A DNA stretch of 64,000 bases from NCBI GenBank assembly GCA_963797635.1, contig CAWCPZ010000010.1, positions 204,909 to 268,908 of the forward strand, in the 5' to 3' direction. A program made the translations under genes and the position numbers. This document shows positions 1-64,000 of this stretch, in pieces. Every line of letters begins with the position of its first letter. Positions within the stretch are counted from its first letter, which is position 1. Source of the DNA: an uncultured Actinomycetes bacterium. GTDB taxonomy: Bacteria > Actinomycetota > UBA4738 > HRBIN12. The notes under the pieces were generated by a model. The model saw nothing but the letters and a program-made list of their open reading frames with translations, searched no databases and was not told the DNA's origin.

Positions 1-598
1 CACGGTGATGCCCTGGTCGTGCACCAAGCGCTGCAACGCCGCCACGACGTGTTCGGCGCCTTGCGGATCGAGCTGGGACGTCGGCTCGTCCAGCACCAGG
101 ATCCGAGGGCCGGCCGCCAGCGCCGCCGCGATCGCGACCCGTTGACGCTCACCGCCGCTCAACGTGCGGACGCTGCGGGCGCGCAACGGTTCGATGTCGA
201 GCAGATCGAGCGTCTCCTCCACGCGCCGGCGCATGTGCGCGGGATCGACGCCCAGGTTCTCCATGCCGTACGCGAGTTCGTCCTCGACGCGATCGAGCAC
301 GAACGAGGCGCCCGGATCCTGCGGCACGAACGCCACCGCGTCGGCGAGCTTGCGCGGCGGGAACTCCAGCGTGTCGCGACCGTCCACCGTCACCCGGCCC
401 CGGAAGGTTCCGCCGGTGAAGTGCGGCACCAGGCCGTTCGAGGCCCGCAACAAGGTGGACTTGCCGGCGCCGGTCGGGCCCACCGCCAGCGCGAACGTGC
501 CTTCGTCGATGTCGAGCGTGACCTCGGTGAGCGCGTCGCGCGACGTGTCCGGATAGCGGAACCGCACGTCCTCGAAGCGCAGGGCGTGATCGCTCATC
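1..598 (-). CDS. ECF/cobalt-type ABC transporter ATP-binding protein (EcfA/CbiO-like), 5'-partial at the window edge
   Basis: The reverse-complement translation gives MSDHALRFEDVRFRYPD...GPTGAGKSTLL...LSGGERQRVAIAAALAAGPRILVLDEPTSQLDPQG... with Walker A, ABC signature and Walker B motifs. The ATG lies at about 596-598 and the frame runs off the window start. It is not in the ORF track because it is open-ended. Confidence 0.8.
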
Positions 599-1379
599 CG
601 TCGGCCTTCTGCCGGGGGAGGACGCCGGGCACGGCCAGCAGGGCGATCGTGGCGAGCAGCACCGGCTCGGCGTCCGGCCAGGTGAGCGGGAACGTCGACG
701 GATGGAGGCCGCCACGCCCGGTGAACGCCGCCACCATGAACACCCCCGCCGCCACCAGGGCGCACACGGTCATGACCACGGCACCCGTGGACCATCGCGC
801 CGGCCGGTAGCGCGACCGTCGCCCGCGGCCGTGGCCCCGCGCGTCCATGCTCTCGGCGAGGGTCACGGCCTCGTCCATCCCGGTCTCCAACACGGGGACG
901 GCGAGCGCGGGGAGGGTTCGCCAGCCGGCGGTGCGCAGGCCCCGCATGCGTTGGGCCTCACGCACCTGGCCCACCATGGCGATCGTGCGCGGGGCGATCG
1001 AGAGCGCGAGCGCCGCCGCGAGCGCGGGCTCGTGGAACCGGCGCGGCGCCAACCGCACCACGCCGAACGGATCGGTCACCGCGTTGAAGGTGCCGAACAC
1101 CACCAGCAGGGTGGCGAGCCGCGCACCTTCCAGCGCCGCGAACGCCACGCTGCTGGCGTCGACCGTCCCGAAGAACACCAGCGCCGTGCGCACCGCCATC
1201 GTCACCAGCCCTGCGATCGCGAAGACCCGGAAGGAGCGAGCCATCGGCCCCGGGATCCGCTGCGCGGCGTAGACGAACCACGCCACCGCCACGATCATCG
1301 CCAGGTAGAACGGATCGGTCGTGGTGAACGTCACCAGCCCGGCGCAGGTCGCCCACACGAGCCAGGCCGCCGGGTGCAT
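594..1379 (-). CDS. energy-coupling factor transporter transmembrane protein EcfT (CbiQ family)
   Basis: 261-aa polytopic membrane protein with the EcfT-like C-terminal motif ...ESMDARGHG. Its stop overlaps the start of the downstream ATPase, as expected for coupled ECF T and A genes. Confidence 0.75.
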   Translation of the reverse strand: MHPAAWLVWATCAGLVTFTTTDPFYLAMIVAVAWFVYAAQRIPGPMARSFRVFAIAGLVTMAVRTALVFFGTVDASSVAFAALEGARLATLLVVFGTFNAVTDPFGVVRLAPRRFHEPALAAALALSIAPRTIAMVGQVREAQRMRGLRTAGWRTLPALAVPVLETGMDEAVTLAESMDARGHGRGRRSRYRPARWSTGAVVMTVCALVAAGVFMVAAFTGRGGLHPSTFPLTWPDAEPVLLATIALLAVPGVLPRQKADG

Positions 1380-1384
1380 CCTGC

Positions 1385-2290
1385 TATCCGCCTCCGCGGG
1401 AGATCTGTCGCCGTCGCAGGAACCAGCCGCCCGCGCCCAGCGCGGCGACCGCCACGAGGGCCAGCAGGGCGCCCATCGGAGGGCCGCCGCCGCGCGTCGT
1501 CGGCGACGCCGGCCGCCAGCGCGGTCACGGGCGAGGCCTCCACGACCTCACCGGTGGACGGATCCACCTGGGGGGAACGGTCCTTGGCGTCGTCTCCGTG
1601 GGACCCGTTCGGACCGGAGGACCCGTGGGGGGACGCGGACGCGTCGGTGCCGGGCGTCGACGTCGCACCGTCGGGTCCCGAACCGGTTCCTCCGGCGGTC
1701 CCGCCGTTCCCGTCGCCGTGCCCGCCGGTTCCACCGCCGTTGCCGTCACCGTCGCCACCTCCGCCGGGCGACGGTGGAGGCGTCGGTGACGGGGTCGAGT
1801 CCTTGCAGACGTCGTCGAACCCGAGCGCGGGCGGAGCGGCGTGCGTGGTGCCCGAGTCGCCCGAGCCCCACACCCACCCTTCCATGTCGCCGTCACCGAT
1901 CGAGGCCGAACCCGCCCCCGAACCGGCCCAGCTCCATCCGCCGGAGCCGTTCCCGTGCCAGTACCCCCAGAAATCCGGATAGGAGCCGAAGCAGTCGCCG
2001 CCGCTCGCGCCCACCCCGGCGAGCTGGCACACCGCCTGTCCACCGAACCCGAGCTGGTACTGCAGCCCGAACTGCGAGCCGGCGAGCTGCACCAGGTGGA
2101 TGCCGGTCACGCTCGATGCATCGAGGGCCACGCAATACGTCGTGGTCTGCGACCCCGTGTTCACGACGAGGGCCGCATGCGAGGCGCCGGACGCTTCAGC
2201 GGCGCACGCCGGAGCCGATCCCGCCACCGCCGGCGCCAAGGCCGGGAGGGCGAGGATCAGACCGAACGTGAGCGTCCGCAGGCGACGCAT
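1385..2290 (-). CDS. SCO2322-family secreted Gly/Pro-rich protein with a C-terminal membrane anchor; apparent frameshift near 1470
   Basis: N-terminal signal peptide (MRRLRTLTFGLILALPALAPAVAG), a conserved HAALVVNTGSQTTTYCVALD...FWGYWHG domain, then a Gly/Pro/Thr-rich linker. A neighbouring frame encodes a terminal TM helix (MGALLALVAVAALGAGGWFLRRRQ) followed by a stop, so the printed ORF probably has a 1-nt indel. Confidence 0.55.
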
Positions 2291-2293
2291 GGC

Positions 2294-3292
2294 TCAGCAG
2301 GCCCCCGTCGCCGGCGCCGGCCCCGCGACGGGCCCGCTCAGCGGGAACGGCGTGCGCAACAGCCCGGGGATCGCGCCGATCGTGGCTCCCACGTCGGGAT
2401 CGCCCTTCACGTCGCCGTCCCACGTGTAGGCCCACGCGCCGCATGCCGGGTACTGCAACGTGCGCAACGACTTCAGGCCACCGGTCGGGATCGGCTCGCC
2501 GCCGGCGATGTAGGCCTGGAGCACCAGGCCGGTCGAGTTCGCGTCGGTGGCGATGAACGCGGTCGAGTAGGACCAGCCGTCGTGGCCCGGATCGCGCACC
2601 GTCTCGAAGAACGCGAAGGGGTCCGATCCCCACGATGTGCGGTCAGCGGCAGCCAGCGCCTGCACGACGTAGGAGGTGGAGTTCGAATCCGAGGTGAAGA
2701 AGTCGGTGCCCGAACCGTCGTCGCAGTGGTCGTCGTCCGTGCCGGGCGCGTAGGGGGCATCGTAGGACCACCCACCGTCGGGGCACTGTGCGTCCAGCAG
2801 CCAGCTGGTGACGGACGTGGCGGGCTTGACCCCGGCGGCCTCGATCGCGAGGACGCCGAGCGCCTGATCGAACACCGCCGCGTCATCGATGTGCCCGTCG
2901 TTGCCGATCTGCGAACGGATCGCCTGCAGCAGGTTCGTGCCGCCGAAGGTGCGGGGGTCACGGCCGACGGCCGACGCCGCCATGACCACCTTGGCCTGCA
3001 GGCCCACGCCGGTGACGTTGCCCGCCGCCACCTGGCGGCGGAGGTAGCCGAGCGCCTCGCGCATCGCAGGGCGGCCGGACCCGGTGGCCACGAAGGCCAG
3101 GACCGCGTCGGCGGTCGACCCGATCGGTGAGAACGCCGGGATCGAGCCGTTCGGTCGCTGCATGCCGGCGATGAACCCGGTGCCGCGTTCGGCTCGCTGT
3201 TGATCGGTGAGCGCTGCCGACGCCGATGCGGGAAGCATCACGACAGCCAAGGACAAGCAGGCGGCGACGATGCGCCGAGCGTTCGGGGCCAC
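2294..3292 (-). CDS. prenyltransferase/squalene-oxidase repeat-containing secreted protein (terpenoid-cyclase-like alpha/alpha toroid fold)
   Basis: Start is GTG at 3292, preceded by the RBS GGAAAGGAG. The signal peptide is ...RRIVAACLSLAVVMLPASASA, and the body carries repeated QxxDGGW/GWSY-type motifs typical of prenyltransferase alpha-alpha repeats. The track's 2294..3340 ORF has an N-terminal extension I rejected. Confidence 0.7.
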   Translation of the reverse strand: MAPNARRIVAACLSLAVVMLPASASAALTDQQRAERGTGFIAGMQRPNGSIPAFSPIGSTADAVLAFVATGSGRPAMREALGYLRRQVAAGNVTGVGLQAKVVMAASAVGRDPRTFGGTNLLQAIRSQIGNDGHIDDAAVFDQALGVLAIEAAGVKPATSVTSWLLDAQCPDGGWSYDAPYAPGTDDDHCDDGSGTDFFTSDSNSTSYVVQALAAADRTSWGSDPFAFFETVRDPGHDGWSYSTAFIATDANSTGLVLQAYIAGGEPIPTGGLKSLRTLQYPACGAWAYTWDGDVKGDPDVGATIGAIPGLLRTPFPLSGPVAGPAPATGAC

Positions 3293-3414
3293 GAGTGGCT
3301 CCTTTCCGGGCGTCCATCGCGCCCTCACGGAACGGACCACCCGATGAGGATCGACGTCGGCGCCCGGATCGGCGCCGGCGGCCCGTCCCCGTTCCTCGAG
3401 GGTCGTTCAGCCGA

Positions 3415-3545
3415 TGCGTCGCGCAGGGCGGCCTGGCTCGCACACGTGACGCTGGTGAGCGCCGGTGTGCCTACAGTTGCGGGACAGCGCCGGAATCTGA
3501 CCGGCTTCGCCTCCGCGACGCGGTGTGTTCCGCACGCTAGCAGAC
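3415..3545 (-). ncRNA. cobalamin (B12) riboswitch in the leader of the ECF operon
   Basis: The minus-strand sequence ...GCGGAGGCGAAGCCGGTCAGATTCCGGCGCTGTCCCGCAACTGTAGGCACACCGGCGC...GAGCCAGGCCGCC matches the B12-element core (GGGAA..GGTGnnAnTCC..CnGnCCCGCnACTGT) and the 3' B12 box (GAGCCAGGnnnCC). It sits about 125 nt upstream of the GTG start at 3292, with a GC-rich hairpin (GGCGCCGATCCGGGCGCC) in between. Confidence 0.65.
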
Positions 3546-3733
3546 CCGCGCGGAGGCCCGCCACTCGTGCATGGGTTCACGGTTCCGGCCCGGCATCCGG
3601 ACCCAAGTCCCGACTTTCGACCTAGGGAATCGGGGTATCGCTGGACAGAGCCTCGGGTATAGGTTCGTGCAGAACGCACACGCGAGCCCGGCCCGGAACG
3701 CGGGTCGATCGCCGCGAAAGGAGCTTCTCCGAG

Positions 3734-5434
3734 ATGACCCGATACCTCTGCGTCGACCCGAGCCACACGCTGGGCGGTGAACCCGCTGCCATCGACCTGA
3801 CCGCCCAGGTCCGCCTCGAGCGCGAGTTCCTGCCGCGTGAATCCGCCTATCTCGCCGATTCCGGCGACGTGATCCGCCGGGTGAACGACCTCGGCGAGGT
3901 CGACGGCGCCCTGCGCGCGGCCGCCGTGCGCCGCATCCTCACCGGCACCACCACCCCGCTCGACGCGCCCGTGGTGTTGGTGGCCGGCGACCGGACCGAA
4001 CGCGTGCCCGGCCTCTACGAGATGGACGAACTCCGTCGCAGCGAGCGATCGGTGGCGTCCCTGCTCGATCGGTACGCCCAGACGAGCCTGGCCCGCGAAG
4101 GCTCGGAGGATCTCGTGGTGCTGCGCGATCAGCAGCCGCCCTTGCGACCGGACGGATCCACGGTGCAGCCCGGTCAAGGCCCCACCGTGCAGTCAGCACC
4201 CATCAGCCCCATGGTGGAGACGGTGTCGATCCCGGAGGTCCGGTCGGACGAGGCGATCGTGTTGCCGCAGGGCGTCTACCCCGTGCTCGAACTCGCGACG
4301 CGGCTCGCCGAAGCCGACGTCGAGACCGATTCGCTCGTCGACGTGATCCATGCCACGCCCTCGTACGGCTCGCTCGCCACCGAGGAGTCGCACCGTCCCT
4401 GGCGCGTGATCGTGGAGTGTCCCGTCGCCACCGGCGAACCGTTGACCCGTCACCAGATGATCTTCACGGGCACCGGCGAGACCGAACCCGTCGAGGTGCT
4501 CGGCACGCCCGCCGTCGGCAACGACGTGGTCCTGGACACCGCCGCCTCGAAGGAAGCGGTGATGCCGTTCCCGGCCCGGCGGGCCGAACGCGGTCTGCAG
4601 ATCGCATTGCTGGCTGCCGCGTTGATCGCGGCCGCCGTGCTCATCATCACCTGGATCTCCGGCGGGCTCGCGCTCGCGGTGCGGGAGACCCCCGTGTGGC
4701 TCGGCCTGTCGGTGACCCTGGGCGTCGCCGCGATGGCGGTGGGGTTGGTGGCGCTGGCGTCGCGGTCGGACGCCGAGGGCAACACCAACGACACGTTCGT
4801 GTTGCGCCGCCACTACGCGAGCCGCATCGACATGCTGTGGTACGCCACGCTGGCCACCGCCGTGCTGTTCTCCCTCTCGGTCGCCGCCGGCGTGATCCCG
4901 CCGATCCTGGCGTCCGAGACGCCGGTGCCGTCGGCGGCGATCACGTTCGACGCCGGCCGCGCGCTGGTGACGGCCACGGTGCAGGTCCAGACCCAGGGTC
5001 TGGCCACCGACCAACCGGTCACCGTCCAGATGCGTCAGTACAGCTCCGAGACGAGCAACGGCATCCTCATCGGTCTCGTCACCTCCACCGGCGATCCCTC
5101 CGGGGACACGGTGATCGGGGAGACGGTCTCGCTCGATGCCGGGGCTCGCTACATGAGCGTGCAGGTCATCATGGGCAACGATCCGGTGACGACGTGCACA
5201 CCGCTCGAAGCCGGCGGCCCAGGCTGCACCGTGGTGTCGGTGCCGCCGCTCGGCGCGGGCATCGTGCGGTTGGTGCCGGCCACCTCGGCGCTCGACGTGA
5301 TCGCGGCGACGGAGCCCACGACCAGCCCGGTCGTGCCGACGCCGTCCACCTCGGGCATCCCGACCCCGTCCGCCTCGGTGCCGACCTCGGCCGTCCCGAC
5401 GACGACGCTGAGCCCGTCCGCCTCGCCGTTCTAG
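3734..5434 (+). CDS. hypothetical membrane protein (cytoplasmic N-domain, 2 TM helices, extracytoplasmic domain, Pro/Thr/Ser-rich C-terminal tail)
   Basis: Single uninterrupted 566-aa ORF. Hydrophobic segments lie at about aa 290-340. The C-terminus is TTSPVVPTPSTSGIPTPSASVPTSAVPTTTLSPSASPF. No recognisable catalytic motif. Confidence 0.5.
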   Translation: MTRYLCVDPSHTLGGEPAAIDLTAQVRLEREFLPRESAYLADSGDVIRRVNDLGEVDGALRAAAVRRILTGTTTPLDAPVVLVAGDRTERVPGLYEMDELRRSERSVASLLDRYAQTSLAREGSEDLVVLRDQQPPLRPDGSTVQPGQGPTVQSAPISPMVETVSIPEVRSDEAIVLPQGVYPVLELATRLAEADVETDSLVDVIHATPSYGSLATEESHRPWRVIVECPVATGEPLTRHQMIFTGTGETEPVEVLGTPAVGNDVVLDTAASKEAVMPFPARRAERGLQIALLAAALIAAAVLIITWISGGLALAVRETPVWLGLSVTLGVAAMAVGLVALASRSDAEGNTNDTFVLRRHYASRIDMLWYATLATAVLFSLSVAAGVIPPILASETPVPSAAITFDAGRALVTATVQVQTQGLATDQPVTVQMRQYSSETSNGILIGLVTSTGDPSGDTVIGETVSLDAGARYMSVQVIMGNDPVTTCTPLEAGGPGCTVVSVPPLGAGIVRLVPATSALDVIAATEPTTSPVVPTPSTSGIPTPSASVPTSAVPTTTLSPSASPF

Positions 5435-5446
5435 CGGTGTCTCGGA

Positions 5447-6307
5447 TCAGGTGAGGCGCGGCGGTTCCTCGCCGCCGGCTTCGCCTTGGAGGAAGCGCTC
5501 GATCTCGGTGGCGAGTTCGTCGCCGGTCGGCACGCCCTCGCTGCCCGTCATCGACTCCAACCGGTCCAGGTAGGACCGCGCGTCCTCGTCGGCGTCGACG
5601 GCGGCGTCCAGACGCGTCCGCTGGTCGATCGCGGTCTCGGCCAGTTCGCCGAGCGGCACCTCGATGCCCAGGTGACGATCGAGCTGGGCCAGCAACGCGA
5701 TGGCGCCCGGCGCGAACGGTCCGCCCACGTAGTGGGGGACCTGCGCGTAGAACCCCACGGTGGGCAGGCCCGAGGACTGCATCGACATCTCCACCACGGA
5801 CAATGCGGCCGCCGGGACCCGGAGCAAACCGGCGGGGCCCTGTTCGACGTCGTCGGCCAGGAGGCCTTCGGCGGAGGCCGTGCCGAACACCGACACCGCG
5901 CGCGTGTGCGGGACCGCGGCGGGGATCGCGCCCAGGCTGATCCACTGCAGGGCGCCGAGCCGCAGCGCGATCTCGGACGCCGATGCCGCGAGTTCGCGCC
6001 AGCGGAAGTCCGGCTCGGGTCCCCGCAGCACCAGCACGTCGCGTCCGTCGATCGTGCGGCGTCCCACGGAGATCTCCGGCCAATCCAGATGGGTGAGCGT
6101 GCCGTCCACCACGTCCAGCACGGGACGCCGGGAGCGGTAGTCGAACACCGCGTCGGGATCGATCGTGGCGATCGTCTCGGCGCCTTCCGCCAGTCGTTCC
6201 GCCGCAGCCGATGCCGCGCCGCCCGCGTCGATCCAGCCGTCGAAGGCGCCCACGAGCACCGGCGCCACCAGGGCGGGGACATCGTCGCGGAGTCGGAAGA
6301 GCGTCAC
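5447..6307 (-). CDS. PAC2 (proteasome assembly chaperone 2-like) family protein
   Basis: MTLFRL...PVLVGAFDGWIDAGGAA... is the N-terminal signature of actinobacterial PAC2-family proteins. 286 aa. Confidence 0.75.
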   Translation of the reverse strand: MTLFRLRDDVPALVAPVLVGAFDGWIDAGGAASAAAERLAEGAETIATIDPDAVFDYRSRRPVLDVVDGTLTHLDWPEISVGRRTIDGRDVLVLRGPEPDFRWRELAASASEIALRLGALQWISLGAIPAAVPHTRAVSVFGTASAEGLLADDVEQGPAGLLRVPAAALSVVEMSMQSSGLPTVGFYAQVPHYVGGPFAPGAIALLAQLDRHLGIEVPLGELAETAIDQRTRLDAAVDADEDARSYLDRLESMTGSEGVPTGDELATEIERFLQGEAGGEEPPRLT

Positions 6308-6368
6308 CCCGACAGCTTAGGTCGTCGCGCCGCGAGCGCCGCAACCCGCCTGTGATGGGTGGGCTAGG

Positions 6369-6983
6369 GTGAACGGCTCCATGGTGTCCTATCCCGCCGA
6401 CCGCGGCTTCGACGATTCCTACCTGGGCGTGCCGCCCTGGGACATCGGCCGGCCCCAGCGGGAGGTCGAGGCGCTGATCGCTGCGGGCCGGTTCGAGGGG
6501 CCGGTACTCGATGCCGGGTGCGGCACGGGCGAGAACGCGCTCGCGATGGCCCGGCAGGGCGAGGCGGTGTTGGGCATCGACGCCTCGCCGCGGGCGATCG
6601 GCAAGGCGATCGACAAGGCACGCGAGCGCGGCTTGGAGCGCGCCGAGTTCCTGGTGGCGGACGTGTTCGCGCTCGAAGGGCTCGGCCGCACGTTCGACTC
6701 GGCGCTCGACTGCGGCCTGTTCCACGTGTTCGACGACCACGAACGGCCGGTGTACGCGGCGAGCCTGGCCGGCGTGGTGAACCCCGGGGGCACGTTGCAC
6801 CTGCTCTGCTTCAGCGAGCGCGAGCCGCTGGGATGGGGTCCCCGGCGCGTCACCGAGGCCGAGCTCCGCGCGACGTTCGACGACGGATGGTCGGTGACCG
6901 AGATCGTCCCGGCGGTGTTCGAGACCAACCGGGACGACGGCGACGTCCGGGCCTGGAGGGCGACGATCCGCCGAACGGGGTAA
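6369..6983 (+). CDS. class I SAM-dependent methyltransferase
   Basis: Carries the VLDAGCGTGENAL glycine-rich SAM-binding motif I and an acidic motif II (LVADVF). 204 aa, GTG start. Confidence 0.8.
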   Translation: MNGSMVSYPADRGFDDSYLGVPPWDIGRPQREVEALIAAGRFEGPVLDAGCGTGENALAMARQGEAVLGIDASPRAIGKAIDKARERGLERAEFLVADVFALEGLGRTFDSALDCGLFHVFDDHERPVYAASLAGVVNPGGTLHLLCFSEREPLGWGPRRVTEAELRATFDDGWSVTEIVPAVFETNRDDGDVRAWRATIRRTG

Positions 6984-7018
6984 GGGAAGGCCGCGCATGT
7001 GCCGATGCCCTGGGACAC

Positions 7019-7798
7019 ATGGCTCTTCGACGTCGGATCCGGTGTGCTTCCGAACGCGGCAGCGTGGCCCAGACGCTCGCGCTCGCGATGCTGGTGTTCG
7101 TGATCGCGGCCGGTGCCGGGCTGCTGGGCGCGATGGGCCGACTCGATCGACCCTCGGCGAGCGCTCCTTCGCCCGTGCCGGTGATCGACGAGGATGACGC
7201 CGTCGGACTCCTCCGGGTGCATTGCATCGAGCGCGGCGCCGGCATCGAGGTTCCCGCCGTCAACGCCAAGGCCGACGGGGTCCACGTGGCGATCGAGGGG
7301 ACCGAGGGCCAGAAGGTGTTCTTCCAGTCGGATGCGGGACTGGTCTACCCGATGCAGTTGCGTGAGAACGGGGGAACGTTCGAGCTCCCGCTGCCTCCGG
7401 GCTCGTGGCACGCCACGTGCGCTCCCGAGGGCTCGAGTGCACCGGCCCCGAGCTCCGGCGCCGGGTTCGTCGTGACCGACCCGGCATCCCGCTACGTGTC
7501 CTACCAGCCCGAGTGCCCGCTCGACGAGACCGGCCAGCAGCTCAACGGAGAACTTCCCACCAGTTTCGTCCAGGATCAGGACACGGCCATCCGCGAGGTC
7601 CTCGCGGACGACGGCCTCCTCGAGGGTGACCTCATCGAACGCGCCGGCTACCGCAAGTCGATCCCGGGCCAGGACCCGCCGAACCCGATGGCGTTCCGCG
7701 TGATGCGTGGCGACACCGTCGTGGGCGCGTTCGAAGCGATGGAGGGACCCGATGGGTGGACCTACTTCATGGGCGGGTGCCTGAACTCCGAAGGCTGA
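7019..7798 (+). CDS. hypothetical secreted/membrane-anchored protein
   Basis: I moved the start to the ATG at 7019 (MALRRRIRC...TLALAMLVFVIAAGAGLLGA signal-anchor), because the track ORF 6518..7798 would overlap the methyltransferase. Contains conserved Cys residues and no known domain. Confidence 0.5.
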   Translation: MALRRRIRCASERGSVAQTLALAMLVFVIAAGAGLLGAMGRLDRPSASAPSPVPVIDEDDAVGLLRVHCIERGAGIEVPAVNAKADGVHVAIEGTEGQKVFFQSDAGLVYPMQLRENGGTFELPLPPGSWHATCAPEGSSAPAPSSGAGFVVTDPASRYVSYQPECPLDETGQQLNGELPTSFVQDQDTAIREVLADDGLLEGDLIERAGYRKSIPGQDPPNPMAFRVMRGDTVVGAFEAMEGPDGWTYFMGGCLNSEG

Positions 7799-7805
7799 TC
7801 CGTGT

Positions 7806-8171
7806 TCACCGGTCGCGTTCGGCCACGATCGTCCGCAGCGTCGACATCGCGTTCATCGCCGGTGGGAACCCCGCGATCACCGCCGTCTGCATGATGACCT
7901 CGCCGAGTTCCTGCGGCGTGAGGCCTGCTTTGAGCGAGGCCCGCAGGTGCTGAGGGAGCTGGGCGGACCGGCCGAGCGACACCAGCGCCGCCACCGTCAC
8001 GAGTTCCCGGTCGCGCGTCGAGAGTTCGCTGCGGCGGTAGACGTCGCCGTAGACGACCTCGACGATCATGCGGCCCAGGTCGCCGAGCCCCTCGACGGCG
8101 GCCAGCGCCTTCTCGTCGTGGACCTCCAGGAACCGCGCGCGGCCGCGTTCGTATCGATCGTCGTCGCTCAT
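7806..8171 (-). CDS. carboxymuconolactone decarboxylase (CMD/AhpD-like) family protein
   Basis: 121-aa protein. The stretch ...DRELVTVAALVSLGRSAQLPQHLRASLKAGLTPQELGEVIMQTAVIAGFP is typical of the CMD/AhpD core helix. Confidence 0.75.
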   Translation of the reverse strand: MSDDDRYERGRARFLEVHDEKALAAVEGLGDLGRMIVEVVYGDVYRRSELSTRDRELVTVAALVSLGRSAQLPQHLRASLKAGLTPQELGEVIMQTAVIAGFPPAMNAMSTLRTIVAERDR

Positions 8172-8222
8172 GGGTGGACGCTACCGTCTCGGGTCGGTCC
8201 CGTCCTGCGCTAGGGTCGGGCC

Positions 8223-8693
8223 ATGTCGACGGACTTCGTTCCCGAAGGGTTCACGCCGCCGGACGGCCTGATCGCCGAGGCGTTCGTCCTGGAGCCCCTC
8301 GGGCCGCAGCACAACGAGGCCGATCACGCCGCGTGGATGTCGAGCATCGAACACATCCACGCGAGCCCCGGGTTCTCCGACGACTTCGACGACGACCCCG
8401 ACCCCTGGCCGCGGCCGATGAGCCTGGAGCAGAACCTGTCCGATCTCGAGCAACACGCGAAGGATTTCCAGGACCGTGTGGGATTCACGTACACGGTGCT
8501 CGATCCCGTGGATCGCGACGTGATCGGGTGCGTCTACCTCTACCCGTCGCCCCTCGACGGCGTGGACGTGCGTGCCCGATCCTGGGTGCGGCGCTCGCGC
8601 GCCGAGCTGGACGAGCCGCTTCGGCGTGCGGTCCGGGCATGGCTCGGCGGCCCGGAGTGGCCGTTCGAGCGGATCGACTACGCCGCGGGCTGA
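8223..8693 (+). CDS. small GNAT-like N-acetyltransferase family protein (conserved actinobacterial)
   Basis: 156 aa containing ...FVLEPLGPQHNEADHAAWMSSIEHIHASPGF, a motif recurrent in about 160-aa actinobacterial proteins annotated as GNAT-like. Confidence 0.5.
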   Translation: MSTDFVPEGFTPPDGLIAEAFVLEPLGPQHNEADHAAWMSSIEHIHASPGFSDDFDDDPDPWPRPMSLEQNLSDLEQHAKDFQDRVGFTYTVLDPVDRDVIGCVYLYPSPLDGVDVRARSWVRRSRAELDEPLRRAVRAWLGGPEWPFERIDYAAG

Positions 8694-8701
8694 CCCACCC
8701 G

Positions 8702-9532
8702 CTAGCGCAGCGTTGCGGCATCGGCGAACGCGGCCGCACCCACGTGGCCGACCGTGCGGAAGCCCACGCGTTGGTACACCCGCGCGATGTCCTCGCCGCC
8801 CGCCGACAGGAACACCGTCCCCACCCCGCGATCGATGGCGTCCTCCACCAACGCCGAGGTCACCGCGGCCCCCAGGCCGCGTCGCCGGTAGGCCGGCAGA
8901 CACGCCACGCCGGTGATCTCCGTGGCGCCCCCGAAGGGCTGGTGGCTCCCACTCGCGACCGGGATCCCGCCGACGGTGGCCACCGCCATCGACGTGAACC
9001 CGTCGCGGATCCGGTCGGCCGTGAACTCGAGCGTGCCCGCGGGGATCGCCGCCGCGGCCGTGGGCAACGCCTCGATCCCGGCCTCACCCACATCGGTGCC
9101 CGGCGCGCCGAAGCCCACCGTGGCGACGGCGACGGCGGTCGCGAGGTCGTCCTCGGGGCCGACGATCCGGACGTCGACCTCCCCGTCCTCCGGGCCGACC
9201 GTTCGGAACCCGTCGAGCGGCAGATGCATCAGCGGCATCTCGCTCACCTCGAGCCCCGCGGCCTCCGTGGCGTCGCGGACCCCGGGGGCGAGGTCGGCCA
9301 CCCATTCGAACTCCTGCGGCTGGCCGAGTTCGCGTTGGCGGGCGAGCACGGCTTCCACGCTGTCCACGTCGAACTGGGTCTGGCCCGGCGTCGGTCGCGC
9401 GTAGTAGCGCCACCCGTTGCCGGTGTTGATGAACAGGGTGAAGGGGCCGAACTCCTCGGTGATGGTGACGCCGCGCGGCACACCGTCGAGGTAGGCGTCG
9501 ATGCGCTGCAGGAGCGGGTTGGCTTCGGCCAT
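8702..9532 (-). CDS. GNAT family N-acetyltransferase (two-lobed)
   Basis: The C-terminal half carries an acetyl-CoA binding motif (GVACLPAYRRRGLGAAV). 276 aa. Confidence 0.7.
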   Translation of the reverse strand: MAEANPLLQRIDAYLDGVPRGVTITEEFGPFTLFINTGNGWRYYARPTPGQTQFDVDSVEAVLARQRELGQPQEFEWVADLAPGVRDATEAAGLEVSEMPLMHLPLDGFRTVGPEDGEVDVRIVGPEDDLATAVAVATVGFGAPGTDVGEAGIEALPTAAAAIPAGTLEFTADRIRDGFTSMAVATVGGIPVASGSHQPFGGATEITGVACLPAYRRRGLGAAVTSALVEDAIDRGVGTVFLSAGGEDIARVYQRVGFRTVGHVGAAAFADAATLR

Positions 9533-9585
9533 GCGTGCAGGCTACGAGGTCGGCGATGTCGTGGCGGCGGACTAGCATCGGCGGC

Positions 9586-10017
9586 ATGAGCGTTCCGGCC
9601 AAGATCAACATCGTCACCCTGGGGGTCGCCGACATCGAACGGGCGGCCGCGTTCTACTCCGCGCTGGGGTGGGAACGATGCGCTTCCGGTGGTGACGAGA
9701 TCACCTGGTTCCGCACCAACGGCGCCTACCTGGGGTTGTTCGGCTACGCCTCGCTGGCGGCCGACGCCGACCTGCCTCCGGAGCCTCGCGCGCCGTTCGG
9801 CGGCATCACGCTGGCGATCAACGTCGAGGCCGAGCAGGCCGTCACCGACGCGCTCGATGCCGCGGTCGCCGCGGGCGGCACGCTGCTGAAGGCCGCCGAA
9901 CGCATGGACTGGGGCGGGTTCTCCGGCTACTTCGCCGATCCCGACGGGCATCCGTGGGAGGTCGCCTTCAACCCGTTCTTCCCGATCGGGGCCGACGGGT
10001 CGATCACGATCGACTGA
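9586..10017 (+). CDS. VOC (glyoxalase/bleomycin-resistance/dioxygenase) family protein
   Basis: Start is the internal ATG (MSVPAKINIVTLGVADIERAAAFYSALGWE...). The beta-alpha-beta-beta-beta module pattern matches the VOC fold. Confidence 0.75.
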   Translation: MSVPAKINIVTLGVADIERAAAFYSALGWERCASGGDEITWFRTNGAYLGLFGYASLAADADLPPEPRAPFGGITLAINVEAEQAVTDALDAAVAAGGTLLKAAERMDWGGFSGYFADPDGHPWEVAFNPFFPIGADGSITID

Positions 10018-10020
10018 GCG

Positions 10021-10944
10021 TCAGTACCGGGCGCCTTCGGCGACGGGCAGCGCGTCCAGATCGGCCAGGTCCTCGGGTGAGAGCACGAGGTCGCCGGCGG
10101 CCAGGTTCTCCTCCAGGTAGCGCCGACGCTTCGTGCCGGGGATCGGCAGCACGTGCTCGCCCTGGGCCAACGTCCACGCGAGCGCGACCTGCGCGGGCGT
10201 GGCGCCCACGCGTTCGGCCACCTCGCGAACCCGCGCCACGATGGCCTGGTTCGCGTCGACCGCCTCGGCGGTGAAGCGCGGATTGTTCGACCGGAAGTCG
10301 GACTCGTCGAAGCTCGCCGCCGAGATCGCCCCCGTGAGGAACCCGCGCCCCAGCGGGGAGAACGGCACGAACCGGGCGCCGTGCTCGGCGCACCAGGGCA
10401 CGATGTCCGCGAGCGGATCGCGCGTCCACAGGCTCATCTCCGATTGGATCGCCGCGACCGGATGGATCGCGTGCGCCCGTTCGGCCTCCGCGACCGTGAC
10501 CTCCGAGAGCCCGAGGGCTCGCACCTTGCCGGCGCCGACGAGTTCGGCCATCGCGCCCCAGGTCTCTTCGACGGGGACGTTCGGATCGATGCGGTGGAGG
10601 TAGTAGAGGTCGACCACATCGGTGCGCAGCCGTCGGAGGGAAGCGTCGATCGCCGACCGCACGTGTTGAGGGCTCGCGTCGCGGTCGAGCGGGTAGCCGC
10701 CGTTCGGTCCCACGAGCAGGCCCACCTTGGTGGCCACCTCCACGCGGTCGCGGCGGTCGTGGATGGCCGCGCCGACGAGCTCCTCGTTGGAGAACGGGCC
10801 GTACACATCGGCGGTGTCGAGCATCGGGGCACCCAGGTCGATGGCGCGGTGGATCACGTCGACCGGGTCATCGTCGGCCTCGGCATCGACGTAGCCGAAG
10901 CTCATCGGCATGCACCCCAGCCCGATCCTGGCGGTTCCTCCCAT
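10021..10944 (-). CDS. aldo/keto reductase
   Basis: 307 aa with AKR signatures (DTADVYG, ...LYYLHRID..., GLSEV..., IPGTKRRRYLEEN). Confidence 0.9.
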   Translation of the reverse strand: MGGTARIGLGCMPMSFGYVDAEADDDPVDVIHRAIDLGAPMLDTADVYGPFSNEELVGAAIHDRRDRVEVATKVGLLVGPNGGYPLDRDASPQHVRSAIDASLRRLRTDVVDLYYLHRIDPNVPVEETWGAMAELVGAGKVRALGLSEVTVAEAERAHAIHPVAAIQSEMSLWTRDPLADIVPWCAEHGARFVPFSPLGRGFLTGAISAASFDESDFRSNNPRFTAEAVDANQAIVARVREVAERVGATPAQVALAWTLAQGEHVLPIPGTKRRRYLEENLAAGDLVLSPEDLADLDALPVAEGARY

Positions 10945-11093
10945 GCATGCACCCTATCGCCGCCTCCACGAAGCGCCGCTGTAGTCCGGTCGGGGGGACC
11001 CCGTCCGGCCCAACGCGACTCGGCCCATCGGCCTTGGGGTTTGGGCTGTGCGCCCGATGTGTGCCGGTGTCCTCCGATGGGAAGGTCGACACG

Positions 11094-12179
11094 ATGGTCT
11101 TGGGTGAGGGGGAGCCGGTCGTTGACGTCGTTCGCGGCGTCGTGTCGCTGCCCGACCTGCCCGCTCCCGCCCTCACCGATCATCTCCCCGAAGGCCCCTC
11201 ATGGCGCTATGAACCGGACTGGGACGGACTGCGCGTCGTGGTGCACCGGCGTGCGGGGCACACCGTGTTGGTGTCCGACCGGGGGAAGGCGATGGACCGC
11301 TACTTCCCCGAGGTGGTGCGGCACGCGTCACGCCTTCCCCTCGACTGCACGGTGCGCGGTTCGATCGTGGTGGTTCGGCGGTCCGGGTTCTCCTTCGATC
11401 GTCTGCGGTTGCGGATCCACCCCTCGGAGGCGCGGGTCGCCGAACTCACCGAGCGCTGGCCCGCCACGCTCGTGCTGACCGACCTGCTGTCGCGCGACAC
11501 CTGGGATCTGCGGCCGTGCGACCTCTCGGCGCGGCGCTTGCTGCTGGTCTCGATCGCGGAGGATTCGGACATCCCCGCGGCCTCGGCCGACCTCGGCCAG
11601 CTGGCAGCCGGCACGCCGGTCGTCGTGACGCCGCACACGCCGTTCGTCAGTTTCGCGATCCGGTGGCTCGAGGACCGGGACGAATCCGGGCGCGACGGCG
11701 TGATCGCGCGAGCGATGGACGGGGTCACGATGGTGCGGGTGCCCAGGCTCCGAACGGCGACCTGCGTGGTGACCGGGATCCGGCGCGAAGGCTCCGGCCC
11801 GCCGCACGCCTTGCGCCTGGGGCTCTACGACGGCGATGCCCTGGTCGACGTGGGGCGGACCACGTCGCTCCGTGGGTCGAGGGAGCGGCGCGGAGCGGCG
11901 CTCGCGCTCGCAGGTCTCGAGCGTGACACCCGGGCCGTGAACGGATGGATCGACGTCCGCCCCGAGATGGCCTGCGAGGTGACGTTCGCACGGCTGCGCG
12001 GGCGACGGTTCCGATCGGCGGCGCGGTTCATGCGGTGGCTGCCGGCGATGGATCCGCAACGATGCACGCTGCAGCAGTTCGACGCGATGGCACCGCCTCC
12101 GCCGGCAGCCCGCCGACGATCACGACGTGATCCGCCTCGACGTCTGAGGCTCGCCGTCAGCGCACCACCTTCGTGTTGA
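11094..12179 (+). CDS. ATP-dependent DNA ligase (LigC-like) homolog lacking the catalytic lysines (predicted inactive)
   Basis: Start at the ATG 11094 (MVLGEGEP...). It aligns along its full length to the LigC-type adenylation and OB domains. Motif I reads YEPDWDGLR (D where the adenylated K should be), motif III reads DCTVRGSIVVV (not DGExV), motif IV reads DGVIAR (K to R), and motif V reads MVRVPR (KxK to RxP). The C-terminal ...FRSAARFMRWLPAMDPQRCT is retained. Confidence 0.7.
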   Translation: MVLGEGEPVVDVVRGVVSLPDLPAPALTDHLPEGPSWRYEPDWDGLRVVVHRRAGHTVLVSDRGKAMDRYFPEVVRHASRLPLDCTVRGSIVVVRRSGFSFDRLRLRIHPSEARVAELTERWPATLVLTDLLSRDTWDLRPCDLSARRLLLVSIAEDSDIPAASADLGQLAAGTPVVVTPHTPFVSFAIRWLEDRDESGRDGVIARAMDGVTMVRVPRLRTATCVVTGIRREGSGPPHALRLGLYDGDALVDVGRTTSLRGSRERRGAALALAGLERDTRAVNGWIDVRPEMACEVTFARLRGRRFRSAARFMRWLPAMDPQRCTLQQFDAMAPPPPAARRRSRRDPPRRLRLAVSAPPSC

Positions 12180-12835
12180 ACATCGCGGTGTCCAACGCGC
12201 CCAACTCGCGGAGCCAGATCAGGAGATGAGCCTCCATGGCGCGAGCCGCGGTGATGTCGCCCAGATCGAGGATGTCCCGCCACCCGAAGGACTCCAGGAT
12301 CGCGGTGACCTCGGCCTTGGCGTCGGCGTCGTTGCCGCACAGCGGGATCGTGTGGTCGCCGCCGGCGAGGGCGCCCGGGTCGGTCATCAGCGCCGCCGTC
12401 ATCGTGTTCCACACCTTCACGAATCGAGCCTGCGGGAAGGGCGGCCTGCAACCGTTCGCCGAGCGAATCGGTGTTGGCGACGAACAAGCTGGGCGGCCAA
12501 CCCGACGCGTGGTCGATCGGGTTGGACGCGTCGAGCACGATCGTCCCGGTGAGGTGCTCGCCCCCGGCGCTCAGCGCGGCCTCGGAGCCTTCACCGTCGG
12601 TGGCGTTCACGACGATCTCGCCGTGGGCCATCGCGTCGGCCTGGGTCGTGAGCCCGATCTCCGGGTGCTCCGCCTTCCACTGCGCGAACGGTGGGTTCCC
12701 CATGGCGTCGCCCTCGGTGCGCGCCATCAACGCCTCGACGTCGCGCGTCCCGATCACGACGTCATGGCCTTTCTGGGTGAAGCCCTGCGCCAAGGTCCGT
12801 CCGACGGTTCCCGTGCCCACGATGCCGACCTGCAT
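12157..12835 (-). CDS. NADPH-dependent F420 reductase-like NAD(P)-binding oxidoreductase; frameshifted near 12425
   Basis: The N-terminal part (MQVGIVGTGTVGRTLAQGFTQKGHDVVIGTRD...) and the C-terminal part (MKVWNTMTAALMTDPGALAGGDHTIPLCGNDADAKAEV...) are in adjacent frames. Deleting one C in CTTCCCGCA restores ...QAALPQARFVKVWNTM. Confidence 0.65.
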
Positions 12836-12959
12836 CTGCCGCTCCCTTCGTCGTGGCACCATCTTGGGACATGCCCCACGTTCCGACTCCCGGGCCCGTC
12901 GCGCACCTGTCGTGGATCGAGGGGTGACCTTCCCGCCCGTCTCGCGCTACGGTTCACCC

Positions 12960-13370
12960 ATGACGGCGAAAGGAAGCGGCACGCCGGAAGACCCGTGGGT
13001 GTTGCAGACGCCCAGCCTCCAGTCGGAGTACCTGATGGCTCGGGCGCCGGACGCGGATCCGCCGGCGCTGATCTGCACGGTCGGCAAGACCGAACTGCGC
13101 TATCACCTGCGGGCGATCGAGGACCTGCACGCGATGTTGGTGGCCCACGGCGACTGGATGCCGCTGGGCAACGCCGACGAGCAGAAGCCCGCGAAGGACG
13201 GCACGGTCGAAGCATGGGCTCGCTCGACCGACAACCCGGTGGGCGGGTGGTACGGATTGAAGAAAGGGTTGCGCGGGCGCTTCGGCAACTACGTGCCGCC
13301 GGTGCTCGAGGTGCTGGGTCTCGCCGAGGTGGAGCACAACCCCCGCAACAACCGGATGCGCGCTATCTGA
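12960..13370 (+). CDS. conserved actinobacterial hypothetical protein
   Basis: Start at ATG 12960 (MTAKGSGTPEDPWVLQTPSLQSEYLMARAPDADPPALI...NPVGGWYGLKKGLRGRFGNYVPPVLEVLGLAEVEHNPRNNRMRAI). The upstream part of track ORF 12471..13370 is antisense to the reductase gene. Confidence 0.55.
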   Translation: MTAKGSGTPEDPWVLQTPSLQSEYLMARAPDADPPALICTVGKTELRYHLRAIEDLHAMLVAHGDWMPLGNADEQKPAKDGTVEAWARSTDNPVGGWYGLKKGLRGRFGNYVPPVLEVLGLAEVEHNPRNNRMRAI

Positions 13371-13464
13371 CTGCGCACAGTTGTGTGCGACCTGACGGCG
13401 CACCGTCGTGGGCGACCTGACATAGGCTGATCGCAGCCCGTGTTCCCCGAAGGAAGGACGCCCC

Positions 13465-13767
13465 ATGACCACCGTCGGACTCCTCGTTCGCCTCAAAGCC
13501 AAGGAAGGCAAGGAGCGGGAGGTGCAGCGGTTCCTCGAGTCCGGGCGCACCCTCGTCGAGGCCGAACCCGCCACCACCGCCTGGTTCGCGATCAAGCTGG
13601 GGCCGTCGGAGTTCGGGATCTTCGACGCCTTCCCGGACGATGCCGGACGCCAGGCCCACCTCGCCGGTCGCGTCGCCGAGGCGCTCATGGCCCAGGCCGA
13701 CGACCTGCTGTCCGAGCCTCCGGACATCCAGCCGGTCGACGTGCTCACCGAGAAGCTTCCCGGCTGA
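13465..13767 (+). CDS. antibiotic biosynthesis monooxygenase (ABM)/putative quinol monooxygenase family protein
   Basis: 100 aa, starting MTTVGLLVRLKAKEGKEREVQRFLESG...AWFAIK, with a ferredoxin-like ABM pattern. Confidence 0.7.
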   Translation: MTTVGLLVRLKAKEGKEREVQRFLESGRTLVEAEPATTAWFAIKLGPSEFGIFDAFPDDAGRQAHLAGRVAEALMAQADDLLSEPPDIQPVDVLTEKLPG

Positions 13768-13818
13768 CCCGTCGCCGTTCACCACGTAGCCTTCACCCTG
13801 TCCGAACCGAAGGAGGGC

Positions 13819-14295
13819 GTGATGCGGTGGTGGGTGGTGCTGCACGTGGTGATCGCGTTCGGGTTCGTCGCCGGCCTCATCGGCCGCGACATCACCCTCG
13901 CGAAGGCGCGTTCCACCGATGACCTGGGCCAGGTGGGGGCGCTCGTCGGCCTGGCGTCGCGGTTCGAGAAGCTGCTCGTGATCCCCGGGTCGTTCGCCGT
14001 GCTGGTAGCGGGCTTGATCGCGATGGTGGCGCAGGGCCGCTCGCTCACCGGCCCACGGAACGGCTGGCTCGTGGTGTCCCTGGTGCTGTTCGTGGCGCTG
14101 TTCGCTTTGGTGCCGACGGTGTTCCTGCCGCGAGGGAAGGTGTTCGATGCGGCGCTCGAGGATGCGACGGCGAAGGGCACGATGACGCCGGAGCTCCAGC
14201 GGGCGTTCGCCGATCCGGTGGTGGCGTTCGCTCGGAACGCCGAGCTGGTCGCGGTGGTCGTGATCATCGCGCTGATGGTGGCCAAGCCGTTCTGA
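13819..14295 (+). CDS. DUF2269 family membrane protein
   Basis: 158 aa with 4 TM helices, starting MMRWWVVLHVVIAFGFVAGLIGRD..., which matches the DUF2269 architecture. Confidence 0.65.
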   Translation: MMRWWVVLHVVIAFGFVAGLIGRDITLAKARSTDDLGQVGALVGLASRFEKLLVIPGSFAVLVAGLIAMVAQGRSLTGPRNGWLVVSLVLFVALFALVPTVFLPRGKVFDAALEDATAKGTMTPELQRAFADPVVAFARNAELVAVVVIIALMVAKPF

Positions 14296-14301
14296 CCTGC
14301 G

Positions 14302-14787
14302 TCACGCCCGGCGGCCGGCGTCGAGGAACCCGTCGTGGTCGTCGCCCAGCAGGAACCGTGGCCCGCTGCCGTTGACGCTCGCGGCGTCCTCGGGGTTGTA
14401 CAGGCGGCAGGTGGCGAGCGACAGGCAGCCGCAGCCGATGCAGCTGGTGAGGTCGTCGCGCAGCGCCTCGAGGTCGGCGATGCGTTCGTCAAGCCCGCGT
14501 CGCCAGGTGCGGGAGAGCTTGGCCCATTGCGCCTTCGTCGGGGCTCGGTCGGGCGGCAGCGTGGCGAGCGCCCCGGCGACATCGTCCAGGGAGAGCCCCA
14601 CACGTTGCGCCGCACGGATGAACGCGAGGCGCCGCAGCGTGTGTCGCGCGAACGCCCGCTGGTTGCCCGGCGTCCTCGTGGACGTGACCAATCCCTCGGC
14701 TTCGTAGAAGCGGATCGCCGAGGTGGCGAGGCCGCTCCGTTCCGCGACCTCACCGATCGCCAGCAGGTCGTCGCGGCCCTTCGTCAT
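14302..14787 (-). CDS. soxR: redox-sensitive transcriptional activator SoxR (MerR family, [2Fe-2S])
   Basis: Start at ATG 14787 (MTKGRDDLLAIGEVAERSGLATSAIRFYEAEGL...), with RBS GGAGGTG. Contains a MerR HTH and the SoxR-specific cluster motif CIGCGCLSLATC. Confidence 0.85.
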   Translation of the reverse strand: MTKGRDDLLAIGEVAERSGLATSAIRFYEAEGLVTSTRTPGNQRAFARHTLRRLAFIRAAQRVGLSLDDVAGALATLPPDRAPTKAQWAKLSRTWRRGLDERIADLEALRDDLTSCIGCGCLSLATCRLYNPEDAASVNGSGPRFLLGDDHDGFLDAGRRA

Positions 14788-14809
14788 CGCGGTCACCTCC
14801 GCGCGGGGC

Positions 14810-14840
14810 TTGACTTCAAGTGAACTTGAAGTTCTAGGGT
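14810..14840 (+). promoter_or_regulatory. SoxR-box promoter: TTGACT-(19 bp spacer containing the palindrome ACTTCAAGTGAACTTGAAGT)-TAGGGT
   Basis: The sequence is ttgacttcaagtgaacttgaagttctagggt. An 18/20 perfect inverted repeat sits between a -35 and a -10 hexamer with the 19-bp MerR-type spacer. It closely resembles the E. coli soxS operator CCTCAAGTTAACTTGAGG. It lies 9 nt upstream of the transketolase ATG and is divergent from soxR. Confidence 0.7.
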
Positions 14841-14848
14841 TCGTCGTC

Positions 14849-15538
14849 ATGGATACCACGACCGATCCCCTGACGCACGTGCGTGCGCTGATGGCGCGGG
14901 CCACCGGCGACGAGAAGCACGACGAGAGCACCACGTCGACCCTCGATGCCCTCTGGGTCCTCTACGACCGGGTCCTGCGCATCGATCCCGCGCATCCGGA
15001 CGCCGAGGATCGGGACCGGTTCATCCTGAGCAAGGGACATGGTCCCGCGTCGCTGTACGCGATCTTGGCGGCGAAGGGGTTCTTCCCGCCCGAGTGGCTC
15101 GACACGTTCCTCGATCACGACGGACGCCTCGGCTCGCACCCGGACCGCATGCAGGTGCCCGGCATCGAGGCTTCGACCGGCTCGCTCGGTCACGGGTTCC
15201 CGATGGCGGTGGGTGTGGCGCAGGCGTTGCGGGCGAAGGGCCGCCCGGACACCCGGGTGGTCGTCCTCACGGGTGATGCCGAGCTCAACGAGGGCTCCAA
15301 CTGGGAAGCCGTGATGCTGGCGCCCAACCTCCGCTTGGGCAACCTCACCTGGCTCATCGTCGACAACCACAGCTCCTCGTGGCCGATGGGACCGTGGGAC
15401 GCCTGGCTGCCCCCGTTCGGATGGGACGTGCGCGTCGTCGACGGTCACGATCACGACGCACTGGCGGCGGCGCTCGGGGTTCGTCACGCGGAACAGCCGG
15501 TGGCGGTCGTCGCGGACATCCCGGAGGGGGAGTGGTGA
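14849..15538 (+). CDS. transketolase, N-terminal (TPP-binding) subunit of a split transketolase
   Basis: Start at ATG 14849 (MDTTTDPLTHVRAL...). Contains ...RFILSKGHGPASLYA..., GSLGHGFPMAVG and GDAELNEGSNWEA. Its stop overlaps the next start (TGATG). Confidence 0.85.
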   Translation: MDTTTDPLTHVRALMARATGDEKHDESTTSTLDALWVLYDRVLRIDPAHPDAEDRDRFILSKGHGPASLYAILAAKGFFPPEWLDTFLDHDGRLGSHPDRMQVPGIEASTGSLGHGFPMAVGVAQALRAKGRPDTRVVVLTGDAELNEGSNWEAVMLAPNLRLGNLTWLIVDNHSSSWPMGPWDAWLPPFGWDVRVVDGHDHDALAAALGVRHAEQPVAVVADIPEGEW

Positions 15539-16415
15539 TGGCCGCCATGCGTGAGGCGTTCGCCGCCACGGCCACCGACCTGCTCGAAGCCGACGAGCGG
15601 GTGGCCATCGTGCTCGCCGACATCAGCGAGACCCTGCTGAGCGCGCGCGATCCGGCACGATCCCCTTCGCGCCGTCAACGTGGGGATCGCCGAGCAGACC
15701 ATGGTGGGCGTCGCGGCCGGGTTCGCCATGGAGGGGTTCCATCCGATCGCGCATTCGCTGTCGCCGTTCATGGCCGAGCGCCCCTACGAGCAATTGAAAC
15801 TCGACTTCGGCTATCAGGGCCTCGGCGGGACCTTCGTGGGCTCGGGCGGCTCCTACGACTACGCCGGAGAAGGCGCGACCCATCATTCGCCGGCGGACGC
15901 GTCGCTGATGCTCGCGATCCCGCGCATGCAGGTGCTGGTGCCGGGTCACGGACGTGAGGTGGACCAACTGCTTCGGGCGGTGGTGGCGAACGGCGAGCCC
16001 ACCTACGTGCGCACGAGCCTGGCGACGAACGACGAACCCCACGACGTGGCACCCGGCCGGCTCGAGGTGATCCGTCGCGGCGACGGACCCACGGTGGTGG
16101 CGTTCGGGCCCGATGCTCACGCGCGCGCTGGAGGCGACCGCCCACCTGGACGCCACGGTGGTGTACGCCACGAGCCTCGAGCCGTTCGACGGTGCGACGC
16201 TCCGCGAGCTCGCCGGAGACGCCCCCGACGTCGTGGTCGTCGAGCCCTGGTACGAGGGCACCGCGGCCGCCGTGATCACGGCCGTGTTCGCCGATGTGGC
16301 GGTTCGCCTGCGGTCCATCGGGGTTCCACGCCGGTTCATCCATCGCTACGGCACGTGGCAGGAGCTCGACGCCTCCTTGGGCATGGACGCCACGGGTATC
16401 CGAGCACGCCTGTGA
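15538..16415 (+). CDS. transketolase, C-terminal (pyrimidine-binding) subunit; two apparent +1 frameshifts (about 15665 and 16112)
   Basis: Three consecutive frames carry MAAMREAFAATATDLLEADERVAIVLADISETLL / VNVGIAEQTMVGVAAGFAMEGFHPIAHSL...PTVVAFGP / MLTRALEATAHLDATVVYATSLEPFDGATL...IGVPRRFIHRYGTWQEL. Deleting one C at each junction (tcccc, gggccc) restores a continuous transketolase C-terminal protein. Confidence 0.7.
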
Positions 16416-16472
16416 CGCAAGCGATCCGGTGACCCTCTCAGGTCGCCGGAGCGGGGCGTCGATGCTCCAAGC

Positions 16473-18515
16473 ATGCAGGAAGCGCAGCGTTCGACCGATG
16501 CCCTCGTGGACCCGGCCCAGCTGTTCGCGGCCGGTCCCGAGGCGCTGCTCGTCGTGCGCGAAGGCCGGATCGCCTGCGCGAACGAACGCGCACTCGATCT
16601 GGTCGGGCGCCCGATCGCCGGTCTCGACCTCCACGAGGTGATCCCCGATTGGCGCGCGGCACCCGACGATGCCGTGCCGTTCGAGGCGATGCTCCGCTGT
16701 GCGGACGGCGAACTCGCGATCGAGGTGCGCGTCCGCGAGCTCGAGGACGGGGTCACGGTGGCGTCGCTGCGAGACGCCCGCGCGCTGATCGCCGGTCGCG
16801 AGGCCGAAGCCGCGCTCGCCGATGCGGAGGAGCGCTATCGCGGCCTCGTGGAACAGATCCCCGCCGTGGTCTACGCCGACGACGGCAACGTCACCACCTA
16901 CGTCAATCCGCAGATCGAGCACATCCTGGGCGTCACGCCGCAGGCCTATCGGGACGATCCGAACATGTGGCTGCGCATGGTGCATCCGGACGACCGGGAG
17001 ACGGTCGAGTCGCAGAGCCAGGCGTTCATCGACGGCGTCGGGGGCGATCTCGCCGACTACCGGATGATCCGTCCCGACGGCGGGATCGTCTGGGTGCGCG
17101 ACCGCGCCTACGCCCACCGCGATGACGACGGCCGCGTGCTGTGGGAGCACGGCATCCTGTTCGACGTCACCGAGCTGAAGGAAGCCGAAGCGCGGATCGC
17201 GCACATGGCGTTCCACGACGGCCTCACCGGGCTCGCCAACCGGGAGCTCTTCGAAGAGACGCTGGCGCTCGCCGTGCAGCGCGCGAAGCGCGACGGGACG
17301 GTGGTCGCCGTCCTGTACCTGGACCTGGACAACTTCAAGCTGGTGAACGACTCGCTCGGCCACCATGCGGGCGACCGGCTGTTGATCCAGCTCGCCGACC
17401 GGCTCAGCGCCTGCACGCGCGACACCGACCTGGTGGCGCGGCAGGGCGGCGACGAGTTCCTCATGCTGCTCGCCGACCTCGGCCACGCCGACTACGTCGA
17501 GGCGATCCGGGCCGTCACCGACCGCGTGTACGAGGCGATGGCCGCGCCGTTCGACCTGGAGGGCACGGAGTTCTTCGCGCGGGGCTCCATCGGCATCAGC
17601 GTGCATCCCCACGACGCGCACGACGTCGAGACCCTGATGCGCAACGCCGACGTCGCGATGTACCGCGCGAAGCGGCTCGATCCCGGCGGCCACGCCTTCT
17701 TCGCCGCCGATGCCGACGACGCGCAGGACCGGTTGTCGTTCGCCACCCGCCTCCGGCAGGCGGTCGAGGACGAGAGCTGGTTGTTGCACTACCAACCGGT
17801 CATCGATCTCGCCGACCGGCGCATCGTGGGCGCCGAGGCGCTGATCCGCTGGGACGACGTCGCGGCCGGCATCGTCCCGCCCGGGGAGTTCATCCCCGTG
17901 GCGGAGGAACTCGGCCTGATCGAAGCGATCGGTGACTGGGTGGTGGACGAGGTCGCGCGGCAGCAACGTCGATGGATCGATGCCGGGCTCCACCTGGAGG
18001 TCTCGTTCAACCTGTCGCCGCGGCAGATGTGGACGCCTCGCCTCGGCGAACGGCTGATCGGCAAGCTCCACGACGCGGGGGTCGACCCTTCGTGCATGCA
18101 GGCCGAGATCACCGAGACCAGCGCGATGGCCGACCCCGAACGGACCCAGCGCATCCTGCGCGAGCTCCACGGGTGCGGTCTCCGGCTCGCGCTCGACGAC
18201 TTCGGCACCGGGTACTCCTCGCTCGCCCGTCTGAAGCACATGCCGGTCGACGTGTTGAAGATCGACCGCGAGTTCGTGCGGCACGTCGACAAGGACGTCC
18301 GATTGGCGGGGATGGTGCGAGCGATGATCCAGGTGGCCCAGAGCCTGGACATGGTGCCGCTCGCCGAAGGCGTCGAGACCGAAGGCGAGTACATCTTCCT
18401 GCGGTCGAACGGCTGTCGCCTGGCGCAGGGTTTCTGGTTCGCCCACCCGATGGCGGCCCGTGACTTCGAGCGGCTGGCCACCTCGGGCGAACCCCTCGGC
18501 CCGTCCACGATCTGA
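16473..18515 (+). CDS. PAS-PAS-GGDEF-EAL diguanylate cyclase/phosphodiesterase
   Basis: 680 aa. GGDEF motif: RQGGDEFLML. EAL motif: EALIRW..., DDFGTGYSSL. Two N-terminal PAS-like segments. Confidence 0.9.
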   Translation: MQEAQRSTDALVDPAQLFAAGPEALLVVREGRIACANERALDLVGRPIAGLDLHEVIPDWRAAPDDAVPFEAMLRCADGELAIEVRVRELEDGVTVASLRDARALIAGREAEAALADAEERYRGLVEQIPAVVYADDGNVTTYVNPQIEHILGVTPQAYRDDPNMWLRMVHPDDRETVESQSQAFIDGVGGDLADYRMIRPDGGIVWVRDRAYAHRDDDGRVLWEHGILFDVTELKEAEARIAHMAFHDGLTGLANRELFEETLALAVQRAKRDGTVVAVLYLDLDNFKLVNDSLGHHAGDRLLIQLADRLSACTRDTDLVARQGGDEFLMLLADLGHADYVEAIRAVTDRVYEAMAAPFDLEGTEFFARGSIGISVHPHDAHDVETLMRNADVAMYRAKRLDPGGHAFFAADADDAQDRLSFATRLRQAVEDESWLLHYQPVIDLADRRIVGAEALIRWDDVAAGIVPPGEFIPVAEELGLIEAIGDWVVDEVARQQRRWIDAGLHLEVSFNLSPRQMWTPRLGERLIGKLHDAGVDPSCMQAEITETSAMADPERTQRILRELHGCGLRLALDDFGTGYSSLARLKHMPVDVLKIDREFVRHVDKDVRLAGMVRAMIQVAQSLDMVPLAEGVETEGEYIFLRSNGCRLAQGFWFAHPMAARDFERLATSGEPLGPSTI

Positions 18516-18623
18516 CCCAACCTGGATCGAGCCGGGGACGCCGGCACCTCGACGTGCGTTGAGCGCGGTGTCCCCGGTGCCTGGGACGATGGCGGGCACC
18601 CACCATCCAAGGAGCGTGATCAC

Positions 18624-19010
18624 GTGCCCCGCACCACCGTCGAGTTCGAGGTCACCGGCTGGGAACCCGCAGACGCCGATGAGCATCCTGACGGGCTCGT
18701 CCTGGGCCGCGCCGTCGTCCGCAAGGTGTTCCGAGGGGACCTCGACGCCACCAGCGTCGCCGACCTGCTCACCGTGGGCCGCGGGGACGACGGGCTCGCC
18801 TACACCGCGATCGAACGCGTGGAAGGGACCTTCGCGGGACGATCGGGCACGTTCGTGATCGTGCACGGCGCGGCCGAGCCGAAGCCTCCCGCGCGCGGCA
18901 CGATCGTGGCGGGCGCCGGTACCGGCGACCTCGCGACCCTTCGCGGCACGGTCGAGATCGAGCACGATGACCGAGGCGCCCGGTTCACGTTCGACTACGA
19001 GATGGACTGA
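18624..19010 (+). CDS. DUF3224 domain-containing protein
   Basis: 128-aa beta-rich protein (MPRTTVEFEVTGWEP...FVIVHGAAEP...). GTG start. Confidence 0.55.
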   Translation: MPRTTVEFEVTGWEPADADEHPDGLVLGRAVVRKVFRGDLDATSVADLLTVGRGDDGLAYTAIERVEGTFAGRSGTFVIVHGAAEPKPPARGTIVAGAGTGDLATLRGTVEIEHDDRGARFTFDYEMD

Positions 19011-19043
19011 ACGCTACCCCCCACCGCTCCCTAGGATGGTGCG

Positions 19044-19751
19044 ATGACCGAGCGGGAACGGGGCCCTTCCATCTCGAGCGAGACGGCGAGCGAAGGCCGT
19101 CACCGGATGCGCGATATGGACACGCACACCCGAACGGACCTGATCACGATCGCCGTCGGTGTCCTGGTGCTGGTGGGGTGCGCCCTGCTCGCACGCAACG
19201 ACCTCACCGACGCCGAGGTCTGGATCTTCCAGGCGGCCAACGAACTCCCGCAGGGCTACCACGCGTTCGTGTGGCCGTTCATGCAGTACGGCACGTTCAT
19301 CACGATCCCGGTCCTGGCGCTGATCGCGTTCGCGTTCCGGCGGTTCCGCCTGGGGTGGGCGTTGCTGCTGGCCGGCACGAGCGTCTACCTGCTGGCCCTG
19401 GTCGCGAAACAGGCCGTCGAACGCGGGCGCCCCGGATGGCTCCTCAAGGGGGTCGAGACGCGCGAACGGTTCGGCGCCGAGAGCCTCGGGTTCCCGTCGG
19501 GGCACGCGGCGGTGGCCGCTGCCCTCACCGTGGTGGTGGCGGTGCATCTGTCGAAACGCTGGGCGATCGCGGCGGTGATCTTGGCCTGCGTGGTCATGTT
19601 CGGGCGGATGTACGTGGGTGCTCACCTGCCGCTGGATCTGGTGGGCGGCGCCGCACTGGGAGCGATCGCGGGCGGCGTGGCGAACCTGCTCATCCCGCCG
19701 AGGCCCCGACAGCATCCTGAGGGAGCGAGCGAGCACCACCGCGAACCGTGA
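19044..19751 (+). CDS. phosphatase PAP2 family membrane protein
   Basis: Multi-TM protein with PAP2 motifs (KQAVERGRP ... PSGH ... SRMYVGAHLPLD). Confidence 0.75.
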   Translation: MTERERGPSISSETASEGRHRMRDMDTHTRTDLITIAVGVLVLVGCALLARNDLTDAEVWIFQAANELPQGYHAFVWPFMQYGTFITIPVLALIAFAFRRFRLGWALLLAGTSVYLLALVAKQAVERGRPGWLLKGVETRERFGAESLGFPSGHAAVAAALTVVVAVHLSKRWAIAAVILACVVMFGRMYVGAHLPLDLVGGAALGAIAGGVANLLIPPRPRQHPEGASEHHREP

Positions 19752-19797
19752 TGCTGACCCACTTCCGGTGGCGCCCCGATCGGGTCAGGATCGGCTC

Positions 19798-21876
19798 GTG
19801 GTGAACCGTCTGCAGGAGTCCTCGAGAGCCCGAACGATCGCGTGGGTCGTGGGGGTGGTATCGGTCGTCCTGATCGTGGCCTCCCTGATCATCATGTACC
19901 TCGATCGAGGGGTCCCGTTGCCCGAGGACGTCACCACGGGAGACCTCAGCTACGGCTTGGACGTGCTGGTGAACATCTTCGTCCCGGTCATCGGCGTCGT
20001 GCTCGCGACGCGCCGTCCCAGCAGTCCGATCGGGTGGATGTTCCTGCTGGCGGGGTTCTTCCTCGGCCTGGGCAGCTTCACGCAGCAGTACGCCATCCGA
20101 GGCCTGATCGTCGAACCCGGCTCCCTGCCGCTGGTCTACGGCGTCGCCTGGGTGGCGAACTGGTCGTGGGCGATCCCGATCGGGGTGTTGCCGTTGCTGT
20201 TCCTGCTGTTCCCCGACGGTCGCCTGCCGTCGGAGCGGTGGCGATGGGTGGCATGGTTCGACGCCGTCGTCATCGCCGCCCTCACCGTGGGGGCGATGAT
20301 CCTGGCGGCGCTCGAGTGGAGTACCCCGTTCTCCGCCGATCCGGGCGAGGCCTCCGGCTCCTTGAGCGCCGCCGCGATCGTCACGTTCGGTATCAGCTTC
20401 CTCCTGATCCTGGTGTGCCTGCCCGTGTCGTTCGTGGGTCTCGTGACGCGGTTCCGACATTCACGCGGCGAGGAGCGGCTCCAACTCAAGTGGTTCGTCA
20501 CCGCGGCCGCGTTCGTCGCGGCATCGTTCGCGGTGACCGGCATCTTCGACGGCGCCGAGCTCCTCTCGACCTTCTCGCTGCTCTTCCTCTACGCATCGAT
20601 CGCGATCGCGGTGTTGAAGTACCGGCTGTACGACATCGATGTCGTGATCGGCAGGGCCGTGGTGTTCGCGGTGCTGGCGGCATTCATCACGATCGTCTAC
20701 ATCGGGCTCGTCGTCGGCGTCGGCACGCTGGTCGGCAACGATCGGAGTCCACTGCTCTCCGCGGTGGCCGCCGCGGTGGTGGCCGTGGCCTTCCAACCGG
20801 TGCGTGAACGCGCGCGACGGCTGGCCAACCGCGTGGTCTACGGCAAGCGCGCGACCCCGTACGAAGTGCTCGCCGGCTTCGCCGAGCGTGCGAGCGAGAC
20901 CTACTCCACCGACGACGTGCTGCCGCGGCTGGTCCGTGTGTTGGCCGAAGGGATCGGCGCCGAGCGTGCCACCGTGTGGCTGGCCGTGGGTTCGGAGCTC
21001 CGGCCCGCGTCGTCCTGGCCCGACGGCGCGACGGCCTCGCCGGTCCTTCGCCGGAGCGGTTCCGATCAGGACCTCCCGGCGTTCCCCGACCGGGAGCGGG
21101 CGTTCCCCGTCCGTCACGGCGGCGAACTGCTTGGCGCGATCAGCGTCGTGACGCCGCCGACCGAACCGCTGGGACCCGATCGTGAGCGTCTGGTGTCCGA
21201 CGTCGCCGCGCAGACCGGGTTGGTGCTGCGCAACGTGCGGCTGATCGAGGACCTTCGCGAGTCGCGCCGCCGCATCGTCGCCACGCAGGATGTTCGGGCG
21301 AAGGCGTTGGAGCGGAACATCCACGACGGTGCGCAGCAACAACTGGTGGCGCTGGCGGTGAAGCAGCGTCTCGCGGAGTCCCTGGTGGATCGCGATCCGG
21401 CGCAGGCCAAGTCGATGCTGGCCGACATCCAGGCCGAGACCCACGACGCGCTCGAGAACCTGCGAGACCTGGCCCGCGGGATCTATCCGCCGTTGCTGGC
21501 CGACCAAGGGCTCGCGGCAGCGTTGCAGGCCCAAGCTCGCAAGTCGGTGGTGCCGGTCGATGTCCATGCCGACGGGATCGGCCGATGTTCCCAGGAGGTC
21601 GAGTCGGCGGTGTACTTCTCCTGCCTGGAAGCGATGCAGAACGTGGCCAAGTACGCGAACGCCTCGCACGTGACGATCGACCTCGAGGAGTCGGGTGGCT
21701 CGCTGCGGTTCACGGTGGTGGACGACGGGATCGGCTTCGACCTCGGCGCGACGTCCTACGGCACCGGCCTCCAGGGGATGGCCGACCGTCTCGACGCCAT
21801 CAGTGGCTCGCTCGAGGTTCGCAGCGCCCCGGGCGGCGGGACGACGATCGAAGGCATGGTGCCGCTCGGCGCCTGA
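19798..21876 (+). CDS. sensor histidine kinase (multi-TM sensor, GAF domain, HisKA_3 + HATPase); no adjacent response regulator
   Basis: GTG start at 19798 after the PAP2 stop. Six or more TM helices, a GAF-like region (ATVWLAVGSELRP...HGGELLGAISVV), the H-box IHDGAQQQLVAL, and an ATPase region (VYFSCLEAMQNVAKYA...DDGIGF...GTGLQGMADRL). Confidence 0.8.
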   Translation: MVNRLQESSRARTIAWVVGVVSVVLIVASLIIMYLDRGVPLPEDVTTGDLSYGLDVLVNIFVPVIGVVLATRRPSSPIGWMFLLAGFFLGLGSFTQQYAIRGLIVEPGSLPLVYGVAWVANWSWAIPIGVLPLLFLLFPDGRLPSERWRWVAWFDAVVIAALTVGAMILAALEWSTPFSADPGEASGSLSAAAIVTFGISFLLILVCLPVSFVGLVTRFRHSRGEERLQLKWFVTAAAFVAASFAVTGIFDGAELLSTFSLLFLYASIAIAVLKYRLYDIDVVIGRAVVFAVLAAFITIVYIGLVVGVGTLVGNDRSPLLSAVAAAVVAVAFQPVRERARRLANRVVYGKRATPYEVLAGFAERASETYSTDDVLPRLVRVLAEGIGAERATVWLAVGSELRPASSWPDGATASPVLRRSGSDQDLPAFPDRERAFPVRHGGELLGAISVVTPPTEPLGPDRERLVSDVAAQTGLVLRNVRLIEDLRESRRRIVATQDVRAKALERNIHDGAQQQLVALAVKQRLAESLVDRDPAQAKSMLADIQAETHDALENLRDLARGIYPPLLADQGLAAALQAQARKSVVPVDVHADGIGRCSQEVESAVYFSCLEAMQNVAKYANASHVTIDLEESGGSLRFTVVDDGIGFDLGATSYGTGLQGMADRLDAISGSLEVRSAPGGGTTIEGMVPLGA

Positions 21877-22016
21877 TCCTGGGCGGAGGCCGGCTCCATC
21901 TCAGGATCGATATCCGGAGATCGGCTGGAGCTTGCGAGGTCCCGACATACCAGAAGCGATATGTCGCCTGAGCGCGCCCGAAGTCGCGAAGCAGGTGTGG
22001 GACCATCGGATGACGC

Positions 22017-23091
22017 ATGGAGATCGGCCTCTACACCTTCGCGGAGCTCTACCCCGACCCGCAGACCGGGGAGACGATCAGTGCCGAGCAGCGGATGCGG
22101 AACCTGCTGGAGGAGGTCGAGCTCGCCGACCAACTCGGCCTGGACGTCTTCGGCGTCGGTGAACATCACCGGCCGGACCTGATCGTGTCCTCGCCCGCGG
22201 TGGTGCTGGCCGCCGCAGCGCAGCGCACCGAGCGCATCCGGCTCACCAGCGCGGTGAGCGTGATCAGCTCCGATGACCCGGTCCGGGTGTTCCAGGACTT
22301 CGCGACGCTCGACCTCCTGTCGGGCGGACGCGCCGAGATCATGGCGGGCCGCGGCTCCTTCACGGAGTCGTTCCCGTTGTTCGGCTACGACCTCAACGAC
22401 TACGACGAGCTGTTCGAGGAGAAGCTGAAGCTGTTGATCGCGCTCCGTGAGGACGAACGCCTCACGTGGTCGGGCCGGCATCGTTCGCCGCTGGACGGCC
22501 GGGTGGGCGTCTATCCCCGCCCCGTGCAGGATCCGCTGCCGATCTGGGTCGCCGTGGGTGGCGCACCGGAATCGGCGTTCCGCGCCGGCACGCTGGGCCT
22601 GCCGATGGCGATCGCCATCATCGGGGGCCTGGCCGAGCGGTTCGCGCCCTTCGCCGAACTCCACCACGACGCGGCGCGCCAGGCCGGGTTCGATCCCGTT
22701 CCCCCGATCAGCATCAACTCCCACGGCTACATCGCGGAAACCACCGAGCAGGCGATCGAGGAATCGTTCCCCTACGTGGCCGCGATGATGAACACGATCG
22801 GCAAGGAACGCGGCTGGCCGCCGATGACCCTGGACCAGTACGCGGCGAGCGCCACCCTTCACGGTGCGAACTTCGTCGGCTCGCCACAGGACGTGATCGA
22901 CAAGATCCTGTTCCAGTACGACGTGTTCCACCACGACCGGTTCCTGGTGCAGTTCAGCGTAGGCACGCTGCCGCACGACAAGCTGATGCGCTCGATCGAG
23001 CTCCTGGGCAAGGAAGTCGTGCCCGTCGTGAAGCAGGAACTCGCCCGCCGCCAGGCCGAGTCGCTCCGTGGCTACCAGCCGAGCGCGGTGA
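22017..23091 (+). CDS. LLM-class (luciferase-like) flavin-dependent oxidoreductase, likely F420- or FMN-dependent; 3' end uncertain
   Basis: Starts [54 protein letters not shown].... The printed frame has no stop until 23369 and would run 300 bp into the convergent ATPase gene. A stop exists at 23089-23091 in the adjacent frame, so I suspect a terminal frameshift. Confidence 0.6.
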
Positions 23092-23593
23092 CGATCTGGA
23101 GTGCGACCTCGCGGATGGAGCCGACGTTCTCGAAGGTGAGATCGCCGACGGTGTCGCCGCGGCCCTCGGCCACCTGTCGTTCGGCTTCGGCCAGGTCGTC
23201 CTGCCGTCCAGCCGTCACCGATACGGAGAGCCGGCGTTCGATCTCGTCGAAGGGGAGCGTGAGCCGGACCACCGTGAGCGGCATCGCGAGCGCGGCCCGC
23301 AGGTCGTCCACGTCGCGCTGGGTCTCCATCATGCGCGCCAGCGCGAACCGGCGGACGCCCGTGTCGTAGTAGTTGCCCACGACGGCGTCGACGTTCTTCA
23401 GCATCACGGGCATCCCCGCCCAATGGTCGCCGCCCGAACCAGGGTCGAACCAGCTCAGCCAGTCGAGGTCGATCGCGCCGTAGCGCACGCCGCGCGCTTC
23501 GAGGATGTCGGCGATCTCCTCGATCGCCGAGGTCTTGCCCGTGCCGAAGGCGCCGGTGACCAGCACGGCTTCGGCGTCGGGGCGATCGGCCAT
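23072..23593 (-). CDS. small P-loop NTPase (AAA/kinase-like ATP-binding protein)
   Basis: 173 aa with Walker A ([19 protein letters not shown]) and Walker B-like (IDLDWLSW) motifs. Confidence 0.6.
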
Positions 23594-23599
23594 CGGGGC

Positions 23600-24049
23600 C
23601 TAGCGAGCCTTGCCTTCGCGGAGCAGCGACATGGACTTGTCGATCCGGCGCTGCCGCGTCTCGGCGGCCTTCGCGCCTTCGATCGACTCCACGTGCCAGC
23701 GTTGCAGGCTGTAGCTCAGACCGCCGAAGAACGCCTCCGCCGAGGGTTCCGCGGCGAGCGCGGCGGCGAAGTCCTCCGGGACCTCCACCTCCCGCGGTGC
23801 GGTGTCGAGCGTGACCTCGACGTCGACCACGTCGCCGGCCGACACGCCCGCGGCCGTCCGGTGCTCGGCGCTCAACGGGAGCATGAACACGTCGCCGTAG
23901 GCTGCCACCGTGCTTCGGTAGGTGTGCGCACCGATCGTGACCTGCACGGGCGGTCGCTTGCCCTTGCCGAGTTCCTCGACGACCTTGGCGGGGACCGGGA
24001 TGCCCGTGGCGGTCTTGCCGTTCAGCTGGATCGTGGCGCGGAATCGCAT
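23600..24049 (-). CDS. YdeI/OmpD-associated family protein (DUF1905 + DUF1801)
   Basis: Start at ATG 24049 (MRFRATIQLNGKTATGIPVPAKVVEELGKGKRPPVQVTIGAHTYRS...). The C-terminal LSYSLQRWHVESIEGAKAAETRQRRIDKSMSLL is typical of this family. Confidence 0.65.
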   Translation of the reverse strand: MRFRATIQLNGKTATGIPVPAKVVEELGKGKRPPVQVTIGAHTYRSTVAAYGDVFMLPLSAEHRTAAGVSAGDVVDVEVTLDTAPREVEVPEDFAAALAAEPSAEAFFGGLSYSLQRWHVESIEGAKAAETRQRRIDKSMSLLREGKAR

Positions 24050-24063
24050 GGCGACATCTTCGC

Positions 24064-24853
24064 TCAGCCGAAGAACTCCTCCAACACGGGAGCCATGGCC
24101 TCGTCCGTGACGCCGTGCGTCTGGCCCTCGAGCGTTCGGTAGCGGGCGTTGGGCAGGACCGTCGCCAACGCACGTGCCGCGTTGCGCGCCCAATCGGGAC
24201 TCGCGCCGCCGTCCATCACCAGGGTCGGCATCGTCACGGTGGCCCACCGCTCACCCTGGAGCGGGCGGCCCGTCATCGTGTCGCCCATGACCCTGCCGTC
24301 GTAGACCAGGGTGTGCGCCATCGCTTCCATGGCCGGCCAGAACGGCGCGCTCCGCATCGACGCCACGGTGTCGGCCGGCGCCGCCGCCCCCGTGGTCATG
24401 AAGTACTCGACGGCATCGCCTCGCCGGTCCCCGGCCACGAGATCGGTGAGCTGTGCCACGTAGTCCGGCGGGAGCGGGGGGCGGCTGTCGTCCACGACGA
24501 ACGGCGGTTCGTAGAGCGCGAGCCGATCGATCGGGAGGCCCCGGGATGCGGCTTCGAGCGCGAGGACGGCGCCGGAGGAGTGCCCGTACACGCACGCCCG
24601 GCCGCCGGCGACCTCGAGCACGGCCGCGAGGTCCTCCACCTCACGCTCGACGGCGTACGGCGCGGTGTCGCCGCTCGATCCACGTCCCACGACGGTCGTA
24701 GACGAACACGTCGCACCGCGCGGACAGGAGGGTCGCGAGCGGTGACATCGCCGCGGCGGTCGTGAGCGCGCCACCCACGAACACGACCGCGGGACCGGCG
24801 CCCGATCGATCGAACGCGATCGTGGCGCCGTCCCGCGACCGGACGTCGTTCAC
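24064..24853 (-). CDS. alpha/beta hydrolase; frameshifted near 24690
   Basis: The N-terminal part (MNDVRSRDGATIAFDRSGAGPAVVFVGGA...CDVFVYDRRG) and the rest (RGSSGDTAPYAVEREVEDLAAV...VYGHSSGAVLALEAA...) are in adjacent frames. Deleting one G in cgtcgtggga restores the frame. It is a paralog of the gene at 32836..33612. Confidence 0.65.
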
Positions 24854-26229
24854 GCCGGGTCTCTCGGCGGGATGTTCTGGTTCAGGTGGAACAGGTTGGT
24901 CGGGTCGTACCTGGTCTTGATCTCCGTGAGGCGCTCCCAGGTGGGTCCGGGGTAGGCGTCGTGCACCCGTTCAGCACCTTCGTCGTTCACGAAGTTGACG
25001 TAGGCGCCGTGGTCATCCTGCAGCAGCGCCTGGTGGAACGCCTCGACCCATGCCTCCCGGTCCCCCCGTTGATCCGGGTGGTCGACGAAGGCGGCCAGGT
25101 TCACCATGATCTTGCTGCCGCGGTGCGCGAATGCGGTCGCATCGGCCGGGACCCGAGCGATGGCGCCACCGAGCACCCGGAGTTGTGCGACCCGCATCGA
25201 GGCATCGGACGCCTCGAGGTGTTCGAGGATCGTCTCCGCGACCGAGTGGTCGATGCCGTCGACGAACATCGTGCGGCTGATGGCGACAGGGTGGTAGTCC
25301 TCGTCCTCGGGCATGTACATCTGCGGGTACGGGATCGCCCCCAGCATGTCGGCGATGGGCTCCGCCAAGGCTCGGAACGGTGCCAGCGCCCGTTCGCCCG
25401 CCTCGGCCTCGCCCGCGAACGTCATGAAGGCCAGCACCACCAGCGTGCCCTGCACGGCCTCCGGTACGAACGGCGCCGGGGGTGCGGGCATCACGTTCGC
25501 GATCGTCGAGAGCTCATCGGGAGCGCGGTCCGCCTCGGCGATGAATCCGGCGATCACATCGGCGGACGCGGGCAGCATCAACATGCCGCCCACCACGGTC
25601 CCGACCGGATGCAGGCGCAACTGCAGCCGGGTCACCACACCGAAGTTGCCGCCGCCTCCGCGGATCGCCCAGAACAGATCGGGCTCGTGGTCGGCGTCGA
25701 CCTGCCGGATCCGGCCGTCGGCGGTGACCACCTCGGCGGCGAGCAGATCGTCGATCGTCATGCCGTACTTGCGTGACAGGAACCCGACGCCGCCGCCAAC
25801 CGTGATGCCGCCGATCCCGACCGACCCGGCGTCGCCGAAGCCGGTGGCGAGGCCGTGCGTGCCGGCCTCGGCGGTGTACTCGGCGGCGGTCAGGCCCGGT
25901 TGCACCCACGCCGTGCGGGCATCCACATCGATCTCGAGCGCCCGCAGATCTCGCAGATCGAGCAGGATGCCGCCCTCGGTCGTGCTGTGACCCGCACCGC
26001 TGTGACCGCCGCTCCGGACGGCGAGTTCGACGCCGGTCTCGCTGGCGAACATCACCGTCCGCGCCACGTCGTCGGCATCGGCCGCCATCACGATGGCCGC
26101 CGGCCGGCGGTCGATCCCGCCCATGAAGGCGGTGCGCCGCTCGTCGTAGTCGTCGTCGCCGGGCACGATCACCCGGCCGCGAACGCGGTCGTCCAGGTGT
26201 GATCGCGTGATCGTGGGTTGCGTCGTCAT
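24850..26229 (-). CDS. FAD-binding oxidoreductase (PCMH-type FAD domain, BBE/vanillyl-alcohol-oxidase-like)
   Basis: 459 aa with FAD-binding motifs (...VRSGGHSGAGHSTTEGGILLDLR..., ...IRGGGGNFGVVT...). Its stop is coupled to the downstream hydrolase start. Confidence 0.85.
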   Translation of the reverse strand: MTTQPTITRSHLDDRVRGRVIVPGDDDYDERRTAFMGGIDRRPAAIVMAADADDVARTVMFASETGVELAVRSGGHSGAGHSTTEGGILLDLRDLRALEIDVDARTAWVQPGLTAAEYTAEAGTHGLATGFGDAGSVGIGGITVGGGVGFLSRKYGMTIDDLLAAEVVTADGRIRQVDADHEPDLFWAIRGGGGNFGVVTRLQLRLHPVGTVVGGMLMLPASADVIAGFIAEADRAPDELSTIANVMPAPPAPFVPEAVQGTLVVLAFMTFAGEAEAGERALAPFRALAEPIADMLGAIPYPQMYMPEDEDYHPVAISRTMFVDGIDHSVAETILEHLEASDASMRVAQLRVLGGAIARVPADATAFAHRGSKIMVNLAAFVDHPDQRGDREAWVEAFHQALLQDDHGAYVNFVNDEGAERVHDAYPGPTWERLTEIKTRYDPTNLFHLNQNIPPRDPA

Positions 26230-26239
26230 GGTTCCCTCC

Positions 26240-26725
26240 TCAGTCGTCGTCGTCGTGCCGCGCCTTCAGGCTCTCGCCCTGCTGCTTGCCCACGACACCC
26301 TTGAGCGTGTCGAGGTAGTCGGGCCAACCGCCCATGAAGTCGTCGCGGTCCTCTTCGCGCTCGAACCCGGTCTGCACCATCGTGAGCAGCGTCTTGCCGT
26401 CCTGGTCCTCGAAGGTGAGCGTCATCTCGGTGTCGACCGAGCGCCCACCCCATTCGGCGACCTTCATGGAGTGCCGGAACACCAGACGGTGCGGTCGATC
26501 CACCACGGTGAACACGCGCGTCTCGACGTCGGGCTCGACCCCTTCGGGCCCCATCGAGTAGGTGGAGGTGCCGCCCACGCGGACGTCCGTCTCGGCTCGT
26601 TGGATGGCCCACCCCTCGGTGCCTTCACCGTGGAGTTCCGCTTGGTTGGCGGGATCGGTGAACGCGTCGAAGACCACCTCGGGTGGCGCGTCGTAGAGGC
26701 GTTCCAGTCGCAGTTCGTAGGTCAT
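26240..26725 (-). CDS. SRPBCC family protein (AHSA1/Aha1-like activator of Hsp90 ATPase homolog domain)
   Basis: Start at ATG 26725 (MTYELRLERLYDAPPEVVFDAFTDP...). This is the usual partner of the upstream ArsR. Confidence 0.75.
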   Translation of the reverse strand: MTYELRLERLYDAPPEVVFDAFTDPANQAELHGEGTEGWAIQRAETDVRVGGTSTYSMGPEGVEPDVETRVFTVVDRPHRLVFRHSMKVAEWGGRSVDTEMTLTFEDQDGKTLLTMVQTGFEREEDRDDFMGGWPDYLDTLKGVVGKQQGESLKARHDDDD

Positions 26726-27063
26726 CGGTTCCCCTTCCCTTCCTTCGTGCGTTCGACGATCTGGCCCAGCCGGTCGAAGCGACGCTCCCACTGCAGCCGG
26801 TACACCTCGATCCACCGCGAAACCTCATCCATATCCCCGGCCTCGAGACGGCATTCACGTGTGCGCCCCTTTTTCTCGGTGGTCACGAGCCCGGCTCCTT
26901 CGAGGATGCGGATGTGCTTCATGACGCCGGGCAGCGAGATGGCAAGCGGGCGAGCGAGTTCGCTGATCGATGCCGGCCCGAACGACAGGCGCTCGAGGAT
27001 GTCGCGGCGCCTCGGGTCCGAGAGCGCCGAGAACGTCCGGTCGAGGGTCTGAGACTGAACCAT
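26722..27063 (-). CDS. ArsR/SmtB family transcriptional regulator
   Basis: Start at ATG 27063 (MVQSQTLDRTFSALSDPRRRDILERLSFGPASISELARPLAISLPGVMKHIRILEGAGLV...), which contains the winged-helix ArsR motif. Its stop overlaps the start of the SRPBCC gene. Confidence 0.8.
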   Translation of the reverse strand: MVQSQTLDRTFSALSDPRRRDILERLSFGPASISELARPLAISLPGVMKHIRILEGAGLVTTEKKGRTRECRLEAGDMDEVSRWIEVYRLQWERRFDRLGQIVERTKEGKGNR

Positions 27064-27133
27064 CTGGTTAAGTATCGCCGTCGAGGGCCGAAGCGTCAAC
27101 CGGTCAACGCGTCCCGCCGAATCGTTCCTCGGG

Positions 27134-28327
27134 ATGACGCCGGGCGCCCGGCGGACCGTTACCGTCCAGGTCGTGGAACGACGCACGTGGTGGGAGCGCC
27201 TGCGCGGGATCAACCCGCTGGTGGTGGACGGGCTCCTCGCCGCGACGATCCTGGGGCTCTCCCTCTTCGCAGCGACCCTCGGTCCCGAGCCGGTCGACCG
27301 CCGCGATCCCGACGCCTTCGCGTTCCTCCTGATCGTTCTCGGATGCGTGCCGCTCATGTTCCGCCGTCGGGCCGCTCTGCCGGTGCTGTGGATCGTGTGC
27401 GCATCGGCGATCGCCTATGCAGCGTTCGGCTACCCGGACAACCTGGTCGTGTCGCTGGTGCTGGCGACCTACACCGCCGCCTCGCTTGAACCGCGTGAGC
27501 GGGTCCGCACCCTCGTGGCACCGGTCGCGCTGGTGGCCGGGATCGCGGCGCAGCTCGCCGCGCAGACCGGCTTCAACTGGCTCGAGGTCGTGGGCGGCGT
27601 GACCTTCTCGGTGGCGATCCCCATCGCCGTCGGTCGCGCGGTCTTCAACCGTCGGCGGCGCCTGCGCGAGGATCGGGAACGGATGGCCCACGATGCCGTC
27701 GTGCAGGAACGGGCCCGCATCGCCCGTGAGCTGCACGACGTCGTCGCGCACGCGATGAGCGTGATGATCGTCCAGGCCGGAGCCGCCAGGACCGTGGTCG
27801 AGCGCGATCCCGGTGAGGCAGCGCGGGCCCTTCGTCGGATCGAAGACACCGGCCGGTTCGGCATGGCCGAGATGCGCCGGCTGATCGGGGTGTTGAAAGC
27901 CGGAGATGAGGAAGCCGAGCTGATGCCCCAGCCGGGACTCGCACAGCTCGACCAGCTGCTCGAGACCGTTCGGAGCGCCGGCTTGCCCGTCGAGGCCGTG
28001 ACCGAGGGCACACCCCGGCCGCTGCCTCCCGGTGTCGAGCTCACCGCCTACCGCGTCGTGCAGGAGGGATTGACGAACGTGCTGAAGCACGCCGGCGGTG
28101 CGCATGCCCGCGCCACGGTGCGCTACGAGGAGGACGCGATCGCGGTGGAGGTGGCCGACGACGGTCGCGGGGCGGTCGTCGACCCGAACGGCACGCCCGG
28201 CCACGGCCTGCTCGGCATGCGCGAGCGGGTCGCGGTGTTCGACGGCACGCTCGAGACCGGCGCCAGAGCGGGCGGCGGCTTCGTGCTGCGCGCCCGGATC
28301 CCGCTGGACGCCGAGGTGGATGGATGA
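27134..28327 (+). CDS. sensor histidine kinase (HisKA_3/NarL-type partner)
   Basis: N-terminal TM helices, H-box ([23 protein letters not shown]) and ATPase region ([13 protein letters not shown]...DDGRG...[11 protein letters not shown]). Confidence 0.8.
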
Positions 28328-28980
28328 GCACCACGGTGTTGATCGCGGACGACCAGGCCCTGATGCGGGGTGGGTTCCGCATGATCATCGACGCCGAACC
28401 CGATCTCGAGGTGGTGGGCGAGGCGATCGACGGCGCCGACGCCGTGCGGGGGTTCGAGCGGCTGCGGCCGAACGTGGTCGTGATGGACGTACGGATGCCC
28501 ACGATGGACGGGATCGAAGCCACCAGGCGCATCACCGACGCGGAGCCCGACGCGAAGATCCTGATCCTCACGACGTTCGATCTGGACGAGTACGTGTTCC
28601 AGGCGCTGCGTGCGGGTGCGAGCGGGTTCCTGCTGAAGGACCGTCCGCCCGAGGAACTGGTGGAGGCGATCCGGATCGTGGCGAGCGGCGACGCGCTGTT
28701 GGCTCCATCGATCACCAGGAGGCTCATCGAGGAGTTCTCCCGGCGACCCGTGGCGCCCGCTCCACCCGCCGAGCTGGCCGAGCTCACCGACCGCGAACGG
28801 GAGGTGCTGGTGCTGATGGCGCGAGGACTGTCGAACGCCGAGATCGCCGCCCAGCTCTTCGTCGCCGAGACCACGGTGAAGACCCACGTGGGCCGGGTGT
28901 TGCACAAGCTCCGGTTGCGTGACCGCGCGCAGGCCGTCGTCCTGGCGTACGAATCCGGCCTGGTCCAACCGGGCGCGTAG
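28324..28980 (+). CDS. response regulator, LuxR/NarL family
   Basis: REC domain ([14 protein letters not shown]...VMDVRMP) plus C-terminal LuxR HTH ([36 protein letters not shown]). Translationally coupled to the kinase. Confidence 0.9.
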
Positions 28981-29029
28981 TCGGCCCGCCGCCACGGGCG
29001 TCCTCCTGGGGGATGACCTCCGAACGGTA

Positions 29030-29052
29030 CCGGGGGCCGACGCGGCCCCCGG
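29030..29052 (+). terminator. GC-rich hairpin (CCGGGGGCC-GACGC-GGCCCCCGG) between the TCS and ABC genes; possible intrinsic terminator or attenuator
   Basis: Perfect 9-bp stem with a 5-nt loop and no U-tract, as is common for high-GC actinobacterial terminators. Lies 50 nt after the RR stop. Confidence 0.3.
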
Positions 29053-29105
29053 CCACCCGCTCCTAGCGTGGAACCCGACGGGAAGTCCACGTGAAGGAGA
29101 GGACG

Positions 29106-30056
29106 ATGATGAGCACCATCGAGGCGGGTCCCGGACCGGCGGACCTTCGGCACGACGCACCGGGATCGCCGGCCATCGTTGCGAGGGGACTCACGAAGCG
29201 CTTCCGCGCGGTCACGGCCGTCGACGACCTCAGCTTCGAGGTTCGACCGGGTCGGGTGACCGGGTTCCTGGGACCGAACGGCGCCGGGAAGAGCACGACG
29301 TTGCGGATGCTCCTGGCCTTGGTGAAGCCCACGTCCGGCACGGCCACCGTGCTGGGCCTGCCGTACGCGAGCCTGGCCCAGCCCACCCTCGCCGTCGGCG
29401 CCGTGCTGGAGGTCCAGAGCTTCCATCCGCTGCGCACCGGGCGGAACCACCTCCGGGTGCTCGCCGCCGCCGCGGGGTTGCCCGACGCGAGGGTCGCCGA
29501 GGTGTTGGACCAGGTGGGCCTGACCGATGCGGCCGACCGCAAGGCCGGGGGATATTCGCTCGGCATGCGGCAGCGCCTCGGGTTGGCCGGCGCGCTGCTC
29601 GGCGATCCACAGGTGCTGATCCTGGACGAACCGGCGAACGGCCTGGACCCCCAGGGCATCCGGTGGCTGCGCGAGTTCCTGCAGTGGTTCGCGGGTCGGG
29701 GCAACGCGGTGCTGGTGTCGAGTCATCTGTTGTCGGAGATGGCGCTGATGGCCGACGACGTGATCGTGATCGACCACGGACGGCTGATCCGCCAGGGCAC
29801 GGTGGCCGAGCTCACGGCCGGCGGTTCGCACCTGCGGGTCGCCTCGCCCGACCACGACGCGCTGGGTCGCGCCCTGATCGCGGCCGGCCTGGAACCACGG
29901 GCCGACGACGAGGGGGGCTACCTGCTCGAGTCCGCCGACCCCGAGCGGATCGGGCGGATCGCGCTCCAAGCAGGGGTGGCGCTGTCACGGCTGAGCATCG
30001 AGGAGACGAGCCTCGAGGACGCGTTCCTCGAGATGACGGAAGGGATCGGACGATGA
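29106..30056 (+). CDS. ABC transporter ATP-binding protein (ABC-2/DrrA-like)
   Basis: Walker A (GPNGAGKSTTLRML), signature (LGMRQRLGLA) and Walker B (ILDEPANGLD) motifs. Start at ATG 29106. Confidence 0.85.
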   Translation: MMSTIEAGPGPADLRHDAPGSPAIVARGLTKRFRAVTAVDDLSFEVRPGRVTGFLGPNGAGKSTTLRMLLALVKPTSGTATVLGLPYASLAQPTLAVGAVLEVQSFHPLRTGRNHLRVLAAAAGLPDARVAEVLDQVGLTDAADRKAGGYSLGMRQRLGLAGALLGDPQVLILDEPANGLDPQGIRWLREFLQWFAGRGNAVLVSSHLLSEMALMADDVIVIDHGRLIRQGTVAELTAGGSHLRVASPDHDALGRALIAAGLEPRADDEGGYLLESADPERIGRIALQAGVALSRLSIEETSLEDAFLEMTEGIGR

Positions 30057-30793
30057 GGTACGCGATGAGGTCGGAGTTCCGCAAGCTGATGACCACCCGA
30101 ACCGTGTGGGGTCTGCTCGCCGGGGTCGTGGTCTTGACCGGGCTGGGCGCCTGGGGAACGCTGCTCGGCCCGAACACGGTGGCCGGCGCGGCGTTGGAGA
30201 CGCTGCCGCTGTTCATCGCCGCGATCGTGGCCGTCACCGTGATGGCCCTGGTGCTCGGGGTGCGCACGTACACCGACGAGGCCCGGCACGGTTCGATCGT
30301 GCCCACGCTGCTCGCGACCCCGGAGCGCCGTCGCGTGATCGCCGCCAAGCTCGTCGTCGTGTCGGGAGCCGCCGCGGTCTTCGCGATCGTTGCCGCGGTC
30401 GTGGGAGCCGGCTTCGGCGCGATCTGGTTCGCGGCACATGGGACCGCGCTCACGGTCGGTGCGGGTGCCCTGGCACTGCTGGTGGGCAAGATCGTGCTGA
30501 TCGCGATGGCCTGGTCGATGATCGGTCTGGGCGTGGGATCGGCGGTGGGCCATCAGGTGGCCGCCATCGTCGGCTCGCTGATCTACCTGTTGGTGGTCGA
30601 GGACCTGATCGGGGCGCTCCTGCCGGGCGTGGCGAAGTTCCTTCCCAGCAACGCCGCCGACTCCGCGGTCGGGATGTGGGCCTCCGACGCCAACCTCTTG
30701 GCGCCCGCGCTGGGAGCGCTGCTGTTGGCGGCGTGGGTCGCGGCCTTCGTCGTGGCAGGGACGAGCCGATTGCAGCATCGGGACATCAGCTGA
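30053..30793 (+). CDS. ABC-2 family transporter permease
   Basis: Start ATG 30053 overlaps the ATPase stop. 246 aa with 6 predicted TM helices. Confidence 0.7.
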   Translation: MRYAMRSEFRKLMTTRTVWGLLAGVVVLTGLGAWGTLLGPNTVAGAALETLPLFIAAIVAVTVMALVLGVRTYTDEARHGSIVPTLLATPERRRVIAAKLVVVSGAAAVFAIVAAVVGAGFGAIWFAAHGTALTVGAGALALLVGKIVLIAMAWSMIGLGVGSAVGHQVAAIVGSLIYLLVVEDLIGALLPGVAKFLPSNAADSAVGMWASDANLLAPALGALLLAAWVAAFVVAGTSRLQHRDIS

Positions 30794-30821
30794 TCAACGG
30801 TCGTGAGACGATGCCTGGGTC

Positions 30822-32070
30822 GTGAGCAACGTCCACCATCCACGTCTCCAGGCGGTGGCCGAGGAAGACCGGGTCACGCAGATCGAGCTGTTCTTCGATC
30901 TGGTGTTCGTGTTCGCGATCACCCAGGTGACGGCGTTGATGGCGGACGACCTGACAGCCCGCGGCGTGCTCCGCGGGCTGTTGGTGTTGTCGCTCCTGTG
31001 GTGGTGCTGGGTGGGCTACGCCTGGCTCGGCAACGTGGTGCGGGCCGACGAAGGGCTGGGCCGCGTCACGATGTTCGCGGGGATGGCCGCCATGTTCGTG
31101 ATGGCGCTCAGTCGTGCCGGAGGCCTTCGTCGACAACCCGGAGGGTGGCCTGAGCGGTCCGGTGGTGTTCGCGTTCGCGTACCTGGCCGTGCGGTTGCTG
31201 CATCTCACGATCTTCTGGCTCGCCGCCGGCTCGAACCTCGACTCCGGCCTGCAGGGACAGCTGATCCGGTTCGCGCCCTCGGTGCTCGGGAGCACGGCGC
31301 TGCTGCTGGTCGCGTCACAGCTCGAAGGCCGCGCGCAGACCCTCACGTGGGTGGCGGTCATCGTGGTGGATCTCGGCGGCACGCTGCTCGCGGGCGCCTC
31401 CGGCTGGCGGCTGAACTCCGCGGCGCATTTCGCCGAGCGACACGGCCTGATCATCATCATCGCGTTGGGGGAATCGATCGTGGCGATCGGCCAGGGCGTG
31501 GCCCGGGAACCGATCTCGTGGCCCGTGATCGCCGCGTCCGTCCTGGGGCTGACGGTGGCGGGCTGCCTGTGGTGGGCCTACTTCGACGTGATCTCGTTGA
31601 TCGCCGAGCGGGTGTTGCGTCGCGCACAGGGCGAGGCGCGCACGCGGCTCGCGCGCGACGCCTACAGCTACTGGCACCTGCCGATGATCGCCGGCATCGT
31701 CCTGCTCGCGCTCGGCCTGAAGAAGGTGCTGGAGTACGTCAGCGACACGAGCCACCACACGTTGTCCGAGGCGCTCGACCCGCTCCCGCTGGCGGCCTTG
31801 TACGGGGGGGTCGCGCTCTTCCTGCTGGGGCACGTGGCGTTCACCTACCGGGTGGAGCACCTCGTGAAGGTCCAGCGGGTGGTGACCGCGCTCGTGGTGC
31901 TCGCGCTGATCCCGCTCGCCGCGCAGATCCCGGCGCTGGCGGCGCTCACGCTGGTGGCGGTCATCCTGGTGGCGCTGATCGCGTTGGAATCGGTGTGGTT
32001 CCGCGACTCACGCGAGCGCATCCGCCACGAGGAGGACGACGCGATCTCGCACCTTCAGCACGGCGGCTAG
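30822..32070 (+). CDS. low temperature requirement protein LtrA-family membrane protein; frameshifted near 31110
   Basis: N-terminus MSNVHHPRLQAVAEEDRVTQIELFFDLVFVFAITQV... is typical of LtrA. The continuation (VPEAFVDNPEGG...LLHLTIFWLAAG...) is in the adjacent frame (track ORF 31114..32070). Confidence 0.65.
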
Positions 32071-32100
32071 CGCCAGCTCGCGCGGCGAGTGTCGAGCTGC

Positions 32101-32778
32101 TCAGGTCCCGGGCGCACGCACGCCGACCTCGTCGAGGTGGGCGAGCAGGTCCGCGGGATCCGCGTACACGCGATAGGCGCCCGCGCGGGCGAGTTCCTCT
32201 TCGCCGTAGCCGCCGGACAGCAGCCCCACGCCGAGTGCGCGGGCGCGCCGCGCGGCGAGCAGGTCCCACACGCTGTCGCCCACCACCACGGAGTCCTCGA
32301 TGTCGGCCCCGAGCTGTTCGGCGGCCGCCAGGAACAGGTCCGGATCGGGCTTCGCGTGCGCCACCTGGTCGCGGGTCACCACCGGCACCCCGTCGGGCAC
32401 ACCGAGCAACGCGATCATGGGCGCCGCGCTCTCGATGTAGCCGCTCGTCGCGATCGACCATCGGACGCCGTACTCGGTGAGCGTCGCCAGCAGGTCGATC
32501 GCCCCCGGCAGGGGCCGCACCTGGTCCAGTCGCTCCGCGTAGGCCTCGGCGTGATACCGACGGAGCAGGTCGGCGTCCTCGGGCGTCACGGGCCGACCGG
32601 TCTCGCGCAGCATCGCGTTGGCGAGCAGACCGCCGCTCATGCCGATCCGCCGGTGGATACGCCACACGGACAGGTGGATGCCGTCACGCGCCAGGGCTTC
32701 CTGCCAGGCGAGCACGTGGTGATAGACGCTGTCCATCAGCGTGCCGTCCAGATCGAACAGGAACGCGGGACCGGCCAT
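32101..32778 (-). CDS. HAD family hydrolase (phosphatase / beta-phosphoglucomutase-like)
   Basis: Motif I (FLFDLDGTLMDS), motif II (SIATSG), and motif III/IV (K...GDSVWD). Confidence 0.8.
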   Translation of the reverse strand: MAGPAFLFDLDGTLMDSVYHHVLAWQEALARDGIHLSVWRIHRRIGMSGGLLANAMLRETGRPVTPEDADLLRRYHAEAYAERLDQVRPLPGAIDLLATLTEYGVRWSIATSGYIESAAPMIALLGVPDGVPVVTRDQVAHAKPDPDLFLAAAEQLGADIEDSVVVGDSVWDLLAARRARALGVGLLSGGYGEEELARAGAYRVYADPADLLAHLDEVGVRAPGT

Positions 32779-32835
32779 GTCTGAGCACTCTAGGCCGTGC
32801 GTGGACCCGCTGCCTGGGCGAACCCGAGCAGGCGG

Positions 32836-33612
32836 TCAGGCGGCGAAGAACGCCTCCAGCGCAGGCGTGATGACCGAGGGATCGACGTCGTGCGTCTGCC
32901 CCTCCAGCAGACCGTGCTGTCCGTTCGGGAGCAGGTCGGCCATCGCTCGGGCCGTCTGATCCATCCACGGGAAGCTCGCGCTCCCCGCCAGGACCAGCGT
33001 GGGGGTCGAGACCGACGCGACGAGCTCGGTGGGCATGGTGTAGTCGCCCATCACGGTGGCGTCGTAGGCCAACGTGTGCGCCAGGGCCTCCGTGGGACCC
33101 CAGAACGGCGCGTTCTTCGCCTGGGCGACGAACTCGTCGGGCATGCCCACCACCTTCGACATGAAGAACTCGACCGCGTCGCCACGACGATCCTCGGCCA
33201 CGAGTCGCCGGTAGGTCTCCGCCGTGTCGGCCGGAGGGCGCGGGAGCCCCTCCGGGATGTAGGGCGGCTCCCACAGGGCGAGCTTCGTGATGCTGTCGAG
33301 CTTCGCCGCCGCCTTCAGCGCCAGCACCGCCCCCGAGGACGTGCCGTACAGGAACGCCGAGCCCCCGGCCGCGTCGACGACCGCGGCGATGTCTTCGATC
33401 TCACGGTCCACGGCGTAGGGCTGGGTGTCACCGCTGTCGCCGCGACCACGGCGGTCGTAGTTGAAGGCCGTGTGGTCGGCCGCCAGCAGCTCGGCAACCG
33501 GTGCGTTCGACATGCGGTCCACCGACCCGCCGCACACCAGGACCACGGGAGGGCCTTCGCCGAGCCGGTCGTAGCCGATCGCCGTGCCGTCGTTCGATGT
33601 CACGTGTTCCAT
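32836..33612 (-). CDS. alpha/beta hydrolase (paralog of 24064..24853)
   Basis: Start at ATG 33612 (MEHVTSNDGTAIGYDRLGEGPPVVLVCGG...YDRRGRGDSGDTQPYAVDREIEDIAAVVDAAGGSAFLYGTSSGAVLALKAA). Nucleophile elbow GTSSG. Confidence 0.75.
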   Translation of the reverse strand: MEHVTSNDGTAIGYDRLGEGPPVVLVCGGSVDRMSNAPVAELLAADHTAFNYDRRGRGDSGDTQPYAVDREIEDIAAVVDAAGGSAFLYGTSSGAVLALKAAAKLDSITKLALWEPPYIPEGLPRPPADTAETYRRLVAEDRRGDAVEFFMSKVVGMPDEFVAQAKNAPFWGPTEALAHTLAYDATVMGDYTMPTELVASVSTPTLVLAGSASFPWMDQTARAMADLLPNGQHGLLEGQTHDVDPSVITPALEAFFAA

Positions 33613-34139
33613 CAGCTGTCCCCGTCCTGGTCGTGACGCGCCTTCAGGGTCTCGCCGCCGACGTGCTCGGCGAGCCGGTCGAAGAAGATCAGCGAGCCGC
33701 GCATCGCGCGGGAGTACTCGTCCGCCGGCAGGTTGCCGCCGCGCTGGGTGAACGTCATCTCGGTGCGGCCGTCGCCGATGTCCTTGAACTCGGCGGTCAG
33801 GACCTCGACGTTGCTGGTGGTGCCACCGGGGTCCGCCAGCGTCATGACCACGCGCTCGGGTTCCACGACCTCCCGGAACTCCCCCGCGAAGGGGATCTCG
33901 ATCTTGTCGGGACCGTGCAGCATCACGGCGCTCCACGCGCCGCCGGGCCGTGCGTCCATCTCGATGCGGTCGAGCGGGATCGAGGAACCGTGCTCACCGA
34001 ACCAGGTGGCGAAGCGTTCGGGCTCGGTCCACGCCTTGAACACGAGCTCGCGCGGGGCGTCGAACACGCGCACGATCTCGATGCCGTTGCCGTCGCTGTG
34101 GGCGGAGACGACGCCTTCGGGTGGGGTCTGATCAGCCAT
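33612..34139 (-). CDS. SRPBCC family protein (AHSA1 domain)
   Basis: Start at ATG 34139 (MADQTPPEGVVSAHSDGNGIEIVRVFDAPRELVFKAWTEPERFATWFG...). Confidence 0.75.
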   Translation of the reverse strand: MADQTPPEGVVSAHSDGNGIEIVRVFDAPRELVFKAWTEPERFATWFGEHGSSIPLDRIEMDARPGGAWSAVMLHGPDKIEIPFAGEFREVVEPERVVMTLADPGGTTSNVEVLTAEFKDIGDGRTEMTFTQRGGNLPADEYSRAMRGSLIFFDRLAEHVGGETLKARHDQDGDS

Positions 34140-34470
34140 CGGTGGCTCCTTCCTGGATCGATCGGAGATGGTCCTCGAGGCGGTCGAACCGGGGCTCCCA
34201 GAACCGACGGTAGTGGTCCAGCCATGCGGAGACGTCCCCGAGCGGGGCGGCATCCAAACGGCACGGGCGCCATTGTGCGACCCGCCCCCGGGTGATCAGC
34301 GTGGCGCCCTCCAACACGGTGAGGTGTTTGGACACCGCCTGCAGGCTGATCGGGAACGGTTCGGCCAGCTGGCTGACGGTGGCCTCTCCTTCGGACAGGC
34401 GGGACAGGATCGCCCGCCGCGTGGGGTCGGCGAGCGCCCCGAACGTGGTGCTGAGTTGGTCGACCGCCAT
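34132..34470 (-). CDS. ArsR/SmtB family transcriptional regulator
   Basis: MAVDQLSTTFGALADPTRRAILSRLSEGEATVSQLAEPFPISLQAVSKHLTVLEGATLI..., overlapping the start of the downstream AHSA1 gene. Confidence 0.8.
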   Translation of the reverse strand: MAVDQLSTTFGALADPTRRAILSRLSEGEATVSQLAEPFPISLQAVSKHLTVLEGATLITRGRVAQWRPCRLDAAPLGDVSAWLDHYRRFWEPRFDRLEDHLRSIQEGATDG

Positions 34471-34534
34471 CGCGAGATGCCTTCTTCCGTTAATCAACCG
34501 TTAGGTTGAACATAGAGCAACGCAAGGAGTTCCG

Positions 34535-36187
34535 TCAACGTTGATCGTCGTGGGTGGCGCTGACCGAGAGCAACTCGAAGGCTTCGGTCGGCTCACGCTT
34601 GCCCTTCAGGTCGGCCAGCCCCATCGGCCGCACGTCGACGATCACGTCGGGCTCGGTGTTGACCTCGTCCAGGGTCCGGCCGGCGATCGTGATGTGGCCC
34701 GGGGTCGAGAGGGTCTGCAGACGGGCGGCGACGTTGGTCGTGTCGCCGATCACCGAGAACGACCGTTGCGACCCGGCGCCCACGTTGCCGATCACGGCCA
34801 CCCCCGTGTTCACGCCGACACGGAACCGCGGCCAGTCCTCGGACGCGCGCACCTCCGTGGAACGGTCGCGGATCGCGATCGCCGCCCGCACCGCTCTCGC
34901 CGCATGGTCGGGCTGGTCGCCGAGCGCGTTGAACACCGCGAGCACGGCGTCGCCGGCGAACCGTTCGATCAATCCGCCCTCCTCGTCGACGACGAACGGC
35001 ACCACGACACCCCAGTACGCGTTCAACATCTCGATCACCTCTGCCGCCGGCCGGTCCTCGGAGAACGTGGTGAACCCGGAGAGATCCGCGAACAACACGG
35101 TGACCTCCTGCTCCTGCCCGCCCAGCTGCGCGAGCTCGGGTTCGGCGTCGAGACGGTCGGCCAGGTGCGGGCTGACGTACTGGCGCAGCAGCCGGTCCAT
35201 CCGCGCGAGCTCGCGCGCCGAGTCCGTCATGACGGCCACCTGGTCGCCGGTGAACCCTTGCTGACGGAGTTCCTCGCCGGTGCTGCCGAGGGTCCCCGAG
35301 GCGTCGGCACGCACGAGCTCGGCGAGCGCGGCCGATTGCCGATGGTCGAGCCGCTCCAAGGTGCGTTCCAGGTAGATGCCGCCGAAGGTTCCCGACGCGG
35401 TGCGCGCATGGCGGTACTCGTGCCGGGCAGCGAGCACGATCGTGGCGAACGCGATCGCCATCAGCACGTGCCACTCCCACCACGATGCCTGCCACGCGCG
35501 CCCGAACGCCATGGCGATCAGGGCCTCGGCGAGGAACACGAACGCCACCGCGACGGCCAGCGGAAGGGGGCGGCGGCGTGTGCGATAGATCCGCAGGTAC
35601 CGCCACGCCGCGAACAGGTAGGCCGCCACGGCGAACGGCAGCAGGACCAGCAGCCACGGCGCGCGTTCGGACTCGATCACGCGATCGAGCGGTCCGAACC
35701 CGGCCACCGAGGCCGTCGCCCACACGATCAACACGACGACCAGGCCCACGCGCATCGGCGCCTGCAGCCGACGCAGCGTCGCCTCGGTGCGCTCGTCCAT
35801 CTCGATCGCGGAGAGCGCCGCGAACCCCGCGGCCAGGATGAGTCCGGCGGGGGTGGCCAGCACGAACCCGCCGTTCGGCCCGTCGAGCACCACGCCGGGT
35901 GTGGCGAGCGCGTGCAACGCCAGGAACCCCGCGCTCGTGAGCAGCACCATCGACACCAGGAAGAGCCGTTCGTCGCCGCTCCGCCGCGCGACCTCGCTCA
36001 CGATCAGGCCGAGGGCCACGTTGAGCAGGGCGACGCCGAACACGAGCCAGAAGTGCGATGGATGGTGCTCCCAATGCACGTCGAGCGACGGGAACCCCAG
36101 CATCAGGGCCAGTCCCGCGAGCGGGACGATCAGTGCGGCCGCGAGGAACCAGGGTGAGGGCCCCGCGGTGCGGGACGCGTGTTCCAT
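34535..36187 (-). CDS. membrane-anchored class III adenylate/guanylate cyclase
   Basis: N-terminal 6-TM domain followed by a cyclase homology domain (VTVLFADLSGFTTFSE...RFAGDAVLAVF...VGVNTGVAVIGNVGA...SVIGDTTNVAARL). Same strand as, and immediately downstream of, the HK at 36230. Confidence 0.8.
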   Translation of the reverse strand: MEHASRTAGPSPWFLAAALIVPLAGLALMLGFPSLDVHWEHHPSHFWLVFGVALLNVALGLIVSEVARRSGDERLFLVSMVLLTSAGFLALHALATPGVVLDGPNGGFVLATPAGLILAAGFAALSAIEMDERTEATLRRLQAPMRVGLVVVLIVWATASVAGFGPLDRVIESERAPWLLVLLPFAVAAYLFAAWRYLRIYRTRRRPLPLAVAVAFVFLAEALIAMAFGRAWQASWWEWHVLMAIAFATIVLAARHEYRHARTASGTFGGIYLERTLERLDHRQSAALAELVRADASGTLGSTGEELRQQGFTGDQVAVMTDSARELARMDRLLRQYVSPHLADRLDAEPELAQLGGQEQEVTVLFADLSGFTTFSEDRPAAEVIEMLNAYWGVVVPFVVDEEGGLIERFAGDAVLAVFNALGDQPDHAARAVRAAIAIRDRSTEVRASEDWPRFRVGVNTGVAVIGNVGAGSQRSFSVIGDTTNVAARLQTLSTPGHITIAGRTLDEVNTEPDVIVDVRPMGLADLKGKREPTEAFELLSVSATHDDQR

Positions 36188-36229
36188 CGAGCCATCATGC
36201 AGGGTCGTCGCGGTCGTCCGCATCGCCCA

Positions 36230-37318
36230 TCAGGCCGACGGGATGGTGAACGCGATCGTGGTGCCGCCGGCGGCCGAGGGCCGGGCCTCGATCGCCCCAC
36301 CGTGCGCCGCAACCAGGCGCTTGGCGATCGCGAGCCCGAGTCCCGTCCCGCCGGCATCGGCCGACGTCACGAACCGGTCGAACACGAACGGCAGCTGGTC
36401 GAGGTCGATCCCCGGGCCCGTGTCGTCGACCTCGAACGTGGCGCTCGACGGGGTCGTCGCGACGCGGATCGTGACGGTGCCGTCCGGCGGGGTGTGCCGG
36501 ATCGCGTTCGTCAGCAGGTTGGTCAACACCTCCGAGAGGCGGACGGGGTCGGCCTCGATCGTGCCGTCCGTTCCGGCATCGGCCGCGATCGTCAGCGTGA
36601 CGCCGGCGTCGTCAGCCATGGACCGGAACGCCGTGGCGACGTCACCGGCGAGAGCCCGAGGGTCGACGGTCTCACGGTGCAGCTCGAGCACGCCGGCCTC
36701 GGCCATGGAGAGCGTGCGCAGATCCTCCAGGAGGCGATCCATCACGACGGTCTCCTCCACCAGGGGACGCAGCCGTTCGGCATCGGCAGGGTAGAGGCCG
36801 TCGAGCATGCCCTCCACGGTGCCGCGGATCACCTGCAGCGGTGTCCGGAGCTCATGCGCGACGTCGGCCAGCAACTCGCGGCGCCGCGCTTCGTCGGTCT
36901 CGAGACGTTCGGTCATCTGGTTGAAGCTGGACGTCAGCCGCCCCAGCTGCCGCGAACCCGTGACCTCGACCCGGGTGGTGTAGTCGCCGCCGGCCACGCG
37001 GTCGGCGGCGTCCATCAACGTGCCGATCGCGCGCGTGTTCCGCCAGAGCCAGCGCGCGCTCGCGATCAACGCCGCGATGACGGCGAGGGCGAGCGGCACC
37101 GTCACGATGGGGTGCGGCGCGTTGCCGCCGAACGCGGACGCCACCACCGTCGCGAGCGCCGCCACCAGCAGGACCACCAGGACCAGCACGGCGATCGCTC
37201 CCCGGCGGAACCGTCGTCCTGCGTCGAACCCCGGGCGTCCTCGGCCCGCCCACGGCGGCGGTCCATCCCAGTCCGGACCGCGCCAGGGCGCCCCGCGGCG
37301 GTCGTCGTGCTCAGGCAT
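36230..37318 (-). CDS. sensor histidine kinase (TM-HAMP-HisKA-HATPase, OmpR-type partner)
   Basis: H-box (LADVAHELRTPLQVIRG) and ATP lid (LTNLLTNAIRHT...DDTGPGI...GTGLGLAIAKRLV). Confidence 0.85.
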   Translation of the reverse strand: MPEHDDRRGAPWRGPDWDGPPPWAGRGRPGFDAGRRFRRGAIAVLVLVVLLVAALATVVASAFGGNAPHPIVTVPLALAVIAALIASARWLWRNTRAIGTLMDAADRVAGGDYTTRVEVTGSRQLGRLTSSFNQMTERLETDEARRRELLADVAHELRTPLQVIRGTVEGMLDGLYPADAERLRPLVEETVVMDRLLEDLRTLSMAEAGVLELHRETVDPRALAGDVATAFRSMADDAGVTLTIAADAGTDGTIEADPVRLSEVLTNLLTNAIRHTPPDGTVTIRVATTPSSATFEVDDTGPGIDLDQLPFVFDRFVTSADAGGTGLGLAIAKRLVAAHGGAIEARPSAAGGTTIAFTIPSA

Positions 37319-37991
37319 CGGCGAACCGGTAGCCGACGCCGTGCACGGTGAGCACGTAGCGCGGGTGTCCCACCTCGGGCTCGATCTTGCGACGCAGGTT
37401 CTTCACGTGCGCGTCGATCGCGCGCTCGTACGTGTCGACCGTGACGCCGTGCAGGGCATCCAACAGCTGGCCGCGCGTGAACACCCTGCCCGGTTCACGG
37501 ACGAACGTCGCCAGGAGCTGGAACTCCGTGGGGGTGAGGTCGACCGCGCGCCCGTCCACGCGAGCGCGCATCTTCGGCAGGTCGACCTCCACGCCGGCGG
37601 CACGCATCACTTCGGCTCCGGCCGTGGTGCCGTTCGTGCGCCGCAGGACCGCACGCACCCTGGCCACCAGCTCCTTGGGACTGAAGGGCTTGACGAGGTA
37701 GTCGTCGGCGCCGAGCTCGAGCCCGACGATGCGGTCGGATTCCTCACCGCGCGCGGTGAGCATCACGATCGGCGTGGCCGACGTGCGGCGGAGCTCACGC
37801 GCGACGTCGAGGCCGTCCATCCCCGGCAACCCGAGGTCCAGCACCACGAGGTCGGGACGATCGCCCCGGGCACTGGCGAGCGCCGCCGAGCCGTCGCCCA
37901 CCACGGTCACTTCGAACCCGGCGACCTCGAGGTAGTCGCGCAACGTCCGCGCGATCTGCATCTCGTCTTCGACCACCAGGATCCGCTGCAT
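37311..37991 (-). CDS. response regulator, OmpR/PhoB family
   Basis: REC (ILVVEDEMQIARTL...VVLDLGLPGMDG) plus winged-helix (LTPTEFQLLATFVREPGRVFTRGQLL...GYRF). Confidence 0.9.
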   Translation of the reverse strand: MQRILVVEDEMQIARTLRDYLEVAGFEVTVVGDGSAALASARGDRPDLVVLDLGLPGMDGLDVARELRRTSATPIVMLTARGEESDRIVGLELGADDYLVKPFSPKELVARVRAVLRRTNGTTAGAEVMRAAGVEVDLPKMRARVDGRAVDLTPTEFQLLATFVREPGRVFTRGQLLDALHGVTVDTYERAIDAHVKNLRRKIEPEVGHPRYVLTVHGVGYRFADA

Positions 37992-38056
37992 GGGGCGAGC
38001 CTCTCTCGCGAGACGGGCGGAGGCAACCGTGCCTCCGCCCGCGCCTCGCGACCTCG

Positions 38057-38467
38057 TCAGCCTGCAGGCGATGCCTCGGCCGGCGGTGTGTCGCCGTGCT
38101 CACGCTGATGCCACTCGCGAGCTCGTTCCTCGAACCGGCGCCGGCCCTCCTCGTTCCAGGGTCCCGGCCCGTAGCCTCCGGGCCCGCCTCGGCCCCAGCG
38201 ACCCGCTCCCCGCATGATCCCGCCGATCAGGAAGAACGCCCCGATCAGGAACAGCGGGAACAGGAAGAACCCCGGGAAGAACCCGCGATGCTCGTCGCCC
38301 ACCACGTGCACGACCTGGACCTCCTGGCCGTTGTCCTGGGCGACCTGCACCTGCTCGATGCCCTGGGCGATGCCGTTGCGCTCGCCCGCGTTGTACGCGC
38401 CGACCCCGATGCCGATCCCCGCGAGGATCACCACCACCACTGCCACGATCCCGATACCACGACGCAT
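38057..38467 (-). CDS. small hypothetical membrane protein (2 TM, Gly-rich C-terminal tail), first gene of the RR-HK-cyclase operon
   Basis: 136 aa. TM1 at IGIVAVVVVILAGIGIGV, TM2 at FFPGFFLFPLFLIGAFFLIGGI, then GAGRWGRGGPGGYGPGPW. Lies 65 bp upstream of the response regulator on the same strand. Confidence 0.45.
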   Translation of the reverse strand: MRRGIGIVAVVVVILAGIGIGVGAYNAGERNGIAQGIEQVQVAQDNGQEVQVVHVVGDEHRGFFPGFFLFPLFLIGAFFLIGGIMRGAGRWGRGGPGGYGPGPWNEEGRRRFEERAREWHQREHGDTPPAEASPAG

Positions 38468-38584
38468 GTCGTACCTCCTCGTCTCGCGTCTGCCTCCACG
38501 TTGGCGCCCAGATGTGAACCGTTCGTGAAGGACGTAGGGAGGTTCATCGGGTGCCTCCCTGGCCCTCGAGGCAGCACCAGGCGT

Positions 38585-39031
38585 ATGGTCGAGGTCCAGG
38601 TCATGCCCGCATCGGAACCACGCCGTATGGAACGGGAGGCGATGGCGATGGTCGGTGAGATGACCGCGGTACTGCAGGGCATGTTCGGTGCTCTCGACAA
38701 ATCCGATCCCGAGATGGCGCTTGCCTCGATCGGTGCCGATGCGCAGGGCATCGACGAGATCTCACGTCGATGGATGCGAGGGCCCGGTGAGGTCACCCGG
38801 TACGTCCGTGAACTCTTCGGCATCGCCGAGGACGTCCACTCCGAGATGCACGACGTGCACGAAGTCGACTGGGGCGAGACCGGCGTCGTCACCTTCTGGC
38901 TGGAACAGGACTACACGCTGGACGGCGACCGAGGACACGTGTCCGCGCCCACCACCGCGGTGCTGCGACGCGAGGGCGGGGCCTGGAAGCTGGCGTTGTT
39001 CCACTCCCTGCCCCTGCCGCCGGAGCCGTAG
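38585..39031 (+). CDS. nuclear transport factor 2 (NTF2-like/SnoaL/DUF4440) family protein
   Basis: Start at ATG 38585. The 5' part of the track ORF is antisense to the small membrane protein. Contains ...GADAQGIDEISRRWMRGPGEV...TFWLEQDYTLDGDRGHVSAPTTAVLRREGGAWKLALFHS, consistent with an alpha+beta cone. Confidence 0.55.
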   Translation: MVEVQVMPASEPRRMEREAMAMVGEMTAVLQGMFGALDKSDPEMALASIGADAQGIDEISRRWMRGPGEVTRYVRELFGIAEDVHSEMHDVHEVDWGETGVVTFWLEQDYTLDGDRGHVSAPTTAVLRREGGAWKLALFHSLPLPPEP

Positions 39032-39042
39032 ACACCGGCCGA

Positions 39043-39549
39043 TCAGGGAAGCGGGTCGAGATCCTCGGCCGGGTCGATCTGCCAGTGGTTGCAGTGCAGG
39101 GTCGTTCCGCGGAACTCGAACGCCTCCTGCCCGATCAGCGTGAAGCCGAGCGACCGGCAGATGCCGTTGGAGGGCGCGTTGGTGATGGCGGGGAAGGCGT
39201 GGATGGTGCCCCAGCGACCGTCCGCACGGGCGCGTTCCAGCAGCGCCGCCACCGAGCGCTTGCCAACGCCCTGGCCTTGGAACTCGGGCAGCACGCCCCA
39301 GCCGATCTCGCTGAACGGCGCGTCGTCGTCGTGACTCCAGATGCACACCGATCCCATGGCCTCGCCGTCGTCGGATTCGACCACGACGATCCACGAGGTG
39401 TCGGTGTTCACCGCGGCGACATCCTCCGCGAGCTTGCCCGGGATCTCCTCCCGTGGTTGCGGACCGCCGAGCTCGGTGTTCATGACCGGGTCGCAGCGCA
39501 GGCGCTCCCACAGCGCGAGGTCATCGGGTCCGACGTCCCGGAGCTTCAT
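39043..39549 (-). CDS. GNAT family N-acetyltransferase
   Basis: Acetyl-CoA site LPEFQGQGVGKRSVAALLERA. 168 aa. Confidence 0.75.
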   Translation of the reverse strand: MKLRDVGPDDLALWERLRCDPVMNTELGGPQPREEIPGKLAEDVAAVNTDTSWIVVVESDDGEAMGSVCIWSHDDDAPFSEIGWGVLPEFQGQGVGKRSVAALLERARADGRWGTIHAFPAITNAPSNGICRSLGFTLIGQEAFEFRGTTLHCNHWQIDPAEDLDPLP

Positions 39550-39589
39550 CCCAGCATCTTGCCACGGGCTCTGGCGGCGCAGGCCGTCG

Positions 39590-39976
39590 TCAGCGGCCGT
39601 TGATGTGCAGGATGTTGCCGTCCGGATCCTTGAACCACACGCCCTTGAAGCCGTCGGCGACGTGGACGTCTCCGTCCAGCGTGAGGCCCGGCAGGTCGTA
39701 GTGCTCGAACGTGACGCCCTTGGTGGTGAGGTCCTTGAAGATCGTGTCGAAGTCCTCGCCCACCGACCACGCCAGCGCGTTCGCCTGGTTCGTTCCGGCG
39801 TAGGCGGACTCGTAGACCATGATCGGGGTCTGCCCGCTGCGGTAGTTCACCATCCCGTCCTGGTCAGCCGCGTCGGCTACGAACCCCAGCGTTCCTTCGT
39901 AGAACGATCTCGCTGTGGTGACGTCCTTCACGGCGAGCATCGCCGTCGCATCCATCTCGTTCAGCATCCACATCAC
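39590..39976 (-). CDS. VOC family protein (glyoxalase-like)
   Basis: 128 aa, ...AVKDVTTARSFYEGTLGF..., with two beta-alpha-beta-beta-beta halves. Confidence 0.75.
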   Translation of the reverse strand: MMWMLNEMDATAMLAVKDVTTARSFYEGTLGFVADAADQDGMVNYRSGQTPIMVYESAYAGTNQANALAWSVGEDFDTIFKDLTTKGVTFEHYDLPGLTLDGDVHVADGFKGVWFKDPDGNILHINGR

Positions 39977-40085
39977 TCCTTCAACCCGTCGATACCCAGG
40001 ACCGCGTCATCCGAAGCGCGTCGTCCGTGGCTGGGAGTACGCTCGGGATCTCGTGGGTATCCACGGATCGAAGGGAGTGATCGAC

Positions 40086-40469
40086 ATGGGCAAGGTCGTG
40101 CATTTCGAGATCCCCACCGACGATCTCGAGCGGGCGAAGACCTTCTACGGATCGGTCTTCGGATGGCAGTTGCAGACGATGAACATGGGCGAAGAGGACT
40201 ACACGATCGCGATGACGGGCCCCGTCGACGAGAAGACCCAGCGCCCCACGGAGCCGGGTTCGATCAACGGCGGCATGACGCAGCGTGGCGGCTCGATCCC
40301 GGCGCCGGTCATCACGATCGAGGTCGACGCGATCGATGACTCGCTGAAGCAGATCGAAGCCGGAGGGGGCGGCGTCGTGCAAGCCCGCACCGAGATCCCG
40401 GGCATGGGCGCGTTCGCCTACTTCACGGACAGCGAGGGCAACGTCATGGGGTTGTGGGAGACCGTTTGA
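40086..40469 (+). CDS. VOC family protein (glyoxalase-like)
   Basis: Start at ATG 40086 (MGKVVHFEIPTDDLERAKTFYGSVFGWQL...GMGAFAYFTDSEGNVMGLWE). Confidence 0.75.
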   Translation: MGKVVHFEIPTDDLERAKTFYGSVFGWQLQTMNMGEEDYTIAMTGPVDEKTQRPTEPGSINGGMTQRGGSIPAPVITIEVDAIDDSLKQIEAGGGGVVQARTEIPGMGAFAYFTDSEGNVMGLWETV

Positions 40470-40542
40470 GGTCTCGCAGCCGCTGACACCGACTCCCAGC
40501 CGGCTCGCGAGCCGGCGCGGGGGAGTGGGAAGATACGCGGCC

Positions 40543-42469
40543 ATGGAGTCCGCGTTCGAAGCACCCACGGCCGAGCTGTTGCTGGACACGAAGACGCCGG
40601 CGGAGCTGGCGCTCTCGCCCGACGGATCGAAGCTGGCGTTCTCGTTGCACGCGACCGTCGCCGACGTCGGGTCCTATGTCCCGTGCGATCTCTACGTGGT
40701 GGATACCGGATCCGACGCCGACCCGGTGCAGCTCACCGACGGGGCGTTCGCCGACGTGCTGCCGGCCTGGTCGCCCGACGGTTCCCGGCTGGCGTTCCTG
40801 TCCGATCGCATCACGTCCGGGCATCAACTGCCGTACACGATGCCGGCCGGCGGTGGCGAACCGACGCTGGCGGCCACGCTCGACCGGTTCGGCCGAGAGC
40901 GTCGCGTGGTCGGGCGACGGGAACCGTCTCCTGGTGCTCGCCGCCGATCCCGGTTCCTACGGGCTGGACTGGGGAGCGCGTGCGGTCCGTGGCGCCGAGC
41001 CCGAGTCCGATCCGATCGTGCGGCGGCCGGGCGATGCGCGGCGCCGACTGTTCCTGATCGACCTCGGATCCGGAGACGTCACGGAGGTGGGTCCGCCCGA
41101 CCTCAGCATCTGGGAGGTGGACTGGGACGGCGATCACACCGCGGTGGCGGTCGTCGCCACCGATCACACGGGATCGGGCTGGTACCAGGGCGTGGTGGCG
41201 CGGCTCGATCTGCAGGCGCGCACCGCACACACGCTCTACGAGCCCGAGTGGCAGATGGAGGGGTTGGAACGCTCGCCCGACGGCACCCGTGCGCTGATCG
41301 TGGAGGGATACGCCAGCGACCATGGGCTGCTCGCCGGCAGCATCATGGTGATCGACGTCGCGACCGGCGAGACCTCCGATCCCTGGCCCGACCTGCAGTC
41401 GGTGGGCCTGGCGTCGTGGTGCGACGACGATTCGATCTGGTACGCGAGCACCGACGGCACCGGGAACGCCTGCGGCCGCATCTGGCTCGACGGCCGGCAG
41501 GAGGAACGCTGGCGCGACGACGCGTTCATCGGCGACGCCGTCACCACCCCGGCCTGCGTGATCAGCGAGGGTGCCGCCGACGTGTGGACCACCCACCAGG
41601 CGCACGCCACACCGCCCGAGCTCGCGCGGTTCGACCACGACACCGGTTCCTGGGTGCGCCGCACCTCGTTCAACGACCACATCGTGCGCGGGCGCGTGTT
41701 CCCCGACGCACGCACGATCCGGTGGATGGGCGAGGGCGACGTCGAGATCGAGGGCGTGTTGATGACGCCGCACGGCGCGGAGGGGCCGCTGCCGCTGATC
41801 GTCGGCGTCCACGGCGGTCCCACGTGGAACTGGGGGTCCTACTTCTCCGATTCCGAACCGAACGCGGTGCTGCTGGCCTCGGCGGGCTACGCGTGTCTGC
41901 TGCCGAACCCGCGCGGGAGCATCGGGCGCGGCCACGTCTTCAACCAGGGCGTGATCGGCGACGGGGGCGGGATCGACTTCCGCGACATCATGGCCGGGGT
42001 CGACCACGTGATCGCCGAGGGCATCGCCGACCCCGACCGGTTGGGTATCGCGGGCTTGTCCTACGGCGGCTACATGGCGGCGTGGGCGGTTGGCCAGACC
42101 GACCGGTTCGGCGCGAGCGTCGCGATGTCGGTGGTGTCGAACTACCTCTCGTTCCACCTCACCTCGGAGGTGTGGTGGTACGACCACGCGATCCTCGAGG
42201 GCGACTGGCACGACCCGGCGAGCCAGTACATGGACCGCTCACCGGTGACGCACGCACACAAGGGGTCGACACCCACGCTGATCCTGCAGGGTGCGATCGA
42301 CCGGTGCACCCCGGTGAGCCAGGCCGACGAGCTGTTCACCGCGATCGCCGAGACCGGCACCGAGGTCGAGCTGGTGGTCTACCCGCGCGAAGGCCACGTG
42401 CCGCTCGAACGCGGCCACGCCCTCGATGCGATCCGGCGAACGCAGGAGTGGTTCGACCGCCACCTGTAG
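40543..42469 (+). CDS. S9 family peptidase (prolyl oligopeptidase/dipeptidyl-peptidase-like: beta-propeller + alpha/beta hydrolase); frameshifted near 40890
   Basis: The N-terminal 115 aa (MESAFEAPTAELLLDTKTP...WSPDGSRLAFLSDR...) are in the frame of track ORF 40525. The remainder (SAESVAWSGDGNRLLVL...GLSYGGYMAAWAV...catalytic GxSxGG, D, H) is in the frame of track ORF 40676. One extra C near GACCGG. Confidence 0.75.
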
Positions 42470-42888
42470 TCGATCAGGTCGCGATCCGCGGCAGCGGGGC
42501 GTTCCTGCAGGACCCAGCCGTTGCCGTCGGGGTCGCTGAAGAACACCCATGAGTTCCACGGGCCACCCTTGCCGTCGGCGAGCCCGTCCTCCGTGAAGTG
42601 CTGGACCGGGCTGACGTCGACGCCGCGGCCGGCGAGTTCCTCGCGAGCGGCTTCGATGTCGTCCACGACCAGCTGCGGCCCCTGGAGCGAACCGGGTTCG
42701 GACCTGGTGATCCCCGTGCCCACCATGATCGAGCAGGCCGAACCCGGCGGCGTCAGCTGGACCACCCGGATGCTCTCCATCGGCGAGTCGTCGACATCGA
42801 CGACGAAGCCGAGCTGGTCGGCGTAGAACGCCTTGGCGCGGTCCACGTCGGTCACGGGCACGGGGAGCAACTCGAGCTTGTAGTCCAT
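42379..42888 (-). CDS. VOC family protein (paralog of 50603..51034); C-terminus possibly frameshifted
   Basis: Start at ATG 42888 (MDYKLELLPVPVTDVDRAKAFYADQLGF...). It is 27 aa longer than the paralog, with a non-conserved tail that overlaps the convergent peptidase gene. Confidence 0.65.
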   Translation of the reverse strand: MDYKLELLPVPVTDVDRAKAFYADQLGFVVDVDDSPMESIRVVQLTPPGSACSIMVGTGITRSEPGSLQGPQLVVDDIEAAREELAGRGVDVSPVQHFTEDGLADGKGGPWNSWVFFSDPDGNGWVLQERPAAADRDLIDYRWRSNHSCVRRIASRAWPRSSGTWPSRG

Positions 42889-42911
42889 GCGATGCGTCTC
42901 CTTCTCGTCGG

Positions 42912-43394
42912 TCAGGCTGCGGCGTCGGCCGCCTCCTCCAACACTTTGACCTCGATCTTCTGCATCTGCAGCATGGCCTGCATCGCCGCTTGCGAGCGAG
43001 CGGGGTTGGGGTCGCTCAGCAACTCGCCCATCCGCTCGGGGACGATCTGCCAGCTCAGACCGAACCGGTCCTTGAGCCATCCGCATTGACCCTCTTCGCC
43101 GCCGTCGGCGGTGAGCTGGGCCCAGAAGCGGTCGACCTCGTCCTGGTCCTTGCAGCTCACGTGGAACGACACCGCTTCGGTGAACGGGAACTGCGGCCCG
43201 CCGTTGATGGCCATGTACTCCTGACCGGCGAGCCGGAAGAACACCAGCGCCACGTTGTCGCCGCTGGGGGTGCCGTCGAGGCGCTCCACCCGCGTCACCT
43301 CGGCATCGTCGAAGAGCGACACGTAGAAGTTGGCGGCTTCCTCCGCCTGGGTGTCGAACCACAGGCATGGGGTGATCTTCTGCATCGGATCCAC
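42912..43394 (-). CDS. VOC family protein (PhnB-like / 3-demethylubiquinone-9 3-methyltransferase-domain type)
   Basis: Starts MDPMQKITPCLWFDTQAEEAANFYVSLF...; the ITPCLWF pattern is characteristic of PhnB-like proteins. Confidence 0.7.
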   Translation of the reverse strand: MDPMQKITPCLWFDTQAEEAANFYVSLFDDAEVTRVERLDGTPSGDNVALVFFRLAGQEYMAINGGPQFPFTEAVSFHVSCKDQDEVDRFWAQLTADGGEEGQCGWLKDRFGLSWQIVPERMGELLSDPNPARSQAAMQAMLQMQKIEVKVLEEAADAAA

Positions 43395-43426
43395 CTTTCT
43401 GTCGGTGCGAAGCGATCGTCGCTCCG

Positions 43427-43927
43427 CTACGAATCGTGGCGAGCCTTCAGGGACCCACCCTGCTTCTCGAGGAGTTCCTCCAGCTGGTCGTAGCCCTGGG
43501 ACATGCCGTCGGCCATCCCCGACTGCACCATCGCGTCGCGGGCTTCGACCGACTGGAACAGCGAGTTCGTGCGGACGATCGTCCGGCCGTCGCGCTCTTC
43601 GAGCACCATGGTGTCCAGCGAGACGTGGCCGGGTGCGCCCTCGAACTCGAACGTCTGCACGAAGCCGTCGGGCGAGGGGTCGTTGTGGAACACCCCGTGG
43701 AACCCGTAGGAGTTGCCGTCACCATCGCTGTGGATGTAGCGCCAACTGCCGCCGGCACGCGGCTCGAACCGCTCGATCGTCATCGTGTAGCCGCGCGGTC
43801 CCAGCCACTGCGCCAGCAGGTCGGCTTCCGTGAACGCCCGGAGGATCAGTTCGCGCGGTGCATCGAACTCCCGCTCGGTGAGGATCTGCGGAACGCCGGG
43901 TTCGGCGGTGACCTTGAGTTCGGTCAT
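43427..43927 (-). CDS. SRPBCC family protein (AHSA1 domain)
   Basis: Start at ATG 43927 (MTELKVTAEPGVPQILTEREFDAPRELILRAFTEADLLAQW...). Confidence 0.75.
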   Translation of the reverse strand: MTELKVTAEPGVPQILTEREFDAPRELILRAFTEADLLAQWLGPRGYTMTIERFEPRAGGSWRYIHSDGDGNSYGFHGVFHNDPSPDGFVQTFEFEGAPGHVSLDTMVLEERDGRTIVRTNSLFQSVEARDAMVQSGMADGMSQGYDQLEELLEKQGGSLKARHDS

Positions 43928-44319
43928 GACGTGCTCCTTCCTGTCGGATCGCTCCCCGGGTCGGGGTCGGGCGATCGGTCGGTGTCCTGCTCCTGCAGCG
44001 CCGCGAGGACCTCGTCGAGCCGCTCGTAGCGTTCTTCCCAGAACTCGCGGTAGGCAGTCAGCCACTCGGTGGCGTCCTGCAAGGGCTTGGCCCGCAGGTG
44101 GCTCAGGCGGGCGGTGGCGCGCCGGGTCCGGGTGATGAGGCCCGCGCGCTCGAGCACCTTGAGGTGGCGCGAGATCGCGGGCTGCGACATCTCGAACGGC
44201 GCCACCAGTTCGGCGACGGTGGCCTCGCCCTGCGTGAGGCGGGCCAGGATCGACCGACGCGTGGGGTCGGCCAGCGCCCCGAACACCGCATCGAGCTGAT
44301 CGTCCGTCGTCACCATCAT
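43924..44319 (-). CDS. ArsR/SmtB family transcriptional regulator
   Basis: Starts MMVTTDDQLDAVFGALADPTRRSILARLTQGEATVAELVAPFEMSQPAISRHLKVLERAGLI.... Its stop overlaps the AHSA1 start. Confidence 0.8.
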   Translation of the reverse strand: MMVTTDDQLDAVFGALADPTRRSILARLTQGEATVAELVAPFEMSQPAISRHLKVLERAGLITRTRRATARLSHLRAKPLQDATEWLTAYREFWEERYERLDEVLAALQEQDTDRSPDPDPGSDPTGRSTS

Positions 44320-44399
44320 GGATAACGTCTCCCTTATAGAACGACGATAGTTATACATGCCTGGACGGTGCTCCGTCAAGGCGTTTCGACATGGAGGCG

Positions 44400-45070
44400 T
44401 CAGGAGGGCTGCGGTTGCTCGCGATGCGTGACGTGGGCGATCAGCACCACGATGACGGTGACGATCCCGATCGGGATGCCGGTCATGACGAACCCGCCGA
44501 AGGGCACGCCCACCGGATGCAGCGACGCGAGGAGCGTGAGACGCCGAGCGTCGTTCGCGGCGTCGTAGCCCGCACCGCCCAGCGATTCCACGAACGAACC
44601 GAACGCGGCCAGCGCCAGCAACGTCAGCACCATGCCGCGGAACAACGCGATGCCCGAACCGGGAACCGGATGCCACCGGAACGCGAGCGCGGCGAACAGC
44701 GCCAGGCCGATCACGCCGGTGAGCAGATGGAACACGGCGTGTCCTCGCGCCTCACCGACGGCGACGAAGGCCGCGGCGACGAGCGCGGCGACGCCCAGGA
44801 CGGCGTCGATCGTGAACGCGATGCGCGCGAGCCGTTCGCCGCGAGCGGGGTCACGCGGACCGTCTCCCCGGCTCGCGGTTGCGGGTTCGTTCCAGGCCGA
44901 TCACCAGGAGCACGGCGCCGAGCCGCGAGCAACCCCAGCGTCGCCAGCGGGAACGAGGAGGACCCGGCGAGGGCCGTGGAGGCCCCGACCAGGAGGCATA
45001 CGCCTCCAGCCGCGATGAGGATCCGGTCCGATCGCATGCTTCGAGTGTGCGCGGGCAGGGCCTTCATCAC
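44400..45070 (-). CDS. hypothetical polytopic membrane protein; apparent frameshift near 44880 joins track ORFs 44711..45070 and 44400..44735
   Basis: N-terminal MMKALPAHTRSMRSDRILIAAGGVCLLVGASTALAGSSSFPLATLGLLAA (frame 1) continues in the next frame as ...GERLARIAFTIDAVLGVAALVAAAFVAVGEARGHAVFHLLTGVIGLALFAALAF... All hydrophobic helices; no known motif. Confidence 0.4.
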
Positions 45071-45208
45071 GATCGGGAGAACACCTCTCGTATCGGGGTG
45101 GAGGCACCACCCGCGACCCGTTCACCGAGTCGTCACACAACACCCCCTCCACAGAACTGCAGCAACGCGCTAGGTTGAAGATCTCGAGGGCACGGAAGGG
45201 GAACCCGC

Positions 45209-46066
45209 ATGGCACAGGCCACCGGAGCCAGCAAGCCCGACACCATCGTGATGGTCCACGGACTGTGGATGACCGGCCGGAGTTGGGAGCACTGGAAGGA
45301 GCGCTACGAGGCGCGCGGGTACACGGTCCACACCCCCGGCTGGCCGGGGTTCGACGTGGAGGTCGAAGCGTTGAACGCCGATCCCTCGCCGATGGACGAC
45401 CTCCACGCCGACGAGGTGATCGATTCGTACGAGGCGTTCATCAAGGGCCTGCCGACCTCGCCCATCATCATGGGCCACTCGCTCGGCGGCGCCGTGACGC
45501 AGGTCCTGCTGAACCGCGGCCTGGGCTGCGTCGGGGTCGGCGTCTCGGCTGCCACGGTGAAAGGCGTTCGCGATCTCCCGTTCTCCACGTTGAAGGCCGC
45601 CGCGCCGGCGCTGAACCCGTTCAAGCGAGGCAAGCCGGTGCCGCTCACCGAGAAGGAGTTCCACTACGCGTTCGCCAACACGACCACGATCGAGGAGTCG
45701 AACGAGTGGTACAAGCGCTACTGCGTCCCGGCGGCCACGGGCGTGCTCGCCGACATCGCGCTGGCCAACCTGCACCGGAACCCGCCCACCGAGGTCGACT
45801 TCGCGAAGGAAGGCCGCATCCCGTTGCTGTTCATCGGGTTCGGCGAGGACCACGTCGTGCCGCCCAAGGCCACGATGCACAACGAGCGCAAGTACGACGA
45901 CTCCGTCTCGATCACCGAGTACCACGAGTTCGAGGGCCGTCCCCACTTCCCTGGAGCCCAGGGGTGGGAGGAGGTCGCCGACTACGCGATCGATTGGGCC
46001 GAGCGGCACGCCGGGCTCACCGTGGCCGATCACGACGCCGCCGGCGACCCGACGACTACCGCATAG
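45209..46066 (+). CDS. alpha/beta hydrolase
   Basis: Starts MVHGLWMTGRSWEHW.... Nucleophile elbow GHSLGG. 285 aa. Confidence 0.75.
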   Translation: MAQATGASKPDTIVMVHGLWMTGRSWEHWKERYEARGYTVHTPGWPGFDVEVEALNADPSPMDDLHADEVIDSYEAFIKGLPTSPIIMGHSLGGAVTQVLLNRGLGCVGVGVSAATVKGVRDLPFSTLKAAAPALNPFKRGKPVPLTEKEFHYAFANTTTIEESNEWYKRYCVPAATGVLADIALANLHRNPPTEVDFAKEGRIPLLFIGFGEDHVVPPKATMHNERKYDDSVSITEYHEFEGRPHFPGAQGWEEVADYAIDWAERHAGLTVADHDAAGDPTTTA

Positions 46067-46116
46067 CGTTCATCGAAGCACCATCCGTTCGCCCGCATGA
46101 CCGGAAGGGGTTGGAC

Positions 46117-46512
46117 ATGGATGAGCACCCGAACGTCGCGATGGTGAGCGAGTTGATGGGCGCCATGGATCGGGGCGATGTCGCCTTCCTGGAGGACCAC
46201 ACCTCCGACGACATCGTGTGGCACACCGGCGGGAACAGTCGCGCCGCCGGCACGCGCCGAGGCAAGGACGAGGTTCGCCAGATGATGTCCGCGGTGACCG
46301 GCGACTCGATGAAGGTCCAGAACCACGCCATCCTCGGCGACGACGATCACGTCGTGGTGCTCGGTACCGCGAACGTCACGGCGCCCAGCGGCAAGAGCGC
46401 GGAATACAACTTCGTGAACGTGTTCCACGTCTCGGGCGGCAAGATCACCGAGGCCTGGGGCCTGGCCGAGAACGACGCGGTGACCGATCCCATCTGGGAC
46501 GAGTTCGCGTAG
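46117..46512 (+). CDS. nuclear transport factor 2 family protein (SnoaL-like)
   Basis: Start at ATG 46117 (MDEHPNVAMVSELMGAMDRGDVAFLEDHTSDDIVWHTGG...GGKITEAWGL). Confidence 0.65.
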   Translation: MDEHPNVAMVSELMGAMDRGDVAFLEDHTSDDIVWHTGGNSRAAGTRRGKDEVRQMMSAVTGDSMKVQNHAILGDDDHVVVLGTANVTAPSGKSAEYNFVNVFHVSGGKITEAWGLAENDAVTDPIWDEFA

Positions 46513-46600
46513 AACGCCGGTGGTATTGACCGGTTCAGCGTCGGAGGTGTAGTCCTTCATCTGGCTGCCCGCCGTAGCACCACGGAACGGAGGTTCAGCG

Positions 46601-46855
46601 ATGCCGGAGTTCATGGACGTGCACCGTGGCATGGAAGGGATCACGCCCGAAGGGCTGCTGGAGGCACACCGCGCCGACCTGGCGATCCAGGACGACGAGG
46701 CGTGCGTCTTCAAGCACGCGTGGGCCGATCCTGCGACCGGGCTCGTGTGGTGCCTGTCCGAAGCGCCGAACAAGGAAGCCGTCATGAAGATCCATGAGCG
46801 TGCCGGGCCACCCGACGGACGAGGTCTACCCGGTCCCCGTTCAGGCCTGATCGCG
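46601..46855 (+). CDS. SCO4226-family nickel-binding-like small protein (DUF4242); frameshifted near 46808
   Basis: Starts MPEFMDVHRGMEGITPEGLLEAHRADLAIQDDEACVFKHAWADPATGLVWCLSEAPNKEAVMKIHERAG. Removing one C in GGGCCACCC gives HPTDEVYPVPVQA and a stop at about 46855, which is the canonical C-terminus of this 85-aa family. Confidence 0.6.
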
Positions 46856-46863
46856 CGCCGGTA

Positions 46864-47061
46864 TCAGGTCTCGCGTTGGCTCGGTCGGCGCGGCGTGAAT
46901 TCGTCGCACGTGTCGCCGGCATGGATCACGCCGCGGACGAACCGACATCCACCCACCGACAGCCTGGGGAACATGAACTTGCACTCCGCGCACCGGACGG
47001 TGGGCTTGGGGGCCGGGCGGTAGTGGGCCGCCTCCTTCGAGAGACCTTGCACCTTCGGCAT
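46864..47061 (-). CDS. hypothetical small Cys-rich protein (CxxC...C...C, possible zinc ribbon)
   Basis: 65 aa, MPKVQGLSKEAAHYRPAPKPTVRCAECKFMFPRLSVGGCRFVRGVIHAGDTCDEF.... Lies 33 bp downstream of the serine hydrolase on the same strand. Coding status uncertain. Confidence 0.35.
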   Translation of the reverse strand: MPKVQGLSKEAAHYRPAPKPTVRCAECKFMFPRLSVGGCRFVRGVIHAGDTCDEFTPRRPSQRET

Positions 47062-47093
47062 CGGATCGCTCCTCCCCTCGAACGTGGTCGTCG

Positions 47094-48243
47094 CTAGGCC
47101 CTCGCCGAGCAGACCGCTCGTTCGAACACGTCACGAAGATCCACGAAGAGGTCCGGCAGCGTCGTCGGAGTGATCTGTCGGTTCACCGACACCACCGCCG
47201 AGCGACGCCCCGATCGGGTCGCCGCCATGAACTGCGTGAACCCGGACGTGTTCCCCGTGTGTCCGAACACGACCCCGCACCGCGTCCGGTACCGGAAGAC
47301 GGCGAGCCCGGCACGGTTCTGCCCGGGCCCCGTCGGTTCGGATCCGCCGTCGACGAAGGCGAACTGCGCCTGCTGGGTCGTCGCATCGAACAGCTGCCGG
47401 CCGATGTATCCGCGGATGAACCGGTTCTGGTCGAGTGGCGTGGACACGATGCCGCCGGAGGCCCACGACCAGCCGCTGGCGAGGAAGTTGGTCACGTCAT
47501 CCGGGGGATGATGGCCCTTCCACTGGTAGCCGTGCATGAACGGCGGTGGCATCGGAACACCTCGCGGAAGGGTGGTGTTCGCCAGTCCCAGCGGTCCGGT
47601 CACGAGGCGGGCCAGCAACTGCTCGTATCGCTCTCCCGTCGCGGCCTTGGCCATCAACCCGACCACGATGTTGTCGGAGTTCGAGTACTCGTAGGCACTG
47701 TCCGGCGGGAAGCGCAGGTCTTCATGCCTGAGATAGCTCAACAGCTTCCGGGGCGACGGGGCGTCGTGAGGGCTGGCGATGACCGCGTCGATGAAGGCCG
47801 TTGAATCCAGCACGTCGGGGATGCCGCTCGTGTGGTGGAGGGCCTGAGCCAACGTGACGGCGTGCCAGTCCGGGTTCGTCCAGGGAAGGAGCTCGCCGAC
47901 CGTGTCGTCGAGGGACATCACGCCCTCCTCGACCAGCGAAAGCGCCACGCCACCGCTGTACGCCTTGGCGGTGCTGGCGATCCGCATGTGCAACCACGGC
48001 CGCATGGGAGCGCCGGTCTTCAGGTTCGAGACACCGGCGCGGAACACGAGTCTGCGGTCGCCTCGTTGGACCACCGCGATCACGCCTGGCGGACCGTCGG
48101 GCCGAGCCACCAACGCGTCGATCCCCGCCTGCAATCGGTGGTCGGCGTAGTCACGCCCCGCCGAGGCCGAGGCAGGCGATGCGGTCGCGATGACACCGAC
48201 TGCGAGCGGCGATGATCAGGAGTGCGCGGGCGGGGGAACGCAT
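47094..48243 (-). CDS. serine hydrolase (beta-lactamase/D-Ala-D-Ala carboxypeptidase family) with a signal peptide; frameshift inside the signal peptide near 48190
   Basis: Mature region ...IASTAKAY... (SxxK), ...YSNSD..., ...HTGNTSG... (class C/PBP4-like motifs). The upstream frames give MRSPARALLIIA / LAVGVIATASPASASAGRDYADHRLQAGIDALV; one extra base separates them. Confidence 0.75.
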
Positions 48244-48295
48244 CTCGTCACTCTAGGAGCGGCGTTCAGCCACGGTCAAGGCGAGGCGGTCCCGC

Positions 48296-48721
48296 TCAGG
48301 CGGTGGCCGGTTCCATGAACATCCATCGATGCCCTTCGAGGTCGGCCGCGTTGTACAGGCGTCCGTACGGCTCGGTCTTCGGTTCGCGCAGGATCGTGGC
48401 GCCGGCCGCCCGAGCTCGCTCGCAGTGTGCGTCGACGTCGTCGACCGTGATGTGCACGCCGTTCACGATGAAGGGCACCTGCGACCAACGTGCTGCGTAG
48501 TCGCAGTGTTCCGCGTGGTGGGCAGGGCTCTCGTAGTCCTCGCCCGGCCATCCCAGGTAGACGAGCGCCCCGTCGAGTTCGATCTCGGCGTGCGAGACGC
48601 GACCGTCGTCGTCGGCGTATCGCTCACCGACCTCCCGGAACCCGAACGCGTCGCTCAGCCAGTCGACCGCTGCCGCGACATCCTCGTAGGACAACATCGG
48701 GATCGCTGCTCGCTCATTCAT
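48296..48721 (-). CDS. VOC family protein (glyoxalase-like)
   Basis: 141 aa, ...LSYEDVAAAVDWLSDAFGF...HITVDDVDAHCERARAAGATIL... Confidence 0.75.
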   Translation of the reverse strand: MNERAAIPMLSYEDVAAAVDWLSDAFGFREVGERYADDDGRVSHAEIELDGALVYLGWPGEDYESPAHHAEHCDYAARWSQVPFIVNGVHITVDDVDAHCERARAAGATILREPKTEPYGRLYNAADLEGHRWMFMEPATA

Positions 48722-48750
48722 GAAGGCACCGTACTCCGATGGCCTCGCGT

Positions 48751-49344
48751 TCAGCCCGAGATGGTGTAGGTCAGGTGGGTGGCGGTCGAGGAGACCCGCA
48801 CCGACTGCTGCACCAGCTCATGACGGCGGGCACCCTCGAACAGCGGCGTGCCGCCGCCGAGCACGATCGGCGAGAGATGGAGATGGAGTTCGTCCACGAA
48901 GCCGCCGTCGACGCACTGTCGAACGACGTCGGCGCCGCCCATGACGACCACGTCTTTGTCCCCCGCGGCGGCGCGGGCGTGCTCGAGCGCGGTCTCGAGC
49001 CCGTCGGTCTCGAACGAGAACCGCATGTCGAGCCGCACGTCAGCGGGAGCGGAGTGCGTCACGACGAAGAAGGGGGGCGTTGCCGCGAGGTTCGCGCCGT
49101 ATCCCATCTCATCGTTCCAACCGTGCGGTCCGTCCACGATGTCGAACAGGCGCCGGCCCATCACGACGGCGCCGGATGCTTCCGTGGCGTTCTTGAGTTC
49201 CTGGACATCGACCTCGTCGTCGCTGTCGATCGCCCAGGTGTGGAGCGGCTCTCCTCCGTGCCCCAGGCCGTGTGCGAGATCGGGCTCGGGGCCGGTCACG
49301 AACCCGTCGAGGGACATCGAGATATCGGCGATCACGTTGGTCAT
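48751..49344 (-). CDS. dihydrofolate reductase family protein (RibD C-terminal domain)
   Basis: Start at ATG 49344 (MTNVIADISMSLDGFVTGPEP...VVMGRRLFD...VVMGGADVVRQCVDGGFVDELHLHLSPIVLGGG...). Confidence 0.75.
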   Translation of the reverse strand: MTNVIADISMSLDGFVTGPEPDLAHGLGHGGEPLHTWAIDSDDEVDVQELKNATEASGAVVMGRRLFDIVDGPHGWNDEMGYGANLAATPPFFVVTHSAPADVRLDMRFSFETDGLETALEHARAAAGDKDVVVMGGADVVRQCVDGGFVDELHLHLSPIVLGGGTPLFEGARRHELVQQSVRVSSTATHLTYTISG

Positions 49345-49444
49345 GGGTGGCGCTCCTTCCAACACGCGGTCCGCGCGTGCTTGCGACCTCGTACCCAGGC
49401 GGCGCGCCGTCGAAGCATCGGGCCCTAGACTTCGTGACGTGGCG

Positions 49445-49987
49445 ATGCAGGAGCCGACACTGCGGGTGGCCACGGTCGATGACCTGGCCGCGATGGAGAT
49501 CCTGATGAAGGACTCGATCCGCGATCTGTTCCCCGCGGTGTACACGGCCGAGCAGACGCGATCGAGCGCCGAGTTCATCGGCGTCCCCGATCGGATGCTG
49601 GTCGAGGACGGCACGTTCTTCGTGATCGAGGCCGACGGTGAGCTGGTCGCATGCGGGGGATGGAGCCGGCGCGACAAGCTCTACACCGGTTCGGGCGAAA
49701 CAGCGACCGATGCACGGCTCCTGGATCCGGCGACCGAGCCCGCCCGCGTGCGGGCGATGTTCGTGCGGTCGGACTGGACCCGTCGCGGACTCGGCACGAT
49801 GATCCTCGAAGCGTCGGAGGCCGCGGCGGCGGCCGAAGGGTTCCGCTCGCTCTCGCTGATGGCGACCGAACCCGGGATCCCGCTCTACCAGCGGTACGGG
49901 TTCACGGTCGTCGACCGGGCACAGGTGCCGATGCCGGACGGATGCTCGATCACCTGCACCGCGATGGAGAAGCCGGTAGCCACCTGA
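49445..49987 (+). CDS. GNAT family N-acetyltransferase
   Basis: Start at ATG 49445 (MQEPTLRVATVDDLAAMEIL...MFVRSDWTRRGLGTMILEASEAAAAAEGF). Confidence 0.7.
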   Translation: MQEPTLRVATVDDLAAMEILMKDSIRDLFPAVYTAEQTRSSAEFIGVPDRMLVEDGTFFVIEADGELVACGGWSRRDKLYTGSGETATDARLLDPATEPARVRAMFVRSDWTRRGLGTMILEASEAAAAAEGFRSLSLMATEPGIPLYQRYGFTVVDRAQVPMPDGCSITCTAMEKPVAT

Positions 49988-50028
49988 CAGCCTCGGCGGT
50001 CGGCATCGATGTGCGAACCTTGCTTCTC

Positions 50029-50601
50029 ATGGGGATCACGCAGTACTACACGGCAACCACGATCGATGGCTACATCGCCGACGAGCACAACTCGTTGAGC
50101 TGGCTCTTCGAGGTGCCGGCGGGCGACGACGAGGTGGGGCATGAGGTGCGGTTCGCCGCGTTCATGGCCGACGTCGGGGCGATCGTGATGGGCTCGACCA
50201 CCTTCGAGTGGGTCGTCGAGCACGAACAGCTCCTCGAGCACCCGGAGAAGTGGCGTGCGTTCTACGGCGACACCCCGACCTGGGTGTTCACGCATCGCGA
50301 CCTCCCGAGCTTCGAGGGTGCGGACATCCGGTTCGTGCAGGGCGACGTTCGACCGATCCATGCGGCGATGGTCGAGGCGGCCGGCGACAAGAACATCTGG
50401 ATCGTCGGCGGTGGGGAACTCGTGGGGCAGTTCGCCGATGCGGGATTGCTCGACGAGATCCAGCTGAGCATCGCGCCGGTGACGCTGGGTGCAGGCGCGC
50501 CGCTCCTACCGAGACGCCTGCTCGCGTCCGACCTCACGCTGGTGAACCTGGAACGGCAGGGGCAGTTCGTGTCCGCGACCTACCGGGTCGGGAGCGCGTA
50601 G
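50029..50601 (+). CDS. dihydrofolate reductase family protein (RibD C-terminal domain)
   Basis: Start at ATG 50029 (MGITQYYTATTIDGYIADEHNSLSWL...IVMGSTTFEW...IWIVGGGELVGQFADAGLLDEIQLSIAPVTLGAG). Confidence 0.75.
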   Translation: MGITQYYTATTIDGYIADEHNSLSWLFEVPAGDDEVGHEVRFAAFMADVGAIVMGSTTFEWVVEHEQLLEHPEKWRAFYGDTPTWVFTHRDLPSFEGADIRFVQGDVRPIHAAMVEAAGDKNIWIVGGGELVGQFADAGLLDEIQLSIAPVTLGAGAPLLPRRLLASDLTLVNLERQGQFVSATYRVGSA

Positions 50602-50602
50602 G

Positions 50603-51034
50603 TCACTCGGCGCCGAAGCGACCGCGGGCATCCTCCGGGATCAATGGCTTGTCGGCGCGCACCCGCAACTCCTGCACGGCCCACGTGTTGCCGTCGGGGT
50701 CGGCGAAGCCGAAGAACGTGCCGCCGTCGTCCGGGCTGAACTGCATGATCTCGCTCGCCTCCACGCCGCGGTCGAGCAGTTCCTGCCGAGCGGCCTGTGC
50801 ATCGGGCACGACGAGCTGCAGCCCTTTCATCGAACCGGGCTCCATCTCGCGTTGCGGCGGCAGGTCGCCGAACACGATCGAACAGCCCGAGCCGTTCGGC
50901 GTGAGTTGCACCACGTGCATCTGCTCGTTCTTCGTGTCGTGGTCGAGGTGGAAGCCCACCTTGTCGCGGTAGAACGCGATCGATGCGTCGATGTCGCTGA
51001 CGGGAAGCACGACGACTTCAAGTGTCCAGTCCAT
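50603..51034 (-). CDS. VOC family protein (paralog of 42379..42888)
   Basis: Starts MDWTLEVVVLPVSDIDASIAFYRDKVGFHLDHD... Confidence 0.7.
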   Translation of the reverse strand: MDWTLEVVVLPVSDIDASIAFYRDKVGFHLDHDTKNEQMHVVQLTPNGSGCSIVFGDLPPQREMEPGSMKGLQLVVPDAQAARQELLDRGVEASEIMQFSPDDGGTFFGFADPDGNTWAVQELRVRADKPLIPEDARGRFGAE

Positions 51035-51062
51035 GGGTCTCCTTCATCGATGGTCGCTCGTG

Positions 51063-51830
51063 CTACCGAGCGTACGTCACGCGGCTGGTTGTCGCTGCCC
51101 GGTATCCCAGGTACACGGTGCCGTTGCGGAAGCGACGCTCGTCCAGCAGCTCGAGGTCCAGCCGAACGTCGTCGGGGAGCCAAGGGTTGCCACCGCCCAC
51201 GATCACGGGGGCGACGAGGATCCGGAACTCGTCGACCAACCCGGCGCGGATCGGGTAGCGCCTGATTCACCGAGCTTGTGGCTTCCCGGTACCCCAGGTG
51301 CACCGTGCCGTTGCGGAAGCGACGCTCGTCCAGCAACTCGAGGTCCAGCCGGACGTCATCGGGGAAGCCAAGGGGTGCCACCGCCCACGATCACGGGCGC
51401 GAGAGGCACCGGTAGCGTCCACTAACCCTGCGCGGATGGCGTGGGCAGCGAGGCCGGGGCCACCGATGCCGATGTCCGCGCCGGACGATGCCTTCATCTC
51501 CCGGATGGCGGCGGGATCGAACACGGACTCGAGACGCGTTCGCTCGCTGCGAACCTCCGTGAGCGTCGTGGAGAACACCACCTTGTCCGCCGCGCGCCAG
51601 ATCTGCTGGTAGTCCCGCAGGTACGGCGCCTCGGCGGCCAGGTCCATCGTCTCCCAGGCCACCATCACCTCGTACATGCGTCGCCCGTACAGGTAGGTCC
51701 CGACCGGTCGTTCGAGATCGTTGACGAAGGTGTGCACCTCATCGTCGGGCTCGGCCCAGTCGAAGTTCCCGTCGCGGTCGGCGATGTAGCCGTCGAGCGA
51801 GGCGAGCACCGAGTAGATCAGGTCAGCCAT
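51063..51830 (-). pseudogene. dihydrofolate reductase family (RibD C-terminal domain) gene interrupted by a degenerate tandem copy of its own 3' end
   Basis: The body (MADLIYSVLASLDGYIADRDGNFDW...IGIGGPGLAAHA) runs to about 51440 and then reads through a decayed copy of the C-terminal segment to a stop at 51267. An intact, in-frame copy of the C-terminus (IRAGLVDEFRILVAPVIVGGGNPWLPDDVRLDLELLDERRFRNGTVYLGYRAATTSRVTYAR*) follows at 51063..51260. Confidence 0.55.
51092..51440. repeat. imperfect tandem direct repeat (2 x about 170 bp, roughly 90% identity over the first 115 bp) covering the 3' coding end of the DHFR-family gene
   Basis: Copy 1 starts near 51092 with ccggtatcccaggtacacggtgccgttgcggaagcgacgctcgtccagcagctcgaggtccagccgaacgtcgtcgggga.... 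Copy 2 starts near 51277 with ccggtaccccaggtgcaccgtgccgttgcggaagcgacgctcgtccagcaactcgaggtccagccggacgtcatcgggga.... Copy 2 carries indels that break the frame. Confidence 0.6.
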
Positions 51831-51841
51831 GGATGAGGGTC

Positions 51842-52306
51842 CTACGAGTGTGGGTCCGGGGCCCACCCCGTGCGCTCGACCGACCACGTGAGCTCGCCGG
51901 TCGTGCACGTGCCGCCGCCCTGTGCGTAGCTCATCTCCAGCGTTCCTTCGCCGTGGCGCCACCGCAGGGTGCCGGCCACCAGGTCGCCGCTCTCGGTGAT
52001 CGCGAACGAGCGGTCGTGGTCCAGCCGGCGTCCGGGATAGGCCAGCCAGGAGATGCCGATCTCATCACCGCCGCCTTCGTCGCACGTGAACGCCAGCCGC
52101 TCGAAACCGAGCTTGCGCAAGAAGAGCCGTCCGTTGTCCCGCCGCAGGACGCTCGCGACGACGGTGTCGCCGGTCGAGAGTTCGCCGCGGTACTTGATGA
52201 TCCTGGCGGCGGACGCGGTCGCCGGCAGCGCGATCAGCACCAGCAACGCCGCGGCGATGCCGACCGTGGCGCGTCGTGCGAACGTGCGGTCAGTCTTGCG
52301 CTGCAT
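51842..52306 (-). CDS. hypothetical secreted protein
   Basis: Start at ATG 52306 (MQRKTDRTFARRATVGIAAALLVLIALPATASAARIIKYRGEL...), which has a signal peptide. About 130-aa mature domain with conserved Cys residues. Lies immediately upstream of the DHFR-family gene on the same strand. Confidence 0.5.
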   Translation of the reverse strand: MQRKTDRTFARRATVGIAAALLVLIALPATASAARIIKYRGELSTGDTVVASVLRRDNGRLFLRKLGFERLAFTCDEGGGDEIGISWLAYPGRRLDHDRSFAITESGDLVAGTLRWRHGEGTLEMSYAQGGGTCTTGELTWSVERTGWAPDPHS

Positions 52307-52778
52307 CAGACGAGGGTACCCCCGCCGGTGCCGGGAACGGGTCTTTGAACGTGAACGCTGTCGGCGACGGACCGTGCTGCCGGAGGTGCTCGAGCCGTTC
52401 CTCGGCCTCCGCGAGGGTTGGCGTGGTGCCTGCCGGGATCCACCACAACGCGCTGATGAGTTGCGGCATCGACTCGAACCATTCCTTGCGCCGTCGCAGC
52501 ACATCGGCGTGACCGCTCCGGAAGACGAAATGGCGCAGCGCCTCGAGTGAGCTCCAGACCGACATGTTGACGATCAGCCGGTCATCGCCGAACGCGCGGA
52601 TGCCGGTGGCGTCGCCGTCCTCGGTCTGCAGTCGCCACACGAAGCCCGGCGCGGCGTCGGCGAGCGCATTGACCGGTTCCAAGCGTTCGACGAACCCCGC
52701 CAGCTGTTCGGAATCCAGCGGCGCCTGCGGAAGGGCGATGTTCACCTGCGCCAGGTGATAGCCGTCGGTCCCGCCCAT
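52290..52778 (-). CDS. DUF3291 domain-containing protein
   Basis: Starts MGGTDGYHLAQVNIALPQAPLDSEQLAGFVERLEPVNALADAAPGFVWRLQ..., the typical DUF3291 N-terminal motif. Confidence 0.65.
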   Translation of the reverse strand: MGGTDGYHLAQVNIALPQAPLDSEQLAGFVERLEPVNALADAAPGFVWRLQTEDGDATGIRAFGDDRLIVNMSVWSSLEALRHFVFRSGHADVLRRRKEWFESMPQLISALWWIPAGTTPTLAEAEERLEHLRQHGPSPTAFTFKDPFPAPAGVPSSDAAQD

Positions 52779-52805
52779 CGCGCGAACCTAGCATCCGGAT
52801 CAGCG

Positions 52806-53789
52806 TCAGACGCGGCGGTGGCGGATCCACCACACGGTGGCCGCCGCCACGGCGATCGCCATCGCGAGGAAGATCGCCGTCTCGATCGCCTGGAAGGTCC
52901 AGAAGCGATCCGCGGGGTGGAACAGCTCCAGGTTGTAAGCGCCGCGTCCCACGTCGGCGAAGCATGCGGCATCGGCCGGCGGACAGATGCGCTGTCCGCC
53001 CATGGCCCGTTCACCGTTGGCGCGGAAGACCGCACCCACGCCGGGACCGCCGCCACCGTAGAGCCAGTCGCCGAGCAGGCGGTTCGGCGCGCGTTCGGTC
53101 ACGACCGGATACGTGCGCTCGAGGTGCTCCATGAACCGGGGGCGCAGGTAGACCGCGATGCCGAACCGCACCAGCACGAACCCGAGGATGGTGAGGGCCA
53201 TCGCCTTCACGGTCTTCGCCGTGACCGCTCCGATGAACGCGGCCAGCAGGGCCGCGAACACGGCGTATCCCACCGGGACCAGCCCCTGCTGGTCGTAGAT
53301 CAGCCACTGGAACCGATCGCCGGTCGCGGCGTTCAGCGGGCCGTACCACCAGGTGGCCAGCGCGGCGACGATGCCCACGGAGCAGGCGGTCACGAGCGCC
53401 ACGAACCCCAGCTGCGTCCACGCCCAGCGTCGCCGTGACACACCTTGGGTCCAGACCAACGAGACCGTGTCGTCGGCGAGTTCGCGCGCGATCGCGGGCG
53501 CTCCCCAGAACACACCGATCACCAGCGGCACGAAGGTGAAGGCGGTCAATCCCAACAGCCGCATCGGGAAGAACCGTGCCGCGAACGCCTGCGCCTCGTC
53601 CTGGCAACCGCCCGACACCGGCACGAACCTGGCGCCGTCCAGGTTCGCGATGCAGGCGGCCAGCCCATCGGCGTGGAACGTGTTCGCCATCGACCGCCCG
53701 GTGATGAACAGCACGGCCGCCGCGGCGACCAGCGCGGCAGCGGTGGCGAGGATCGCTCCCCGACGCTGACGCCATGCCAGCCAGATCAC
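52806..53789 (-). CDS. ABC transporter permease (ABC-2 type with a large extracytoplasmic loop)
   Basis: GTG start at 53789 overlaps the ATPase stop (GTGA). 327 aa. N-terminal TM (ILATAAALVAAAAVLFI), a loop of about 60 aa, then 5 more TM helices. Confidence 0.65.
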   Translation of the reverse strand: MIWLAWRQRRGAILATAAALVAAAAVLFITGRSMANTFHADGLAACIANLDGARFVPVSGGCQDEAQAFAARFFPMRLLGLTAFTFVPLVIGVFWGAPAIARELADDTVSLVWTQGVSRRRWAWTQLGFVALVTACSVGIVAALATWWYGPLNAATGDRFQWLIYDQQGLVPVGYAVFAALLAAFIGAVTAKTVKAMALTILGFVLVRFGIAVYLRPRFMEHLERTYPVVTERAPNRLLGDWLYGGGGPGVGAVFRANGERAMGGQRICPPADAACFADVGRGAYNLELFHPADRFWTFQAIETAIFLAMAIAVAAATVWWIRHRRV

Positions 53790-54670
53790 GTCGAGTCCTC
53801 CGGGCCGGGGAGCGTGCCCGCGTCGGGCGCGCCGAGGTAGGCGAGCACGAGGTCCTCGAGCGAGATCGGGTGCGTCTCCCATCCCGGCGAGCGCATCGGT
53901 CCGTCCATCCGCACCGTCAACGAACGCTGTCGTTCGGTTCGCTGCGAGGTGACGACGGTGACGCCGTCGGGAGCCGGTCCGTCCGCCGGTCCGATGAACA
54001 CGGCGTGCGAGGCCAGCAGATCGTCGACGTCGCCGAGCACCTGTACCCGCGAGTCGGACAGGATCACCAGGTAGTCGCAGCGATGTTCCAGATCGGCGAT
54101 CACGTGTGAGGAGAGCAGCACCGTCAGTTCGCTCGCGGCGACCTCGCCCATGAGCTCGGCCAGGAAGGTCCGCCGGGCCAGCGGATCGAAGCTCGCCACC
54201 GGTTCGTCGAGCACCAACAGTTCCGGTCGTTTCGCGAGCGCCATCGTCAGGGAGACCTGCGCGCGTTGCCCGCCGGAGAGCTCGCCGGTCCGACGCTCGA
54301 GCGGGATCGAGAGCTTCGCGAGACGTTCGGAGGCCGACGTCGGGTCCCACCGGTCGCCGTTCAGCCGGCGGCCCAACTCGAGATGATCGGCGACGGTCAG
54401 GTCGCGATACAGCGGCGTCTCCTGCGCGACGAACCCGACGCGAGCGAGCGACTCGGCGTCGTCGCGCGGCGCCTGGCCGAACACCGAGACCGAGCCTCGC
54501 GTCGGGCGGCGCAGTCCCACGGCCAGCCGCATCAGGGTCGTCTTGCCGGCGCCGTTCGGGCCTACGACCGCGGCAACCCGTCCGCGAGGGACCGAGAGCG
54601 TGCAGTCGCGGAGCGCCCACGTGCGGCCATAGCGTTTCGCGAGGCCGGTGGTCTCGAGCGCGACGCTCAC
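53786..54670 (-). CDS. ABC transporter ATP-binding protein
   Basis: GTG start at 54670 overlaps the GntR stop. Walker A (GPNGAGKTTLMRL), signature (LSGGQRAQVSL) and Walker B (LLVLDEPVASFD) motifs. Confidence 0.85.
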   Translation of the reverse strand: MSVALETTGLAKRYGRTWALRDCTLSVPRGRVAAVVGPNGAGKTTLMRLAVGLRRPTRGSVSVFGQAPRDDAESLARVGFVAQETPLYRDLTVADHLELGRRLNGDRWDPTSASERLAKLSIPLERRTGELSGGQRAQVSLTMALAKRPELLVLDEPVASFDPLARRTFLAELMGEVAASELTVLLSSHVIADLEHRCDYLVILSDSRVQVLGDVDDLLASHAVFIGPADGPAPDGVTVVTSQRTERQRSLTVRMDGPMRSPGWETHPISLEDLVLAYLGAPDAGTLPGPEDST

Positions 54671-55059
54671 GCGACGCCCTCCTGCTCGAACGCATGCAGC
54701 GTCGTGCCGAACAGCGCCTCGATGTCCTCGGGCTCGAGGCCGGCATCGCGGGCCTTCTGCAACCAGGCGTGCAACGAGCGACGCAGCGCGGCGTGGCTCG
54801 CGAGCGAGGGACCGGCGAGGGACCGCACGACGAACGTCCCCTGCCCGGGCCGTCCTTCGACCAGCCCTTCGTGTTCGAGCTGTCGGTAGGCCTTCAGCAC
54901 CGTGTTGGGATTGATCGCCACCGACTCGGCCACTTCTCGCACGGTGGGGAGTTGGTCTCCGGGTTCCAGCAGCCCTGTCCGGAGTGCCTGCCGGACCTGA
55001 TCCACGAGCTGCAGGTAAGGCACGACGTTGGAACGACCATCGAGCCGGAAACCGATCAT
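54667..55059 (-). CDS. GntR family transcriptional regulator (short YtrA-like subfamily)
   Basis: 130 aa. HTH region PGDQLPTVREVAESVAINPNTVLKAYRQLEHEGLV. First gene of the GntR–ABC ATPase–permease operon. Confidence 0.8.
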   Translation of the reverse strand: MIGFRLDGRSNVVPYLQLVDQVRQALRTGLLEPGDQLPTVREVAESVAINPNTVLKAYRQLEHEGLVEGRPGQGTFVVRSLAGPSLASHAALRRSLHAWLQKARDAGLEPEDIEALFGTTLHAFEQEGVA

Positions 55060-55154
55060 GGGAGCTCCTCACCTCTATTGTCCTAGCATCATAGGACATT
55101 CGTGCAAAGCGAGAGGTTCGATCGCCGCCGCATCACCGTCCACGTCGCATACGC

Positions 55155-56162
55155 GTGGAACCGATCGCGAGTTCGGAACGTAGTCACCCCGTGCACCGCC
55201 GCCGCGTGATCTCGTGCTGCCTGGGAACGATCCTGGTGGCCGCGGCCTGCACGAGTGCGACCGACCGCGATGGTGCGCCGTCGGCCGCCGGGGTCGTCCA
55301 GCCGTCGCCGAGCGAGAGCGTCGATGACGGCTGCTCCATGCCGGACGAGCTCCGGCCGCCCCCGCCGACGAACGCGCTGCGCGGGCGCATCGCCTACGGG
55401 CAGGGCACCAGCGAAGTGATGATCCTGGACCTGGCCACCGGCAGGACCACGCAGATCACGTCCAGAGAGGGGAGCAAGGGCTGGGACTTCGACCCGTCGT
55501 TCTCACCGGACGGTCGCACGATCACCTACCGCTCGGAGTATCCCGACGATGCCGAGATCCGTACGGTCGACCTCGACACCGGTGAGGATCGAGCCCTCAC
55601 CGACAACCTCGATGAGGATTGGTCGCCGGCCTACTCACCCGACGGACGGACGATCGCGTACGCGACGGATCGTGGCGGTTCCACGACGCACATCGCGGTG
55701 ATGCCGGCGGGCGGAGGTGAGACGACGGTCCTCGCGCGCAGCGTGCAGGGCGAATACCCGACCTGGTCCCCCGACGGCGAGCAGATCGCCTTCGCATCAC
55801 AGGTGGGGTCCGGCTACGAGATCTTCGTGGTGCCCGCGGACGGGAGTGGCACGCCGGAGCGCCTCACCGAGGACTCGGCACACAACTTCCTGCCCGCGTG
55901 GTCACCGGATGGCTCCACGATCGTCTTCCAGTCGAACCGTTGCGCGAAGGGCGAGCGGACGGACCTCTACGCGATGGATGCCGACGGATCGAACCTGCGC
56001 CGGCTCACGAAGGGGTTCGCCGAGCAGCCGACCTGGTCGCCCGACGGACGATGGCTCGCCTTCAACTCCTTCGACGGTCTCGCCGTCATGGACGCCCGAG
56101 GCGGCGAGGCGCGCTCGCTCGGCCTCGGCACCGGCACCCTCCCCGATTGGATCGATCCGTAG
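55155..56162 (+). CDS. TolB-like PD40 beta-propeller repeat lipoprotein
   Basis: Lipoprotein-like signal (ISCCLGTILVAAACTSA) and five repeats of the ...SPDG..IAF.S.R.G..EI... PD40 motif. Confidence 0.7.
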   Translation: MEPIASSERSHPVHRRRVISCCLGTILVAAACTSATDRDGAPSAAGVVQPSPSESVDDGCSMPDELRPPPPTNALRGRIAYGQGTSEVMILDLATGRTTQITSREGSKGWDFDPSFSPDGRTITYRSEYPDDAEIRTVDLDTGEDRALTDNLDEDWSPAYSPDGRTIAYATDRGGSTTHIAVMPAGGGETTVLARSVQGEYPTWSPDGEQIAFASQVGSGYEIFVVPADGSGTPERLTEDSAHNFLPAWSPDGSTIVFQSNRCAKGERTDLYAMDADGSNLRRLTKGFAEQPTWSPDGRWLAFNSFDGLAVMDARGGEARSLGLGTGTLPDWIDP

Positions 56163-56265
56163 CACGTCATGGCCGCATTGCGCCGCCGCGCACCGGCGAC
56201 CTAGACTCGCCCGCACGTCGGCCCGGTGGCCGGGTCGCATGCAGCCCGACGGAGGGAGCGCGCCG

Positions 56266-57138
56266 ATGCGGAAGTTCTCAGCGGTGGTCGTGGCCGCGAC
56301 CCTGCTCATCTCGATGCTCCAGGGCGCGATGCCGGCAGCGCACGCGGGCGGCGGCGCACCCACCTACTACCTCGCGCTCGGTGACTCCCTCGCCGCGGGC
56401 TTCCAACCCGGCAAGGGCGAGACGCCCGGCTACGTCGGGATGCTGTGGCGAAGCGTCCGCAAGGACCAGATCTCCTCGCTCGAACTTCGCAACGTCGGGT
56501 GTTCCGGCGAGACGAGTGGCTCCCTGATCACCGGCAACCACTCGCCGTGTCACTACGCGGCGGGCTCACAGCTGAACGCGGCGGTGGACTTCCTGGAAGC
56601 GCATGTCGGGGAGGTCGCGTTCGTCACGATCGACATCGGCGCGAACGACATCGTGAGTCGGTGCTTCGGTCCCAGCGGTCTGATCCCCACGTCCTGTGCC
56701 ACCGATCTGCGTCCCGGGCTCAAGCACCGCGTGCGTGCCATCGTGGATGCCCTGGCCGCCGCGGCGCCCGGCGTGCCGATCGTCGGGATGACGTACTACG
56801 ACCCGTTCCTCGGCCTCTGGGGTCTGATCCCCGGCGGTCGCGCGCTGGCACATGCTGATCAGCGCGCGTGGACGGTGTTCAACGATGCGCTCACGAGTGC
56901 CTACGGGCACGCCGGCGCGACCGTCGCCGATGTGGCGACGACGTTCCGGATCGACGACTTCGACCACACCGTGGTGGTGCCGGGTCGCGGCCGGGTACCG
57001 GTGAACGTCGCGCTCGCTTGCCGATGGACGTGGTTCTGCTCGGCCAGGCATACGTTCGACGTGCACGCGAACCGAACCGGCTACCGCAAGATCGCGACCA
57101 CGTTCCACCGGGTCCTGAAGCCGCTGCTCCCGACCTAG
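56266..57138 (+). CDS. SGNH/GDSL hydrolase family protein (secreted)
   Basis: Start at ATG 56266 with a signal peptide (MRKFSAVVVAATLLISMLQGAMPAAHA). GDS motif (YLALGDSLAAG), block III (GAND), and a C-terminal DxxH region. Confidence 0.7.
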   Translation: MRKFSAVVVAATLLISMLQGAMPAAHAGGGAPTYYLALGDSLAAGFQPGKGETPGYVGMLWRSVRKDQISSLELRNVGCSGETSGSLITGNHSPCHYAAGSQLNAAVDFLEAHVGEVAFVTIDIGANDIVSRCFGPSGLIPTSCATDLRPGLKHRVRAIVDALAAAAPGVPIVGMTYYDPFLGLWGLIPGGRALAHADQRAWTVFNDALTSAYGHAGATVADVATTFRIDDFDHTVVVPGRGRVPVNVALACRWTWFCSARHTFDVHANRTGYRKIATTFHRVLKPLLPT

Positions 57139-57195
57139 GCCCGATCCGGAGCAGCAGGCCGTTTCACGAAGCCGCGCTTCGGGGAAGTCAGGGCC

Positions 57196-58446
57196 ATGGG
57201 CGGTGAGGGAACCTACTCCAACGCGGGGCGGACGTTCTCGGCGGCGGACCTGGTCGATGAGACCGGGGTCACGTTCGCCGAGATCAAGTGGCTGACGATG
57301 ATCGGTGTGCTGCACCCGTCATCGCCGGACCGGTTCGGCCCCGGTGACGTCTTCCGCGTGAAGATGATCGCCGCGATCCTCGACGCCGGCTTCACGACCG
57401 AGCAGGTCAGCGGCGTGGTCGCGGAGGGCAAGCTCAACCTCGATCACGTCGACAACTACGTCGTGGTCGATCCGTCGCCGCGGTCCGACCGAACCTTCGA
57501 GACGTTCGCCGCGAGTCTCGGCGAGGGCCCTGCAGCGGCGATCCCCGGCCTCTATCGGATGCTGGGACTTCCGGAACCCGATCCCGCGGCGCCGATCGAC
57601 CGCAACGAGGAGATGATGTGGCGAGCGTTCTTCGACGGGTGGGCTCTGGCGCCGGACGACGACACGATGTTCCGAGCGGCCCGCCTGATCGGAGACGGAA
57701 CCCGCGACGGCGCGTTGGGGTGGGGCAAGCTCTTGGAGGAGCAGATCGCCGGCCCGGCCCGCGACCGGTTCTTCCGAGGCGAGGTCGATCGCTATCCCCT
57801 CGAGGTGGTCGACGCCGTCGGGAAGGTGATCCGGCTCGTGCCGGTGATGATGCGCTGGCTGGTGCAGCGCTACATCGAGCAGCAGGTGGTCGGCGGCATC
57901 GTCGACGGCTTCGAGTCGCTCCTGGCGGCGAGCGGCATGGCGCCGTCTCCGGAAGCTCCGCCACCACCGGCCGTGGTGTTCGTCGACATCGCCGGCTACA
58001 CGCAGCTCACCGAGGAGCAGGGCGACGAGCTCGCGGTCCGGCTCGCAGCCTCACTGCAATCGCGTGCCGAGACCGTGGCCGCCGCGCACGACGGGCGGCT
58101 GATCAAACTGATCGGCGACGGCGCGATGCTGCGCTTCGACGATGCACAGAGCGGGGTGTCCGCGGCGTTGGAGTTGGTCGAGACCTTGGATGACGACCCC
58201 GGCATCGGCGCGCACGCAGGCGTCCACGCGGGACCCGTCGTGGAGCGCGATCGCGATCTGTTCGGTCGCACGGTGAACCTCGCCTCCCGCATCGCCGACG
58301 TCGCGTCTCCCGGCGAGGTCGTCGTGAGCGAAGACGTCGCCGTCACGGTGCAAGACGACCCGGCGTTCGACCTCGAGCCGATCCAGGCCGTGTCGCTGAA
58401 GGGCGTCGCCGAACCGTTGCCGTTGTTCCTCGCGACCGCTGGCTGA
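57196..58446 (+). CDS. class III adenylate/guanylate cyclase domain protein with a MerR-like HTH N-terminus
   Basis: The N-terminus (FSAADLVDETGVTFAEIKWLTMIGVL) resembles a MerR HTH. The C-terminal CHD carries VVFVDIAGYTQL...LIKLIGDGAM...AGVHAGPVVERD...GRTVNLASRI. Confidence 0.7.
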   Translation: MGGEGTYSNAGRTFSAADLVDETGVTFAEIKWLTMIGVLHPSSPDRFGPGDVFRVKMIAAILDAGFTTEQVSGVVAEGKLNLDHVDNYVVVDPSPRSDRTFETFAASLGEGPAAAIPGLYRMLGLPEPDPAAPIDRNEEMMWRAFFDGWALAPDDDTMFRAARLIGDGTRDGALGWGKLLEEQIAGPARDRFFRGEVDRYPLEVVDAVGKVIRLVPVMMRWLVQRYIEQQVVGGIVDGFESLLAASGMAPSPEAPPPPAVVFVDIAGYTQLTEEQGDELAVRLAASLQSRAETVAAAHDGRLIKLIGDGAMLRFDDAQSGVSAALELVETLDDDPGIGAHAGVHAGPVVERDRDLFGRTVNLASRIADVASPGEVVVSEDVAVTVQDDPAFDLEPIQAVSLKGVAEPLPLFLATAG

Positions 58447-58485
58447 ACCGTAGAGTGGCACGTCCGACCCAAGGGGGACGCTGCG

Positions 58486-59295
58486 ATGACGACGCCAGTG
58501 ACGACGGGCACCGTGCCGGTGAACGGGCTCGAGATGTACTACGAGATCTACGGCGAGGGCCAGCCGTTGGTGCTGCTGCACGGCGCCTTCTCGGCGATCG
58601 ACTCGTCGTTCGGCGCGCTGATCCCGGGCCTGGCCGAAGGTCGCAAGGTCATCGGGTTCGAGTTGCAGGCCCACGGGCGCACGGCCGACATCGACCGTCC
58701 GCTGAGCAACGAGGCCATGGCCGACGACGTCGCCGCCGCGATCGAGCAGATGGAGCTCGGGCCGGTCGACCTCTACGGCTACAGCATGGGGGCGTTCGTG
58801 GCGCTGCTGGTCACGCTCCGTCACCCCCAGCTGGTGCGCAAGCTCGTGTTCATGTCGGCGACCTACACCATGAGCGGTGTCCATCCCGGTCTGATGGAAG
58901 GCCTGGGCGAGATGACGCCCGAGATGATGTACGGCTCGGAGTGGCACGAGGAGTACATGCGGATCGCGCCGCGCCCCGAGGACTTCGAGACGCTGTTCGC
59001 GAAGAAGACCGCGATGGATCAGGGCTACCAGGACCAGCGGGACGAGGACATCGCGGCGATCGAGGCCCCGACGCTCGTGATCATCGGCGACTCCGACCTG
59101 GTGCGTCCCGAACACGCGGTGGAGATGTTCCGCCTGCTCGGGGGCGGGGTGTTCGGCGACATGCCGCCCGGCATGCCGGTATCGCAACTCGCGGTGATAC
59201 CGGGGGCGTCGCACGTCTCCATCCGGTTACGCGCCGATCTCCTGGTGCCCATCGTCACGACGTTCCTCGATGCCCCGATGCCGGAGCGCGACTGA
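58486..59295 (+). CDS. alpha/beta hydrolase
   Basis: Contains HGAFSA and the nucleophile elbow GYSMGA. 269 aa. Confidence 0.8.
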   Translation: MTTPVTTGTVPVNGLEMYYEIYGEGQPLVLLHGAFSAIDSSFGALIPGLAEGRKVIGFELQAHGRTADIDRPLSNEAMADDVAAAIEQMELGPVDLYGYSMGAFVALLVTLRHPQLVRKLVFMSATYTMSGVHPGLMEGLGEMTPEMMYGSEWHEEYMRIAPRPEDFETLFAKKTAMDQGYQDQRDEDIAAIEAPTLVIIGDSDLVRPEHAVEMFRLLGGGVFGDMPPGMPVSQLAVIPGASHVSIRLRADLLVPIVTTFLDAPMPERD

Positions 59296-59310
59296 CGGCG
59301 TGGCTCAGGC

Positions 59311-59748
59311 TCAGGCGACCGGTTCGAGGACGAAGACCGGGATCTGCCGGTCGGTCTTCTTCTGGTAGTTCGCGTAGTCGGGCCAGGCTTCGACGGCGCG
59401 ATCCCACCACAGCGTCTTCTCGTCGCCGGTGACCTCGCGCGCGGTGTAGTCGCGTTTCGTCGCGAGATCCTGCAGCTCGACGTGCGGGTTCGCCTTGAGG
59501 TTGAAGTACCAGACCGGGTGCTCGGGGGCGCCACCGAGCGACGCGACCACCGCGTAGGTGCCGTCGTGTTCGACGCGCATCAGCGGGGTCTTGCGGATCT
59601 TGCCGCTCTTCGCGCCGACGGACGTCAGCACGATCACGGGGCGACCCTTCATGTCGCCGCCCTTCTCGCCGTTCGTGGCTTCGTAGCGCTCGACCTGCTT
59701 CCGCGCGTATCGGGCTTTGCTGGGTTCGTACTCGCCGGTCAGGGGCAT
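59311..59748 (-). CDS. nitroreductase-family deazaflavin (F420H2)-dependent oxidoreductase (Ddn-like)
   Basis: Start at ATG 59748 ([88 protein letters not shown]...), which is the canonical Ddn-family sequence. Confidence 0.75.
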
Positions 59749-59794
59749 GTCGCGGACCTCCTTGTCCTCAAGAGCAGGATAGGGCCGTCGAAGG

Positions 59795-60676
59795 TCAGCG
59801 CCCGGGCTGCACGAGACGAGCGAGGACGTCGGGCCAGTGGCCATCGACGACGTCGATGTGCTCCGCGCCGGGGAGGACGATCAGTTGCGAGCCGGCGATC
59901 CGGTCGGCGTACCAACGCCCGTGGGAAAGCGGGCAGCGCTCGTCGTTCTCGCCGTACCACAGCATGGTCGGGGCAACGACGTCGCCGAGGTCGATGTCCC
60001 AGGCGCCGCCCCATGCGAGGTTGTCCATCACCCCGCCGTCGACGTTCGCCAGCACGAGCCGCATGTTCTCGCGCCAGAGTGCGCGGTAGCGATCATCGCC
60101 GACGAACGGGGCCGTCTCGCCGGCGATGATGTCGTCGACGGCGTCATCGAGCGTGGCGAAGCGGCCGAACTCCTCCTCCCACTGGCCTCGGGATCCTTCC
60201 CACGCGCCGTCGAGATCTCCCGCATCCAGGAGTGCCAGCATCGCTCGTTCCTCGGGGAGGGACGACGGCTCGTCGAGCAGGCGCCAGGGGCCGACGCCTC
60301 CCACCACACCGAGGGCTCGCACGCCGTCGGGATCGGCGATCGCGGTGGCCACGGCGAACGGTCCGCCACCGGAACATCCGACGACGGCGTAGTCGTCGAG
60401 GCCGAGATGATTCGCGAGGGCGGCCGTATCTCGTCCCACCGCCAACAGGCTCGCCGTGCGCAGCGTGGTCGAGCCGCCGTAGCCGGGACGACTCACCGAC
60501 ACCAGCCGCACGCCGGCCTCGACGGCAGCTTCGTGACCCCACCGCCCCATCACGCGCGTCGACGGGGTGCCCGGGTGGTAGACGACGCCCACGCCGTCAG
60601 CGTCGCCGCCCTCCCAGTACTCGATGATCCTGCCGTCCGGGAGGACGTGGCTCCCATCATGCCCGGGTGTTGCCAC
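59795..60676 (-). CDS. alpha/beta hydrolase
   Basis: Nucleophile elbow GCSGGG. 293 aa. Confidence 0.75.
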
Positions 60677-60699
60677 GAGCCGATGCTACGCCGGGACCG

Positions 60700-61380
60700 T
60701 CAGGCCGATCGATCCTTCGCACGCTCCAGACCGTCGAGCATCAGGTCCAGGGCGAACTCGAATTCGAACTGGTCGTCGCAACCCGGGCCGACGACGGACT
60801 GGCCGTCGTGGGAGACGGTGAGGAACAGCTCGTAGATCGAGGGGTAGACGTCGGCCATCTGTCCCCACATCTCCGCCTCGGCCGCCGGGTCGGTGTCGGC
60901 GCTGTCGTTGAACAGCTCCTGCGAGAAGCCCATCAGGCGACTGCCCATCGCGTGCACGGCGTGGTGCGTCAGGTCCATCGAGAAGCCGCCGGTGCGGAAC
61001 ATGCCGATCATCGAATCCATGTAGGCGAGCACCGTGGGGGTCGGCTCGGTGCGCGACTCCATCACGCGCGACGCCCACGGGTGGCGGAGCAGCGCGCGGC
61101 GCGCCGACAGGATCCGCTCTCGGATCGCCGCCTTCCACCCCAGCTCGGTGGCGGGCGGATCGATCTGGGCGATCACGACGTCGATCATGCCGCCGAGCAG
61201 TTCGTCCTTGCCGGCGACGTGCTTGTAGAGCGCCATGGGCACGACGCCCAGCTCCTGCGCGATCTTCCGCATGCTGACGCCCTCGACCCCGTCCCGGTCC
61301 GCCAGGGCTACGGCGGTCTGCAGGACGCGCTCCCGGCTCAGGGGAAGTCGGGGAGCAGCTTCATCGATCTGCGTCGCCAT
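60700..61380 (-). CDS. TetR/AcrR family transcriptional regulator
   Basis: N-terminal HTH (VSMRKIAQELGVVPMALYKHVAGKDELL). 226 aa. Confidence 0.85.
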   Translation of the reverse strand: MATQIDEAAPRLPLSRERVLQTAVALADRDGVEGVSMRKIAQELGVVPMALYKHVAGKDELLGGMIDVVIAQIDPPATELGWKAAIRERILSARRALLRHPWASRVMESRTEPTPTVLAYMDSMIGMFRTGGFSMDLTHHAVHAMGSRLMGFSQELFNDSADTDPAAEAEMWGQMADVYPSIYELFLTVSHDGQSVVGPGCDDQFEFEFALDLMLDGLERAKDRSA

Positions 61381-61426
61381 GCGGCCAACCTTCTCTCATC
61401 GGGCGCCACCACGCCCAGGACTTGAC

Positions 61427-61479
61427 AGGTGTACGCCGTACACCTATGGTACGCCCATCGAGTGTACGGCGTACACCAC
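61427..61479. promoter_or_regulatory. pair of near-perfect palindromes (GGTGTACGCCGTACACC ... GTGTACGGCGTACACC), candidate TetR operators
   Basis: Two 16-17-bp self-complementary sites lie about 20 bp apart in the 130-bp TetR / MDR-dehydrogenase intergenic region. Confidence 0.5.
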
Positions 61480-61509
61480 CAAGAACACCAAGAACCCGGA
61501 GGAGATCTC

Positions 61510-62490
61510 ATGAAGGCGATCGTGCAGGATCGATACGGCACCCCCGACGTCCTGGAGTTCAGCGACATCGACGAGCCGGTGGTCGGCGAGGACGACGTCC
61601 TGGTCCGGGTCCGCGCCGCGGGATGTGGTCCGGACGTGTGGCACTTCATGACCGGACTGCCGTACCTCGCGCGACCGATGATCGGGTTCCGTGGGCCGAA
61701 GGTGCGCGTCCGCGGGTGGGATCTCGCCGGCACCGTCGAGGCGGTCGGCCCCAACGTCACGCGCTTCAAAGCCGGTGACGACGTCATGGGCACGTGCGAA
61801 ACGGGCTCCTTCGCCGAGGTCGCGGTCACGCCGCAGGACAAGCTGGTGCCGAAGCCGGCCAAGCTCACGTTCGAGCAGGCAGCGGCCATGCCGGTCTCCG
61901 GCTGCACCGCGTTCCAGGCCGTCAGCGACGTCGCCAAGGTGCGCGCAGGACAGAAGGTGCTGGTGATCGGCGCCTCGGGCGGCGTCGGCAACCTCGCCGT
62001 GCAGATCGCGAAGGCGCTCGGCGCCGAGGTCACGGGTGTGTGCAGCACCGCGAAGGCCGACCTGGTCCGATCGATCGGCGCCGACGACGTGATCGACTAC
62101 ACGCAGGAGGACTTCGCGGACGGGCGCAGGCGATGGGATGTGATCGTCGACACCGCCGGACGTCGCCCGCTGTCGAAGCTGCGGCGCGCGCTGGACTCGA
62201 AGGGGACCCTGGTGATCGTCGGTGGCGACGGGGGTGGCCGCTGGACCGGCGGGTTCTTCCGCGGCGTGCTCCGAGCGCCGCTGGTCTCGATGTTCGTCGG
62301 TCAGCGACTGCACGGGCTCTCCGTGAAGGAGGACCAGCCGACCCTCCTGGCACTGTCGAAGCTGATCGAGGCCGGCGACGTCACGCCGGTGATCGACCGC
62401 ACGTTCCCGTTGATCGAGGCGCCCGAGGCGATCCGCTACCTCGAGCAGGGCCATCCGGCCGGCAAGGTCGTCGTCACCGTCACGGCCTGA
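61510..62490 (+). CDS. NAD(P)-dependent zinc-type alcohol dehydrogenase / quinone oxidoreductase (MDR family)
   Basis: Start at ATG 61510 (MKAIVQDRYG...). GroES-like N-domain, Rossmann motif VLVIGASGGVGNLAVQIAK, and C-terminal GHPAGKVVV. Confidence 0.85.
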   Translation: MKAIVQDRYGTPDVLEFSDIDEPVVGEDDVLVRVRAAGCGPDVWHFMTGLPYLARPMIGFRGPKVRVRGWDLAGTVEAVGPNVTRFKAGDDVMGTCETGSFAEVAVTPQDKLVPKPAKLTFEQAAAMPVSGCTAFQAVSDVAKVRAGQKVLVIGASGGVGNLAVQIAKALGAEVTGVCSTAKADLVRSIGADDVIDYTQEDFADGRRRWDVIVDTAGRRPLSKLRRALDSKGTLVIVGGDGGGRWTGGFFRGVLRAPLVSMFVGQRLHGLSVKEDQPTLLALSKLIEAGDVTPVIDRTFPLIEAPEAIRYLEQGHPAGKVVVTVTA

Positions 62491-62496
62491 CCTGGC

Positions 62497-62970
62497 TCAG
62501 GGCATCGGCACCGGGATGCGGACGTCGGTCTCGCCGAGGATCCAGTGCTGCGTCGCGATCGCCTCGTACATGCGGAACTGGCGCGGCTCGGTGACGTCAT
62601 CGCGGCCCCAGGCCGAGAGCCCGTGTTCGACCGATGTCCGCGAGAAGATCTCGATGGCGTCGGCGAGTTCGTCGGCGGAGACCTGGTGCGCGACGGCCTC
62701 GAGGTAGACCGCTTGGCGCTCGGCCGGAGTGGTGCGCGAGTCGTAGATCACGATCGCGATCTCGGGCCGAGTCTCGATGTTGCGGGAATGGCGCGTCTCC
62801 GGCGACGAGACCCACAGGAACCGTCGGTGGTCGTCGGTCGCGAACCACACCGGGTTCGCCCACGGCGTGCCGTGCGCGTCGGCCGTCGCCATGGTCATGA
62901 ACCGGTTCGCGTCGATCACCGCGGTGACGACGGACCAGTGGTCGTTGGGGTCGCTCGTCGACATGCTCAT
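62497..62970 (-). CDS. pyridoxamine 5'-phosphate oxidase family (FMN-binding split barrel) protein
   Basis: Start at ATG 62970 (MSMSTSDPNDHWSVVTAVIDANRFMTMATADAHGTPWANPVWFATDD...). Confidence 0.65.
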   Translation of the reverse strand: MSMSTSDPNDHWSVVTAVIDANRFMTMATADAHGTPWANPVWFATDDHRRFLWVSSPETRHSRNIETRPEIAIVIYDSRTTPAERQAVYLEAVAHQVSADELADAIEIFSRTSVEHGLSAWGRDDVTEPRQFRMYEAIATQHWILGETDVRIPVPMP

Positions 62971-63303
62971 CCTTTCGCGGGCAGCGTGCCGGCGTAGCCC
63001 ACGCCGACACGAACCCACCGCTCGAGTTGGCGCTTGGTGCGGACGGCATCGTCGTCGACTCGCAGCCAGCCCTGCATCTGCCGTCCGCGCATCTCCATCG
63101 GTTGGACGCCCTTCGAGGCGAGCAAGGTCTCGGAGGTCTCGGGATCGGCACGCACCAGCAGGCCGCCCTGGCCGCTGGCGGCCACGGCCATGTTCCCGCC
63201 GATCAGGAACGCGAGGCCGCCGAACATCTTCTTCTCGGTCAGGTCGGCTTCGCCCTCGATCAGCGCTCCGGATCCTGGCGGCGAGGTGCTCGTCGTAGGC
63301 CAC
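62967..63303 (-). CDS. TfoX/Sxy N-terminal domain-containing protein; frameshifted near 63255
   Basis: The N-terminus MAYDEHLAARIRS (frame of track ORF 62497..63303) joins to ...EADLTEKKMFGGLAFLIGGNMAVAASGQGGLLVRADPETSETLL...MEMRGRQMQGWLRV (track ORF 62967..63227). Its stop overlaps the downstream start (ATGA). Confidence 0.6.
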
Positions 63304-63366
63304 GGCTCGATGCTACGACGGTGCTCGACCGTGTGTGTTCGCGACCGGATCGGGCCTCATCGTCGA

Positions 63367-63857
63367 TCAGTGATCGCTGGGTTCCGCCTGTTCCTCGGCG
63401 AAGTCGAACAGGTCGAGTTCGCCGGGCGACCGTCCCTCGGCGGTGAGCAGCGCTGCCGCTTCCGCGCGGTGCTGCGTCCCGTGGTTCACGACGTGCACCA
63501 GCATCTGCCACACGGGCACGCCTTCGTGGATGTGATCGACGAAGCCGTCGGTCACGGTCGGCAACCAGGCATCGACCGCCGACCATTCGGTGTCCCAGCG
63601 ATCGCGCAGGACGTCGACCGGCAGCAGGGGTTCGAGTTCCGGTTCGGGCCGCTCGCCGAATTGGCCGAATCCTGGAAGGCGTGGCGCCATCGCTGGGAGG
63701 CGCCGAGGTGATGGACGAGGATCGCGCCCAGCCCCCACTCGCCCACGACGTCCGTCCGCGCCCACACGGCAGGGTCCACTCCGTCGAGAACGTCCAGCAC
63801 CCGGAGCGTGGCCCATCGGTCGTAGGCGAACAGGAAACGGATCTCGTCGGCGTGCAT
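63367..63857 (-). CDS. DinB-family (DinB_2/DUF664-like) protein; frameshifted near 63665
   Basis: The N-terminus MHADEIRFLFAYDRWATLRVLDVLDGVDPAVWART...ILVHHLGASQRWRHAFQD continues in the adjacent frame as GQFGERPEPE...WQMLVHVVNHGTQHRAEAAALL.... Confidence 0.6.
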
Positions 63858-63960
63858 CGGCTACCACGGTAGTGCAGCGCGCATCAGATCGGTGGCGTCG
63901 ACGAGTGCGATGGCTCAGATTGGCATTGACATGGTGCCAAAGTGATGCCATAGTGCTGCC

Positions 63961-64000
63961 ATGGAACTTGACCCGTACATCGAATCGATCCACGAACAAC
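63961..64000 (+). CDS. start of an unidentified gene (MELDPYIESIHEQ...), truncated by the window end
   Basis: ATG at 63961, preceded by TTGACA (63927)-17 bp-CATAGT. Only 13 codons are visible. Confidence 0.25.
   Translation, partial: MELDPYIESIHEQ

Follow-up and report, generated by a model that had tools for sequence, protein, structure and literature searches.

Introduction

Few nucleic-acid enzymes are understood as well as the ATP-dependent DNA ligases, whose lysine nucleophile is seen as a defining feature. The LigC proteins (LigC1 MSMEG_6302, Rv3731; NF006078) have about 350 aa and consist of an adenylation and an OB domain only, with no accessory domains, and a complex for base excision repair has LigC1 as its main scaffold (PMC5663958). 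In the ligase domain of M. tuberculosis LigD the contact residues have been assigned (K481, E479, R486, E530, E613, K618, K635 and K637), and the motif V substitution K637A abolishes nick sealing (PMC8656161). Experiments with engineered Lig4 (K273 mutants) indicate that the body of a dead ligase holds ends and complexes together (PMC9638927, PMC11754673, PMC10858965), and that it supports end joining structurally (PMC9638927, PMC11754673). LigC1 scaffolding and dead Lig4 thus provide precedents for a non-catalytic role of a ligase.

The protein described here is encoded in a 64-kb stretch of DNA, referred to as the window, and belongs to a clade whose members come from a small set of uncultured actinobacteria of soils. 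It shares the size and the two-domain architecture of LigC, and it lacks every catalytic lysine. The name pseudo-ligase is used for it, as a ligase that has probably turned into something else. No natural dead ATP-dependent DNA ligase was found described in the open-access literature, which agrees with a preliminary description of this locus, where such a paralogue was held to be undescribed. The features discussed below are collected in Table 1.

Table 1. Features of the pseudo-ligase locus, with positions in the window.
Feature	Position	Strand	Basis
Membrane protein of 566 aa, lineage-specific, no Pfam family	3734..5434	+	Neighbour survey
Conserved non-coding promoter-like element, directly 5' of the gene	11024..11093	+	Alignment of 24 loci
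LigC-like pseudo-ligase CDS, 361 aa as read in the window	11094..12179	+	ORF list
N-terminal extension, residues 1-25, clade-specific	11094..11168	+	Alignment, AF2 model
Motif I, YEPDWDGLR	11208..11234	+	phmmer against PDB ligases, column comparison
Motif III, TVRGSIV	11349..11369	+	phmmer, column comparison
Motif IIIa, LVLTDLL	11469..11489	+	Column comparison
Motif IV, DGVIAR	11694..11711	+	Column comparison
Motif V, MVRVPR	11730..11747	+	Column comparison
Retained OB elements: motif VI RRFRS and C-terminal RWLPAMDPQRCT	12003..12068	+	Alignment
Frameshifted C-terminal tail, residues 338-361	12104..12179	+	Comparison with L004-L006
PAS-GGDEF-EAL protein	16473..18515	+	Neighbour survey

Reading frame, fold and family

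With its upstream in-frame stretch, the open reading frame extends from 10947 to 12179 on the forward strand, and the start ATG at 11094 is common to P0001 and all the orthologues. Residues 1-337 form a conserved core, whose codons run without interruption in the window and at all 23 other loci. The last 24 codons are frameshifted because of single-base insertions at 12104 and 12156, which were recognized by comparison with three orthologues (L004-L006, protein identity 89-93%); the orthologous tail, QPADDRDVIRLDV, is readable in another frame of the window and ends with a stop codon at 12145-12147. Neighbouring genes, too, are frameshifted by single-base insertions when the window is compared with a close relative. 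The preliminary description had the whole frame as intact, and this is right for the core, which the tail frameshift does not affect, while the end at 12179 stems from the frameshift in the window. The proteins of the clade are small and soluble-looking. At their N-terminus they carry an extension with the consensus M..E.GE.VVDV..DVVS(L/I)P(D/E), which canonical LigC does not have and which is modelled with low confidence (pLDDT 44-54).

The AF2 model of the window protein (pLDDT 88.7, pTM 0.83) presents the two-domain fold of a ligase, an adenylation (nucleotidyltransferase) domain followed by an OB domain, and a Foldseek search with it against the PDB returned only ATP-dependent DNA ligases among the best 50 matches (E down to 1.9e-21). 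These include the ligase domain of M. tuberculosis LigD (1vs0/6nhz), and the top TM-scores, of 0.63-0.68, are to DNA-bound human Lig1. Profile searches place the protein at the edge of the known families: Pfam PF01068 matches the adenylation domain (E=3.8e-10, 40.2 bits against a cut-off of 26.2) over residues 34-160 only, the OB profile PF04679 gives 15.7 bits (under its cut-off of 27.5), and the best family match, the NCBIfam LigC model NF006078, gives 211.5 bits (under 296). Identity to canonical LigC is only 31-36%, while within the clade it is at least 44%, with a sharp gap between the two ranges. The confident two-domain fold and the preserved C-terminal RW.P..P..CT uphold the earlier assignment of the protein as a LigC-like homologue with adenylation and OB domains.

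A remodelled active site

The motifs were compared column by column between 44 members of the clade and 49 canonical LigC proteins. At the AMP-accepting position of motif I the clade carries Asp42 (codon GAC at 11217-11219 in the window) in 44 of 44 members, where all 49 canonical proteins carry lysine. When phmmer is run against PDB ligases, YEPDWDGLRV is paired with FEIKYDGARV, and VRGSIV with VEGELV; no alignment puts a lysine at motif I. In the same region F46 has been replaced by leucine. In motif III, V-D-G-E has become V-R-G-S, so that the ribose-contacting glutamate is replaced (E90 to serine in 41 of 44 members) and D88 has given way to arginine, glutamate or glutamine. The adenine-stacking phenylalanine of motif IIIa, F129, is a threonine in 43 of the 44. 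Motif IV carries arginine instead of K206 throughout (44/44), and the K-x-K of motif V has become R-x-R across most of the clade, and R-x-P in the subclade of the window (K215 to arginine, 44/44; K217 to arginine, 38/44, with proline in that subclade). The glutamate of motif III, the phenylalanine of motif IIIa and the lysines of motifs IV and V are invariant across the 49 canonical proteins. The aspartate in motif I and the altered motifs III, IV and V (VRGS, DGVIAR and MVRVPR), all reported from the window alone in the preliminary description, therefore stand after alignment.

The surroundings of the motifs have changed as well. Relative to canonical LigC, the clade has an insertion of 12-13 residues after residue 158, has lost 6 residues between motifs IV and V (and with them the canonical P-Y-x-P-G loop), and has a shortened OB loop in place of PG..GG.SRW, whose arginine and tryptophan are near-invariant in LigC. 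Other elements have been kept, namely Asp44-Gly45, Asp201-Gly202 and the R305-F306-R307 of motif VI (in 39, 43 and 44 of 44 members, respectively). Glu40 is invariant in the clade and Arg47 of motif I is variable. The only near-invariant histidine, H109, is also found in canonical LigC and has no known catalytic role.

Conservation is highest in the former active site, where 12 of 20 positions are invariant, compared with 14% of the sites in the whole core. With this share of invariant positions, and with replacements that are themselves nearly invariant across the clade, the pocket is still under constraint, and the pattern of substitutions indicates that it is rebuilt, rather than drifting or abandoned.

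The loss of lysine goes beyond the motifs. No column of the family has more than three lysines in the 44 sequences, so there is no conserved lysine at all, and 13 of the 44 members contain none; the claim that every catalytic lysine is replaced in the window protein is borne out. About eight conserved arginines are specific to the clade, and the net charge is +6.5, compared with +3.0 for canonical LigC. The possibility that the lysine-free state is an adaptation (against pupylation or adducts) was considered and rejected, since the neighbouring genes are also poor in lysine (a mean of only 1.1%) and 15% of them are equally poor. Judging from the motifs and the fold, it is very probable that the protein is a vertically inherited derivative of LigC that has kept the fold of a ligase and cannot carry out classical three-step sealing, because the lysyl-AMP intermediate cannot form.

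Distribution and selection

The same aspartate is found in about 45 protein clusters (90% identity), and the gene is carried by 19 GTDB species-level genomes of uncultured Actinomycetota. At the 24 loci examined, that of the window included, all the reading frames are intact and the change from lysine to aspartate is common to all. Pairwise dN/dS values of 0.12-0.27 fall among those of the flanking genes and indicate that the gene is maintained under purifying selection across species. In the preliminary description it had been argued from the codon that the aspartate was no miscall, and decaying orthologues, or a lysine aligned at motif I, had been named as refuting the idea; the identical substitutions in many samples and some 45 independent clusters, the aspartate in 44 of 44 clade members, the intact frames at 24 loci and the dN/dS values all come out in its favour. 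In public records the members go under "ATP-dependent DNA ligase" or "hypothetical protein", and with the former label too many ligases enter any tally of the repair capacity of soil Actinomycetota.

The subclade of the window differs at 5 of 95 clade-conserved positions if all three of its members are required to differ, and at 9 if a difference in any one of them is counted. Among the control subclades, the most divergent differs at 5 of 92 positions and the other three at 1-2. The idea that the subclade of the window is degenerating faster was consequently dropped, since its changes are like those of the most divergent control.

Upstream element and genomic neighbourhood

The element that precedes the gene is present at 24 of 24 loci, independently of which gene lies before it. 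It is made up of an invariant CCCGATG box (11053-11059), a spacer of variable length (17-21 nt) and the motif TGnGAAGGT (11078-11086). The latter can be read as a putative extended -10 element located 7 nt before the A of the ATG, and hence the mRNA would be leaderless. Taken together, the gene appears to be transcribed alone, from a dedicated and conserved promoter/operator. A simple sigma-70 scan of the element gave no match, as is expected of a promoter without a -35 element. A structured RNA was the competing interpretation, and it was dropped in favour of the promoter/operator: an Rfam search of the element at permissive E-values gave only chance matches to microRNA and snoRNA families, RNAalifold found no consensus fold (-2 kcal/mol, covariation practically absent), and the 5' half of the putative CATCGG/CCGATG stem varies without compensation.

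Two neighbours recur. The gene for the 566-aa membrane protein is the immediate upstream neighbour (95-241 bp, same strand) at 12 other loci, and 5.6 kb away in the window; we take this proximity as inherited gene order, which does not imply a partnership. A gene for a PAS-GGDEF-EAL protein is found within 10 kb of the pseudo-ligase at 17 of 24 loci; at five of them it is directly downstream (79-371 bp, same strand), and in the window it lies 4.3 kb downstream. In two subclades (L003/L007/L020 and L023) the pseudo-ligase has a gene for an AlkZ-like DNA glycosylase as its immediate neighbour, though not on the same side; this adjacency may be due to chance, as these loci hold several copies of such genes.

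The rest of the window contains signalling and hydrolase genes only. There is no LigD-type Prim-Pol detectable by tblastn in the window and within 10 kb at the 23 other loci, nor Ku or AEP in the Pfam content of the neighbours over the same range; no second ligase is encoded in the 64 kb of the window or in the 10-kb flanks at the 23 loci, and no repair or partner gene is consistently adjacent there. Membership in a defence system was considered and set aside, as PADLOC gave no matches.

Possible functions

The notion that the gene is a decaying pseudogene or a sequencing artefact is effectively refuted. It could draw on the several extra single bases that the window has in comparison with a close relative, two of which fall in the 3' tail, but the 337 core codons are open throughout, the same substitutions recur in some 45 clusters, the dN/dS values are low and the promoter-like element is conserved. 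There is hardly more room for a protein that still ligates, through some unusual nucleophile or with a lysine brought in from outside: it does keep the fold of a ligase, together with Asp44-Gly45, Asp201-Gly202 and motif VI, but the family has no conserved lysine, and 13 members have none to supply; H109, the one near-invariant histidine, is shared with canonical LigC and not known to be catalytic, and the motif III glutamate, the motif IIIa phenylalanine and the lysines of motifs IV and V have been replaced too. As in the preliminary description, we infer a non-catalytic role; a former active site conserved above all else would suit a rebuilt pocket, for a ligand or for catalysis, no less than a pure scaffold. 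One possible role, for which the prospects are slim, is that of a partner or regulator of an active ligase or repair enzyme (LigC, LigD, LigA, glycosylases, nucleases or Prim-Pol), through competition or allosteric activation and with no need of a ligand in the pocket. LigC1 has many binding partners among the proteins of base excision repair (PMC5663958), regulation of an active paralogue is common among pseudoenzymes (PMC10211241), and docking could be the task of the N-terminal peptide, which is conserved and modelled with low confidence; such a role, however, leaves unexplained that the active site is the most conserved region, and no partner gene is consistently adjacent at the loci examined.

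The best overall explanation, to which we give nearly as much belief as doubt, is a LigC derivative turned into a non-ligating binder with its own promoter. The arginine-lined pocket and the OB domain would still clamp a phosphate-bearing ligand, most plausibly a strand break in DNA (a nick, a gap or an end), on which the protein would act without ligating, as a sensor, a protector or a recruiting scaffold, exploiting the scaffolding already documented for mycobacterial LigC1; this more specific proposal leans to the doubtful side. It is favoured by the arginines kept at motifs IV and V, the motif VI RFR and the net charge of +6.5, and the AlkZ-like neighbours and the separate upstream element also speak for it. 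Against it, Asp42 occupies the position that normally contacts the 5'-phosphate or AMP, from where, without a bridging metal, it would push a phosphate away, the shortened OB loop may alter the canonical mode of DNA binding, and no repair gene is consistently near (64-kb window, 23 loci). A pocket so strictly conserved is at least as much in keeping with a specific small ligand or with new catalysis. A new function centred on the pocket, with a different ligand or chemistry, is somewhat unlikely; it would rely on Asp42, Asp44, Asp201, Ser90, Thr129, Arg206, Arg215, Arg217 and Arg307, and the protein could then be a sensor of a nucleotide or second messenger (e.g., c-di-GMP) or a metal-dependent hydrolase of 5'-adenylated DNA from abortive ligation. 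The former active-site positions are the most conserved, with substitutions that are fixed and not variable, three acidic and several arginine residues suit a metal plus phosphate, and the PAS-GGDEF-EAL gene is within 10 kb at 17 of 24 loci and directly downstream at five. On the other hand, the holders of adenine and ribose are lost or variable (motif IIIa phenylalanine, motif III glutamate, Arg47 of motif I), inherited gene order within one lineage can account for the linkage to GGDEF-EAL, with other genes often intervening, and to our knowledge an Asp-based reaction has no precedent in the ligase fold. A further point in favour of the new function is the invariant Glu40, whose equivalent in LigD contacts adenine N6 (PMC8656161).

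The boldest form of this idea, in which the fold has been turned to new chemistry on damaged DNA ends, or to a receptor that couples a nucleotide or a break to c-di-GMP signalling, is distinctly unlikely. If true, the scaffold of the ATP-dependent DNA ligases would for the first time be seen in nature with a function other than ligation.

Comparison with known ligases and pseudoenzymes

Besides size and architecture, the pseudo-ligase shares with LigC the RYFPE and R(I/L)HP elements, the RFR of motif VI and the C-terminal RW.PD..P..C(T). It differs in that all four catalytic lysines, the motif III glutamate and the motif IIIa phenylalanine are replaced, in its scores, which are under the cut-offs of NF006078 and PF04679, in its N-terminal extension, one insertion and two deletions, and in that it does not adjoin Prim-PolC or Ku.

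The closest solved bacterial structure is the ligase domain of M. tuberculosis LigD (1VS0, 6NHX, 6NHZ; Foldseek E about 1e-19, probability 1.0), whose polymerase and phosphoesterase domains the pseudo-ligase does not have. Of the LigD contact residues, K481, E479, R486 and E530 correspond in the window protein to D42, E40 (kept), R47 (variable in the clade) and S90, while E613, K618, K635 and K637 correspond to D201 (acid kept), R206, R215 and P217 (arginine in most of the clade).

Like pseudoenzymes such as the pseudokinases, which are conserved homologues without catalytic residues under purifying selection (PMC10211241), the pseudo-ligase lacks indispensable residues and has been retained across 19 species with purifying selection. 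A natural family without the catalytic lysine, in which the pocket is what is best conserved, would show that the ligase scaffold is reusable for non-ligating work. The dead Lig4 was made in the laboratory by point mutation of a eukaryotic enzyme, whose pocket is intact in all other respects, while here a natural bacterial family has had its whole pocket rewritten, and selection has fixed the changes; the pseudo-ligase would be the natural counterpart to the engineered dead Lig4 and to the scaffolding by LigC1.

Family, fold and active-site motifs

The pseudo-ligase is encoded by one long open reading frame, and its start is placed at the ATG at 11094 (MVLGEGEPVVDV...), which is also the start of the closest database relative and whose Met precedes a conserved N-terminal peptide in 24/24 loci (the window and L001-L023, the loci of relatives in other genomes). 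In Pfam, the adenylation domain (PF01068) is above threshold over residues 34-160 only (E=3.8e-10) and the OB domain (PF04679) is below threshold; the best family is the NCBIfam LigC model NF006078, whose 211.5 bits fall short of the cut-off of 296. The AlphaFold2 model, computed from 90 homologues, is confident (pLDDT 88.7, pTM 0.83). ATP-dependent DNA ligases make up all 50 of its best Foldseek matches in the PDB, among them the ligase domain of M. tuberculosis LigD, with the top TM-scores given by DNA-bound human Lig1. The homology to LigC, with adenylation and OB domains, that was put forward in the preliminary description is thus borne out.

The motifs were compared by column between 44 sequences of the clade (the relatives that bear (Y/F)EPDWDGL) and 49 canonical LigC proteins, and phmmer against solved ligases pairs YEPDWDGLRV with FEIKYDGARV and VRGSIV with VEGELV. 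Each catalytic lysine is present in 49/49 canonical proteins; in the clade, K42 is replaced by Asp (codon GAC, 11217-11219, in the window) and both K206 and K215 by Arg in 44/44, and K217 by Arg in 38/44, with Pro in the window's subclade. The Asp-Gly-Glu of motif III becomes R/E/Q-G-S, the Phe of motif IIIa becomes Thr (43/44) and the one that follows motif I becomes Leu (44/44), so the replacements first claimed for motifs I, III, IV and V stand. For the corresponding residues of LigD (K481, E479, R486, E530, E613, K618, K635 and K637), the roles are those given in PMC8656161. The clade also differs from canonical LigC in a 6-residue deletion before motif V that takes out the conserved P-Y-x-P-G loop, 12-13 extra residues that follow residue 158, a shorter OB loop and an N-terminal extension of ~25 residues carrying the conserved motif GE.VVDV..DVVS(L/I)P, whereas Glu40, Asp44-Gly45, Asp130, Asp201-Gly202, R305-F306-R307 of motif VI and the C-terminal RW.P..P..C(T) are kept.

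A relocated nucleophile is excluded, since no alignment column holds more than 3 lysines in the 44 clade sequences and 13 of these proteins have no Lys at all. The near-absence of Lys is uninformative by itself, because the neighbouring genes (n=253; window and L001-L023) average 1.1% Lys (8.7% Arg) and 15% of them are as Lys-poor as the pseudo-ligase; several proteins of the lineage, of 270-570 aa, have zero Lys. Lysines persist where they are needed in this Lys-poor genome, and their loss here is therefore consistent with lost ligase chemistry.

Extent of the clade and selection

The homologue search retrieves 45 clusters (E<=2e-68, 44-95% identity), all with (Y/F)EPDWDGL, and after a sharp break the next homologues are ordinary LigC proteins with 31-36% identity and the motif EPKWDGFR. 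In GTDB, scanned with one genome per species, the gene is found in 19 species, all uncultured Actinomycetota MAGs and mostly from soil surveys; in public records the proteins of the clade are entered as 'ATP-dependent DNA ligase' or 'hypothetical protein'. When 1.84 billion representatives at 50% identity are searched with a profile, only three full-length clade representatives and a few fragments come up before scores reach the level of canonical LigC. Among the next 146 matches, a motif I without Lys occurs only in two isolated sequences outside the clade, in an otherwise canonical context: P0139, with Ala (YEPAWEGCR), and P0203, with Arg (YEPRWDGFR), which may represent independent losses or errors.

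The pseudo-ligase frame is intact in 24/24 loci, and its Nei-Gojobori dN/dS in close pairs (0.12-0.27) lies inside the range of most flanking genes (0.03-0.27). Orthologues that share the Lys-to-Asp change thus exist and are under purifying selection; these figures, with the same motif in all clusters, rule out an artefact or a decaying gene. The window copy departs from 5-9 of the 95 clade-conserved positions and is a typical clade member. L004 comes from a close relative, with 93% identity between the two pseudo-ligase proteins; compared with it, the window has several single-base insertions (see table), which are either assembly indel errors or real mutations and recent pseudogenisation. 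Because of the insertions in its tail, the last 24 residues of the frame as read are frameshifted, and the orthologous tail QPADDRDVIRLDV is legible in another frame, with a stop at 12145-12147. The claim of an intact frame therefore holds for the ligase-like core and across the loci, but not for the end of the window copy. These results show a conserved, selected LigC derivative that is predicted to be unable to adenylylate lysine.

Genomic context and upstream element

The recurrent order in the lineage is a 566-aa membrane protein, the pseudo-ligase and a PAS-GGDEF-EAL protein. The first, the commonest upstream neighbour, lies immediately 5' (95-241 bp) in 12 loci, and the GGDEF-EAL gene lies immediately 3' (79-371 bp) in 5 of the 24 loci; in 17 it is no more than 10 kb away. 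Membrane helices are predicted in the 566-aa protein, in addition to an N-terminal part that is structured and a C-terminal domain rich in beta structure; it matches no Pfam or PADLOC family, a fold search gave no informative match, and its homologues are all unannotated metagenomic hypotheticals, the named ones nearly all labelled Actinomycetota. It is Lys-free, as shown for the L004 orthologue (96% identical). Genes for AlkZ-like DNA glycosylases (PF06224) adjoin the pseudo-ligase in two subclades, on different sides and in different orientations; the family is multi-copy in these loci, L003 and L007 each holding a second copy. The remaining neighbours are heterogeneous, and neither a second ligase nor a LigD-type Prim-Pol is found in the window or any locus. 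In the window and again in L003, L004-L007 and L016, the pseudo-ligase has in its vicinity genes for a DUF6855 protein, a MerR/SoxR-type regulator and a transketolase split into two subunits. Elsewhere the window is dense in signalling genes and codes for sensor kinases, nucleotide cyclases and hydrolases. Since all the genomes come from one lineage, the gene order is read as mainly inherited synteny.

The ~70 nt upstream of the start (11024-11093) are strongly conserved in 24/24 loci, whichever gene lies upstream, and the proteins behind this element are only 45-50% identical. A weaker conserved block lies further upstream. By comparison with actinobacterial promoters in general, the layout fits an extended -10 promoter whose mRNA would be leaderless and whose -35 region would be covered by an operator, and the element is probably a promoter of this kind with an operator for some regulator. 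Each locus has the combined motif once, at the pseudo-ligase only, and the element gave no Rfam match and no consensus RNA structure; most likely, therefore, the gene forms a transcription unit of its own under specific regulation.

Features of the window and of related loci
Feature	Locus	Position	Strand	Remark
Single-base insertion	window	1493
566-aa membrane protein	window	3734-5434	+
Aldo/keto reductase	window	10021-10944	-	upstream neighbour of pseudo-ligase
Pseudo-ligase frame	window	10947-12179	+
Weaker conserved block	window	~10981-10999
CCCGATG box	window	11053-11059		invariant
Spacer of upstream element				17-21 nt, sequence variable
TGnNAnnnT	window	11078-11086		TGgGAAGGT; ends 7 nt before A of ATG
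Single-base insertions	window	12104, 12156		pseudo-ligase tail
F420-dependent NADP reductase-like	window	12157-12862	-	downstream, convergent
Single-base insertion	window	12437		splits the reductase-like gene
DUF6855 gene	window	12930-13370	+
MerR/SoxR-type regulator	window	14302-14790	-
Split transketolase	window	14723-16430	+	two-subunit
Single-base insertions	window	15640, 16112		split the transketolase B-subunit gene (~15540-16430, +)
PAS-GGDEF-EAL protein	window	16473-18515	+
Signalling genes	window	16473-18515, 34535-36223, 57196-58446, 19618-21876, 27134-28980, 36230-37318		PAS-GGDEF-EAL, two adenylate/guanylate cyclase-domain proteins, GAF histidine kinase, two further two-component systems
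AlkZ-like glycosylase	L003	11058-12170	-	next to pseudo-ligase
AlkZ-like glycosylase	L007	10959-12425	-	next to pseudo-ligase
AlkZ-like glycosylase	L020			next to pseudo-ligase
AlkZ-like glycosylase	L023		+	next to pseudo-ligase, upstream

Possible functions of the remodelled pocket

In the clade reduced to 35 sequences (<85% identity), the residue is invariant at 12 of the 20 positions of the former active site, and 16 of 20 fall in the most conserved quarter, the invariant share of the 305 core sites being only 14%. The pocket substitutions (D, L, S, T, R, R, R) are thus fixed alternatives rather than drift, and on this basis a continuing role of the pocket is argued. The pocket could take up a ligand that bears a phosphate, perhaps via a metal bound by Asp42, Asp44 and Asp201; alternatively, an internal Asp-Arg network could stand in for the nucleotide.

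The rebuilt, Arg-lined pocket and the OB domain would together bind a ligand, and the favoured one is a DNA strand break, at which the pseudo-ligase would act as a sensor or scaffold, because the ligase fold and basic residues are retained and the net positive charge is higher than in canonical LigC (+6.5 vs +3.0). Against this stand the Asp at a position that contacts phosphate, the shortening of the OB loop and the absence of repair genes from the neighbourhood. The main rival, a new role of the pocket in ligand sensing or catalysis, has to be taken seriously because the pocket is so strictly conserved.

In the full-text open-access literature, a search for natural inactive DNA ligases returned nothing but engineered mutants of Lig4 and ubiquitin 'pseudoligases', which are unrelated, in agreement with the earlier statement that no natural dead ligase had been described, and a keyword search of two reviews on the diversity of bacterial ligases (PMC7470946, PMC10140301) brought up no mention of them. 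For this reason the protein is classed as a putative pseudoenzyme branch of the LigC family, confined to a small uncultured actinobacterial lineage. The reading as a sensor or scaffold at DNA breaks is also favoured by two known systems, since LigC1 has a scaffolding role (PMC5663958) and dead Lig4 a structural one (PMC9638927).

Follow-up and report, generated by a model that had tools for sequence, protein, structure and literature searches.

The switch that most resembles the locus described here is that of soxR-soxS in E. coli, where SoxR acts at an inverted repeat quoted as CCTCAAGTTAACTTGAGG (PMC4411124). A box between -35 and -10 hexamers 19 bp apart is typical of SoxR-activated promoters (PMC4411124). 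When the soxR promoter overlaps such a site, as in E. coli and in the head-to-head soxR-mfsA pair of S. maltophilia, SoxR represses its own gene as well (PMC4411124). Outside the enterobacteria SoxR controls few genes, and the Streptomyces regulon is likewise small (PMC4146615). In the six-gene regulon of S. coelicolor and at S. maltophilia soxR-mfsA, SoxR directly controls a few effectors, with the box in the promoter spacer. As effectors, oxidoreductases, monooxygenases and transporters have been described.

A link between SoxR and a transketolase has a precedent in S. avermitilis. In 2014, SAV_1623, which encodes a putative transketolase, was reported to have a conserved SoxR site upstream (PMC4146615). 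In 2021, His6-SoxR was found to bind the SAV_1623 promoter by EMSA, and the transcript levels were soxR-dependent, being higher in a soxR deletion mutant (PMC8867992). SoxR accordingly acted as a repressor of this gene under the conditions used, a result that fits a reduced MerR-type regulator and is no demonstration of activation. The first-pass annotation of the locus analysed here had implied that a SoxR-transketolase link was new, and in view of SAV_1623 this claim goes too far. On the enzyme side, the closest described system is the split transketolase of C. hydrogenoformans, encoded by adjacent genes for a PP-domain subunit (PDB 6YAK) and a Pyr-plus-C-domain subunit (PDB 6YAJ). The two chains form an active alpha2-beta2 enzyme, and single chains are inactive (PMC7661550).

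The window, i.e. the whole stretch of 64,000 nucleotides that was analysed, has a G+C content of 69.5%, and its nearest relatives are metagenome-assembled Actinomycetota. Positions 14788-14848 are exactly the 61-bp intergenic gap between two divergent start codons, that of soxR at 14787 on the minus strand and the ATG of tktN at 14849 on the plus strand. The gap and its surroundings contain the following features:

14302-14787, minus strand: soxR, 161 aa, with the stop codon at 14302-14304 (TIGR01950, Pfam and alignment to 2ZHG)
14796-14800, minus strand: Shine-Dalgarno sequence GGAGG of soxR, 8 nt upstream of the soxR ATG (read from the sequence)
14810-14815, plus strand: -35 hexamer TTGACT of the tktN promoter (read from the sequence)
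14813-14832, no strand: putative SoxR box ACTTCAAGT-GA-ACTTGAAGT, a 9+9 inverted repeat (repeat search and match to the E. coli box)
14816-14834, plus strand: 19-bp spacer (read from the sequence)
14835-14840, plus strand: -10 hexamer TAGGGT, of the actinobacterial TANNNT type (read from the sequence)
14849-15538, plus strand: tktN, 229-aa TPP-binding (PP-domain) subunit, shortened and split transketolase-like (Pfam and 6YAK)
15538-16415, plus strand: tktC, subunit with Pyr domain and C-terminal domain (Pfam, 6YAJ and three-frame translation)

The first-pass annotation had described soxR and tktN as divergent and had placed between them a palindrome and a promoter composed of TTGACT, a 19-bp spacer of the MerR type and TAGGGT. 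All of these elements are present in the sequence, and the observation of a SoxR box in the tktN promoter is confirmed. SoxR-activated promoters are recognized by an over-long spacer of 19-20 bp with the box between the hexamers, and this is the layout found here (TTGACT-19 bp-TAGGGT). The distance from the -10 hexamer to the tktN ATG had been given as about 9 nt. The gap is indeed short, but 8 nt were counted. These 8 nt contain no Shine-Dalgarno sequence. Because the -10 hexamer ends so close to the ATG and a ribosome-binding site is missing, the tktN mRNA is predicted to be leaderless or near-leaderless, and probably is. A generic sigma-70 scan of 14200-16700, which permits 16-18-nt spacers only, reported no promoter. 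This blank was expected since such a spacer limit hides MerR-type promoters, and it carries no information either way. Searches of the window for Rfam families and tRNA genes gave no feature near the soxR-tktN gap.

The arms of the inverted repeat (14813-14821, ACTTCAAGT; 14824-14832, ACTTGAAGT) are 9 nt each, 100% complementary and separated by 2 nt. The repeat overlaps the -35 hexamer and sits within the spacer. Its 18-nt core, CTTCAAGTGAACTTGAAG, shares 15 of 18 positions with the SoxR box of E. coli, which bears out the likeness to the soxS operator that had been noticed before. When the 20-mer box was searched with up to 3 mismatches, it turned up once in the 64 kb; none came from 100 dinucleotide-preserving shuffles (0.00 matches). 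Neither a second SoxR box nor a second transketolase gene was found elsewhere in the window.

The divergently encoded regulator was assigned by sequence comparison. It scores 199.7 bits against the NCBIfam equivalog model TIGR01950 of SoxR (cut-off 116.9), and the models of CueR, ZntR and MerR each stay far below their own cut-offs. Pfam recognizes MerR, MerR_1 and MerR-DNA-bind, corresponding to an N-terminal helix-turn-helix and a dimerisation helix. Residues 8-147 align without a gap to E. coli SoxR (PDB 2ZHG, E = 1.3e-39), and all four cysteines (4/4) are aligned. The C-terminal [2Fe-2S] motif CX2CXCX5C reads CIGCGCLSLATC, opposite CIGCGCLSRSDC of E. coli SoxR; the cluster motif reported by the first-pass annotation is thus found in the translation. 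By these sequence comparisons the regulator is a bona fide SoxR. Between the third and the fourth cluster cysteine the protein has LAT, in contrast to RSD in E. coli. In the light of species-specific residues in SoxR proteins, LAT presumably points to a narrower inducer range of the Streptomyces-like or Pseudomonas-like kind.

The family assignment of the regulator, together with a phylogenetic footprint in 17 loci that is weak in an 18th (see below), leads us to read the inverted repeat as a putative SoxR operator embedded in a MerR-type promoter, and this reading is strongly supported. Operators of the MerR type share a general likeness, so the palindrome might in principle be bound by a different MerR-family metal sensor, or have arisen by chance. 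Both options can practically be dismissed: the shuffled sequences give an expectation of 0 matches, the core agrees with the SoxR box at all but three positions, the adjoining regulator passes the SoxR cut-off and falls far short of those of the metal sensors, and the site is kept across orders of Actinomycetota.

To describe this conservation, loci were scanned in one genome per species with an alignment of TktN homologues as the query, and 80 loci were returned. TktN identity is 64-75% in 19 of these, and soxR is divergent from tktN in 8 of the 19. A divergent ArsR-family regulator takes this place in 4 of the 19, a small conserved ORF lies directly upstream in another 4, and something else is found in the remaining 3. 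Two metagenomic relatives with 84-85% TktN identity (L081 and L082) contain soxR-tktN-tktC with tktC intact, and in Isoptericola jiangsuensis DSM 21863 (L038, 57% TktN identity) soxR is likewise divergent from tktN. Synteny is limited to soxR, tktN and tktC, and the flanking genes vary between loci.

The intergenic regions of the window and of 11 loci (TktN 57-85% identical) were aligned, anchored on the -35 hexamer. A 31-nt block, TTGACn / TCAAGTGcACTTgAA.. / TAnnnT, runs without a gap through the window and all 11 loci, and the intergenic flanks are unconserved. A position-weight matrix built from ten of these sites detected no other such box in the window and none in the relatives without soxR. 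Within these 12 closest loci TTGAC is invariant (12/12), the -10 hexamer is of the form TAnnnT in 11 (CAGGCT in I. jiangsuensis), and 6-9 nt separate it from the tktN ATG in every case (12/12). More distant loci have TTGACC or TTGAGT as -35 and CAnnnT or GAnnnT as -10 hexamer, the latter 6-7 nt before the ATG. Every one of the 18 related loci with a box keeps the spacing of 19 bp (18/18). Before tktN, the gap-free register of -35, box and -10 was found in 17 related loci, spread over uncultured Actinomycetota and seven cultured genera; the 18th, Pseudonocardia sp. HH130630-07, has a degenerate version only.

The cultured genera were sampled among carriers of this short form of TktN. In Mumia flava (L083), Micromonospora sp. 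(L085) and Planosporangium thailandense (L087), a divergent soxR encodes the cysteine motif, and the box keeps the register seen above. Promicromonospora sp. (L086), Phytoactinopolyspora halotolerans (L088) and Krasilnikoviella flava (L089) have TTGACC, a 19-bp spacer with a SoxR-type palindrome (for example ACCTCAAGTTTGGTTGAGGT), a -10 hexamer and 6-7 nt to the ATG, and in these three no soxR is present in the 1.5-2.5 kb fetched upstream of tktN. In L069 (45% identity), the sole locus fetched from Streptomycetaceae, no box is present, and the best 120 homologues of Isoptericola TktN include no Streptomyces protein.

These loci bear on the question of which gene the box serves. The Shine-Dalgarno sequence of soxR at 14796-14800 requires soxR transcription to start at or beyond ~14803, and therefore the soxR promoter has to share sequence with the SoxR box or with the beginning of tktN. 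SoxR thus probably also represses its own gene through a site shared with the divergent soxR promoter. One could go further and suppose that the palindrome autoregulates soxR and nothing else, tktNC being accidental neighbours outside SoxR control, which is the very case that the first-pass annotation had named as refuting its proposal. Shared-site autorepression is well documented, as in the E. coli and S. maltophilia examples above, and the forced position of the soxR promoter over the box agrees with it. However, the hexamers that flank the box face tktN, and their fixed 19-bp spacing and the 6-9 nt to the ATG are conserved. Because Promicromonospora, Krasilnikoviella and Phytoactinopolyspora keep box and promoter before tktN without a soxR in the 1.5-2.5 kb fetched upstream, the box is predicted to serve tktNC; we assign it to the tktN promoter and not solely to soxR autoregulation. 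The two functions are, moreover, not mutually exclusive. An exclusive role in autoregulation is accordingly very improbable.

In its architecture the locus follows soxR-soxS of E. coli and soxR-mfsA of S. maltophilia, and this type of switch is already known. With E. coli the locus shares the divergent [2Fe-2S] regulator, a repeat of the same type (15/18), hexamers 19 bp apart and an overlapping soxR promoter. Unlike in E. coli, the target is an enzyme operon and not a second transcription factor, so that a SoxS-type cascade is absent, and the target mRNA is predicted to be leaderless. In contrast to the effectors of S. coelicolor and S. maltophilia, the one local target that is conserved here is TPP-dependent and transketolase-like. 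With S. avermitilis SAV_1623, to which the locus was compared by its published description, it has in common a SoxR-binding site in the promoter of an actinobacterial gene annotated as transketolase. It differs in that Streptomyces is missing from the best 120 homologues of Isoptericola TktN. The wide conservation of a soxR-tktNC module with an invariant leaderless register in several orders of Actinomycetota appears to be undescribed in the literature searched.

From this architecture we infer the following mechanism, which is the usual one of MerR-type regulators and of SoxR. A SoxR dimer would bind the 9+9 inverted repeat in the over-long spacer of the tktN promoter. With its [2Fe-2S] clusters reduced, SoxR would keep this promoter poor or repressed. 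Redox-cycling compounds such as phenazines, quinones and viologens would oxidise the clusters, and oxidised SoxR may then untwist the spacer and bring the -35 and -10 hexamers into an alignment that RNA polymerase can use. Transcription is predicted to start at the tktN ATG or within 1-3 nt of it and to yield a leaderless tktN-tktC mRNA, whose two reading frames would be translationally coupled via the overlapping TGATG. The same SoxR occupancy would repress soxR. The product would be an alpha2-beta2 split transketolase-like TPP enzyme, most likely acting in two-carbon ketol transfer and thereby in pentose-phosphate recycling and NADPH supply under redox stress, which is the weakest step of the scheme. 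Taken as a whole, a bidirectional SoxR control region of the MerR type that switches tktNC, autorepresses soxR and delivers a split transketolase-like product is, with good confidence, the explanation we favor.

The nature of this product was analyzed further. Pfam Transketolase_N covers TktN at profile positions 24-230 of 334, and the best solved structure is 6YAK, the N-terminal chain of the C. hydrogenoformans enzyme (E = 2e-44). Many TktN homologues are likewise 229 aa long and align across the entire query, which supports the ATG at 14849 as the start of tktN. The ATG of tktC overlaps the tktN stop codon (TGATG). TktC, reconstructed across the frame breaks described below, contains Pfam Transket_pyr and Transketolase_C and finds 6YAJ at E = 6e-25. 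The pair therefore has the gene layout of a split transketolase, a PP-domain gene directly followed by a Pyr-plus-C-domain gene, and both subunits have the two C. hydrogenoformans chains as their best structure matches. The TPP-binding motif GDAELNEG...DNH and the motif GIAEQ are present, as are Arg/His residues opposite those positions of the C. hydrogenoformans C chain that bind phosphate. As in transketolases generally, the Glu of GIAEQ is presumably cofactor-activating and the aligned Arg/His residues phosphate-binding.

There are also differences from the C. hydrogenoformans enzyme, to which the present pair is compared by its sequence. The TPP motif begins with GDA instead of GDG. TktN is 229 aa long and can be aligned to 6YAK up to residue 270 of the 309 in that chain, so that a C-terminal segment of the last ~40 residues is missing. 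These residues presumably include the second catalytic His, the equivalent of E. coli His261. Both chains stay below the cut-off of the full-length transketolase models (NF004559 and TIGR00232, 488 bits), with 145.5 bits for TktN and 105.9 bits for reconstructed TktC. A split enzyme is expected to score lower on full-length models. Reconstructed TktC also matches DXS (E ~1e-21) nearly as well as transketolase, and for many TktN orthologues the PGAP/NCBI name is only 'thiamine pyrophosphate-dependent enzyme'. The first-pass annotation had spoken of a pentose-phosphate transketolase. Of this, the split transketolase-like pair stands; the pentose-phosphate role goes beyond what the sequence supports, in view of the short TktN, the scores below the cut-offs and the likeness to DXS. 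Judged by its sequence, a pentose-phosphate transketolase is the most economical guess and a weak assignment. If it applies, induction of a transketolase together with redox stress could return pentose phosphates to a cycle that produces NADPH.

It is conceivable, at some distance from probable, that SoxR control is real and that the enzyme is a specialised TPP-dependent one, cleaving or forming ketols on another substrate; redox-active metabolites and reactive short-chain ketols or aldehydes are examples. The shortness of TktN relative to the 309-aa 6YAK chain, its distance from all NCBIfam transketolase cut-offs, the cautious PGAP naming and the closeness of TktC to DXS all point in this direction. 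Moreover, split transketolase-like proteins with other roles do exist, namely those encoded by the steroid side-chain cleavage genes of C. scindens (PMC3735941) and sulfofructose transketolase. In addition, the same gene pair stands beside an ArsR-family regulator in sister lineages, which would suit a stress effector better than a housekeeping enzyme. On the other hand, the nearest characterised relative is a genuine transketolase, and the TPP motif, the GIAEQ Glu and the aligned Arg/His residues are all in place.

A still broader proposal would make the short two-chain TPP enzyme a dedicated, widely conserved SoxR effector of Actinomycetota with a stress-specific role outside the pentose-phosphate pathway. 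In several orders it would be the main local target of SoxR, and in sister lineages it would have been rewired to an ArsR-family sensor. We consider this speculative and rather doubtful. If it were true, the enzyme might carry out a stress reaction such as the disposal of reactive ketols or aldehydes, or act on redox-active metabolites.

Returning to the favored explanation, a SoxR-switched promoter of a split transketolase-like operon, a TPP enzyme of this type is a conserved and physically linked predicted SoxR target in many Actinomycetota, including abundant uncultured soil lineages. It would extend the response to redox-active compounds by an arm of central-carbon or TPP chemistry and generalise the isolated observation in S. 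avermitilis. Isoptericola, Mumia, Micromonospora and Planosporangium are culturable carriers and offer an experimental handle.

The state of tktC in the window deserves separate description. In contrast to tktC of L081, L082 and other relatives, which is intact, the copy in the window reads in three frames, as seen by three-frame translation and by tblastn with an intact orthologue (+1, +2 and +3). Nucleotide alignment with the intact 291-aa tktC of L081 and L082 revealed exactly two extra bases, one +1 insertion between ~15636 and 15648 and one at g16112. The first-pass annotation of the tktN/tktC pair had missed these frame breaks.

If the insertions were real, the target operon would be dead in the source genome, and the module would be a decaying relic with box and soxR intact, tktC a pseudogene and no functional enzyme. 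Neither insertion lies within a long homopolymer run, and the inactivity of lone subunits of a split transketolase (PMC7661550) would make the loss of TktC decisive. Yet the frames of tktC are otherwise clean and conserved, with 76% amino-acid identity over a central block of 156 aa. Furthermore, at least 3-4 frame breaks occur in the 64 kb, unrelated genes included, a pattern that resembles the indel errors of long-read assemblies. A relic is therefore unlikely.

The two insertions in tktC are probably assembly errors, because other genes are broken in a similar manner. The LtrA gene is split at ~31110, where Pfam profile positions 1-80 and 82-356 fall in different frames, and an F420-oxidoreductase-like gene near 12423-12470 is probably split too. 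Similar frame breaks affect soxR, tktN and tktC in two related metagenome assemblies (L007 and L017). Assembly indels of this kind would cause mis-annotation of tktC and of at least one other gene. A GC3/open-frame map for frameshifts was too noisy at 69.5% G+C, and selected candidates were checked with Pfam instead; two of these, at 23240-24678 and at 42505-43388, are separate genes.

In five of the related loci carrying tktN homologues (L009, L012, L015, L016 and L025), the short tktN-tktC pair is divergent from a gene for an ArsR/SmtB-family regulator (PF01022). The regulators upstream of tktN in these loci carry a TCACDF cysteine motif, and the intergenic regions share a distinct conserved AT-rich block with CTATATAG. 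It looks as if the regulator has been swapped on a conserved effector operon, tktN-tktC. In four other loci (L008, L011, L013 and L014), a small conserved ORF of ~64-70 aa with the C-terminal end ...VAAIYTY lies directly upstream of tktN on the same strand. A Pfam search with this ORF gave no match. Upstream of tktN in L014, the promoter elements TTGACG and TACGGT are retained at a spacing of 19 bp and the palindrome is degenerate, which may represent a decayed SoxR box.

Flanking genes were also inspected, in Isoptericola jiangsuensis DSM 21863 (L038) and in the window.

L038 2572-3357, minus strand: NAD(P)H-binding (NAD_binding_10 / NmrA-like) gene, downstream of soxR on the same strand
Window 16473-18515, plus strand: gene for a PAS-GGDEF-EAL protein (680 aa), starting 57 nt past tktC

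Proteins of the NAD_binding_10 / NmrA-like class are typically included in Streptomyces SoxR regulons. No terminator-like site was found between tktC and the PAS-GGDEF-EAL gene in the window. The synteny of this gene is kept in two metagenomic relatives (L082 and L017) but is absent from the other soxR-tktNC loci.

Two further genes of the window appear in more than one piece.

Window 30846-32070, plus strand: LtrA-family gene, frameshift at ~31110
Window 12157-12847, minus strand: F420-dependent NADP oxidoreductase-like gene, apparent break near 12423-12470

Pfam searches placed positions 1-80 and 82-356 of PF06772 in different reading frames of the LtrA-family gene. Taken with the two insertions in tktC, this frameshift suggests that the assembly contains indel errors. 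In the oxidoreductase-like gene, the N-terminal piece matched the whole of PF03807 and the C-terminal piece (12157-12423) had no Pfam match. The latter piece resembles the remainder of such a protein, and the gene is apparently broken near 12423-12470.

A riboswitch match was noted as well.

Window 3432-3505, minus strand: cobalamin riboswitch match (Rfam), 31.5 bits, exactly the gathering score

This match is partial and covers model positions 51-163 of 189 only.

Follow-up and report, generated by a model that had tools for sequence, protein, structure and literature searches.

The closest described relative of the genes studied here is the two-gene ArsR–COG3832 (Aha1/AHSA1) module of Makarova, Wolf and Koonin (2009, Biol Direct 4:19; PMC2701414), whose ArsR subfamily was recorded as devoid of metal motifs. 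CalC/CalU16-type proteins offer a precedent for an AHSA1-like resistance effector (PMC2701414). The studied example of the module is the Rv2034–Rv2035–Rv2036 operon of Mycobacterium tuberculosis (Gao et al. 2012, PMC3338718). Rv2034 is unresponsive to seven metals (Zn, Ni, Co, Cd, Pb, Cu and Mn), and its footprinted autorepressor site is CCGTAAGT-N4-ACTTACGG (PMC3338718). The pairing itself is already published (PMC2701414, also PMC4531530) and functionally unsolved.

We analysed three such pairs in a 64-kb stretch of DNA (hereafter the window, at its full length). We consider it somewhat probable that they are three separate, anciently diverged ArsR–COG3832 modules, each autorepressed, with AHSA1 as the first output and lineage-variable enzymes downstream.

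Gene content of the three operons

Every gene proposed in the sequence-only reading was found, on the minus strand and in three operons (Table 1). All family calls were backed by Pfam (HTH_20/HTH_5, AHSA1 (PF08327), Abhydrolase_6, FAD_binding_4+BBE, DUF1905+OmdA, 3-dmu-9_3-mt and Glyoxalase); annotation of the cargo is at the family level only, as NCBIfam equivalog matches all fell far under the cut-off. A tblastn search of the whole 64 kb returned exactly three ArsR and exactly three AHSA1 copies. No terminators bounding the operons were found.

Table 1. Genes, promoters and predicted operators of the three operons, with positions in the window
Feature	Position	Strand	Remarks
Operon 1 promoter	27071–27099	-	TTGACG (27099–27094), 17-nt spacer, GATACT (27076–27071)
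Predicted ArsR1 operator	27056–27071		TTAACC-agat-GGTTCA; abuts -10 box, overlaps ArsR1 start codon
ArsR1	26722–27063	-	113 aa; ArsR/SmtB-family winged-helix repressor with no metal-sensing sites
AHSA1-1	26240–26725	-	161 aa; SRPBCC/START fold; start overlaps ArsR1 stop (ATGA); LKARHD tail 26252–26269
FAD-linked oxidase (FADox)	24850–26229	-	FAD_binding_4 + BBE, EncM/McrA-like; 10 nt past AHSA1-1 stop, GGAGG ribosome-binding site in this gap
Hyd1, alpha/beta hydrolase	24064–24853	-	GTG start overlaps FADox stop (GTGA); +1 frameshift near 24686–24688
YdeI-like protein	23600–24049	-	DUF1905 + OmdA; 14 nt past Hyd1
P-loop protein	23072–23593	-	173 aa; 6 nt past YdeI-like gene; weak Gar/GrdA similarity
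Operon 2 promoter	34509–34538	-	TTGACG (34538–34533), 18-nt spacer, TATGTT (34514–34509)
Predicted ArsR2 operator	34494–34509		TCAACC-taac-GGTTGA; directly after -10 box
ArsR2	34132–34470	-	112 aa
AHSA1-2	33612–34139	-	175 aa; overlaps ArsR2 by 8 nt; LKARHD tail 33630–33647
Hyd2, alpha/beta hydrolase	32836–33612	-	258 aa; ATG overlaps AHSA1-2 stop by 1 nt (TGATG)
HAD-family hydrolase	32101–32778	-	57 nt downstream of Hyd2
Operon 3 promoter/operator region	44322–44379	-	TTGACG (44379–44374), 18-nt spacer, TATAAC (44355–44350); then ATAAC-N6/7-GTTCTATAAG-N6-GTTAT element (44354–44322)
ArsR3	43924–44319	-	131 aa
AHSA1-3	43427–43927	-	166 aa; start overlaps ArsR3 stop (ATGA); LKARHD tail 43433–43450
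PhnB-like VOC protein	42912–43394	-	PF06983; conserved third gene of ArsR3-type module
Glyoxalase/bleomycin-resistance-type VOC protein	42379–42888	-	23 nt past PhnB-like gene

Start and stop codons, described earlier as overlapping, do so at the ArsR/AHSA1, AHSA1-2/Hyd2 and FADox/Hyd1 junctions, but not between AHSA1-1 and FADox. Operon 1 had been drawn from ArsR1 to the YdeI-like gene; it covers these genes and continues into a sixth, the P-loop gene, which is syntenic in the relative L001 and is probably the final gene of the operon. FADox matches EncM (E = 3e-94) and the mitomycin radical oxidase (E = 2e-54).

The two hydrolases are paralogous, as had been claimed, with 51% identity over their full length, and Hyd2 matches 3r0v at E = 5e-113. 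However, the motif YDRRGRGxSGDT, by which they had been linked, straddles a frameshift in Hyd1. The first 55 codons of this gene (from the GTG at 24853 to ...VFVYDRRG) and the remainder (RGSSGDT...) lie in different frames. The shift consists of one extra G (CGTCGTGGGACG as opposed to CGTCGTGGACG in a syntenic relative, where the gene is intact and encodes 262 aa) and is probably an assembly error.

The place of the HAD hydrolase in operon 2 is doubtful, because about 480–500 bp separate it from Hyd2 in the relatives L001 and L003; in L001, an opposite-strand PNPOx-like gene lies inside this spacer. The third ArsR–AHSA1 pair does head a VOC operon, with the PhnB-like and glyoxalase genes downstream. 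The ArsR3–AHSA1–PhnB-like triad is also present in L006, L122 and L123, and the glyoxalase VOC gene is variable cargo, missing from that position in L122.

Promoters, predicted operators and metal sites

Only two sigma-70-like promoter matches occur in the 22.8–34.7 kb region (0.5 expected), one ahead of ArsR1 and one ahead of ArsR2. The operon 1 element is kept in orthologous loci, and the location of the ArsR1 ATG only 8 nt downstream of it suggests a leaderless mRNA. The AACC-N4-GGTT core has only two sites in the 64 kb (0.3 expected), both abutting the -10 boxes of these promoters. The palindrome is conserved ahead of orthologues and distant homologues. It takes the form ACTTAACC-N4-GGTTCAGT at 6 loci orthologous to ArsR1, while the consensus (TA)TTCAACC-N4-GGTTGAA(TA) stands upstream of most ArsR2-type genes and takes the variant form TTAACC/GGTTAA in Nocardia and Acidobacteriota. 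This conserved predicted operator abutting the -10 boxes of ArsR1 and ArsR2 is new.

A search for shared palindromes before each ArsR had been suggested as a check; ArsR1 and ArsR2 have the one described above. The operon 3 promoter failed the strict promoter scan. L122, L124 and L006 conserve the promoter/operator region of this operon, but the palindrome of its predicted operator is a loose one, and in the window site A is spaced N7, not N6.

The window ArsRs exceed the cut-off of the NCBIfam model for the metalloregulator ArsR/SmtB subfamily, which would suit classical metal-responsive operons. We regard this as very improbable. Sequence inspection of the window ArsRs revealed no alpha3N CxC and no alpha5 Asp/His/Glu ligands; the proteins share a single invariant His, located in the recognition helix, and have a single Cys in the wing that is semi-conserved. 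According to the Pfam annotation, none of the three operons carries a metal transporter or reductase, and the homologue Rv2034 ignores all seven metals named above (PMC3338718). The lack of metal-sensing sites in these ArsRs is a new observation.

Origin of the three copies

The duplicated architecture had raised the question of a local origin, in which one operon copied within this region would have yielded both hydrolase operons and the third pair. Gene order is indeed alike, the hydrolases are paralogous, and the three modules lie on one strand and span ≤21 kb. Additionally, relatives keep the modules adjacent in 3-2-1 order (L006 has types 3 and 2, L011 has types 2 and 1), which makes an ancient tandem array in the ancestor of the lineage possible.

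A recent duplication is nevertheless hardly credible. Identities between the window copies are low (37–56% for ArsR and 28–36% for AHSA1), and the window paralogues come 40th–59th (ArsR) and 26th–56th (AHSA1) when placed among 62 other pairs. By ArsR and AHSA1 distances, the copies are farther from one another than from most pairs in other genomes, other phyla included, which is the kind of outcome that had been named beforehand as a refutation. ArsR2, for instance, is 67–71% identical to ArsRs from Nocardia, Acidobacteriota and Binataceae.

Each window copy has its own orthologue group (70–99% identity) in other uncultured Actinomycetota, and Hyd1 and Hyd2 belong to separate orthologue groups. 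FADox and Hyd1 form a conserved pair of their own elsewhere, without ArsR/AHSA1, and metagenomic Hyd homologues mostly stand alone, with ArsR/AHSA1 at 0 of 40 loci. Judged by these comparisons, local duplication is already contradicted for any recent event, and the three modules appear to be anciently diverged copies.

Function of the module and its known counterparts

The description of ArsR+AHSA1 as a portable unit with variable cargo held up well. We scanned 80 AHSA1 loci of diverse phyla (Actinomycetota, Chloroflexota, Acidobacteriota, Proteobacteria and Gemmatimonadota among them); in 72, the AHSA1 gene is preceded at ≤400 nt by an ArsR gene of the same strand. The ArsR stop and AHSA1 start overlap at 67 of these 72 junctions, by 8, 4 or 1 nt in 48 cases. 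Downstream genes vary widely (hydrolase, FAD oxidase, PhnB-like, GFA, SnoaL, DUF899, NMO, luciferase-like, MFS, RibD_C, DoxX, GST, cupin and PNPOx). Distances of ArsR and AHSA1 correlate (Mantel r = 0.66, reached in 0 of 2000 permutations); such co-divergence could be mere co-inheritance of neighbouring genes.

The AlphaFold2 model of AHSA1-2 has a helix-grip fold (mean pLDDT 82). Its C-terminal LKARHD tail, modelled with low confidence, is common to all AHSA1 paralogues of this lineage and is new. Structural neighbours of AHSA1 found by Foldseek include CalU16 and DynU16, which are encoded in enediyne gene clusters (calicheamicin and dynemicin, respectively). The annotated neighbours of the window modules include no enediyne or PKS genes.

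The mechanism that we propose is an inference as regards the binding of ArsR to DNA, autorepression, what the inducer is and what AHSA1 does. In each operon the first gene would encode a small non-metal repressor of the ArsR family, the second a translationally coupled AHSA1, and the rest lineage-variable enzymes. An ArsR dimer would bind the inverted repeat with its AAC-N6-GTT core; in operons 1 and 2 this repeat lies directly against the -10 hexamer and over the predicted transcription start, so that binding would block RNA polymerase at the promoter of the repressor itself. The repression may be lifted by a small molecule that is hydrophobic or reactive, such as a xenobiotic or an antibiotic, and not by a metal. 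AHSA1, as the universal first output, would bind, sequester or neutralise the compound, and chemical inactivation might be added by the EncM/McrA-like flavin oxidase, serine hydrolase, YdeI-like and P-loop proteins in operon 1, the serine hydrolase in operon 2, and the PhnB-like and glyoxalase VOC proteins in operon 3.

Alternatively, in line with the sequence-only reading, AHSA1 could be the ligand receptor, which when loaded binds or releases a sensor-less ArsR and so causes derepression, comparable to the way in which the START receptors PYR/PYL of plants gate their partner. This is a tentative option, placed behind the former. It is favoured by the minimal ArsR, which has no visible ligand site for an organic inducer (no sensory site is recognisable in the subfamily; PMC2701414; PMC3338718). 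The nearly universal pairing with mostly overlapping start and stop codons, the co-divergence of the two proteins and the conserved tail, a possible docking peptide, also agree with it. A natural HTH+START fusion, Rv0576 (PMC13525633), hints at direct partnership and counts against AHSA1 as an output.

On the other hand, most modules comprise two genes only (PMC2701414), and a sensor-repressor pair would then lack any output, barring distal targets of ArsR. Many loci carry 2–4 AHSA1 genes behind one ArsR, and fused proteins with 2–4 AHSA1 domains exist, while no ArsR–AHSA1 fusion was present among the loci fetched. Regulator-first order is normal for the ArsR family and implies no complex. AHSA1 as an output is also favoured by the CalU16 and DynU16 neighbours and by cargo resembling detoxification or resistance proteins (the mitomycin radical oxidase, the bleomycin-resistance-type VOC protein and the weak Gar/GrdA match). 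The evidence fits AHSA1 as primary output equally well as, or slightly better than, AHSA1 as effector sensor.

It is most unlikely that the pairs act like type II toxin–antitoxin systems, in which AHSA1 would be the toxin and ArsR both antitoxin and autorepressor. Such a role was predicted because the module consists of two genes, is patchily distributed and shows lineage expansions (PMC2701414), and M. tuberculosis persisters show induction of Rv2034–Rv2035, with pupylation also known for Rv2035 (PMC3968373). However, the COG3832 protein of Stenotrophomonas maltophilia was non-toxic, both in an E. coli kill-rescue assay and when induced in S. maltophilia (PMC7650669), and the original authors preferred a resistance function (PMC2701414). 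Moreover, the window pairs head longer enzyme operons, and the modules are chromosomal, at syntenic positions in relatives.

The operons can be compared with several known systems. Rv0576-type proteins likewise join a DNA-binding winged helix to a small-cavity START domain as a single functional unit (PMC13525633), but they are fused, whereas the window has separate, translationally coupled genes. The helix-grip AHSA1-like fold also occurs in the SRPBCC enediyne resistance proteins of the CalC/CalU16 type, at a low sequence identity of 16–17%. In Frankia, a large ArsR group is paired with AHSA1 in a putative operon that has no metal-transport link (PMC4531530); that work recorded the pairing only, with no operator, phylogeny or cargo analysis.

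The Rv2034–Rv2036 operon also begins with ArsR; an AHSA1/START gene overlaps it, and a third gene comes next. As a dimer that is insensitive to metals, Rv2034 represses its own operon by binding an 8-N4-8 palindrome which overlaps the promoter (PMC3338718). The predicted operators of the window have the same geometry, but the sequences differ (TTCAACC-N4-GGTTGAA in the window). The single Cys (C61) of Rv2034 is required for DNA binding, and the window ArsRs have their semi-conserved Cys in the wing/beta-hairpin. The cargo is different, and the distal targets dosR and phoP belong to Rv2034.

Finally, the ArsR–COG3832 module has an ArsR-family HTH gene followed directly by a COG3832/PF08327 gene, an ArsR without metal motifs, a chromosomal location and several copies per genome with lineage-specific expansions (PMC2701414), all of which resembles the window. 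It is, however, a bare two-gene unit, while the window has operons of 3–6 genes, AHSA1s with a lineage-specific LKARHD tail undescribed in the 2009 survey and a conserved predicted operator, defined here for the window modules.

Gene content and reading frames of the three operons

As the window has a G+C content of about 70%, gene calling relied on reading frames rich in third-position G+C, followed by a homology check. All genes named in the sequence-only reading turned out to be present on the minus strand where it had placed them, one of them (the operon 1 hydrolase, Hyd1) with a broken reading frame. Every family assignment in the three operons exceeds the Pfam cut-off.

Coordinates of the genes, predicted regulatory elements and C-terminal tails of the three operons
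Feature	Window position	Strand	Operon or remark
ArsR1 promoter		-	TTGACG-17-GATACT; promoter scan
Predicted operator O1	27056-27071		TTAACC-agat-GGTTCA; abuts ArsR1 -10 hexamer
ArsR1	26722-27063	-	operon 1
AHSA1-1	26240-26725	-	operon 1
FAD/BBE oxidase (FADox)	24850-26229	-	operon 1
Hyd1 hydrolase	24064-24853	-	operon 1
YdeI-like	23600-24049	-	operon 1
P-loop gene, 173 aa	23072-23593	-	operon 1, probably last gene; 6 nt after YdeI-like
ArsR2 promoter		-	TTGACG-18-TATGTT; promoter scan
Predicted operator O2	34494-34509		TCAACC-taac-GGTTGA; abuts ArsR2 -10 hexamer
ArsR2	34132-34470	-	operon 2
AHSA1-2	33612-34139	-	operon 2
Hyd2	32836-33612	-	operon 2
ArsR3	43924-44319	-	operon 3
AHSA1-3	43427-43927	-	operon 3
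PhnB-like VOC gene	42912-43394	-	operon 3
Glyoxalase-type VOC gene	42379-42888	-	operon 3
LKARHD tail	26252-26269		end of AHSA1-1
LKARHD tail	33630-33647		end of AHSA1-2
LKARHD tail	43433-43450		end of AHSA1-3

A tblastn search of the 64 kb revealed exactly three ArsR and exactly three AHSA1 copies, all within 21 kb. Each time, ArsR lies directly 5′ of a COG3832/PF08327 gene on the same strand and overlaps it, by 4 (ArsR1), 8 (ArsR2) and 4 nt (ArsR3). Both 4-nt junctions read ATGA. Further downstream, AHSA1-2 meets Hyd2 at TGATG and FADox meets Hyd1 at GTGA, and the 10-nt gap between AHSA1-1 and FADox contains GGAGG. In the interval between Hyd2 and the HAD gene we observed a presence/absence polymorphism of about 435 bp (window and fetched loci L001-L003), which argues that HAD lies outside operon 2. 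In L001, this interval (1610-2091, corresponding to 32779-32835 of the window) contains an opposite-strand PNPOx-like gene. The gap in L003 is similar to that in L001 (about 500 bp); the window and L002 are without the extra sequence.

Neither the three operons nor their near surroundings contain an RNA element recognised by Rfam, no tRNA is present in the window, and a terminator scan of the operons yielded nothing useful. Elsewhere, the minus-strand gene 2294-3340 is preceded by a cobalamin riboswitch match (3432-3505, minus strand) whose score, 31.5 bits, equals the Rfam gathering threshold. About 90 nt at the 3′ end of a convergent S9 peptidase gene (42379-42469) lie within the glyoxalase-type gene of operon 3, which has two more paralogues in the window (50618-51022 and 39614-39931, with 46% and 33% identity).

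The first 55 codons of Hyd1 and the rest of the gene are in different frames; the break splits the motif quoted in the sequence-only reading, between …YDRRG and RGSSGDT…. Its cause is one extra G in a G run (24686-24688). In the syntenic locus L001 of a close relative (ENA ERZ25039555 contig_20138), which shares 93-97% nucleotide identity over operons 1 and 2, the Hyd1 orthologue is intact (262 aa) and reads CGTCGTGGACG versus CGTCGTGGGACG in the window. Compared with its 415-aa L001 orthologue, the LtrA gene of the window (30822-32070, plus strand) is also divided between two frames, with a break near 31114-31145, and the FAD oxidase of L001 is itself split (165 + 293 aa). Both assemblies thus appear indel-prone, which suggests that the Hyd1 break is probably an assembly or sequencing indel rather than the mark of a pseudogene.

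Alignment of the luciferase-like monooxygenase ORF (22017-23369, plus strand) with its 321-aa orthologue in L001 ends about 100 codons before the window ORF does, and about 300 nt of that ORF are shared with the P-loop gene. A further indel or the loss of a stop codon may account for the extension.

Distribution and origin of the ArsR–AHSA1 pairs

Scanning a genome collection with an AHSA1 profile gave 80 loci from Actinomycetota, Chloroflexota, Acidobacteriota, Alpha- and Gammaproteobacteria, Gemmatimonadota, Verrucomicrobiota, Planctomycetota and others. Tallied by junction, an ArsR gene was found at most 400 nt 5′ of AHSA1 on the same strand 72 times in these loci, and two to four AHSA1 genes often stand behind one ArsR. 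At 67 of the 72 junctions the start of AHSA1 and the stop of ArsR overlap (by 8, 4 or 1 nt at 48). Distances between ArsR proteins correlate with those between the adjacent AHSA1 proteins (Mantel r = 0.66, a value reached in none of 2000 permutations); the pair is therefore passed on, by descent or by transfer, as one unit. Which gene comes next differs widely: it may encode a hydrolase, FAD oxidase, PhnB-like, GFA, SnoaL/DUF4440, DUF899, nitronate monooxygenase or luciferase-like protein, but also an MFS, RibD_C, DoxX, glyoxalase, GST, cupin, PNPOx or LtrA protein. The view of the pair as a portable cassette with variable cargo is therefore right, and it had already been published in 2009 (PMC2701414).

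The same cannot be said of duplication as the origin of the window copies. The ArsRs of the window share 37-56% pairwise identity, its AHSA1 proteins 28-36% and its hydrolases 51%. In database searches each ArsR and AHSA1 copy belonged to its own orthologue group (70-99% identity), drawn nearly entirely from MAGs of uncultured soil Actinomycetota. The ArsRs of Nocardia, Acidobacteriota and Binataceae, at 67-71% identity, are closer to ArsR2 than ArsR1 and ArsR3 are (48-56%). When 63 ArsR–AHSA1 pairs were compared in BLOSUM62 distance matrices, the paralogues of each copy within the window ranked 40th-59th (ArsR) and 26th-56th (AHSA1) among 62, in a sample biased to AHSA1-2 relatives that inflates the number of close neighbours of copy 2; the ranks for copies 1 and 3 likewise speak against local duplication. 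The copies are thus no closer to each other than to pairs from other genomes, the result that the sequence-only reading had named as a refutation, and calling the operons duplicated was wrong as to their origin. Similar operon layouts within one region need not stem from duplication.

Hyd1 and Hyd2 have separate histories as well. Pairs of FADox and Hyd1-like genes without a nearby ArsR or AHSA1 occur in metagenomes (L093, L098, L101), and the ArsR2–AHSA1-2–Hyd2 triad, found at 10 loci (two of them from Chloroflexota), is confined to AHSA1-2 relatives. We rejected ArsR–AHSA1–hydrolase as a general triad, as none of 40 metagenomic hydrolase loci carried ArsR or AHSA1.

Single contigs of relatives can carry at least two modules (L006, L011, L020/L034). 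In more distant relatives these are directly adjacent on one strand, with types 3 and 2 in L006 (2809-5504) and types 2 and 1 in L011 (4670-10075), which leaves room for an ancient tandem origin. The module order 3-2-1 and the orientation are common to these relatives and the window (44319 to 24064), where other genes hold the modules 6-8 kb apart. Such an order could go back to an ancient array or to a region favoured for integration.

ArsR proteins, promoters and predicted operators

The ArsR proteins carry a winged HTH (HTH_5/HTH_20 over the Pfam cut-offs; NF033788 at 67-84 bits against a cut-off of 55), with 3f6o as the best PDB match (E = 9e-33). In an alignment of 63 module ArsRs we found neither the alpha3 CxC nor the alpha5 ligand set of metal-sensing sites; only His49 of the recognition helix is invariant, and 46 of the sequences have the wing residue Cys70. 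For the window ArsRs, every NCBIfam metal-sensor equivalog (CmtR and others) scored far under its cut-off. A metal-responsive ArsR/SmtB reading was set aside, as the ArsR-type HTH is there and the metal-sensing site is not.

Sigma-70-like promoter matches occur only twice in the 12 kb over operons 1 and 2, before ArsR1 and before ArsR2. The AACC-N4-GGTT core of the adjacent palindromes O1 and O2 is absent from the rest of the window, with 0.3 occurrences expected by chance. O1 overlaps the ArsR1 ATG, which lies 8 nt past the -10 hexamer and so implies a leaderless mRNA. Phylogenetic footprinting recovered ACTTAACC-N4-GGTTCAGT in all six ArsR1-type orthologues. Across the phyla, it found that (TA)TTCAACC-N4-GGTTGAA(TA) precedes most ArsR2-type genes; Nocardia and Acidobacteriota have a TTAACC/GGTTAA form of it. 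The ArsR3-type promoter (TTGACG-18-TATAAC), missed by the strict promoter scan, is followed by a conserved ATAAC-N6/7-GTTCTATAAG-N6-GTTAT (44322-44354), a looser double half-site that has the AAC-N6-GTT core in common with the other two.

This anatomy predicts autorepression by promoter occlusion, with ArsR1 and ArsR2 presumably binding O1 and O2. The cross-phylum consensus TTCAACC-N4-GGTTGAA can be used for regulon prediction.

AHSA1 proteins, cargo enzymes and the role of the module

The three AHSA1 proteins match PF08327 with E-values of 1e-20 to 1e-25. The AlphaFold2 model of AHSA1-2 (mean pLDDT 82) shows a helix-grip fold, with a beta-sheet and a long C-terminal helix. Its nearest structures come from structural genomics and are uncharacterised, among them 1xuv, the top Foldseek match (E = 3.5e-12, TM 0.72-0.77). 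CalU16 and DynU16, whose genes lie in enediyne clusters, are among the remoter matches. Among the annotated neighbours we saw no PKS or enediyne genes and the structural likeness is remote, so membership in the CalC-type self-sacrifice group was rejected.

The C-terminal stretch (S/T)LKARHD is common to the three AHSA1 proteins, although the remaining sequence is just 28-36% identical. The tail, with the general pattern (E/G)(S/T)LK(A/T/S)(R/H)HD and then acidic or hydroxyl residues, is at times tandemly doubled (LKGRHDTDLKARHDTDT) and occurs in every AHSA1 paralogue group of the actinomycete lineage (L001-L026, L033, L036, L122-L124). It was not found in AHSA1 homologues from Nocardia, Chloroflexota, Acidobacteriota and Proteobacteria; the single exhaustive representative search, dominated by proteins with 2-4 tandem AHSA1 domains, could not extend this distribution to diverged single-domain homologues. 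A DNA- or RNA-level explanation was rejected, as the three copies differ at synonymous positions, which indicates that selection acts on the peptide. We also rejected a lineage-wide C-terminal tag, as genuine occurrences in the window and about 1 Mb of fetched loci are solely at AHSA1 ends. In the model the tail lies past the confident part of the last helix (pLDDT < 50). Speculatively, and with rather little probability, it might be a short linear motif that docks AHSA1 on ArsR or marks AHSA1 for regulated proteolysis; Rv2035 of M. tuberculosis has been reported to be pupylated (PMC3968373). If this were true, ArsR–AHSA1 would be a two-protein ligand switch and not a repressor plus effector.

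As for the cargo, FADox has FAD_binding_4 and C-terminal BBE domains, and is closest to EncM over its full length (E = 3e-94), with the mitomycin radical oxidase also matched. At 267 bits against a cut-off of 800 it is not a member of the BagK/FevA1 equivalog. Hyd1 and Hyd2 match Abhydrolase_6 and the uncharacterised 3r0v (E = 5e-113), and both keep the nucleophile elbow GTSSG/GHSSG (GxSxG) and the C-terminal His motif EGQTH. The P-loop protein shows a weak, sub-threshold match to the Gar/GrdA gentamicin-resistance ATP-binding proteins (E = 2e-5). In the database homologue P0127 (417 aa), a Hyd1-like hydrolase is fused to DUF1905/OmdA (YdeI-like) domains, which links two neighbouring operon 1 genes unless it is a read-through artefact. 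By family, the cargo enzymes look suited to modifying organic small molecules rather than to handling metals; the EncM/McrA-like oxidase, serine hydrolases and VOC proteins point to organic xenobiotic or antibiotic stress over metals.

The best-supported reading takes the three as independent operons of the ArsR–COG3832 type, each autorepressed and directed at non-metal stress. Within them, we lean toward AHSA1 as the universal first output, a protein that would bind or neutralise the offending compound. Most modules have two genes only, and several AHSA1 genes often trail one ArsR. Fusion of AHSA1 repeats is also common: of the 15,688 cluster representatives that the AHSA1 profile matched in a 50%-identity protein library (E ≤ 0.001), the best-ranked (P0241-P0390) contain 2-4 tandem AHSA1 domains in 300-655 aa. 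Finally, ArsR-family operons usually place the repressor first, with the resistance genes behind it.

A serious rival, favoured in the sequence-only reading, is that AHSA1 senses the ligand on behalf of ArsR. It would explain an ArsR without a visible sensory site and its co-divergence with AHSA1, and a natural HTH+START fusion protein exists in Rv0576 (PMC13525633). Used as a proxy for an ArsR–AHSA1 complex, our search for natural fusions of the two found none among the best 120 ArsR or AHSA1 matches or in the fetched loci. The idea of a type II toxin-antitoxin-like system, prompted by the TA-like form of the module, was set aside, because the predicted toxin of a Stenotrophomonas module was non-toxic in kill-rescue assays (PMC7650669) and the window pairs lie inside longer enzyme operons, atypical of TA loci.

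Few of the conserved gene pairs in soil bacteria whose function is unknown are as common as ArsR–AHSA1. No new principle emerges from the locus; what it adds, modestly, is the operator consensus and the lineage-specific tail, and it offers a compact test bed of three diverged modules with distinct predicted operators.

The ArsR–COG3832 module was reported in 2009 from 750 genomes as TA-like, mostly chromosomal and two-gene, with lineage expansions and ArsRs without metal motifs; its authors considered antibiotic resistance the most plausible role (PMC2701414). A Frankia survey recorded the same pairing (PMC4531530). The window pairs fit this module in gene order, in their metal-motif-less ArsR and in their multiple copies. 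Its studied example is Rv2034–Rv2035–Rv2036 of M. tuberculosis, where Rv2034 is a dimeric, metal-insensitive autorepressor that binds CCGTAAGT-N4-ACTTACGG across its own promoter (PMC3338718). The Rv2034–Rv2035 pair has been tied to dosR/phoP control and to persisters. The footprinted Rv2034 site has the same geometry (8-N4-8) as the predicted operators O1 and O2.
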